Below are positions 1 to 32,000 of a DNA stretch of 32,000 nucleotides, in pieces; the stretch's first letter is position 1, and every line of letters starts with the position of its first letter. The notes below the pieces were generated by a model, which saw nothing but the letters and a program-made list of their open reading frames with translations, ran no database searches and was not told the DNA's origin. Source of the stretch: Nitrosarchaeum sp. GTDB taxonomy: Archaea; Thermoproteota; Nitrososphaeria; Nitrososphaerales; Nitrosopumilaceae. The stretch covers positions 122,192 through 154,191 of the forward strand of contig JAILWJ010000003.1 in NCBI GenBank assembly GCA_025699025.1, given 5' to 3'. Position numbers and translations under genes: made by a program.

Positions 1-357
1 AACGCCATGAATTTTTGATTCAGATGTTATTAAAGTGTCAATGCAGGATTCTGCAAATGTTTTTGCTTGTTCAGATAGATCCAATACAGATGTAGAATCA
101 ATGATTGCTTTTTTTATATCGCTGCCTTTTCTTTCATGTACATCTTCAGAAATATCAAGAACTAGTTCGGTAGATTCTATCCCATGTTTTTTGACTTTAT
201 TGAAATCAAGGTTCAGTATTTTTGAGTTTGGAAGAAATTTTTCAATAGATCGTATCCCCTCAATAATCTTGGCTTTGTTTGCACCTAAATCCACCAATGA
301 GCAGAGAAGCATATCACCAGAAATTCCGGCAATTTGAGGATCTATCACAACAACCAT
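1..357 (-). CDS. larC: LarC-family (DUF111) nickel-insertion protein, N-terminal 119 codons; the gene runs off the left edge
   Basis: Missing from the ORF track because the window edge truncates it. Hand translation of the minus strand from ATG at 357 gives [41 protein letters not shown]...[18 protein letters not shown], open to base 1. The D-x4-GISGDM...DLG N-terminus is the LarC/DUF111 hallmark. The + strand ORF 35..337 is its shadow. Confidence 0.75.
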
Positions 358-444
358 AGTTTGAAAATCATCAAAAATGCATATAAATTCTGTCTAAGAA
401 AGAACTGCATTAGATTTAATTATTCAGAATTCAGAGCGATTCAT

Positions 445-1359
445 ATGATTACAATAATAGGTTCAGGAAAGGTTGGCGGAGATGCAGCATTGTTTTCGGC
501 ATTAAAAAAATTAGATGATCAAATATTGTTATTAGATGTGGCTGAAGGACTTCCTCAGGGAGAAGCAATGGACATCAACCATATGCTTGCAGAACAGGGA
601 ATAGATGTCGAAGTAAAGGGTTCGAACAATTTTGCAGACATGAAAGGCTCAAACATTGTAGTAGTAGTAGCAGGTTCTGGCAGAAAACCAGGAATGACTA
701 GAATGGATCTTTTGAAAATTAACGCATCAATTGTAAAAAATGTAGTAGAAAACATCAAAAAATATGCAAATGACTCCATGATAATTCCAGTAACCAATCC
801 CCTTGATCCAATGGCATACATAACTTACAAAGTTTCAGGCTTTGACAGAAGCAGAGTTTTTGGAATGGGAGGTATGCTAGATTTGTCAAGATTCAGACAA
901 TTTATTCATGAGGCTACAGGTCATTCACGTGACTCTATACGGGCCCTAGTAATTGGCGAGCATGGAGAAAATATGCTGCCACTAACAAGGTTTTCCTCAG
1001 TATCTGGAATTCCGTTGTCATCATTTCTTCCAAAAGAAAAACTAGAGGAGTTGGTTCAAAACACCAAACAAGTTGCAGCCAAAGTTATTGAGCTAAAGGG
1101 TGCAACGGTTCACGCTCCAGGAAATGCGATTTCTGCAATGATCGAGTCAGTTGTAAGAGACAGAAAACAAGTAATCCCAGTTGCAACATATTTGGACGGA
1201 GAATACGGTTACTCGGATGTAACAATAGGTGTGCCAGCAGTAATTGGAAAGAAAGGCGTTGAAAAAATCATCGAGTTGGAGCTAAATGATGAGGAAAAGA
1301 AAGTCTTTGACGCAGCAATACAAAGTGTAAAGAGTGCAATATCAGGTATTGAGATCTAA
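445..1359 (+). CDS. mdh: NAD-dependent malate dehydrogenase (LDH/MDH superfamily)
   Basis: ORF 334..1359. The Rossmann motif [12 protein letters not shown] starts at ATG 445, which I take as the true start. Family motifs present: [14 protein letters not shown] (Arg at the position that is Gln in lactate dehydrogenases, indicating malate specificity), PVTNPLD and IGEHGE. Confidence 0.9.
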
Positions 1360-1362
1360 GCA

Positions 1363-1369
1363 TTTTTTT
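1363..1369 (+). terminator. Oligo-T tract (T7) 4 nt after the mdh stop, a candidate archaeal terminator
   Basis: TAAGCATTTTTTTA directly follows the stop codon. Archaeal termination typically occurs at oligo-T runs. Confidence 0.3.
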
Positions 1370-1392
1370 ATTCATTCATAGTTCATAATTTG

Positions 1393-2175
1393 ATGGACAT
1401 CAATGAGATTTTAGAATCATTAGAATCAAGAAAGATATCATCTAAAGACGCAAAAAAAATGCTTTCATTATACTCAATTGAAGAGATAGACAACATTGCA
1501 AAAATAGACATAAACAGACAAAAGAGGAGAGGGATTCCAGAAGTAATTTTTGCTCAAAATAAAGAATTAACAGAGATAAAAAAAATCATCAAAAACACAA
1601 TAAATAAAACAGATTCGCTTGTAGTATCAAGAATCAACAAAAAAGATTATCAAAAAATAATATCGTTTTCTAAGAAATTAAAAATTAAAATTAAAACTGG
1701 AAAAAAATCATCAACGATATTGCTGTTCAAAAAACCAATCAAGTTCAAAGGAGGTAATGTGGGAATTATAACTGCAGGTACGTCAGATATAGGAGTAGCT
1801 GAAGAATCACGATTGATGTGTGAGGCCATGAGCTGCAAATGTATCATAAGCTATGATGTAGGAGTTGCAGGAATACAGCGGATTTTTCCAATTTTGAAAA
1901 AAATGATTGAGAGTGACGTGGATTGCATAATTGTTGCTGCAGGAATGGAGGCAGCTTTGGCAACACTGGTATCATCCCTAGTTGACATTCCAGTCATAGG
2001 ACTTCCCACATCGGTAGGATATGGTTATGGTGAAAAAGGGATCGGGGCATTGGCATCAATGCTTCAAAGCTGCGCATTAGGATTGTCAGTGGTAAACATC
2101 GACAATGGAATTGGAGCAGGGGCAATGGCTGCAAATATTGCAAATAGGACCGTACAAAAAAAGAAGACAAAATAA
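1393..2175 (+). CDS. larB: LarB (PurE-like pyridinium-3,5-biscarboxylic acid mononucleotide synthase)
   Basis: ORF 1390..2175 (TTG 1390, ATG 1393). GIPEVIFAQ...GIITAGTSDIGVAEE...YDVGVAGIQR...AAGMEAALATLV...GLPTSVGYG...VNIDNGIGAG matches the LarB / NCAIR-mutase-related family along its length. Confidence 0.85.
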   Translation: MDINEILESLESRKISSKDAKKMLSLYSIEEIDNIAKIDINRQKRRGIPEVIFAQNKELTEIKKIIKNTINKTDSLVVSRINKKDYQKIISFSKKLKIKIKTGKKSSTILLFKKPIKFKGGNVGIITAGTSDIGVAEESRLMCEAMSCKCIISYDVGVAGIQRIFPILKKMIESDVDCIIVAAGMEAALATLVSSLVDIPVIGLPTSVGYGYGEKGIGALASMLQSCALGLSVVNIDNGIGAGAMAANIANRTVQKKKTK

Positions 2176-2230
2176 AACACATTGTAAATTTAAAAATGAA
2201 TCAGATAAATCCTAAAGCCCCATCTCGTAA

Positions 2231-2240
2231 ATCATATATA
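2231..2240 (+). promoter_or_regulatory. TATA-like box (ATCATATATA) about 30 nt upstream of the radical SAM start
   Basis: The spacing fits a leaderless or short-leader archaeal promoter. Supported by sequence pattern only. Confidence 0.3.
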
Positions 2241-2266
2241 CCATAGTGAAACGAAGCTAAGTAATA

Positions 2267-3844
2267 TTGTCTGGAAAGCGTATTGTTTTAACTGCGGATC
2301 GTAGTTTGATGACAAACTATCGAGGAAATTTTCTTTATGGGTTTATTGCATGCGGACCATACGAGGTTCTTCCAGAATGGGTTTTTGACAAAGTGTTCTG
2401 TCCTGCAGTGGAAACAGATCCAATAACAGGAGAAGTAAAGGTTGCTCAGGTAGGACTAAGAAGAGTAGAAAGTGCACTACTTCAAGGATACAAGAGAGAT
2501 GAGGTGTTTGTTGCAAACCCAGAGATGTTAGAAAAGTCAATTGGTCCTGATACCAAAGTGGTAGGAATCAACGTAATGGATCCTTTGGGAATGGCACCAG
2601 TCACTACAACAATGTCGCCTGAGAAATTATCATATGTTGCAATGAAATTCAAAAAAATGTGTGCAAGCATAATTCAGCTCAAAAAGAAATATGATTTCCA
2701 CGTAGTGGTGGGAGGCAATGGGGCATGGGAGCTTGCAAAATCAGACAGAATGAAGATTCACGGTATCGATACAGTTGTTGTAGGCGAAGCTGATGAATTA
2801 GCATTGGACTTATTTCACGATTTGGAAAAAGGTGATGCTCCAGAATTAATGCATTGTTTTGTAAAGAATATTCAGAACATACCAGTAATTGAGGGCCCTA
2901 CCATCAACTCGCTAATTGAAGCCATGAGAGGCTGTGGAAGAGGTTGCGATTTTTGTGATGTTAACAAGAGATCAAAAAAAGACTTGCCACTTGAAAGGCT
3001 GCAACATGAAGCCAAAATTAACTTGGATTACGGATTTGATTCGGTATGGCTGCATTCAGATGAGATGCTTCTTTATGGATGTGACAACAGGGATTTCATT
3101 CCAAATAGAGATGCGATTACAGATCTTTGGAAGGGTCTAAAAGGACTAGGAGCCAATTTTATTGGAACCACACACATGACATTCTCAGCGGTTGCTGCAG
3201 ATCCTGAATTAATGAAACAGATTTCACACATCAACAGACAGGATGAGACAGGAAGATGGCTTGCAACCAATTTAGGAATCGAAACGGTGGCACCAAAAAT
3301 GGTAAAGAAGCATCTAGGAGTCAAGACAAGACCGTTTGCACCTGAAGAATGGGGCAGTGTGGTAAGAGAAGGTGCAAAGATTCTAAATGAAAACCACTGG
3401 TTCCCAGCAGCAACAATCATCATCGGTTGGCCAGATGAAACACCGGATGATGTACAATATACAATCGACATGATGAGTGATTTTAGACAGATGGACTTTA
3501 GAGGACTAGTAGCACCATTACTTTATCAAGACTTTAGTGAAAAGAACTCAATGCATTTTGGAAATCTGAATGAAGCTCAATTTACATTATTTTGGAAGTG
3601 TTGGGAAAATAACCTCAGAGTGATCAATGACATCATTCCAATAATTCTAAGAAACAAAACATACGGTCCACCAATGAAAGTTTTCATGTATGGAATTTTA
3701 AAGGCAGGAACATGGGCAATCATGAGATACCTTCGTGGACTGTGCAAAGATCTTTTCAACGGCAGAACACCTGATGAGATTATAGACAAATATGCAAGAA
3801 GCAGATCAGTGTCTGCACCAAAAATTCAAACAAAGAAGCTATAA
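2267..3844 (+). CDS. Radical SAM enzyme with an N-terminal B12-binding-like (flavodoxin-fold) region; function unknown
   Basis: 525-aa ORF with a TTG start. CGRGCDFC (Cys223/227/230, nt 2933-2956) is the canonical CX3CX2C radical SAM motif. Upstream, VVGINVMDPLG...HVVVGGNGAWE resembles the Rossmann-like domain of class B radical SAM proteins. Confidence 0.8.
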   Translation: MSGKRIVLTADRSLMTNYRGNFLYGFIACGPYEVLPEWVFDKVFCPAVETDPITGEVKVAQVGLRRVESALLQGYKRDEVFVANPEMLEKSIGPDTKVVGINVMDPLGMAPVTTTMSPEKLSYVAMKFKKMCASIIQLKKKYDFHVVVGGNGAWELAKSDRMKIHGIDTVVVGEADELALDLFHDLEKGDAPELMHCFVKNIQNIPVIEGPTINSLIEAMRGCGRGCDFCDVNKRSKKDLPLERLQHEAKINLDYGFDSVWLHSDEMLLYGCDNRDFIPNRDAITDLWKGLKGLGANFIGTTHMTFSAVAADPELMKQISHINRQDETGRWLATNLGIETVAPKMVKKHLGVKTRPFAPEEWGSVVREGAKILNENHWFPAATIIIGWPDETPDDVQYTIDMMSDFRQMDFRGLVAPLLYQDFSEKNSMHFGNLNEAQFTLFWKCWENNLRVINDIIPIILRNKTYGPPMKVFMYGILKAGTWAIMRYLRGLCKDLFNGRTPDEIIDKYARSRSVSAPKIQTKKL

Positions 3845-3954
3845 GATTTCAATAAAAACATACACAAATAATTTCTAACAAATCATAATCTTCGTCATGT
3901 TCTAGTAATTACCAAAAACTGCAAGAATTACGCACGAATTGAGGCATTGTATTT

Positions 3955-4278
3955 TTATAAATTTTCAATAGCTTTGTCAGCTATAGTGTTTCGTTTTGGA
4001 GTAAGAGATATGAAATAATTCTTATCAGCTCTCTCAATTGATTCTACTTTTTTGAAGGATTTTGATGGTACATCAAATTCGTAGATTCCAGATTCAAGAG
4101 TACCTTTTGCATAAATCATCAGATATGTATCGCCAGTGGATGGACTCAGTGGAATAAATGCCATTATGTATCCTTTATAGGAATTGATTGGCATTGTATT
4201 TTTCATAGGTGGTGCCGCAGATGCCATATATAGAAAAATGTCCTCGATTGTATCAAATTCCTCATATTCAATATGCAT
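3955..4278 (-). CDS. Hypothetical protein (107 aa)
   Basis: Clean ORF. A TATAAT-like element centred about 27 nt upstream of the ATG (near 4305). I recognise no family. Confidence 0.5.
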   Translation of the reverse strand: MHIEYEEFDTIEDIFLYMASAAPPMKNTMPINSYKGYIMAFIPLSPSTGDTYLMIYAKGTLESGIYEFDVPSKSFKKVESIERADKNYFISLTPKRNTIADKAIENL

Positions 4279-4352
4279 TAGAAATAGTCATTTGTTTCAG
4301 TATAATAACTTAGAGTGAATTTATAATAATTTTAAGGGTCTAACGTACAGAA

Positions 4353-4541
4353 TCATGTCTTGGGTCTTTTCTTATTTTTTATAATTTTTATGACAACTGC
4401 AGACATAAGGATTACCAGAACTGCAAAAAATGCCAGTTCCCCTATTTCAAGAGTAACTAAGTATATTGAAGAGAGGATTCCAAAGAAAATATTTTCAATC
4501 ATCATGTAAACCACTTGTAAACTTTCTAGAGATATTATCAT
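4353..4541 (-). CDS. Small 2-TM membrane protein; the true start is probably the internal Met pair at about 4505/4502
   Basis: Two hydrophobic helices (IFFGILSSIYLVTL, LAFFAVLVILMSAVVIKII) and a basic C-terminus KNKKRPKT. The first 12 codons coincide with a perfect palindrome and are probably non-coding. Confidence 0.35.
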   Translation of the reverse strand: MIISLESLQVVYMMIENIFFGILSSIYLVTLEIGELAFFAVLVILMSAVVIKIIKNKKRPKT

Positions 4542-4557
4542 TAGATAATATCTCTAG
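4526..4557. repeat. Perfect 14-bp inverted repeat with a 4-nt spacer (CTAGAGATATTATC-ATTA-GATAATATCTCTAG)
   Basis: Read directly from the sequence. It lies between the 375-aa surface-protein gene and the small membrane ORF. Confidence 0.8.
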
Positions 4558-4648
4558 GTTGTTGGCGTGCAAACCAATTACATCGTGTAACGATTGTACA
4601 GCATTAAATGTTTGGGAAATGGGGGGAATTCAATCATCAAGTAGATGA

Positions 4649-5776
4649 CTAGTTTCTTGTCTTAAAGTGTCTATGGACTTTGAATCCAATCAAAGCAGGT
4701 GCTGCAATGTACATGCCCAAGTTCAATGCGATTACAGACAGTCCCAATCCAAGTACTTGAGCCTCAGAGCCGTCCTCTGCCAACGTCATGATGGATAATG
4801 AGGATATCATTGGCGTGATAAATGCTCTTACCGCCTGTTGGAACAATGGGTTTTCTCTTTCCATATCAGCAATTGTTGGTGAGAATGAATAGTACAATTG
4901 GTTAAAGCCAGTCATGAATGCACTTCCTGAGGATGTGCTCATGACTGTATTGTCCCTGATTTCTCGCAAGAATTGCACTTGAGGTGCCAATTCAGTGCCA
5001 TATGCAGCAGTTGCAATTAGACATCCGCCGCCTGGTTTTTCATCAGTCTTAACAATTTGGCACATTCCATTTACTAATTCAGTTCCAGGGCCACAAACTG
5101 GTTCTTCTGGTTCAGGAACTATACACATTCCATTAACTAATTCTTCACCAGGTGGACATGTCAATGGTTCTTTTGGTTCTGGAACTATGCATTTTCCATT
5201 AACTAATTCTTCACCAGGTGGACATGTCAATGGTTCTTTTGGTTCTGGAACTATGCATTTTCCATTAACCAAGGTTTGACCAGATGGACATGTCAATGGC
5301 TTGGAATCGCCACCGGAAATAATATCACCAGAGCCACCAGTAAATTCAAAAGTAATTTCAGATGTCAATCCAGGAAAACTTGCAAAAATAGTATAATCAC
5401 CAGGTGCCTTGAATTGAGGGCCATCAGCCTTGAAGCTTGTTTGGAAAGAACCATCAGCAGCAGGATGTACTTGAGCTACAGTAACAATATTGTTATCTGG
5501 CGCTCGAACAATAATCGTAACATCACTAGGACTAAGATTTGCAAAATTATGAATTAAACCACTAACAACAACTACACCACCCTGACCGTAAAGAACTTGG
5601 TTGGTTTTCACGTTTAGATCATTATCCGGAGCATCAACAGCATCAACACATGCATTGCCTTGCCACACTTGGTCAGATTCACAGTCTTCTGGACTCTGAG
5701 CATGTACAGGCATAACAAATCCATAAAACATTAAAGAAATAGCTAATATCAGGAAACCCCCGTGCTTCATTTTCAT
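4649..5776 (-). CDS. Secreted, membrane-anchored protein with a signal peptide, an Ig-like region, four Cys-loop repeats, and a C(F/L)IATAAYG-type C-terminal module plus TM helix
   Basis: The N-terminus MKMKHGGFLILAISLMFYGFVMPVHA is a signal peptide. There are 4 tandem 22-aa units, PLTCPPGEELVNGKCIVPEPKE. GGGCLIATAAYGTELAPQVQFLREIRD...YYSFSP matches the conserved archaeal CFIATAAYG...LRxxRD...YYxxSP module (the one I recall being annotated as CFI-box). A hydrophobic C-terminal helix precedes HRHFKTRN. Confidence 0.75.
   Translation of the reverse strand: MKMKHGGFLILAISLMFYGFVMPVHAQSPEDCESDQVWQGNACVDAVDAPDNDLNVKTNQVLYGQGGVVVVSGLIHNFANLSPSDVTIIVRAPDNNIVTVAQVHPAADGSFQTSFKADGPQFKAPGDYTIFASFPGLTSEITFEFTGGSGDIISGGDSKPLTCPSGQTLVNGKCIVPEPKEPLTCPPGEELVNGKCIVPEPKEPLTCPPGEELVNGMCIVPEPEEPVCGPGTELVNGMCQIVKTDEKPGGGCLIATAAYGTELAPQVQFLREIRDNTVMSTSSGSAFMTGFNQLYYSFSPTIADMERENPLFQQAVRAFITPMISSLSIMTLAEDGSEAQVLGLGLSVIALNLGMYIAAPALIGFKVHRHFKTRN
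5039..5299 (-). repeat. Four tandem 66-nt (22-codon) coding repeats inside the 375-aa gene
   Basis: Units lie at 5234-5299, 5168-5233, 5102-5167 and 5039-5101 (the last is diverged). By hand alignment, units 2 and 3 differ at about five positions. Units 1 and 2 are identical over their first ~35 nt on the + strand. Confidence 0.85.
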
Positions 5777-5830
5777 TTTGAATCGGATTTGAGAGTATTT
5801 ATGTATTCAATGAAAGAAAAATTGACCTGA

Positions 5831-8800
5831 TTATACTCGAATTATACCTTTTTTGACCAAGTATTGAATTGATTTTATAAAGTCATCATCAGAAATTTGA
5901 TCGTTAGACCACCATTTTGCATTATTTTTTACCCAATCAGGAATTATTCTATTTGAAACAAGGTTTTGCTCAGAAGGTAACACAATAATCCCTTGTTCAA
6001 TTAGATGATCAATACTGTCAATAAACTCTGAATTAGAAATTGTGGATGAGGACCACCATTTTGCATTATTTTTTACCCAATCAGGAATTTCAGGATTTAA
6101 AACAGAAAAAGATACGGTTCCCAAGAACACACCATCATGTGTGAGATTGATCTTGTAAAGTCCAGGCAAGGAATTTTCATTTATTGTAAAAACGGTTTTG
6201 TATGATCCACTATTAGACAAAGAAGCGCCAAAATTTTGAGTTTTACCATCTGGCCCAGTAAGAACAATGTTCAAAGGTATGCCTCTTTTATGATTAGTTA
6301 TGCTTCCAGACAAAATTATCTCCTCAGTATTTTGTGAGGAAGGTTTTGAAACATTGGTAGTGCTTAACGTTGGCTGGGTTGTAAATGACGATGTAGATTT
6401 ATTTCGTGACATTGTAAAGATATTTGGATTTCCAGATTCATCACGCGAATCATGATATTTTGCATCGATGCTGCCTCCGGCAGTTGAAATTAATTTTGTT
6501 CCAGATTTGTCACAAATTTGTGAAGGCATTTTGAAAACGCCTGTAAAAATACCTGTGCTGGGTCCAGTTTCAATCAGAGTGAAGCCAGTAGCACCCAGAC
6601 CCCCATGTTCAACTCCGTCAATTGTGCAACGTTTGTATCTAATATCTTTGATTAAAATTTCTAGTAAAATATTTCCATCCTTTCCTACAGTATCAACATT
6701 AGAAGAATTCGGATCAGTTATAACATAATAGATATCAACTACATCACTTTTCAAATTTAGATCAGGATCATTTAGTGTGAGTGTAACAGGTTGGCCAAAT
6801 CTATAGGATGAAGAACCAGTAGAAACAACACCAGAGTGTGTAAAAATATCAGATTTTGTCGAAGTGGTAATCACAACACCCACCGCATCCAAATCAGAGT
6901 AAGAAATGGAAATTCCCTTATCATCAATTAATCGATCAGTGACTATGAATTTAATTTCATTATCTATTGTCTTGATTGTTCTAATAAAATTAGGATCTAA
7001 AATATTCAGTTGATTAGTAACAGCATATTCTAATGTGCCAACAAACTTTGAAGAATTATCACTTGTTTCCTCAAGTTCAAATCGATATATAGCATTGTTT
7101 ACAGTATCATCACCTTCAATTCCAAATGAAAAGAAATCAAAAATTATAGGTTGCATGTTAGGTTCATTTGAGATGTTTCCAGTAGAATCAAAATCTATGG
7201 TTACAAATACAGTTCCACTCTTATCCCCAATCGCCTCAACATCAGAATCATCTAACTGAAAGAATCCCTGTAAAGATGACAAGTCTCCAGAATCAACAAT
7301 TTGGATAGGAGAATTACCTAACGAACCAAAGGAAAGATTGATTGATGTATTTGAGAGATCAGTCAAGCCAAAATCATTACCAAAGGATCTGAAATCATAG
7401 TTAATCCAATTTGTCCCATCAACTCCAGATATTGAGGAGTCTATTAATGACGAGTAAAGAGCGGATGCAGAAACTCCCAAATTAAAGGAGATTTTTTCAA
7501 ATGTATTTAGTCCTACGTTAGATGTATCAATTAACAATATGTCAGAATTGGTATCAGAAATAGAAGAATCTGCATCATCTCCAGTCGTGGTGGCAGATGT
7601 TAAGAAAAATTGAAAGTTGGAGGCTTTTTCAAGGGTTACAGGTGTGCCTATTTGCAGGCTCGGAACAGTAGAGGTATCACGAAATACATCAAGATGATCT
7701 CTAGAGCCAGAGTTAATGTTTTGATCAGGATCAAATAGGATTATTGGAAATTTAATTCCAGGAGTTAGCAATGTAGAGCCAGAACCAATGGTCAGTGTTG
7801 GTTCATTAACAGATACGGATGCAGAAGAAAATCCCGTTAAAACAGAGAGGGACTTTTGATTGTATTTTATTATTCCAGTTTGTCCCCTAGGTGCGTCACT
7901 TGAAATTTTTACAACAGAATCATCATTGTCGTCTGCGCTGTCAAACAGTCCGGAATTAGGACCCTCTTCAACCAGTGTTACGATTTGTGAAAATGTAGAT
8001 ACACCATTACTGACAGATGTATTTGGTTGTTCATCATTAACGGTTAACTCCATTACGCTTCCCAAACTTAGAAATAATTTTCCATTATCTTCAAATCCCA
8101 AGGTTGAAAGAGAAGGAACCAAATTGACCAGTCCTGCACCGCCGTTTGCAGAATTGGAACCAGTACTATCAAATGCTTGGTAAAATGTCGAAGCAGAATC
8201 AATACCAAATGTCCATGAATCTTCATCGGTAGGATCTTGGTTTAGTTGAAAATCATCAATAAATACAAAGACTTCAGCATTTTGTGGATACGCATCCCTA
8301 TCAATACTCAATGAAATATTGTTACTTTCAGTATATTCAAGATCAACTCGTTGCGGGTTTCCTCCGGCATTATACTGGATTATTACATCATCAAATGAAT
8401 ATAATTGGATCAGAGGCCAGGCATCTGGATCAAGACCTATCTGTCCGGATAAAATATTTGCATTTGTATTGATGGATTTTGCTTTTCTTACAACGTTATT
8501 CAAACTGGTAGAACTAGACGGGCTTCCATCACATTCTAAAAAAGATGAATTTCCGTTGGTAAAACTACCAGGTGTCAGTCCAGAAGAATGAGGAATGGAA
8601 AATCCATCGGTTTCAGAGAGAGAAATTCCGATTACAGAAGAGGGGGTGTTTCTACTACAAAAAACACCAAAGTCCAAACCCTTGCCTGCCAATCCAACCG
8701 TAGCATCTGCTGCCTTTGCTTTATTGACATTGGCAAAATATGCATACCAATTTCCATCAGTTGCCTGAACCATACGGAGTGTTTTTCCATTGATTGTGAC

Positions 8801-9010
8801 ATCTGGCTCTCCCTTTCCCTCACCAGTATCTTGAAGATTTTGGTCACGAATAACAACCTCAATTACCATTGAACCCGAAAAATGGTTATCAAACCTAGTG
8901 GTTTCAGCAGAGACAAACAGGTTTGGGTTGCTTGCGGCATCTGCAGATATGACTGGAACTAGCAAAAGAGGTAAAAAAAGTGCCAAAAACACATGAATAC
9001 TTTTCAACAA
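5831..9010 (-). CDS. Large secreted cell-surface protein (1059 aa) with repeated beta-sandwich-like segments and two C-terminal PDWVKNNAKWW modules
   Basis: Signal peptide MLKSIHVFLALFLPLLLVPVISADA (TTG start; an in-frame GTG 6 codons downstream is an alternative). Ser/Thr/Asn/Asp-rich. Recurrent xDPDxN motifs (LFDPDQNIN, LNDPDLNLK). The C-terminus carries two ~48-aa modules, IPDWVKNNAKWWS...F(I)xSIxxL(I/V)xxGII. Confidence 0.85.
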   Translation of the reverse strand: MLKSIHVFLALFLPLLLVPVISADAASNPNLFVSAETTRFDNHFSGSMVIEVVIRDQNLQDTGEGKGEPDVTINGKTLRMVQATDGNWYAYFANVNKAKAADATVGLAGKGLDFGVFCSRNTPSSVIGISLSETDGFSIPHSSGLTPGSFTNGNSSFLECDGSPSSSTSLNNVVRKAKSINTNANILSGQIGLDPDAWPLIQLYSFDDVIIQYNAGGNPQRVDLEYTESNNISLSIDRDAYPQNAEVFVFIDDFQLNQDPTDEDSWTFGIDSASTFYQAFDSTGSNSANGGAGLVNLVPSLSTLGFEDNGKLFLSLGSVMELTVNDEQPNTSVSNGVSTFSQIVTLVEEGPNSGLFDSADDNDDSVVKISSDAPRGQTGIIKYNQKSLSVLTGFSSASVSVNEPTLTIGSGSTLLTPGIKFPIILFDPDQNINSGSRDHLDVFRDTSTVPSLQIGTPVTLEKASNFQFFLTSATTTGDDADSSISDTNSDILLIDTSNVGLNTFEKISFNLGVSASALYSSLIDSSISGVDGTNWINYDFRSFGNDFGLTDLSNTSINLSFGSLGNSPIQIVDSGDLSSLQGFFQLDDSDVEAIGDKSGTVFVTIDFDSTGNISNEPNMQPIIFDFFSFGIEGDDTVNNAIYRFELEETSDNSSKFVGTLEYAVTNQLNILDPNFIRTIKTIDNEIKFIVTDRLIDDKGISISYSDLDAVGVVITTSTKSDIFTHSGVVSTGSSSYRFGQPVTLTLNDPDLNLKSDVVDIYYVITDPNSSNVDTVGKDGNILLEILIKDIRYKRCTIDGVEHGGLGATGFTLIETGPSTGIFTGVFKMPSQICDKSGTKLISTAGGSIDAKYHDSRDESGNPNIFTMSRNKSTSSFTTQPTLSTTNVSKPSSQNTEEIILSGSITNHKRGIPLNIVLTGPDGKTQNFGASLSNSGSYKTVFTINENSLPGLYKINLTHDGVFLGTVSFSVLNPEIPDWVKNNAKWWSSSTISNSEFIDSIDHLIEQGIIVLPSEQNLVSNRIIPDWVKNNAKWWSNDQISDDDFIKSIQYLVKKGIIRV
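5907..6089 (-). repeat. Two exact 39-nt copies (5907-5945 and 6051-6089), 144 nt apart, encoding the PDWVKNNAKWW cores
   Basis: GACCACCATTTTGCATTATTTTTTACCCAATCAGGAATT occurs at both positions on the + strand. The sequence flanking each copy differs. Confidence 0.9.
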
Positions 9011-9097
9011 TGAAAAAGGGGGCTAATCACAAATAATCTTGTCGCATAATTTCTTTTTAGAATACTTGTAATACATGATAAATCCAATAACTAAGAG

Positions 9098-10450
9098 ATG
9101 TTTGTTCAGAGAACCAAAGTTTTAAAAATATCATTTTTGGCCATATTTTCTGCATTTTTAGTTGAACTTGTTTTTGGACTTGTTTCAAACAGTCTTGGCC
9201 TCATCACAGACAGCATACATGCACTCTTGGACAGTGTCGTCACAATAGTACTTTTGGTAGCTGCCAAACTGGCAATAAAGCCAGCTGACGAGGAGCATAC
9301 GTATGGACACGGAAAGGTAGAATCATTAGGTGGAATGATTGGAGGAATTGCAATTTTTCTGATTGCAGTTTTTTTCATTTATGAATCAGTTCAAAGATTG
9401 CAAAGTCCACAACCAAGCATCCTACCGGGGTTATTTGCAATAATTGGAGGTGTATATACAATCGGGATCGATATCTTTAGAATAGTTTTGCTGCGAAGAT
9501 CAATTAAAAAAATTGGCGGCAGCACTCTCAAAGCTGATTTTTATCATGCATTCATGGATTTGGGTTCTACGCTTGTAGCAATTGGAGGGATTATTCTGGT
9601 ATCATATGGATTCTACAGTGGAGATTTCATCGCGGCCTTGATTTTGGGAGTTCTCTTAGCTGTGCTGAGTATAAAATTGATTTACAAAACGGCACAGGAT
9701 TTAACAGACATTATTTCACCAGAACTTGTAAAAAAAGTTAGAGAGATTGTATCCAACACGGATGGAGTGGTAGATGTAGGGAATATTTTAATGAGAAAAT
9801 CAGGTGACATAATTTTTGCAGAAGTTACGATTTCACTGAGAGGGGACACAAGTTTTGAAAAGGCACATGAGGTTAGTAGTAAAGTAGAAAGCAACATTGT
9901 AAGTAAAATCCCAAATGCTTCAATTACAATTCATTTTGAGCCAAGTTGGGATAATGTTCCACTAGATTCAAAAATTTATGATATTGCAAGAGAAGTTGAA
10001 GGAGTAAAAGGGGTTCACAACGTTATCACTCACAAAACCAAGGGAAAGATATTTGCCAACCTACATGTGATGGTAGACAGAGAAGTCAATCTGTATTCAG
10101 CACACAAAATTTCTGAAGTAGTAGAAGAAAAAATTCAGAAAAATATTCCAAAAATAAAACACGTAACTATTCATTTAGAACCATTTGTGACAGTTCCAGA
10201 AAATTTCAACGTAAGAGATAAGGAAACCGAAAGGAAGATTAGGATAATTTTAGAAAAGCATCATGAGATAAAAAAGATAGGTCGTATCGTTTCATTAAAT
10301 TTTGAAAATATTCTCAAAATTGACATCGATTGTTCATTTGACAAGGAGCTGTCAATTGAAAGAGTTCACGATGTAACGTCCCAGATCGAGCATGAGATCA
10401 GAGCCGAAATTGAAAATGCAGTAATCACAATACATCCAGAACCAGTTTGA
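9098..10450 (+). CDS. Cation diffusion facilitator (CDF) metal efflux transporter with three tandem cytoplasmic C-terminal domains
   Basis: 6-TM core with SLGLITDSIHALLDS (TM2 HxxxD), EEHTYGHGKVESLG and YHAFMDLGS (TM5 HxxxD). It is followed by three ~73-aa repeats, each ending TIH(F/L/P)EP. At 450 aa it is much longer than the ~300 aa typical of the family. Confidence 0.9.
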   Translation: MFVQRTKVLKISFLAIFSAFLVELVFGLVSNSLGLITDSIHALLDSVVTIVLLVAAKLAIKPADEEHTYGHGKVESLGGMIGGIAIFLIAVFFIYESVQRLQSPQPSILPGLFAIIGGVYTIGIDIFRIVLLRRSIKKIGGSTLKADFYHAFMDLGSTLVAIGGIILVSYGFYSGDFIAALILGVLLAVLSIKLIYKTAQDLTDIISPELVKKVREIVSNTDGVVDVGNILMRKSGDIIFAEVTISLRGDTSFEKAHEVSSKVESNIVSKIPNASITIHFEPSWDNVPLDSKIYDIAREVEGVKGVHNVITHKTKGKIFANLHVMVDREVNLYSAHKISEVVEEKIQKNIPKIKHVTIHLEPFVTVPENFNVRDKETERKIRIILEKHHEIKKIGRIVSLNFENILKIDIDCSFDKELSIERVHDVTSQIEHEIRAEIENAVITIHPEPV

Positions 10451-11629
10451 TCAAATCAGAATACTTGTAGCATACATAACAAACATTCCTGTCGCAAATC
10501 CAGCTGCAACGGCAGCACTTGATAGATTTTTGTCGCCTTCCTCTCTAATCCATTTTAGTATGATCACTATTACTTGAAATATTGCACCTGCGCCAATAGA
10601 TAAAAAGACTACTGATGAAAATGGAGAAAATGCAAATCCACCAACCCATGCTCCAAAAATTGCAGGTGCCCCTGCAATAATTCCCATAGTAATTAATTTT
10701 CCAATCATTAGTTTTCCACGGGACATAGGAGCAGCTATGGCCAATCCTTCAGTGGTGTTATGAAGGGCAAAACCTACTATCAAGAATGTGCTAAAGGCAA
10801 TAGAGCCCAAACCTACAGCAGCGCCAATTGCAAGACCCTCTCCAAAATTATGCAACCCTATTCCTATCGCTATCATCAAACCAATGACCACAGGTTTTGA
10901 AATCCTTAACGAGTCTGCTCTTCCAGTTAATTTTTCAGATACATAATACAATCCAAGAAAAGACAACACAACTGTGGTTGCAATCAGCAGAACATCATTA
11001 AAACTACCACCTAGGTTTTCCAATGAAACATCAAATGCCTCTTCAATGGAATCAATTCCAAGGAAAAGCAGCAAGCCAACAGTTAATGCCAAAAAGAAAT
11101 GGTATTTGCTTTTACTAATTTTTTTAATGAATGGTAACCAAAGTAATCCAATCATCACGGGAATAATTCCAACATAAGTACCAATAATTGCAAAAAAGAC
11201 GACAAATTCAAAATTCATCTGCAATGCAGGCGCTGCAGCATCAATATTCCTCTCAAACCTTGTTCCGTCATCAGTGGTCAGACCAATGGTGTACGGTTCT
11301 GCTTCATTCCACTCAAAAGGAATTCTAACCAGTGCAGTTTCATATCGGTTTAGAAATTTATCAGGCTCTATGGCCGCGGGGTGGATCCTGTCATTTACAT
11401 CTGCCATAACAACTTGAACAGGTAATGGACCGGTGTTTCTGACAGTTACATGGATTTCAGACTTTTCAAAGGCAATTTTTTCTATGGTCAACTCTGGAAG
11501 TGGCACCCCCAGATCAAGTAAATCAGCGCCCGGACCAAAAATATAGGCAACCATCAACACCACAAAGACAAATGGAATTATTCCGCTTGTGACTACTTTG
11601 ATTCTTGATGTTTTTTCACTAGTTTCCAT
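10451..11629 (-). CDS. ZIP-family metal permease with an N-terminal TM helix plus a ~110-aa extracytoplasmic domain
   Basis: GLHNFGEGLAIGAAVG and ALHNTTEGLAIAAPM are the paired HNxxEG ZIP/ZupT signatures. The start overlaps the stop of the upstream multicopper oxidase gene by 11 nt. Confidence 0.85.
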   Translation of the reverse strand: METSEKTSRIKVVTSGIIPFVFVVLMVAYIFGPGADLLDLGVPLPELTIEKIAFEKSEIHVTVRNTGPLPVQVVMADVNDRIHPAAIEPDKFLNRYETALVRIPFEWNEAEPYTIGLTTDDGTRFERNIDAAAPALQMNFEFVVFFAIIGTYVGIIPVMIGLLWLPFIKKISKSKYHFFLALTVGLLLFLGIDSIEEAFDVSLENLGGSFNDVLLIATTVVLSFLGLYYVSEKLTGRADSLRISKPVVIGLMIAIGIGLHNFGEGLAIGAAVGLGSIAFSTFLIVGFALHNTTEGLAIAAPMSRGKLMIGKLITMGIIAGAPAIFGAWVGGFAFSPFSSVVFLSIGAGAIFQVIVIILKWIREEGDKNLSSAAVAAGFATGMFVMYATSILI

Positions 11630-12665
11630 AATATGCCTCCGAGGTAGAGTTGTCTTTTACTAGAAACAGGCCAACCCATCCTTTTTCAGAAAATTCGACT
11701 TTGTGGGCATGAAATAGATACTTGCCGGGATAGTCGTATTGAAACTCCATTATTCCACGCTCTGTTTGTGATAGGGTGATCATGTCAGTGTAAAATGAGG
11801 GAACCAAGTCAGTCCCAGTCGGGTAATACTGGTAGAGATTTCCATGTAGGTGAAAGTTGTTAATGGGATCAAATTCAACCATATTGACAACATAGATTCG
11901 GATCAATTGATCGGTGTTGATTTGGATTGGGTGGTGTTGGTAATAAAATGGAATGGTGTTTGCAGCGTAAAAATTATTTTCAGTATCAAAATCAGTATCA
12001 AACCCGTTTAGAACCATTACTAACTCATCGGCTGGAGGCCTGCCTTCTTTTGGATCTACAATGAAAACACCATACAGTCCATGTACTATGTGCTCCTCCA
12101 GAGGCATTACATGACAATGGTAGGGATGAACTCCTACCGGACCTGCCTCAAACTCATAGGTAAATTGACCTCCATTTCCTCCAACAATTTCAAATACGCC
12201 ATCCATTTCTGCAGGATGGATTCCATGAAAATGCATGGTGTGGGATTTTGAGCCGTTGTTAATGAAGTGAATCCTGACCAGATCGCCTTCGGTGGCACGG
12301 ATGGTCGGACCTGGTACAGTTCCATTAAAAGTCCAAACATTAAAAAAAACACCAGGGGAGATTTCTTGTACTTTATCATCCTCAGCTATAATAGTATAGT
12401 CTCTAATTGTTTGACCATTATCAGAAATCGAAATTCGGCCATATTCAAAATTCCTAAGAAATTCATCAGGATCAAAATCAACTGTAGAAACAGTATAGAC
12501 TGGATCTAATACCTCGCCTGAAGTTTCAATAACTCTGCCGGAATGAGTGACGAATGTTTTTTGCTCCAGTTGAGCATCTGTAAAAATAGGAGAAAGAAGG
12601 GCAAAGGACACTCCAAAAGTTACAGTCAGCAACAGTACCATTAGAGTAGATCTGGTAAAAATCAT
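11619..12665 (-). CDS. Two-domain multicopper oxidase (cupredoxin x2), membrane-anchored or secreted
   Basis: N-terminal hydrophobic segment. There are four HxH pairs, in this order: HTMHFHG (HxxHxH), HPYHCHVMPLEEHIVHGL (HCH with the type 1 Cys), FHLHG and FHAH. This gives the full His set for a trinuclear Cu cluster plus a type 1 site in the N-terminal domain. Confidence 0.85.
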   Translation of the reverse strand: MIFTRSTLMVLLLTVTFGVSFALLSPIFTDAQLEQKTFVTHSGRVIETSGEVLDPVYTVSTVDFDPDEFLRNFEYGRISISDNGQTIRDYTIIAEDDKVQEISPGVFFNVWTFNGTVPGPTIRATEGDLVRIHFINNGSKSHTMHFHGIHPAEMDGVFEIVGGNGGQFTYEFEAGPVGVHPYHCHVMPLEEHIVHGLYGVFIVDPKEGRPPADELVMVLNGFDTDFDTENNFYAANTIPFYYQHHPIQINTDQLIRIYVVNMVEFDPINNFHLHGNLYQYYPTGTDLVPSFYTDMITLSQTERGIMEFQYDYPGKYLFHAHKVEFSEKGWVGLFLVKDNSTSEAYYGN

Positions 12666-12687
12666 GATTCTATATGATTAAGACGTT

Positions 12688-12695
12688 TATTTAAA
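12688..12695 (-). promoter_or_regulatory. TATA-like box (TTTAAATA on the minus strand) about 27 nt upstream of the multicopper oxidase ATG
   Basis: The spacing is typical of leaderless archaeal transcripts. Supported by pattern only. Confidence 0.35.
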
Positions 12696-12697
12696 AT

Positions 12698-12711
12698 TTA
12701 GCCTAGGCTAA
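12698..12711. promoter_or_regulatory. Perfect 14-bp palindrome TTAGCCTAGGCTAA just upstream of the oxidase TATA box, a candidate operator
   Basis: Read directly from the sequence. A half-site, TTAGCC, recurs at 12717-12722. Confidence 0.3.
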
Positions 12712-12801
12712 GTTTTTTAGCCATGTCTAACTTTATTAACTCGATTAACATATCAAAAATCAAAAAATTAGGTTTAAACTAAAGATCACATAAAAAAATT
12801 T

Positions 12802-13299
12802 GTGCAAAAAGCCAACATCTTACTAATTATTGTCGGTAGTTTGGTAGCCATAGGAATCGTATTGTCATTTTTTGGGAACCAAATAATTTTTGAGGATTTA
12901 GCAAAGGCGGAGGGGGATGTAAAATTTGGCAGTGATTTAGAAGTCAGCATAGATCTAGATGAATCAATTAATAAAAATGGAATTTATGCAGTGCAAATTC
13001 TCAATTTTAAAGAAGGGGTATTTTCTGCAACAATCTATGATCCTTTGGGCATAGAAATTGAATCACAATCAATTAACAAGGAGGTATTTGAAGGAAAGTT
13101 TGACATCATCTCATCTGGAACGTATGTGCTCGTAATCAAAAGTACAGATCAAGAAGAATCTAGAATTTATGGGGTGATAGGGCCAGAGCCAGATGCAGGT
13201 GTAAAGTCTATCGGGTTTATTTCATTATACATCCTGGTAGTCGGATTAATAGGAATGGTCATAGTTGCAATATATGCAATAAAGAATCGCAAGAAATAA
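12802..13299 (+). CDS. Hypothetical bitopic membrane protein (N- and C-terminal TM helices flanking a ~110-aa beta-rich domain)
   Basis: GTG start. Helices ANILLIIVGSLVAIGIVLSFFG and IGFISLYILVVGLIGMVIVAIYAI, with a basic tail KNRKK. A TATA-like GGTTTAAACT lies about 27 nt upstream. Confidence 0.6.
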   Translation: MQKANILLIIVGSLVAIGIVLSFFGNQIIFEDLAKAEGDVKFGSDLEVSIDLDESINKNGIYAVQILNFKEGVFSATIYDPLGIEIESQSINKEVFEGKFDIISSGTYVLVIKSTDQEESRIYGVIGPEPDAGVKSIGFISLYILVVGLIGMVIVAIYAIKNRKK

Positions 13300-13611
13300 C
13301 TAATTCAGGTAACTGTCCATCTTTTCCAAACTTTCTATGGTAGCATCAAAATTTTCACTATTTTCTACAATTTGGTTTAGTTTTTCGGCATTTGCAGAAA
13401 GAATCGGTTTTCCACCTTCAATGTTTTGAAAAATAAAATCATGTTCTAATAAATAAGATAGTCTTTCTAGAACTTCATTTTCAGAAATAGATGACGTTTC
13501 TGCCAGAAAAGAACAGGTCTTGCTGCCATTTTCCAATTCAGCCAGTATGGAAGAAGTAACTGGATCAAACATGCATTCTACAACTTTTTCCCTATCAAAG
13601 TCATCTGCCAT
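13300..13611 (-). CDS. Small putative winged-helix (ArsR-like) DNA-binding protein
   Basis: 103 aa. SSILAELENGSKTCSFLAETSSISENEVLERLSYLLEHDFIF fits the helix-turn-helix plus wing pattern of small archaeal wHTH regulators. This is a pattern-level call only. Confidence 0.45.
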   Translation of the reverse strand: MADDFDREKVVECMFDPVTSSILAELENGSKTCSFLAETSSISENEVLERLSYLLEHDFIFQNIEGGKPILSANAEKLNQIVENSENFDATIESLEKMDSYLN

Positions 13612-13696
13612 TTAAGAAAATACAGCAAGTATGAAATAAAAAACTTTCAAGTCGCTCAAACCGACAATATAATTAGTAAAATATCACTTTATAATT

Positions 13697-13849
13697 ATGC
13701 AAAAGCTGTGCAGAAACGATTCTTCTGGAAAAGGGACACATTGCTATTGTATAGACATAGACGCTCAGACAGGAGTCAAAAAATGCTGCAAGTGTAACCA
13801 ATGGAATATCCAAGGAAACGATTGGACCGAAAAAGCAGATTTTAGATAA
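13697..13849 (+). CDS. Candidate 50-aa Cys-rich small protein (below the ORF-track size cutoff)
   Basis: Hand translation: MQKLCRNDSSGKGTHCYCIDIDAQTGVKKCCKCNQWNIQGNDWTEKADFR (6 Cys, 1 His). The + strand here is purine-rich, like the sense strands of the confident genes. AATATAATT is centred about 27 nt upstream of the ATG. It competes with the hydrophobic minus-strand ORF 13673..13924. Confidence 0.25.
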   Translation: MQKLCRNDSSGKGTHCYCIDIDAQTGVKKCCKCNQWNIQGNDWTEKADFR

Positions 13850-13926
13850 AACGACACTGTAGATCCAAAAAAAAGACAGAACAGGACAATGGATTAAAAA
13901 ATGGACGCAATTAACGCCTAGCATGG

Positions 13927-13933
13927 TTTTTAT
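13927..13933 (+). promoter_or_regulatory. TATA-like TTTTTAT about 30 nt upstream of the rps13 TTG start
   Basis: Pattern and spacing only. Confidence 0.3.
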
Positions 13934-13959
13934 CGGGGTAACTTAGAATTTTTGAATAC

Positions 13960-14502
13960 TTGAGCAGTCAGGAATACAGACACATTGTTAGGATTGTAGG
14001 AAACGATATTCCAGGAGCCAAAAAGGTTCTAGTAGGGTTAACTCAGATCAAAGGCATAGGCTATAATTTTGCTACTGCAATATTAGATTCATTAAAGATT
14101 AACACCAATTCAAACATCGGGTTTTTGACAGAATCCGATGTTCAGGCAATTGAAAAACTAATCACAAATCCACTTGCAGGTAATTTTCCGAATTGGTTCC
14201 TCAATAGGAGAAAAGATGTCGAGACAGGAAATACCATTCACCTGTTAACTTCAGACATTGATTTTACATTAAGAAACGATATTGAAAGAGAAAGAATAAC
14301 TGCAAGTTGGAGAGGTTATCGCCATCTTAACGGTCTCAAAGTTAGAGGACAGAGAACAAGAACAACAGGTAGAAAGGGCGGTGCAGTAGGAGTTGCCAAG
14401 GGAGGAAAAGCAGCACCAGCAAAAGCAGCAGCACCAGCTGCAGTAGCAGCACCGGCAGCTGCAGCAGCACCAGCCGCAGCACCAACCGCGGAGAAAAAAT
14501 AG
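13960..14502 (+). CDS. rps13: 30S ribosomal protein uS13 with a 33-aa Ala/Pro-rich C-terminal tail
   Basis: [32 protein letters not shown] and [24 protein letters not shown] are uS13 signatures. TTG start. Confidence 0.9.
14401..14499 (+). repeat. GC-rich, imperfect GCAGCACC(A/G)GC microsatellite-like tract encoding [33 protein letters not shown]
   Basis: At least five GCAGCACCNNC-type units are visible. The tract stands out against the AT-rich background. Confidence 0.8.
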
Positions 14503-14511
14503 GTGGTATAG

Positions 14512-15135
14512 ATGGGAGATCCTAAATATCCACGTCGTGTTTGGAGGAAGCCAAAGAGGCCTCTAAACTATGAATTAAAAATGGAGGAGTTGAAAATTTT
14601 AGGAACATTTGGATTAAGAACTAAACGAGAGTTATGGAAGGCACATACAGAACTATCTCGGGTCAGACATCAAGCAAGATCACTATTGGCGTTAAGACAA
14701 GAAGAGAGAGAGGAAAAAGAACCAATATTGATGAAATCATTAGCTAGAATCGGATTGGTAAGTGGGGCTGCATCATTAGATGACGTACTTAATTTGCAAG
14801 TAGATGATTTACTATCAAGAAGACTGCAATCAATCGTAACAAGAAAACTTGGATTCAAGACACCATACCAAGCAAGACAAGCAATTATTCACGGACACGT
14901 TATGATTAGCGACAGGAAAGTAGACATTCCATCATACATTGTAACATTAGATGAAGAAAACGAGATCCATTTCTCACCAGAATCCAAGATTCCAGAAATG
15001 TTGGAAAAATCAAAACAATCAGAACCAAAACCAGCTCAAATAAATGAAGAGGAGTCAACCGCAGAGCCAACAATCGAAGTATCTGAGGAGCCAACAAATG
15101 CATCTCCCGAGGTTGAAAAATCTTCAACCGAATAA
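14512..15135 (+). CDS. rps4: 30S ribosomal protein uS4 with a ~43-aa acidic C-terminal extension
   Basis: MGDPKYPRRVWRKPKRP..., and the S4 RNA-binding domain LQSIVTRKLGFKTPYQARQAIIHGHVMISDRKV. The tail is EKSKQSEPKPAQINEEESTAEPTIEVSEEPTNASPEVEKSSTE. Confidence 0.9.
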   Translation: MGDPKYPRRVWRKPKRPLNYELKMEELKILGTFGLRTKRELWKAHTELSRVRHQARSLLALRQEEREEKEPILMKSLARIGLVSGAASLDDVLNLQVDDLLSRRLQSIVTRKLGFKTPYQARQAIIHGHVMISDRKVDIPSYIVTLDEENEIHFSPESKIPEMLEKSKQSEPKPAQINEEESTAEPTIEVSEEPTNASPEVEKSSTE

Positions 15136-15187
15136 TTACAATAATAGGCTTTTATCAGTAAATAACATCACAAAATAGTAGATTATC

Positions 15188-16948
15188 ATGTGTTCAATAA
15201 TTGGTTATTATGGCAAGGAAACAGCTGCACCAATCATTGTCAAAGGATTGAAGAGGATGGAATATCGGGGTTATGACAGTGTAGGAGTTGCCACAGAATC
15301 AAATAATCAGATCGGGCTAAAGAAAGGAACTGGCAAGGTTGAAGAGGTAAATGCCAAAGTCCACCTAGAGGGATTGCCAGGAAAAATAGGAATTGGACAT
15401 ACACGATGGGCAACGCATGGAAAGGTCACAGATGCCAATGCACACCCACACCCAAGTACATCAGGAAAAATTGCAATAGTTCACAATGGAATAATAGATA
15501 ATTTTCAGGAGCTCAAAAATGATCTGGAAAAAGAGGGATACCAGTTCAAAAGCGACACAGATAGCGAAGTAATTGCAAATCTCCTTCAAAGAAATTTGGA
15601 AAATATAAAAAACATCAAAGAGACAATCATCAAAACAGTATCAGAGCTAAAAGGGCATTATTCATTTGTTGCAATGTTTGAAAATGGCCAGCTTGCAGCA
15701 GTCAGATTTCATGAACCGTTAATTATAGGAGTTGGAAAAAATGAATTCTTTTTGTCAAGTGATGTGCTAGGATTCATAGAATATACTGATGACGCGATAT
15801 ATTTGGACAATAGAAACTTTGTAATTATTGACGATGACAAGATGCAGATTTTGGATTTTGAAGGAAATTCAGTAAAAATTGAGATAACCAAAGTTTCAAA
15901 AGAGTTTGCAGATGCATACAAGGGAGATTATGCTCACTTTACTCTAAAAGAGATCTATGAGCAAAATGAAACAATTCTCAAATCAGGTGAAAAGACACTG
16001 GAAGCGATTGAAAAAACAGCAGACTACATCAAGCATGCAAAAAACATCTTTGTTACAGGAAGTGGAACAAGTTACAATTCAGCATTAATTGCAAAACAAA
16101 TGCTATCAAAATATGCCAAGATCAAAATAGAGCCAATAATATCTAGTGAATTACAATTTTCTCCAGACAGCATTGAGCCAAATTCCATATTAATTGCAAT
16201 TTCGCAAAGCGGAGAAAGCGCAGACGTGTTAGAGGCAGTAAACATTGCAAAACAAAAAAACTGCAAGATTATTTCAATAGTGAATTTACTAACTTCGTCG
16301 CTTGCAAGGGAATCAGACGTAGTCATAGGCATGAATTGTGGCCCAGAGATAGGAGTTGCTGCAACTAAAAGTTTCACATCACAGTTGGGGGTTTTGTACA
16401 AGATTGTTGAAAAGCTAAGTAATGGTAGTTTCATGGTAGATTTTAAGGAAATATCAAACTCAATATCAAAAATTCTTGAAAACCCATACAAGATTCAACA
16501 GATTGCAAAGGACATCAAGGATATTTCAGACATCTACGTTCTTGGTAGAGGGATCCACTATCCAATTGCAATAGAGGCAGCACTCAAGTTAAAGGAATTA
16601 ACATACATCCACGCAGAAGGAATTCCAGGTGGAGAATTAAAGCACGGTCCGCTTGCACTGATGGACTCAAATGTCTTTGTAATCATCATCAATCCAAATG
16701 ATGCCACATATTCAGATATGCTGACTAGTGCAAGAGAAATCAAAGCACGGGGGGCAAAGATTATTGGCATATCGGATCAGGAAAGTGACGTGTATGACTA
16801 CTGGATAGAAATTCCCAAAACAAACGAATCGACATATCTGATTTCAGAAATCATTCCAATTCAACTGCTCTCTTACTATGCAGCGTTGGAAAAAGAAACA
16901 GATCCTGATTATCCGAGAAATTTAGCGAAATCAGTTACAGTGAAGTAA
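15188..16948 (+). CDS. glmS: Glutamine--fructose-6-phosphate aminotransferase (isomerising)
   Basis: N-terminal nucleophile MCSIIGY, GIGHTRWATHG, two SIS domains (GSGTSYNSAL, SQSGESADV) and a C-terminal KSVTVK-type ending. Confidence 0.95.
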   Translation: MCSIIGYYGKETAAPIIVKGLKRMEYRGYDSVGVATESNNQIGLKKGTGKVEEVNAKVHLEGLPGKIGIGHTRWATHGKVTDANAHPHPSTSGKIAIVHNGIIDNFQELKNDLEKEGYQFKSDTDSEVIANLLQRNLENIKNIKETIIKTVSELKGHYSFVAMFENGQLAAVRFHEPLIIGVGKNEFFLSSDVLGFIEYTDDAIYLDNRNFVIIDDDKMQILDFEGNSVKIEITKVSKEFADAYKGDYAHFTLKEIYEQNETILKSGEKTLEAIEKTADYIKHAKNIFVTGSGTSYNSALIAKQMLSKYAKIKIEPIISSELQFSPDSIEPNSILIAISQSGESADVLEAVNIAKQKNCKIISIVNLLTSSLARESDVVIGMNCGPEIGVAATKSFTSQLGVLYKIVEKLSNGSFMVDFKEISNSISKILENPYKIQQIAKDIKDISDIYVLGRGIHYPIAIEAALKLKELTYIHAEGIPGGELKHGPLALMDSNVFVIIINPNDATYSDMLTSAREIKARGAKIIGISDQESDVYDYWIEIPKTNESTYLISEIIPIQLLSYYAALEKETDPDYPRNLAKSVTVK

Positions 16949-18008
16949 AAAGTCGATGATATTCCTTTTCTGCCAAATCTAAAAATTTTGTGGAAGTGTT
17001 TCCAGTTTTTAGCATCGATGCAATAATGCTTCCACCTGCACCAACTCCTTCCTTTGCAAATCCTTCAGAGTATGCTTTTAGTCCCGCATACTTGGAGTTT
17101 TTTAATTCAGGGTCAATTGCGATTGCGGGAATGTCAGCAATCTGGGAAACAAGGTTTTTGAAATTAGCACTTTCATCATGGGTTATGTAAGAGGTGGTTC
17201 CTATTGCAGTATTGTCCTCATTAAATCCAATTTTTGATGCAAATCCGAGAACCGCAGTCATTTGTGTACCCCCAGCTAGTATTACTTTAGAAATTTCAGA
17301 TGCAGAGCTTAGCATTCCAGTTACAAATGCAATCATAGGATCACCAACCGTTGCTACAACCTGATACGGATGATCAGAGTCCAGTCTACTTAGTGCCGAG
17401 TTTACAATTTGATTTTTTAGAACCACGGGGTTATTTGGAATGCTGGAGCTTACTTTGGCATTAAACCCTAATCCTCTAAGTACTGCAAGAGCGGTTGTAG
17501 TCCCACCCGGTATGCTTTCACCTATTATCAAGCAATCAGTCAATGATGCCAAGCTTCGACCCACAATCCTTCCATAATCTATGGCCTGTACAACTTGAGA
17601 ATCAGTCATTGCGGATTCCACAGAGATATTCTTACCAAAAGTCAATCCAGTTTGAATAAATGGTAGTTGTGGAGAAACCTTACTTCCAGCATTAATTACC
17701 AAGTGAGGAATGCTGGCGGATTCCAAAGCAATTTTTGTTAGCAATGCAGGAGTTGGTTTTCCATCAGGAGTCATTGGAATTTTGGGGATTGTCTTACAAT
17801 GACCATAGTGCAAATATTCTGCATCTGCAGGAGGGGTATACTGTATAGAATCACTGTCAGCACCTGCAAAAGTTATTCCAGGAATTTCGCATGTTTGGGT
17901 GTAAGAGATTACGAATGAAAACAAAAAGTTCTTTGTTTTTACAGAATCAATGAAATCCTGTGCTTTGTCAGTATTTCCAAACAATTCAAATTCATTCAAA
18001 ATATTCAC
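16935..18008 (-). CDS. cobT: Archaeal-type CobT-like nicotinate-nucleotide--dimethylbenzimidazole phosphoribosyltransferase (UPF0284 family)
   Basis: GTG start. SYTQTCEIPGITFAG...ADAEYLHYG...IGESIPGGTTTA matches the archaeal CobT homologue family. The 3' end overlaps the glmS 3' end by 14 nt (convergent). Confidence 0.75.
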   Translation of the reverse strand: MNILNEFELFGNTDKAQDFIDSVKTKNFLFSFVISYTQTCEIPGITFAGADSDSIQYTPPADAEYLHYGHCKTIPKIPMTPDGKPTPALLTKIALESASIPHLVINAGSKVSPQLPFIQTGLTFGKNISVESAMTDSQVVQAIDYGRIVGRSLASLTDCLIIGESIPGGTTTALAVLRGLGFNAKVSSSIPNNPVVLKNQIVNSALSRLDSDHPYQVVATVGDPMIAFVTGMLSSASEISKVILAGGTQMTAVLGFASKIGFNEDNTAIGTTSYITHDESANFKNLVSQIADIPAIAIDPELKNSKYAGLKAYSEGFAKEGVGAGGSIIASMLKTGNTSTKFLDLAEKEYHRLFTSL

Positions 18009-18586
18009 TAACCCATCATTTCAACAAATTCTTGTTCTGTTCTTTTTTGCATTACAAGATTTGTAGCTTTTTCCTTACCAATAGTTGATGTTTCTACATG
18101 TCCATAATTATGACCGGGATACAAAACTAGGTTGTCGTCTAACTTATACAACACATCAAAGAGGCTGTGATACAGTTCTTTTGCACTTCCTCCAGGAAGA
18201 TCAACCCTGCCGCAATTTCCTACAAAAAGGGTATCACCTGAAAATATTTTCCCATCACCGACCAAACATATGCTGTCTTTTGAGTGACCAGGGGTGTGAT
18301 ATACAGTCAGTTTGGAGTTTCCAAATTCGATGACATCGCCATTTTTGACAGATATGTCATGGTTTAGTTCGGAAGATTCATGTTGTATGATTTTTGCAGA
18401 TGTGGAATTTGCCATTCCTTCATTTCCCAATGTATGATCAAAATGATGATGAGTGTTTACAATGTATTTTATTTTCAGATCATTTCTTTTTATGATTAAT
18501 TCAATCTCTATCAAATCCCACGATGGATCAATTAAAATTGCCTCGCCAGAATCTTCGTCTTCAACTACATATGTAAAATTCTGCAT
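18008..18586 (-). CDS. MBL-fold metallo-hydrolase (glyoxalase II-like)
   Basis: THHHFDHTLGN, HTPGHSKDS and GDTLFVGNCGRVDLPGG motifs. Confidence 0.85.
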   Translation of the reverse strand: MQNFTYVVEDEDSGEAILIDPSWDLIEIELIIKRNDLKIKYIVNTHHHFDHTLGNEGMANSTSAKIIQHESSELNHDISVKNGDVIEFGNSKLTVYHTPGHSKDSICLVGDGKIFSGDTLFVGNCGRVDLPGGSAKELYHSLFDVLYKLDDNLVLYPGHNYGHVETSTIGKEKATNLVMQKRTEQEFVEMMG

Positions 18587-18612
18587 ATTGCCAACTTGAA
18601 TTTGGTGTACTT

Positions 18613-19260
18613 TCAGAGTACTCCCGCCTCCGCTTCTGGTGGAATTCCTATCTTCTCAGCACACAGTTTTCCTGTCAAATCTTTTCTTTTTGGTATACCC
18701 TGTTTCATTTTATGAAATGTTACAGTCAAGTCAGATTTTACAAAAATATTTGCAGTGTCTCCAGTTTGAGGGTCTAGTCCAGACGGTACATCTACCGCAA
18801 ACTTGAAGCAGTCAGCATTATTGATGTATTTTATTGCAGTTGCATATGGTTCTCTTATATCACCAGAAATGCCAGTCCCCAAGATTCCATCAATAATAAC
18901 ATCAGGCTTGAAGTCAAAATTCAAGACATTGTCAGTCATGAGTCTTACGGAAGGCATTTTTTCCAAAATCGACCAGTTCCACGAGCTTTCTTCGGTTTTA
19001 ATCATGTTTGGAGAGCCAAGAAGGTGAACAGTTACTTTGGCACCATATCCTGCAAGATGTCTTGCCATAACCAGTCCATCGCCACCATTATTACCCAATC
19101 CAGCAAAAATCAGAATGTTTTTAGAATTCACATCACCAAATTCTTCAATCAATCTCCTCACAGATACTGCTCCAGCATTTTCCATCATGAATTTTTTGAA
19201 AAACCCCATGGCATGACCGTTATTTTCAATTTGATACATTTGATCCACAGTAATTTCCAT
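18613..19260 (-). CDS. nnrE: NAD(P)H-hydrate epimerase (YjeF N-terminal domain)
   Basis: MMENAG, GLGNNGGDGLVMARHL and DGILGTGISG motifs. Confidence 0.85.
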   Translation of the reverse strand: MEITVDQMYQIENNGHAMGFFKKFMMENAGAVSVRRLIEEFGDVNSKNILIFAGLGNNGGDGLVMARHLAGYGAKVTVHLLGSPNMIKTEESSWNWSILEKMPSVRLMTDNVLNFDFKPDVIIDGILGTGISGDIREPYATAIKYINNADCFKFAVDVPSGLDPQTGDTANIFVKSDLTVTFHKMKQGIPKRKDLTGKLCAEKIGIPPEAEAGVL

Positions 19261-19333
19261 AAAGTACTAGAAGATCATTCCAAAATAAGAGCTTTGGCAA
19301 ACGGCTTTATCCTAGCTTTTGAACATTCTATGC

Positions 19334-19948
19334 ATGTCCCTCAAAAATATAAAATCATCGTTAAATAAAATTGCAAAATCATTATCAGACATTCAGGATG
19401 CCAGAGAATTTTTATTGAAAAACACAAGAGAGGTGATAATTCTTTGTAGCAGATCAATTATTTCAGTCCATAAAGGAGACATCAAATCTGCAAAAAATAA
19501 TCTAAGACAAGCAGAAGTACTTTTGAAGAAATATCAAAAAAAAGCAACTGATGATCTTAGAAAATACATTATTACACCAGAGCAAGAATTTGTAGAAGCA
19601 GCATGCCTTGTGGCAATTTTTGAAAAAAAAGAGATTCCAGATGATAAGAAATTGAATGTAATGCCAGAATCATATGTACTTGGATTACTGGATTGTGTAG
19701 GAGAATTGAAACGAATGGTTTTTGACAAAATTAGAATAGGAGACATAGATGAGGCAATTAGAATTTTTGACATAATGGAAACCCTCTATTTGGAATTATA
19801 TCCATTTTCAATGTATGATAAAGTAGTGAAGGAATCAAGAAGAAAAATCGATGTGAATAGAATTCTGGTTGAAGATGCTCGAGGTGCAATTACAGAAGAA
19901 AAAAGAAGATCAGAGTTAATCAAAGCACTAAGTAAATTTCAAAAATAA
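19334..19948 (+). CDS. Translin-family protein
   Basis: ORF 19319..19948 (TTG); I prefer ATG 19334. All-helical, with EQEFVEA and YVLGLLDCVGELKRM (the Y-x-L-G-x-x-D-x-x-GEL-x-R translin/TRAX signature). Confidence 0.7.
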   Translation: MSLKNIKSSLNKIAKSLSDIQDAREFLLKNTREVIILCSRSIISVHKGDIKSAKNNLRQAEVLLKKYQKKATDDLRKYIITPEQEFVEAACLVAIFEKKEIPDDKKLNVMPESYVLGLLDCVGELKRMVFDKIRIGDIDEAIRIFDIMETLYLELYPFSMYDKVVKESRRKIDVNRILVEDARGAITEEKRRSELIKALSKFQK

Positions 19949-19957
19949 GTCAATTTT

Positions 19958-19974
19958 CATATGGTTTATGCGGG
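19958..19974 (+). repeat. Direct repeat, left copy: CATATGGTTTATGCGGG
   Basis: Exact match to 22455-22471. The flanking bases differ on both sides. Confidence 0.9.
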
Positions 19975-20006
19975 GGATATAGTTAGAGCTGCACATTTTG
20001 CACTAA
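19973..20006 (+). repeat. Inverted repeat, left arm: GGGGATATAGTTAGAGCTGCACATTTTGCACTAA
   Basis: 31/34 identical to the reverse complement of 22422-22455 by hand alignment. Confidence 0.85.
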
Positions 20007-20028
20007 ATGGATAATCTTAAGTTCACAA

Positions 20029-20730
20029 ATGATTAGAAAAACCATGAATCAGAGACATGCAGCAATCCTGATTTTTCTTGTTTTATTGACTCCGATAATT
20101 TCATCAGCAGATGCTGCAAAACCAATGGACATCAAAGCGCAAAACCCACGAGTGACCGAACATGAATTTTACAACACGATTGCAGTTGACATTCATATCA
20201 GTATACCCGATATTGAGATAAACGATTGGATTACGATTCTGCCTCTGGATTTTACAATTGTAAATGAGGAAGGAAAAGCATACTATCATAGTAAGGATTG
20301 TGGCCCGCAGTTATATTACGAAATGAGGGGCAAGACTGGGCCCAATGGCTCTTTTACTGTTTGTTATGATGTAGAAAAAAAATACAATCAATTCAAAATG
20401 TATTATAAGAAAAATCTTCTTGGCAATATTGACTTGGCAGAAATAACTGCTGCATCTCCAGATACAATTAAACAAAATACAAACAGTGATGGACAATCAT
20501 GTATCAGAATGATGACTCAGGAAGAAAAAGATGCCAATCCAGATAGGATACAGGATGGAATTCAGGGAGTCATGATTGACGGCAAATGTGTTACAGAGGA
20601 TAAATCCACAAACTTGTCAATACAGAATAGTGCAGATGGAGTTAAATCAGAAAACAAAAGTCAGGATACTGGGATAGGTTTGTTTTTTTCCCAGTTGATG
20701 GACATGATTCGGTCATTATTTCGATTCTAG
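20029..20730 (+). CDS. Hypothetical secreted protein (233 aa)
   Basis: Signal peptide MNQRHAAILIFLVLLTPIISSADA and an amphipathic C-terminus GIGLFFSQLMDMIRSLFRF. I recognise no family. Confidence 0.6.
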   Translation: MIRKTMNQRHAAILIFLVLLTPIISSADAAKPMDIKAQNPRVTEHEFYNTIAVDIHISIPDIEINDWITILPLDFTIVNEEGKAYYHSKDCGPQLYYEMRGKTGPNGSFTVCYDVEKKYNQFKMYYKKNLLGNIDLAEITAASPDTIKQNTNSDGQSCIRMMTQEEKDANPDRIQDGIQGVMIDGKCVTEDKSTNLSIQNSADGVKSENKSQDTGIGLFFSQLMDMIRSLFRF

Positions 20731-20927
20731 TCGTTGAGCATTTTACTAAACAATCTTTTTGCGGCTGCGACAATTGATGCTATTATCAGAATTGCTCCAA
20801 AAAAGAACAAAACCCATCCTATGCCTCCATACTGGAATTGCTTTGTCATCATGACATTTCCAGCTAGAATCATTCCAATGAAAAGCAAGATAATTCCAAT
20901 GATGAGAACCTTGACCCATGTTTTCAA
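20727..20927 (-). CDS. Small 2-TM membrane protein (66 aa)
   Basis: Helices VKVLIIGIILLFIGMILAG and GWVLFFFGAILIIASIVAAA. Its stop overlaps the stop of the convergent upstream gene (CTAG). Confidence 0.45.
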   Translation of the reverse strand: MKTWVKVLIIGIILLFIGMILAGNVMMTKQFQYGGIGWVLFFFGAILIIASIVAAAKRLFSKMLND

Positions 20928-20955
20928 TAATATGTGAATAAATTGGTCATAGATA

Positions 20956-20980
20956 AGTTAGAGTGGAAGATTTTGCACTA
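20956..20980 (+). repeat. Internal third copy of the repeat core: AGTTAGAGTGGAAGATTTTGCACTA
   Basis: 24/25 identical to the reverse complement of 22423-22447 and 21/25 identical to 19981-20005. It ends exactly at ATG 20980. Confidence 0.85.
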
Positions 20981-21789
20981 TGCAATCCCGAGTAGCCAAG
21001 AACATGCCAAGCCCAGTACTCATTGATCATTTTATTACTTTCAATAATACAAAACATAATTACAAAATGGCTATCATTTATGGAATGGCTGATAGTGAGA
21101 AGGAACTTTTAGCAAAATTACCTAACGAAGTCAAAAGAGTAGCCGATATTGACAGAGTCAAAAAAGAATTCTACATGAAAATGAAAAAACAACGCTATGG
21201 TTATCATAAAAAATCAATATTTGGGATAGCTTTTTCAGAAATCAAAAGATTTCACTACAAAAGACAACTTGATAAATTTCAATATAGGAAAATAGGAAAA
21301 CTTAGAACAGGAACACATGGGGAAAAGAGTGTCATAAATGAATTATCAAAATTAGATGATAATTATCATGTGTTGTGTGGCGTTGAAATTGAATTGGATA
21401 ATTGGGTTACATATAACGGACAAAAAAACCTCAAATCAGCTCAAATGGATATTGTAGTTGTTTGTCCAAAAGGAGTTTTTATGATTGAGGTCAAAAACTG
21501 GACTGATGACTTTGTTAAAAATGGGAATTGGAGGTTCAATCCATACGAACAAACAGATCGTGCAGGACGAGTATTGTGGATTGCAATGCAGAACATACTA
21601 ACAGAATGTAACGTTACAAGTGTGCTGTTATCAATTAATGGAAATCTTCGATATAATGATGCATTTAGATTTGTAAATGTCTCAAGTTTAGGAACAATCA
21701 ACAATTTCATAACAAAAAGATCTGACCATCTAACAGATGATGAAGTAAATCACGTGGTTAAAAATTTGCTTTATTATATTACAGAGTAA
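20980..21789 (+). CDS. NERD-domain (PD-(D/E)xK nuclease-related) protein
   Basis: GTHGEKSVINELSKLDDNYHVLCGVEI...SAQMDIVVVCPKGVFMIEVKNW...NPYEQTDRAGRVL follows the NERD pattern (G-x-x-GE, then D...E-x-K). The start is either ATG 20980 (abutting the repeat core, possibly leaderless) or ATG 21067 (MAIIYGM). Confidence 0.75.
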   Translation: MQSRVAKNMPSPVLIDHFITFNNTKHNYKMAIIYGMADSEKELLAKLPNEVKRVADIDRVKKEFYMKMKKQRYGYHKKSIFGIAFSEIKRFHYKRQLDKFQYRKIGKLRTGTHGEKSVINELSKLDDNYHVLCGVEIELDNWVTYNGQKNLKSAQMDIVVVCPKGVFMIEVKNWTDDFVKNGNWRFNPYEQTDRAGRVLWIAMQNILTECNVTSVLLSINGNLRYNDAFRFVNVSSLGTINNFITKRSDHLTDDEVNHVVKNLLYYITE

Positions 21790-21847
21790 ACATGAGTTAC
21801 AAAATAATTAGTCTGTTCATATGCAAATAAATTAAAATTAGAAAAAA

Positions 21848-22144
21848 TCATCTCTCAGATGAATTATTTTGAAGATAATCTCTTTCATCAAAATTTCTAT
21901 CTGTATATATTCTCCGAATAAGTACAAACATCATTAAATTTAGTAAATATGGGAGTATCATATAGATGAATTTTGTTTCAGAAGGAATATTTTGAGATGG
22001 TAAAATGAAATCATTTAGTAGAAAGTTAATCACAACACTTCCTATTAGACCAATGAATTGATAGATAAATGCCACTTTTAATCTGCTCAATGGATTATTC
22101 AATTTAGTAAATAGGGATAGAAAAAATATTCTAACTGAAATCAT
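21848..22144 (-). CDS. Hypothetical small membrane protein (98 aa, 2-3 TM)
   Basis: Hydrophobic helices VAFIYQFIGLIGSVVINFLL and FIYMILPYLLNLMMFVLI. I recognise no family. Confidence 0.45.
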   Translation of the reverse strand: MISVRIFFLSLFTKLNNPLSRLKVAFIYQFIGLIGSVVINFLLNDFILPSQNIPSETKFIYMILPYLLNLMMFVLIRRIYTDRNFDERDYLQNNSSER

Positions 22145-22186
22145 AAAAAAAGAAAATTTTTAGAAGGATAGAAGTGATTTTTGATA

Positions 22187-22327
22187 TTATTCTACTTTAA
22201 GACCATCATTTTCAATCATTCTATCTAAATATGCATCTTGAATTTTTATGATTTTATGTTTTAATGGTTCACTATTCGAAGATTTTCGCAACTCTTCTAA
22301 TTTTACTAATGTTTCTTCAATTGTCAA
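22187..22327 (-). CDS. Candidate 46-aa helical ORF (TTG start), below the track cutoff
   Basis: Hand translation: LTIEETLVKLEELRKSSNSEPLKHKIIKIQDAYLDRMIENDGLKVE. The only in-frame start is TTG, so support is weak. Confidence 0.15.
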   Translation of the reverse strand: MTIEETLVKLEELRKSSNSEPLKHKIIKIQDAYLDRMIENDGLKVE

Positions 22328-22421
22328 ATTTTCATGTTCACCTCCGATCTAACTTCTATTGATATGAATTTCTAAAAGTGTTATGATGATAATCTGATAA
22401 TATCTTCATTTTGATCATGAA

Positions 22422-22455
22422 TTAGTGCAAAATCTTCCGCTCTAACTATATCCCC
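22422..22455 (-). repeat. Inverted repeat, right arm (reverse complement GGGGATATAGTTAGAGCGGAAGATTTTGCACTAA)
   Basis: See the left arm. It abuts the right direct repeat. Confidence 0.85.
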
Positions 22456-22471
22456 ATATGGTTTATGCGGG
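22455..22471 (+). repeat. Direct repeat, right copy: CATATGGTTTATGCGGG. Its last 6 nt are the tRNA-Leu 3' end.
   Basis: Exact match to 19958-19974. Confidence 0.9.
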
Positions 22472-22550
22472 CGATGGGATTTGAACCCACGAACTCCTAA
22501 GAGACTAGCCCCTCAAGCTAGCGCCTTTGGCCAGGCTGGGCGACGCCCGC
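22466..22550 (-). tRNA. tRNA-Leu (anticodon GAG), type II with a long variable arm; no encoded CCA, no intron
   Basis: The reverse complement folds by hand. The sequence is GCGGGCG-TC-GCCCAGCCTGGCCAAAGGC-G-CTAGC-TTGAGGG-GCTAG-TCTCTTAGGAGTTC-GTGGG-TTCAAAT-CCCAT-CGCCCGC-A. It has a 7-bp acceptor stem, a 5-bp anticodon stem and a TTCAAAT T-loop. The anticodon loop is TT-GAG-GG. Confidence 0.9.
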
Positions 22551-22570
22551 AAGAAAAATTTCTTGCATGG

Positions 22571-22580
22571 TTTTTATAAT
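22571..22580 (+). promoter_or_regulatory. TATA box TTTTTATAAT about 27 nt upstream of the rpoN ATG 22603
   Basis: The spacing supports the internal ATG as a leaderless start. Confidence 0.4.
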
Positions 22581-22602
22581 CCTTGGTTACTTTTTTGTTC
22601 GT

Positions 22603-22839
22603 ATGCTAATTCCTGTCAGATGTTTTACATGTGGAAATTTGATTGCAGACAAACACGATAATTACCAAAATAAAGTTAGAGCAGGAGAGGATCCTGCAAA
22701 AGTTCTTGACGCTTTAGGAATTACAAGATATTGTTGCAGAAGAATGTTACTAACATCACTTGAGACAATACAGCAAATAATTCCATTCTATGAGGCAATA
22801 CAGAGAAGACACCAAGAAGTCCAATCTGAGCTAGAGTAA
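22603..22839 (+). CDS. rpoN: DNA-directed RNA polymerase subunit N (Rpo10/RpoN)
   Basis: MLIPVRCFTCGNLIADK...YCCRRMLLTS is the Rpb10/RpoN zinc-bundle signature. The ORF-track start at 22567 adds 12 hydrophobic codons that overlap the TATA box, so I rejected it. Confidence 0.85.
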   Translation: MLIPVRCFTCGNLIADKHDNYQNKVRAGEDPAKVLDALGITRYCCRRMLLTSLETIQQIIPFYEAIQRRHQEVQSELE

Positions 22840-22840
22840 T

Positions 22841-24079
22841 TTGCCAAAGATTACATCAATTAAAGGACGTGTCTTATACAATAGCAGAGGAAGCAAGACA
22901 ATCGAAGTAGACATAATATCAGACAATCAATTTTTAGGCAGAGTTTGTGCTCCGTCAGGGGCCAGCGTTGGAAAATACGAGGCAGTAAGCTTTCCCAATG
23001 GAAACCCAGAAGAGAGCCTCAAAATATTAAATGACAATGCCCAAAAATTTATCGGGCTAGAATCATCAGATCTTAGAACTATACATGATACTTTGAAAAG
23101 CCTAGATGAATCATCAAATTATTCTAAGATTGGCGGGGCCCTAGCATTTGCAGTAACTATTGCATCAACAGAGTCGGCATCAAAAGCATTGGATAAGCCA
23201 ATGTTTCAAACATTATCGTCAGAATCTTCATTCAAATTTCCATTTCCACTAGGAAATATTTTGGGTGGAGGAGCACATGCAGGTCCGGGTACGCCAGATA
23301 TTCAAGAGATTCTGATTTGCTCAACAGGTTCAAAATCAATCAGAGATGCCATTGAAACAAATTTACTAGTTCACAAAGAATTACGAGGCATCTTAGAAAA
23401 AGAAGATCCCAGTTTTACTAATGGCAGAGGAGATGAGGGAGGTTGGGCTCCAAAACTAGACAATGAAAAGGCACTAGAGCTTGCTGCAAAGGCTTGTGAA
23501 AATTTGGGATTCACATTGGGAAGGGAAGTATCACTAGGAGTAGACTTTGCATCATCAACACAATGGAATGAAGAAAAGCAGAGATACATATACAACAGGG
23601 CAGGGTTTGAAAATTCACCAGAAGAGCAAATAGAGTTTGCTGCAAACATCATTGAGAAATACAAGTTAATTTATGCAGAGGATGCGGTTCATGAAGAAGC
23701 ATTTGCAGACATGGCAGAGATTACTGCAAAATTTCCGAAAACAATGATCACTGGTGACGACCTGACAGTCACTAACAAGAATATTTTAGAGAAGGCGATC
23801 GGTTCAAAATCATGCAATGCAGCAATTCTCAAAGTAAACCAAGCTGGAAGTCTTTACGATGCAATGGAATTTGCAAACTTGGCAAACCAAAACAACATAA
23901 AACTAGTCACATCCCATAGATCAGGAGAATCTACAGATTCCCATATTTCCCATATCGGTCTTGCCACAAAGTCAAAAATGCTCAAAGTTGGCGTTGTTGG
24001 AGGAGAAAGAGTGGCAAAATTAAATGAGCTTATACGCCTATCAGAGCATGATTTAATACGCGGTATGATAGAGATTTAA
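22841..24079 (+). CDS. eno: Enolase (phosphopyruvate hydratase)
   Basis: TTG start 1 nt after the rpoN stop. ITSIKGRVLYNSRGSKTIEVDI, GDDLTVTN, LKVNQAGS and SHRSGESTDS motifs. Confidence 0.9.
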   Translation: MPKITSIKGRVLYNSRGSKTIEVDIISDNQFLGRVCAPSGASVGKYEAVSFPNGNPEESLKILNDNAQKFIGLESSDLRTIHDTLKSLDESSNYSKIGGALAFAVTIASTESASKALDKPMFQTLSSESSFKFPFPLGNILGGGAHAGPGTPDIQEILICSTGSKSIRDAIETNLLVHKELRGILEKEDPSFTNGRGDEGGWAPKLDNEKALELAAKACENLGFTLGREVSLGVDFASSTQWNEEKQRYIYNRAGFENSPEEQIEFAANIIEKYKLIYAEDAVHEEAFADMAEITAKFPKTMITGDDLTVTNKNILEKAIGSKSCNAAILKVNQAGSLYDAMEFANLANQNNIKLVTSHRSGESTDSHISHIGLATKSKMLKVGVVGGERVAKLNELIRLSEHDLIRGMIEI

Positions 24080-24086
24080 AATCGCT

Positions 24087-24710
24087 ATGAGCCAACAAAC
24101 AGAAGCATCTGACATCAAAAAGAAGATCCTATCTACAGGAATTAGAGTAGGAACACAAGTAAAAACCAAGTTCATGAAACCATTTATCACAAAGGCCAGT
24201 CCCGAAGGACTTTACATGCTAGATCTAGACATCACATTGGAAAAGATTCAAACTGCTGCCAAGTTCATCAACCGTCTAGGCACGGACAAGCTCATTGTAT
24301 GCTCAGCAAGGCAATACGCAAATACGCCAATTGAAAAATTTTGTGAGATCCTAGGCTCAAAAAAATTACTTGGAAGGTTCATGCCAGGCACTTTGACTAA
24401 TCCATCATTACCATATTACATTGAGCCAAAATTAGTTTTAATTTCTGATCCTCAAGTAGACGAACAAGCAATTACTGAGGCAACCAATGCAGGGATTCCA
24501 GTGATCGGAATCGCAAACACTGACAACATTACATCAAAGCTTGACTTAATCATTCCAGCAAACAACAGAGGAAGAAAAGCTCTTGCTACAGTTTACTGGT
24601 TATTGGTACGACAGATTCTCATTGAGAGAGGGGAGCTTAAAGAAGACGAACCAATGAAGTACGAAATAGATGATTTTGAAACAAAGATTACGGAAGAGGA
24701 AATAGAGTAA
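24087..24710 (+). CDS. rps2: 30S ribosomal protein uS2
   Basis: GIRVGTQVKTKFMKPFI...GLYMLDL...GRFMPGTLTNP...DPQVDEQAITEA...GIPVIGIANTDN are typical of archaeal uS2. Confidence 0.9.
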   Translation: MSQQTEASDIKKKILSTGIRVGTQVKTKFMKPFITKASPEGLYMLDLDITLEKIQTAAKFINRLGTDKLIVCSARQYANTPIEKFCEILGSKKLLGRFMPGTLTNPSLPYYIEPKLVLISDPQVDEQAITEATNAGIPVIGIANTDNITSKLDLIIPANNRGRKALATVYWLLVRQILIERGELKEDEPMKYEIDDFETKITEEEIE

Positions 24711-25543
24711 TGCAAATTAGAACACCGGCAGTAGCCGGAATGTTCTATCCCAGTGAAAAAAACGAGTTAAGACAGTCAATCAAACAATCATTTTTGCATA
24801 AATTCGGTCCAGGAAAAATTCCCCCATCAAAGACTAGAAAGAAAATTTATGGTATAATCTGTCCGCATGCTGGGTATATGTATTCAGGTCCAATTGCATG
24901 TCAATCATTTTATGCAATATCATCAGATCTTCCTGAATTATTCATCATTGTAGGTCCCAATCATTGGGGAATTGGATGCAACGTAGCTACAATGAAAGAC
25001 TGTAAATGGCAAACACCACTTGGGGAAGTAGATGTAGATTCAGAAACTGTTGATGATATTTCAAATATAACAGATGTGATTGAGATTGATAGTTTTTCTC
25101 ATTCAAGAGAACATAGTTTAGAAGTTCAGATTCCAATACTTCAAGAGATGTCAACGAATTTCAAGATAGTGCCTATCGCATTGATCAATCAAAGTAAAGA
25201 AATAGCATACAAAGTTGGTTTAGCTATAGCAGAAATTGCGGAAAAAAAGAAGATAATGATTGTGGGCTCTTCTGATTTTACACACTATGAACCAAATGAA
25301 TTTGCACATGAACAAGATACCGCATTAATTGAGCCTATTTTGAGGCTTGATGTAGATAGATTTTATCAAGTTTTACGAGAGCGACACGTCACTGCATGTG
25401 GATATGGAGCAATTGCATCAACAATGATTGCTTGCAAAGAGCTAGGTGCAACAAAAGGAGAGCTGCTGAAATATGCTACAAGTGGAGACATTACAGGAGA
25501 TACGAGTTCGGTTGTTGGATACGGGTCGATTATTTTTACTTGA
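24710..25543 (+). CDS. MEMO1-family protein (AmmeMemoRadiSam system protein B-like)
   Basis: PAVAGMFYP, CPHAGYMYSG, GPNHWG, SSDFTHY and CGYGAI motifs. Its ATG overlaps the rps2 stop (TAATG). Confidence 0.85.
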   Translation: MQIRTPAVAGMFYPSEKNELRQSIKQSFLHKFGPGKIPPSKTRKKIYGIICPHAGYMYSGPIACQSFYAISSDLPELFIIVGPNHWGIGCNVATMKDCKWQTPLGEVDVDSETVDDISNITDVIEIDSFSHSREHSLEVQIPILQEMSTNFKIVPIALINQSKEIAYKVGLAIAEIAEKKKIMIVGSSDFTHYEPNEFAHEQDTALIEPILRLDVDRFYQVLRERHVTACGYGAIASTMIACKELGATKGELLKYATSGDITGDTSSVVGYGSIIFT

Positions 25544-26487
25544 AAACTAAGGCATCTGCGCCCGGAAAAGTAATTCTTTTTGGAGAGCACTTTGTGGTTT
25601 ATGGAGTCAAGGCAATACTATGTGCAATTGATAAACGGATTACAGTAACAGCAGAAGACATTCCAGAGAGAAAAATTTCAATCAAATCAAACATAGGAGA
25701 GTTGGAATATCCAACCAGTAGACCAACATCAGAGATAAAATCCCCACTCAAACCATTTTATTATCTAGCAAACAAAATGTTGGAAAAACACAAGCAACAT
25801 CAAGGAATCAAAATCGTTGTAGAATCTGAAATACCAACGGGTGTAGGATTAGGATCTTCTTCAGCATGTTGTGTTGCCGCAGCGGCTGCAATAACCAGAT
25901 TATTTGAAAAAAATAGCAAAGAACAGATTTTAGAATTAGCTATAGAGGCAGAAAAAACAATATTTGAAAATACATCAGGCGCTGATTGTACAGTATGTAC
26001 ATTCGGGGGATTAATAGAATATGACAAAGAAAATGGATTTACACAGATTGATTCTAAATCAGGCTTTCATTTAGTTATTGCAAATTCCAACATCGAGCAT
26101 TCCACAGATACAGTTGTAGCAAGTGTCAAACAATTCAAAAACAAAAATGAAGAAATTTTTGCAGAGATGTGCAAAAAAGAATCAGAATTAATCAACAGAG
26201 CCATGAGGGGGTTAAAACAAAATGATCTGGAGACATTAGGCAAATGCATGCACGACAATCAGGAATTTCTAGAGAGAATTGGGATATCCAACCAAAAATT
26301 ACGTGACATGGTTAAGGTGGCAGAAAATACGTCGTTTGGGGCAAAAATTACAGGTGCGGGGGGAGGTGGATGTATCATTGCATTAACAGATGAATCCAAT
26401 CTAGAGAGAGCAATGTCCGAGTTAAGGGAGAAAAAATACGAATGCTTTTCTGTAAAAATTGATTTTAAAGGATTGGATACTTTTTAA
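25540..26487 (+). CDS. mvk: Mevalonate kinase (GHMP kinase)
   Basis: I place the start at TTG 25540 (LKTKASAPGKVILFGEHFVVYG is the canonical MVK N-terminus), overlapping the upstream stop as TTGA. GHMP motif PTGVGLGSSSA, and C-terminal GAKITGAGGGGC. Confidence 0.9.
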   Translation: MKTKASAPGKVILFGEHFVVYGVKAILCAIDKRITVTAEDIPERKISIKSNIGELEYPTSRPTSEIKSPLKPFYYLANKMLEKHKQHQGIKIVVESEIPTGVGLGSSSACCVAAAAAITRLFEKNSKEQILELAIEAEKTIFENTSGADCTVCTFGGLIEYDKENGFTQIDSKSGFHLVIANSNIEHSTDTVVASVKQFKNKNEEIFAEMCKKESELINRAMRGLKQNDLETLGKCMHDNQEFLERIGISNQKLRDMVKVAENTSFGAKITGAGGGGCIIALTDESNLERAMSELREKKYECFSVKIDFKGLDTF

Positions 26488-26510
26488 TTGACTAGATATT
26501 TGGTGACAGC

Positions 26511-27263
26511 ATGATTCTCTTAAAATTAGGAGGCTCCATAATAACAAATAAAGAAAAGCCACTTACTCCTAGAAAAAAAATCATAGAAAACATTGCCAAG
26601 AGTTTAAAGAAAATTAATGAACCCGTAATCATTGTACATGGTGGAGGTTCCTTTGGTCATTATTGGTCAGTAAAATATGACATGCATACTAAACCAAAAA
26701 AATACGACATGCACGGAGTTGCGATTGTAAAAAATTCAATGATTGAACTAAATAAGATAATACTAGATGCATTTGTAAAGAATAAGTTAAATCCATATTC
26801 ACTTCCTCCAACTGATTTTATGTGGGGAAACAAGTCAGTACCAAATAAGATCAGAGAGATTGAAAAAATTGCAAAGGCAGGGCTTACTCCAGTCACTTAC
26901 GGAGATGCTCTTTGGTATGGCAACAAAAAGACATACATCTTGTCAGGAGACAAGATAATGACACATTTGGCTAAAATTCTAAAACCCAGAATGTGTATTT
27001 TTGCTCTAAATGAAGATGGGCTTTATTCCGATCTAAAAACAAAAAAATTGATTTACGAGTTAAGAGGGGAGAATCCAAAAATCTCGGAAAATAAAATGGA
27101 TGTGACTGGCGGGATGGCAAGAAAGGTAGAAGAGGCAACAAACATTGCAAAGATGGGAATAGATGTGTTTTTTGTAAATGGTAACAAACCAGAAAGAATT
27201 GTGAAAGCGGTTAAAAATAGGAAATATGAAGGTACATTGTTTAGAGGAAAAAACAATGCCTGA
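26511..27263 (+). CDS. Isopentenyl phosphate kinase (amino acid kinase fold)
   Basis: LKLGGSIITNK, VHGGGSFGH, SGD and DVTGGM motifs. It sits between mvk and idi, as in other archaea. Confidence 0.85.
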   Translation: MILLKLGGSIITNKEKPLTPRKKIIENIAKSLKKINEPVIIVHGGGSFGHYWSVKYDMHTKPKKYDMHGVAIVKNSMIELNKIILDAFVKNKLNPYSLPPTDFMWGNKSVPNKIREIEKIAKAGLTPVTYGDALWYGNKKTYILSGDKIMTHLAKILKPRMCIFALNEDGLYSDLKTKKLIYELRGENPKISENKMDVTGGMARKVEEATNIAKMGIDVFFVNGNKPERIVKAVKNRKYEGTLFRGKNNA

Positions 27264-27897
27264 AGAATACGTGATTTTAGTAGACCAAAATGATAACCCA
27301 GTGGGATTAGAGGAGAAAGTAAAGTGTCATTTGCCAAATGGAAAGCTTCACAGAGCATTTACAGCATTGTTATTTGACAAAAATGGAAGACTGGTTCTCA
27401 CAAAAAGGGCAAGCGAAAAGATGCTATGGCCAGGAGATTGGGACGGGACTGTCGCAAGTCACCCAAGAGAAGGTGAGACGTATGCATCATCTGCAGAAAG
27501 AAGAATGCCTGAAGAAATAGGCATCCCATGCAAAATGGATTATTTAATGAAATTTGAGTATCACGTGCCATACAAGGACGTAGGATCTGAGAACGAGATA
27601 TGCGGCACACTGATTGGAATTGTTGATGAATCAACCAAATTTAAGATGGTCAAAGGAGAAATAGATGAGATAAAATGGATCTCAGCAAAGGATCTTCTAT
27701 CGGAAATCAAAAATGACCCGAAAATATATTGTCCATGGATGCTAATTGCACTGAAGTTTTTAGATAGATCAGAAAAAATGATGCTAGACAAATATCAAGA
27801 AATATTGTCGTCATGGATTGACGAGGGTTTGAAAAAGGAATTATCAAATGCGATTAAGACTCACCTTCCAGATGACAAGTGGAGGCTGGTAGAATGA
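27256..27897 (+). CDS. idi: Isopentenyl-diphosphate delta-isomerase, type 1 (Nudix fold)
   Basis: I place the start at ATG 27256 (MPEEYVILVDQNDNPVG), overlapping the ipk stop. HRAFTALLFDKNGRLVLTKRASEKMLWPGDWDGTVASHP...E...E is the type 1 IDI pattern. Confidence 0.85.
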   Translation: MPEEYVILVDQNDNPVGLEEKVKCHLPNGKLHRAFTALLFDKNGRLVLTKRASEKMLWPGDWDGTVASHPREGETYASSAERRMPEEIGIPCKMDYLMKFEYHVPYKDVGSENEICGTLIGIVDESTKFKMVKGEIDEIKWISAKDLLSEIKNDPKIYCPWMLIALKFLDRSEKMMLDKYQEILSSWIDEGLKKELSNAIKTHLPDDKWRLVE

Positions 27898-28871
27898 AAA
27901 TGTCACCTATTGAAAAAAATGCAAAAATTGTTAACCGCTATTTGAACGCTAAATTAAAAGGAAATCCAAAAATGCTTTATGATGCAGCAGGCCATCTCAT
28001 AATTAACGGTGGAAAGAGACTAAGGCCATACATGGTAATGAAAAGCTGTCAGATTCTTGGTGGAAGAACTACAAGCTCAATATCAGCCGCAAGTGCGGTT
28101 GAGATGGTACATAATTTTACACTAGTCCATGACGACATTATGGACAATGATGAAATGAGACATGGCGTTCCAACAGTTCACAAGAAATATGGAATGCCTG
28201 TAGCAATTCTTGCAGGCGATGTGCTATTTTCAAAAGCATACCAGATAATTTCAGATTCAAATTTATCAAGTAATGCAACAAACCAACTAATTTCAAGACT
28301 AGCAAAAGCATGCGTAGATGTTTGCGAAGGACAACTACTTGACATCAAGATGGCAGAGCAAAAGAAAATTCCATCACAGGCAGAATATATTGCAATGATA
28401 GGCAAAAAAACAGCAGCTTTGTTTGATGTTTCATGTGCAATGGGAGCAATTTGTGCTACAAACAAACCAAGAGACATTACAAATCTTTCATCATTTGGAA
28501 GAAACTTGGGAATTGCATTTCAAATCACAGATGATCTAATTGGAGTAATGGGAGATCCAAAAATCACTAAAAAACCAGTAGGAAACGATCTTAGGGAGGG
28601 TAAAAAGTCACTTCCAATTTTATTAGCAATAAAGATAGCAAAAGGTAATGACAAAAAAACTATTTTGAAGGTATTTGGAAATCCAAAAGCCACAAAAGAC
28701 GAACTCAAAAAAGCCGTAGATGTTATACGCAGGCTCGGAATTGAGGAAAATGTACGTAATCAGGCGCTAAAATACGCAGAAAAAGCAAAAAAATCACTTT
28801 TGGTTTATTCTGGTCCTTCCAAGGCAGAACTGATCAATCTGTTAGATTTTGTGGTAAAGAGAAGTTTGTAA
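27894..28871 (+). CDS. Short-chain (E)-polyprenyl diphosphate synthase, probably geranylgeranyl diphosphate synthase
   Basis: ATGA start/stop overlap with idi. First Asp-rich motif LVHDDIMDNDEMRHG, with Phe five residues before it (a short-chain determinant). Second motif FQITDDLIG. Confidence 0.85.
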   Translation: MKMSPIEKNAKIVNRYLNAKLKGNPKMLYDAAGHLIINGGKRLRPYMVMKSCQILGGRTTSSISAASAVEMVHNFTLVHDDIMDNDEMRHGVPTVHKKYGMPVAILAGDVLFSKAYQIISDSNLSSNATNQLISRLAKACVDVCEGQLLDIKMAEQKKIPSQAEYIAMIGKKTAALFDVSCAMGAICATNKPRDITNLSSFGRNLGIAFQITDDLIGVMGDPKITKKPVGNDLREGKKSLPILLAIKIAKGNDKKTILKVFGNPKATKDELKKAVDVIRRLGIEENVRNQALKYAEKAKKSLLVYSGPSKAELINLLDFVVKRSL

Positions 28872-28987
28872 ACACATGTTATTTTAAAAAATGGACAATC
28901 ATACGTCCGTTGATAAAAATCGGTGAAACGATGCAAGCAAGTCAATTAGTATAAAAAAGCCTCAAAGTAACGACAACATGAATCAAT

Positions 28988-30697
28988 TTGGATAATGAGC
29001 TTCAAAAAGAGATTAGAAAGATTGCTTTACAGAATGCATTTGAACACGAGGGAAAAACTCAAGATAAAATCATCTTAGCAAAAATTCTTGGAACGAAACC
29101 AGAGTTTAGAACAAAAGTAAAAGAAATTATCGGAGATATTTCTGAAATTGTTTCATCAGTCAATCAATTATCATTAGTGCAACAACAAAAGGAAATTGAG
29201 GAAAAATTTCCAGAGATTCTAAGTCCAAAAGAAAAAATTGAAGAGAGGGAAGGGCTTCCACCATTATCAAATGCAGAACAAGGCAAAGTTATTACAAGAT
29301 TTCCTCCAGAACCAAATGGATATCCACACATAGGACATGCAAAAGCCGCGATAATCAATGCAGAATATGCAAAAATGTATGGCGGAAAATGCATACTTAG
29401 AATGGACGATACGAATCCCGAAGCGGAAAGAATGGAATACCATGCAGCAATCAAGGTCGGACTTGATTGGCTAGGAATTCATTTTGACAAGATAAAGAAT
29501 ACGTCTGATGACATGGAGTTATTTTATGAGAAAGGCATGGAGCTAATCAAATCTGGAAAAGCTTACGTTTGTACTTGTAAAAGAGACGACATAAGCAAAA
29601 ACAGAAAAGAACGCAAAGCTTGCAAATGCAGCATGGGAGATTCTAAACAAAATATCCAAGGGTGGGAAAAGATGTTTGAAAAATACAAACAAGGAGATGC
29701 CATTGTAAGATTTAGAGGAGATATGAAAGCAGACAATGCAGTAATGAGAGATCCTGTATTGTTTAGAATAGTAGAAGAGAAACACTATACTTTAGGAGAA
29801 AAGTATAGAGTTTGGCCGAGTTATGATTTTGCAGTTGCAATTGAGGACAGTAATGATGGAATTACGCACGCTTTCCGTTCCAAAGAATTTGAATTAAGAA
29901 AAGAATTGATCGATGCAATTTTAGACGCTTTGAACATGAGAAAACCCCATCAAGGATTCTTTTCAAGATTAGAGTTCAAAGGAATGCCCATCTCAAAGAG
30001 GATTCTAAGACCTTTAATCGAGGAGGGAAAAGTGTCATGGTACGATGATCCACGCCTTCCCACGTTAGAGGCACTAAGAAGAAGAGGGATAAAACCAGAG
30101 GCAATAAAAAAATTCATTCTGTCACTGGGTTTGACAAAAGCAAATACGCTAGCTCCATTTGATGCATTGGAGGCATTTAACAGAAAATTTGTCGATGCAG
30201 ACAGCATAAGACTATTCATGGTTTTGCGAGCAAAAAAACTTGTTGTGAAGAAATTACCGATGTCATTTGTTGAAATTCCTAATCATCCAATCAGAGATAT
30301 CGGAAAACGAAAAATTGAGATTGATGAAAATTTTTTCATTTCGGGAGAAGATGCACAGAACATCAAAGTAGATTCCATGATCAGATTGATGGGATTGGGA
30401 AATGTCAAAATTACAAAAGCAGGAGAAACCTTCGAAGGTGAATTTGCAGGAGATGGAGATTCGTCGGATATTTTAAAAATTCAATGGGTACCACAAAAAA
30501 ACGCCCATGAAATAAAATTGATGATTCCAAAACAATTATTCATCGACGAGGAATTTAATGAGGAAAGTTTAGAAGAGTTAGAGGTTTATACAGAACCACA
30601 TTACTTACAATTAAAAGAAGGAGAAGAAATTCAATTTGTCAGATTTGGATATTGTAGAAAAGATTCACAAAATCAAGCAATTTTTACACACAAGTAA
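28988..30697 (+). CDS. gltX: Glutamyl-tRNA synthetase (archaeal type)
   Basis: TTG start. RFPPEPNGYPHIGHAKAA (HIGH motif), WPSYDFAVAIEDS and a class I Glu/Gln-RS core. Confidence 0.9.
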   Translation: MDNELQKEIRKIALQNAFEHEGKTQDKIILAKILGTKPEFRTKVKEIIGDISEIVSSVNQLSLVQQQKEIEEKFPEILSPKEKIEEREGLPPLSNAEQGKVITRFPPEPNGYPHIGHAKAAIINAEYAKMYGGKCILRMDDTNPEAERMEYHAAIKVGLDWLGIHFDKIKNTSDDMELFYEKGMELIKSGKAYVCTCKRDDISKNRKERKACKCSMGDSKQNIQGWEKMFEKYKQGDAIVRFRGDMKADNAVMRDPVLFRIVEEKHYTLGEKYRVWPSYDFAVAIEDSNDGITHAFRSKEFELRKELIDAILDALNMRKPHQGFFSRLEFKGMPISKRILRPLIEEGKVSWYDDPRLPTLEALRRRGIKPEAIKKFILSLGLTKANTLAPFDALEAFNRKFVDADSIRLFMVLRAKKLVVKKLPMSFVEIPNHPIRDIGKRKIEIDENFFISGEDAQNIKVDSMIRLMGLGNVKITKAGETFEGEFAGDGDSSDILKIQWVPQKNAHEIKLMIPKQLFIDEEFNEESLEELEVYTEPHYLQLKEGEEIQFVRFGYCRKDSQNQAIFTHK

Positions 30698-30708
30698 GTG
30701 AAATAATT

Positions 30709-31578
30709 ATGAAGATAGCACGATTGTTAGACGAAAATACTGAAACTTATGGAATTGTAAAGGGAGACAGGGTTGCAACAAAAGATGAAATCACATACCA
30801 AACAGGAGTCCCAATACCGCAGAGTGTCAAAGATTTCCTATTTGATGGATGGTTTGAGGAGGTAAAAGAGCACCTCGAAGATCTCCCATACGCTGAAAGT
30901 ATTTCAAAATTCAAACTACTCAGTCCCATTCCAAACCCTAACAAGATCATTTGTCTTGCATTCAACTACACAGATCATGCTGCAGAGCAGGGATTAAAAG
31001 CTCCAGAAGATCCTGCCATAGTAATCAAACCCAGAACTGCATTAAACTCTACAGATTCAGATATTGTATGCCCAGATTTTGTAACTCAATTAGATTATGA
31101 AGTGGAACTAGCTATAGTTATTGGAAAAAACTGTAAAAACATCTCAGAAAGAGAGGCAAAAGAGGCAATTTTTGGATACATGGTATTCAACGATGTATCT
31201 GCAAGAGACATTCAGTCAAAGGATAAGCAGTTCACAAGAGGGAAGAGCTTTGATTCGTTTGCACCATGTGGACCATGGATTACTACTGCCGACGAGATAA
31301 TGGATCCTCAAAATCTCAGATTAACCACCAAAGTAAACGGACAAGTTCGACAAAATTCCTCCACCAGTAAAATGTTCATAAAAATTCCAGAGATTGTCTC
31401 AAAAATTAGCAAAGTTATGACACTGGAAAAAGGAGACATTATTTCTACAGGTACTCCTGCAGGAGTGATGCTAAACAAGCCAAATGCAGTATTTCTAAAA
31501 GATGGTGATAAAGTAGAAATGGAGATTGAAAAAGTTGGAATTTTGCGAAATACTATAAAATTTGTAAAAACTGACTAG
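30709..31578 (+). CDS. Fumarylacetoacetate hydrolase (FAH) family protein
   Basis: ICLAFNYTDHA, DYEVELAIVIGK, FNDVSARD, GKSFDSFAPCGPW and STGTPAGV motifs. Confidence 0.85.
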   Translation: MKIARLLDENTETYGIVKGDRVATKDEITYQTGVPIPQSVKDFLFDGWFEEVKEHLEDLPYAESISKFKLLSPIPNPNKIICLAFNYTDHAAEQGLKAPEDPAIVIKPRTALNSTDSDIVCPDFVTQLDYEVELAIVIGKNCKNISEREAKEAIFGYMVFNDVSARDIQSKDKQFTRGKSFDSFAPCGPWITTADEIMDPQNLRLTTKVNGQVRQNSSTSKMFIKIPEIVSKISKVMTLEKGDIISTGTPAGVMLNKPNAVFLKDGDKVEMEIEKVGILRNTIKFVKTD

Positions 31579-32000
31579 TTCAGTGATTTTTTCATGAGAT
31601 GAAAAGAAATTCGCGGTTCCAAGTGTTCAAGTCTTGGCAAATCTTCTTTTGTTAAAATCTGTATTCTTTCATAGTTATTTTTAAAGCCAAAATTTTGGAG
31701 ATATAAAATTAGGTTGAGTGTATTTGTTTCACAACCAGAATGTAGTGTCACAATCAGTGTTTTTTTGAAATGTTCTGAATCAGTTAAAATCGCAAAAGAC
31801 GTGTTTTTTTCTTGATTGGAATAAACAAGTCGATTATCACCAGACAAACGCATGATGACTTTTTTATCTAATTTTATCCATCGCCAAGATCTAACATAAT
31901 GTGAAATAAGACTTGTTTCAGCGACATTGCCAAATTTCACATTATAATTTTCAGATGGTTTTGGAAGCAATGAGTAAAACTTCCAAGTTTCATGTATTTT
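31575..32000 (-). CDS. Hypothetical protein; the frame stays open to the right window edge, so it is probably 5'-truncated here
   Basis: The ORF track lists 31575..31970 (TTG). Hand translation upstream (KIHETWKFYS-LLPKP...) shows no stop before base 32000. I recognise no family. Confidence 0.45.
   Translation of the reverse strand, partial: KIHETWKFYSLLPKPSENYNVKFGNVAETSLISHYVRSWRWIKLDKKVIMRLSGDNRLVYSNQEKNTSFAILTDSEHFKKTLIVTLHSGCETNTLNLILYLQNFGFKNNYERIQILTKEDLPRLEHLEPRISFHLMKKSLN

Follow-up and report, generated by a model that had tools for sequence, protein, structure and literature searches.

The 2,483-bp segment that separates the translin gene from tRNA-Leu(GAG) in a Nitrosarchaeum genome is very probably a non-autonomous element derived from a family-2-type casposon and placed by a casposase at the tRNA gene's 3' end. 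Casposons are transposons with a Cas1 enzyme that is related to the integration of CRISPR spacers. The segment, studied here within a 32-kb stretch of DNA (the window), is an insertion with terminal inverted repeats, flanked by a target duplication and matched by an empty site in a close relative, and its ends belong to a family linked to Cas1 and to the family B DNA polymerase (PolB). The element itself encodes neither enzyme, and we take it to be either a natural Cas1-less mini-casposon or a stripped-down remnant.

The insertion, its flanking duplication and the empty site

The element occupies positions 19973 to 22455 and begins with 5'-GGGGATATAGTTAG, its other end being the reverse complement (Table 1). 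The original prediction described an exact 17-nt direct repeat and two 34-nt inverted arms, and both descriptions hold. The sequence CATATGGTTTATGCGGG occurs exactly twice in the window (19958-19974 and 22455-22471), no further match was found there with up to 3 mismatches allowed, and none of 100 shuffled controls contained two matches. The arms are 91% complementary (31 of 34 positions) and identical over their first 16 nt, and all three differences fall within a block of six nucleotides (N6) that is variable throughout the family described below. The meaningful direct repeat is nevertheless 14 bp, not 17: the duplication ATATGGTTTATGCG (14/14 identical) directly abuts the termini, and the 17-mer is longer only because an extra C and GG overlap by chance with the CCCC/GGGG termini of the element. 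Read in the orientation of the tRNA, the duplication is CGCATAAACCATAT, that is, CGCA followed by 10 AT-rich bp, the CGCA being the tRNA-Leu gene's final 4 bp. The earlier inventory of repeats was right for the two arms and overlooked that the 25-nt core (AGTTAGAG-N6-ATTTTGCACTA) occurs a third time, inside the element, in a copy that has no GGGG terminus and is identical to the right arm at 24 of 25 positions. The match of the family profile to the right arm runs from 22492 to 22412 (score 59.8), crossing the tRNA 3' end in register, and the CGGAAG of this arm is a common N6 variant within the family.

Table 1. Coordinates of the element, its parts and its chromosomal neighbours in the window.
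Feature	Position	Strand	Evidence
Translin gene, left chromosomal flank, outside the element	19319..19948	+	Pfam Translin E=1.4e-09; adjoins tRNA-Leu in 47 related loci
Left copy of the 14-bp duplication	19959..19972	.	14/14 against 22456-22469; single in the L001 empty site
Left terminal inverted repeat, A-type, GGGGATATAGTTAGAG-CTGCAC-ATTTTGCACTAA	19973..20006	+	31/34 inverted repeat; fits the family profile; resembles the M. mazei casposon end
233-aa ORF, signal-peptide-like N-terminus, cargo	20029..20730	+	ORF list; GenBank start 20044, 228 aa
66-aa hydrophobic ORF, putative small membrane protein	20727..20927	-	ORF list; without significant family
Internal partial A-type copy, AGTTAGAG-TGGAAG-ATTTTGCACTA	20956..20980	+	Repeat and profile searches
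NERD-domain nuclease gene	21085..21789	+	Pfam NERD E=1.4e-14; mechanical ORF from 20980, homologues put the start at ~21067-21085
98-aa ORF, gene remnant, 5'-truncated member of a ~165-aa membrane-protein family	21848..22144	-	Homologue alignment, tblastn
46-aa helical ORF, TTG start, doubtful gene	22187..22327	-	ORF list; no family; within the element's right third (25.5% GC)
Right terminal inverted repeat, A-type, GGGGATATAGTTAGAG-CGGAAG-ATTTTGCACTAA	22422..22455	-	Inverted repeat; profile match
Right copy of the 14-bp duplication; its last 4 bp (22466-22469) coincide with the end of tRNA-Leu	22456..22469	.	
tRNA-Leu(GAG), insertion target	22466..22550	-	Rfam tRNA 45.1 bits, E=1.2e-07; ARAGORN 22465-22551

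The empty site that had been predicted is present in the closest relative (L001), where the translin stop is followed by GTCAATTTT, a single CATATGTTTTATGCGGG and then tRNA-Leu. The flanks of the two genomes are 93.4% identical up to position 19978 of the window and 94.8% identical from position 22455, one 21-nt target copy being common to both, and translin is directly followed by tRNA-Leu in about 42 of the 47 related genomes. The proposal of a non-autonomous or decayed mobile cassette inserted between these two genes is thus backed by an empty site. Both copies of the duplication carry a host-lineage G where L001 has a T, as expected if host DNA was duplicated. Dated by this comparison, the insertion is younger than the split from a lineage with about 6% flank divergence. 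The insert also differs from its surroundings in composition: as had been suggested by eye, it is more AT-rich than the flanks (31.9% GC versus 36.9% for the rest of the window, and below each of the 246 windows of its size outside it in the 32 kb), its right third falling to 25.5% GC.

A blind scan for perfect duplications abutting termini identical over their first 12 nt, which covered all the loci retrieved, including 47 control loci, returned three structures, namely the window element and the elements named E1 in loci L087 and L111; none was found in the 47 control loci.

A family of ends linked to Cas1 and PolB

The original prediction called for a search for other copies of the 34-nt terminus, and a metagenome scan placed the arm in a large family, with at least 120 contigs carrying the motif. 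No copy was found in 47 related translin loci and 4 NERD loci, so the arm is not the common chromosomal promoter motif that had been considered as a counter-explanation. The motif lies 10 nt past the 3' end of a genuine tRNA-Glu gene in three loci (L082, L102 and L087); its other settings are head-to-head junctions with a 14-nt spacer, or positions after a tRNA-like fragment. Of 79 unique copies, 39 have a 14-mer that begins with AGCA. The flanking repeats are always 14 nt long and always start 4 bp before the tRNA end, and they change from one host target to another, next to arms that remain constant (CGCATAAACCATAT here; AGCACTATCCATTC, AGCACTTTATTGAT, AGCACAACGTGCAT and others elsewhere). 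The direct repeat is therefore a target-site duplication whose sequence follows the host target, and no integrase-duplicated att core. Internal copies without the terminus also occur upstream of genes in four other loci (L079, L162, L158 and L100).

The most recurrent protein of the motif-bearing loci is Cas1 (Pfam E=9e-59). Cas1 genes or fragments were found in 17 of about 92 motif-bearing loci versus none of the 51 control loci. The best match of the family Cas1 to a solved structure is the casposase of Methanosarcina mazei (6OPM, E=1e-67, residues 2-400), whereas the best CRISPR Cas1 structure reaches only 7.5e-28. A reciprocal test agreed: L176 and L177, chosen solely through Cas1 homologues, each show, 2-2.8 kb past cas1, head-to-head GGGGATATAGTTA[T/A] junctions whose spacers are 14 nt long and of the AGCA type. 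PolB is also present in L177, and in L170 it adjoins an A-type end. Among the loci retrieved, none held an autonomous casposon that was complete at both ends, the distance from cas1 to the far end exceeding 10 kb. Homologues of the matching Cas1 number 935, and the view that mobile DNA is scarce fails for this lineage, given this number and that of the motif-bearing contigs.

Cas1-less elements with such ends are found elsewhere in the family. E1 of L087 is 4,571 bp long, with inverted repeats, a 14/14 duplication and HxlR and PNPOx genes, and an element in L156 (7.2 kb, with a multicopper oxidase) has both ends identified and no matching duplication. The longer relatives have two different ends (A/B), the A type being proximal to PolB, whereas the window element is A/A.

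Cargo genes and alternative origins

Pfam and PHROG searches of the ORFs in the cassette revealed no domain of an integrase, a transposase or Cas1, a tblastn search with the Cas1 of L072 gave no match anywhere in the 32-kb window, and PolB was seen there neither as a domain nor as a tblastn match. The lack of a recombinase in the cassette, as originally predicted, is thus borne out. Having no Cas1, the element is not an autonomous casposon. It nevertheless has the terminal inverted repeats, the 14-bp duplication, the tRNA 3'-end target with CGCA and the terminus of a casposon; what it lacks are the Cas1 casposase and the family B DNA polymerase, and these accompany the same end family on metagenomic loci, as they should for a casposon derivative. 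The earlier statement that no standard element class applies must accordingly be revised, the ends, the tRNA-anchored 14-bp duplication and the Cas1/PolB-linked family making a close casposon fit.

The description of the cargo as orphan genes only was correct for the 233-aa secreted protein, a near-orphan for which 5.8 billion proteins yielded itself and one 39%-identical homologue. It was incorrect for the NERD protein, which has 542 homologues of 230-240 aa (its own true length being about 234-240 aa) in varied contexts where the end motif is absent, and for the 98-aa ORF. The latter has 9 matches in a representative search, its alignment covers no more than residues ~65-165 of these longer proteins, and a stop codon stands just upstream of the homologous region (tblastn, frame view). 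The 233-aa, 66-aa and 46-aa ORFs gave no significant family in Pfam or PHROG. The subterminal block AGTTAGAG-N6-ATTTTGCACTAA is present three times in the element, each time oriented toward downstream ORFs. From its placement, this block is a putative inward-facing promoter or regulatory site, fused to a casposase recognition terminus of about 14 nt.

We lean towards the view that the element moved as a mini-element rather than decayed in place, because both of its ends are of the A type. It is possible, although rather unlikely, that a full autonomous casposon, integrated at tRNA-Leu by the same chemistry, lost cas1, polB and most of its remaining genes by internal deletions and was never mobile in its present form. 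The right third is degenerate, with its 5'-truncated membrane-protein gene and low GC content, and the internal A-type copy without GGGG could mark a collapsed tandem junction; these traits fit a remnant as well as a mini-element. Many metagenomic relatives, moreover, retain Cas1 fragments only. We found no second copy of the exact element, and the 233-aa cargo is essentially unique, which also counts in favour of a remnant. A simple internal deletion, however, would leave an A/B pair and not two A ends differing only in N6; no fragment of Cas1 or PolB is left, in spite of a perfect duplication and an insertion younger than the ~6% split; and other compact Cas1-less elements have perfect duplications, E1 of L087 for example.

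It is very unlikely that the segment is a cryptic element of the tyrosine-integrase type, with the repeat as att core, the arms as integrase binding sites and an integrase gene lost later. In thaumarchaea att sites are indeed short, with a median of 17 bp, and tRNA genes receive 57% of integrations, almost all of them at the 3' end (PMC6563490). The head-to-head junctions, with their central spacer, resemble attP, and in the motif-bearing contig of L079/L160 a tyrosine integrase lies 25 nt upstream of a tRNA-like fragment, which is itself followed by an A-type end. What disfavours this origin is the target dependence of the repeats: an att core would have a fixed sequence, whereas here the arms are constant and the repeat follows the host, down to the host SNP relative to L001 in both window copies. 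Furthermore, an integrase occurs in 1 distinct contig of about 92, as against the 17 loci with Cas1, the cassette ORFs contain no Phage_integrase or other recombinase domain, and the terminus agrees with a casposon end whose biochemistry has been characterised.

Terminal inverted repeats with a flanking duplication are also the generic signature of DDE transposons, and the element, which has both and is non-autonomous, could in principle be a MITE-like or composite insertion-sequence derivative with a long duplication beside tRNA genes. We consider this highly improbable. No transposase is found in the cassette or among the Pfam-annotated proteins of the motif-bearing loci, which represent the lesser part of 256 ORF clusters and include Cas1 instead; the 14-bp duplication, the strict tRNA 3' placement and the CGCA/AGCA start are a casposase signature; and a coding element of 2.48 kb is not MITE-like. 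There is practically no chance that no mobile element is involved and that promoter-motif copies and a chance 17-mer lie in ordinary variable chromosome, for although the subterminal block precedes ORFs in 3 of 3 copies and may in part be a promoter, the exact empty site in the nearest relative already refutes this, the shuffled sequences never gave the direct repeat, and the motif, absent from the 51 related chromosomal loci, is present in a Cas1-linked family.

An integron gene cassette was also considered, as the head-to-head junction resembles CTCTAAC…GTTAGAG, and was rejected: in the window one half lies at each end of the insert, with the duplicated 14-mer between them, the joining is in the centre and not at GTT, whereas integron cassettes recombine at G/TT of the R' box of attC, and no IntI was seen.

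Relation to known casposons

The casposon assignment is best appreciated against the family-2 casposons of the methanogen M. mazei, whose footprint is a duplication of 14 bp, comprising tRNA-Leu's final 4 bp and 10 further bp (PMC4779613), and whose target is a conserved 5'-CGCA followed by AT-rich sequence (PMC6977970). Their end, printed as 5'-GAGTTACCTATATCCC-3' (…CCTATATCCC-3'), has the reverse complement GGGATATAGGTAACTC (PMC6977970). The end found here, …CTCTAACTATATCCCC-3' (…AACTATATCCCC-3'), nearly matches it when compared with the sequences printed in the papers: 12 of 15 overlapping positions of GGGGATATAGTTAGAG and GGGATATAGGTAACTC agree by eye, the first G here being unmatched. The two thus have in common a tRNA-Leu 3' target, a 14-bp CGCA duplication and inverted repeats that begin with GGG(G)ATATAG. 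M. mazei casposons also accumulate in tandem with a common duplication between them, as do the elements of L087 and the head-to-head junctions of the end family. In contrast to them, the Nitrosarchaeum element has no cas1, polB, HNH or HTH gene, is 2.5 kb long versus more than 10 kb, belongs to a host of the Nitrososphaeria, and has at both ends a 34-nt A-type arm whose conserved subterminal block recurs internally.

Closer to the host, several thaumarchaeal casposons have been described, among them NitNCS1-C1 (family 2, Ca. Nitrosotalea okcheonensis), NitAR1-C1 and NitNF5-C1 (family 1). NitNCS1-C1 also lies at a tRNA 3' end, although that of tRNA-Pro, tandem insertions are known, and the cargo of NitNF5-C1 includes a NERD nuclease, as in the window element; unlike the latter, all those described encode Cas1 and PolB (PMC6563490, PMC8464041). 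We found no published description of a thaumarchaeal casposon at tRNA-Leu or tRNA-Glu with these repeats, nor of a natural non-autonomous casposon. Thaumarchaeal cryptic integrated elements are similarly small (the smallest being 2.6 kb), at tRNA 3' ends, with a short flanking repeat and cargo of unknown function (Krupovic et al. 2019); they are defined by an integrase and att cores, whereas the window element has a target-derived 14-bp repeat, casposon-type ends and no integrase.

Casposases integrate artificial mini-casposons carrying only the terminal repeats in vitro (PMC8464041), and only about 5 terminal nucleotides are critical (PMC6614799). These laboratory constructs, ends-only DNA, integrate site-specifically and with the correct duplication (PMC6614799), and the solo-TIRs of M. 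mazei are of fixed length, beside CGCA motifs and without cargo (Krupovic et al. 2016). The window element differs from both in being natural and gene-carrying, with two ends and a duplication. If the integration chemistry and target rules of the literature apply, a casposase would recognise both the T-arm/acceptor region of this tRNA gene, which would serve as a 'leader', and the 5'-CGCA at the start of the 14-bp segment. The element's two 3'-OH ends (…CTATATCCCC-3') would then attack both strands 14 bp apart, and gap repair would duplicate the 14 bp. The tRNA-Leu gene is left intact, because the duplicated segment includes its last 4 bp. As the element encodes neither Cas1 nor PolB, the enzyme would have to be supplied in trans by an autonomous casposon that shared its cell or lineage. 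The cargo so delivered would be a secreted protein, a small membrane ORF and a NERD nuclease, in an element with a decayed, AT-rich right third.

One might speculate, quite tentatively, that family-2-type casposases of ammonia-oxidising archaea routinely move Cas1-less mini-casposons in trans, as cassette shuttles that build tRNA-linked arrays, each with an inward promoter inside its A-type end. With some of these ends a tRNA-like landing pad would be brought along or newly created, giving repeat / solo-end / repeat units like a minimal proto-CRISPR array. If so, the element described here would be a clean, recently inserted natural mini-casposon.

Insertion at the tRNA-Leu gene and its empty site

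The original prediction had described a 17-nt direct repeat and 34-nt inverted arms between translin and tRNA-Leu, and both are present (see table). The window has exactly two copies of the 17-mer CATATGGTTTATGCGGG, with no further copy when up to three mismatches are allowed, and two copies were obtained in none of 100 shuffles; the arms are identical at 31 of 34 positions. The prediction was right in its count of two 17-mers and two arms, but it overlooked another, internal copy of the 25-nt core AGTTAGAG-N6-ATTTTGCACTA, which lacks the GGGG terminus; the window has no more than these three. The direct repeat is real, but its true unit is 14 bp, the remaining C and two Gs being counted because they overlap the CCCC/GGGG termini. 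Defining an element as the terminus GGGGATATAGTTAG with a 14-nt repeat directly outside both ends returned an element of 2,483 bp with ATATGGTTTATGCG on each side (14/14). Read in the orientation of the tRNA the duplication is CGCATAAACCATAT, whose first 4 bp are the final 4 bp of tRNA-Leu. A blinder scan of all the DNA gathered in this analysis, for any GGG…/…CCC inverted 12-mers with a flanking 14-mer repeat, gave three matches only, namely the window element and the first elements (E1) of the loci L087 and L111; the translin loci described below gave none.

A translin search with one genome per species yielded 47 Nitrosarchaeum/Nitrosopumilaceae loci, about 42 of which carry an opposite-strand tRNA-Leu(GAG) 13-60 nt past the translin stop (121 nt in one). 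In the nearest relative, L001 (translin protein 96% identical), the junction reads …TGA GTCAATTTT CATATGTTTTATGCGGG CGATGGG…, that is, the translin stop, a single copy of the repeat and tRNA-Leu, the empty site that had been proposed as a check. By blastn, L001 and the window are 93.4% identical in a left alignment that ends at 19978 and 94.8% identical in a right alignment that begins at 22455, and the overlap between the two is confined to the single target copy. Judged by these alignments, the window segment is an insertion and L001 represents the empty site. Both 14-mers of the window have a G where L001 has a T, as would be expected from duplication of host DNA. The insert, said to look more AT-rich than its flanks, indeed has 31.9% GC against 36.9% in the remaining window, below all 246 equal-sized windows elsewhere, and its right third has 25.5%.

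A second low-GC stretch of the window (27.8% in a 500-nt window) is unconnected with the element. In the translin locus L024 the tRNA-Leu sequence 3' of translin no longer follows the tRNA beyond the anticodon-arm region (…CTGAGAGACT|CTACTGAGCGAGATTTGC…); no tRNA is called there by ARAGORN, and an intron, inserted sequence within the tRNA or the contig end may be the cause. In L036 the translin 3' end passes straight into rpoN upstream sequence and tRNA-Leu is absent, either because the tRNA region was deleted or because the assembly is chimeric here.

Coordinates of the features discussed, in the window and in the fetched loci
Locus	Feature	Position (strand)	Remarks
Window	Element	19973-22455	
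Window	17-mer copies	19958-19974; 22455-22471	
Window	Inverted arms	19973-20006; 22422-22455	
Window	Internal core copy	20956-20980	
Window	tRNA-Leu(GAG), end	22465/22466 (-)	
Window	233-aa secreted-looking protein	in element	
Window	66-aa hydrophobic ORF	in element	
Window	NERD nuclease	in element	true length ~234-240 aa
Window	98-aa ORF	21848-22144 (-)	C-terminal two-thirds of ~165-aa membrane-protein family; best match 71% identical
Window	Two tiny doubtful ORFs	in element	
Window	Second low-GC stretch	1251-1750	
L087	E1	120-4690	4,571 bp; complete, Cas1-less, at genuine tRNA-Glu(CTC); perfect 14-bp duplication
L156	Element	~340-7560	7.2 kb; B-type left, A-type right; multicopper-oxidase-like genes, 348 and 943 aa
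L096	Solo-end unit	282-406	
L150	Solo-end unit	3308-3431	
L173	Solo-end unit	7517-7645	
L154	Solo-end unit	1473-1602	
L075	Solo-end unit	1418-1560	
L139, L063, L167	Solo-end units		
L075	Divergent Cas1	132-1217 (-)	361 aa
L024	Diverging tRNA-Leu sequence	~2650-2819	
L036	Translin/rpoN junction	~650-760	
L051	NERD homologue and cas genes	6001-11606	
L079 (same as L160)	tRNA-Ser, integrase and A-type ends	1-2230	
L176	Region with OLD-family nuclease	10001-13278	
L177	Region with KwaA/KwaB	5162-14053	

The end family and its linked Cas1

Neither the 47 translin loci nor four NERD loci contain the core pattern. It matches at least 120 metagenomic contigs, about 85 of which have the common extended context GGGGATAT AGTTAGAG N6 ATTTTGCAC TAA. 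A profile made from these fits the right end of the window element (22492 to 22412, 59.8 bits), in register over the real tRNA-Leu 3' end. Within the family the motif is found in three settings: starting exactly 10 nt past the discriminator base of a genuine tRNA-Glu(CTC) (L082, L102, L087), in head-to-head junctions CTATATCCCC-N14-GGGGATATAG, and after a tRNA-3'-end-like fragment. The tandem array of L087 runs tRNA-Glu / AGCACTATCCATTC / E1 / AGCACTATCCATTC / next element, the last beginning GGGGATATAGTTAGAG; E1 has its own 40-nt inverted repeats beginning GGGGTATAG (also given as GGGGTATAGACAAGG), and carries, among other cargo, genes for an HxlR-type HTH and a PNPOx-like protein. The flanking 14-mer varies with the host target (it begins AGCA in 39 of 79 unique copies) and the termini and the 14-nt length are constant across the family, which is the behaviour of a target-site duplication and not of an att core.

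Both ends of the window element are of one type (A/A). Longer relatives pair this A-type end with a B-type end, …N18…GACCCACGTGG, as A/B in L111 E1 and as B/A in L156; the B-type end lies on the Cas1 side, and the A-type end on the PolB side in L170, where PolB adjoins it. The L156 element gave no Cas1 match, and outside each of its ends lie inverted copies of the tRNA-like fragment and 14-mer, so that its flanks are not a simple direct duplication.

A solo A-type end of about 42 nt, set between two copies of a 32-nt unit (the tRNA T-loop/acceptor-like 18-mer GGTTCAAATTTGAnTGGG plus AGCA-N10), recurs in diverged contigs, the second unit being followed by the B-type end of a longer element; in L150 and L173 the B-type end of the neighbouring element stands in place of the first 18-mer. 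Such repeat / end-derived 'spacer' / repeat units could serve as a built-in landing pad of the element, or form something like a proto-array. L079 stacks an integrase element and casposon ends at a single site: after an intron-bearing tRNA-Ser(GGA) come the gene for a tyrosine integrase of 439 aa (Pfam Phage_integrase, E=4.5e-16), a tRNA-like fragment with an A-type end, then a dioxygenase-like gene and finally an A-type copy that lacks the terminus. An integrase-linked module was rejected, this integrase occurring in one distinct contig only.

When the ORFs of at least 120 aa in the motif-bearing loci were clustered, with overlaps removed, 326 proteins gave 256 clusters; the cargo is thus highly diverse, and Cas1 was one of the two largest clusters (Pfam E=8.9e-59). 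Cas1 genes or fragments were found by tblastn in 17 of the ~92 motif-bearing loci, and in neither the 51 control loci nor the window. The best solved-structure match of this 410-aa Cas1 is 6OPM, the M. mazei casposase (residues 2-400, E=1.1e-67, against 7.5e-28 for the best CRISPR Cas1), so that it is family-2-like and has the C-terminal extension. Of its 935 homologues more than 120 share at least 84% identity with it, and among these the source names, where given, are Nitrosopumilus sp. MAGs or plain 'archaeon'. In a reciprocal test, two loci fetched via Cas1 homologues alone (L176 and L177) both had, 2-2.8 kb past cas1, head-to-head GGGGATATAGTTA[T/A] junctions whose 14-nt spacers are AGCA-type; L177 also encodes a PolB homologue. 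Up to 10 kb from cas1, neither locus showed the far end of the autonomous casposon. The enzyme that accompanies the window's end family is a casposase. An abundant family-2-like casposon lineage, targeting tRNA-Leu and tRNA-Glu, is new for Nitrosopumilaceae.

By their precomputed Pfam labels, L177 has KwaA/KwaB (Kiwa) and L176 an OLD-family nuclease between cas1 and the B-type end, apparently defence-type cargo. A second, divergent Cas1 in L075 (Pfam Cas1 E=5e-46) is 31% identical to the casposase-type Cas1 of L072, lacks the C-terminal extension and has an A-type end module 200 nt away. It may be family-1-like, and two casposase types may be common to these islands.

Several other readings of the motif were discarded. 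A split or permuted tRNA, pieces of which GGTTCAAAT… and GGGGATATAG… resemble, is contradicted by non-complementary acceptor strands and by ARAGORN, which recognises a complete tRNA in just 6 of the 91 family loci. Rfam gave no small RNA or riboswitch for the window region, nor for five loci of the family, an integron attC is ruled out by geometry, the sole match in the phage collection is the tRNA itself, and four viral-contig matches to the core pattern are without the GGGGATAT extension and look like chance.

Cargo and the subterminal block

As first noted, no recombinase domain is found in the cassette ORFs. The description of the cargo as orphan applies to the 233-aa protein, whose only homologue is distant and lies on a contig without the ends, but not to the NERD nuclease (542 homologues) or the 98-aa ORF, which has a family. 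Neither the window NERD protein nor the 228-aa version annotated for the 233-aa protein (P0241) gave a match in exact-sequence look-ups, and other copies of the cassette were not recovered by these routes. The NERD gene was rejected as a marker of the element, 66-85%-identical homologues lying in unrelated contexts without the ends; the gene itself is patchily distributed cargo. One homologue, 66% identical to the window's, lies directly upstream of type I cas genes (Cas7, Cas5) in L051, and a NERD gene 85% identical at the nucleotide level lies among hypothetical genes in L048 and L049. The 98-aa ORF has a stop codon directly upstream of the homologous region and appears to be a 5'-truncated gene remnant within the element. 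The window cargo has nothing but the ends in common with other family loci.

Each of the three window copies of the subterminal block lies ahead of ORFs. In the family the block is typically 30-180 nt upstream of a same-strand ORF, and it is also found internally, without the GGGG terminus, in other loci. We infer a putative promoter or regulatory site; if it is a promoter, transcription would start ~25 nt downstream of ATATAGTT, near …GCACTAA.

Mechanism, history and published casposons

The family-2 casposons of M. mazei make a 14-bp duplication with a conserved 5'-CGCA, AT-rich beyond, and ~30 bp of upstream tRNA sequence is also required in their target (PMC4779613; PMC6977970). The casposon end used there is 5'-GAGTTACCTATATCCC-3' (PMC6977970), and that of the window element is …CTCTAACTATATCCCC-3'. 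Target gene, geometry, motif and terminus agree essentially completely. The idea of a non-autonomous or decayed mobile cassette was right; the statement that it fits no standard element class was wrong, as it is a casposon derivative with the textbook family-2 footprint. Thaumarchaeal casposons have been described mostly from family 1, with ef-2 as target, a 13-bp duplication and ends in TTCTA, the exception being a family-2 casposon at tRNA-Pro in Nitrosotalea (PMC8464041; PMC6563490); one of family 1 carries a NERD nuclease (PMC6563490).

It is very likely, as regards both class and chemistry, that a family-2-type casposase, acting with a stagger of 14 bp, inserted DNA ending in …CTATATCCCC-3' at the tRNA-Leu target. 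The enzyme would join these ends to the target, and gap repair would duplicate the 14 bp, leaving the tRNA intact. As the element is without Cas1 and PolB, the enzyme would have acted in trans, or its genes were lost later, and the evidence on this point is mixed. In favour of a genuine mini-element moved by a casposase in trans, both ends are A-type, the duplication is perfect, not even a scrap of Cas1 or PolB is present, and at least one further compact element without Cas1 exists (L087 E1). Artificial mini-casposons with terminal repeats alone are integrated by casposases, for which only about five terminal nucleotides are critical (PMC8464041; PMC6614799), and solo terminal repeats are known in M. 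mazei (PMC4779613; PMC6977970). Decay in place, or the fusion of two tandem elements, is favoured by the truncated gene of the 98-aa ORF, the AT-rich right third and the internal A copy without terminus; a decayed tandem junction to the left of that copy is unconvincing, the expected 14-mer being matched by ATATG alone. The natural casposons in PMC6563490, PMC8464041 and PMC4779613 are all large and self-synthesising, with Cas1 and PolB, and the mini-casposons are test-tube constructs only. We found no literature report of natural non-autonomous, cargo-carrying casposons, and the window element is new as a natural Cas1-less, cargo-carrying mini-casposon, or as a stripped remnant.

The CRISPR adaptation module is presumed to descend from casposons. 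Both the target rule known from M. mazei (CGCA, 14 bp, tRNA-Leu) and the M. mazei end sequence now extend across phyla, and a very abundant family-2-like casposase lineage is brought to light in ammonia-oxidising archaea; casposase target logic is therefore directly testable in a new host group. If the window indeed holds a natural cargo-carrying element with intact ends, a perfect 14-bp duplication and neither cas1 nor polB, casposases would act in trans in nature. This would suggest that casposon ends are a general vehicle for small gene cassettes, here one with a NERD nuclease, and that the tRNA-Leu and tRNA-Glu 3' ends of Nitrosopumilaceae would be hot spots at which such cassettes accumulate.
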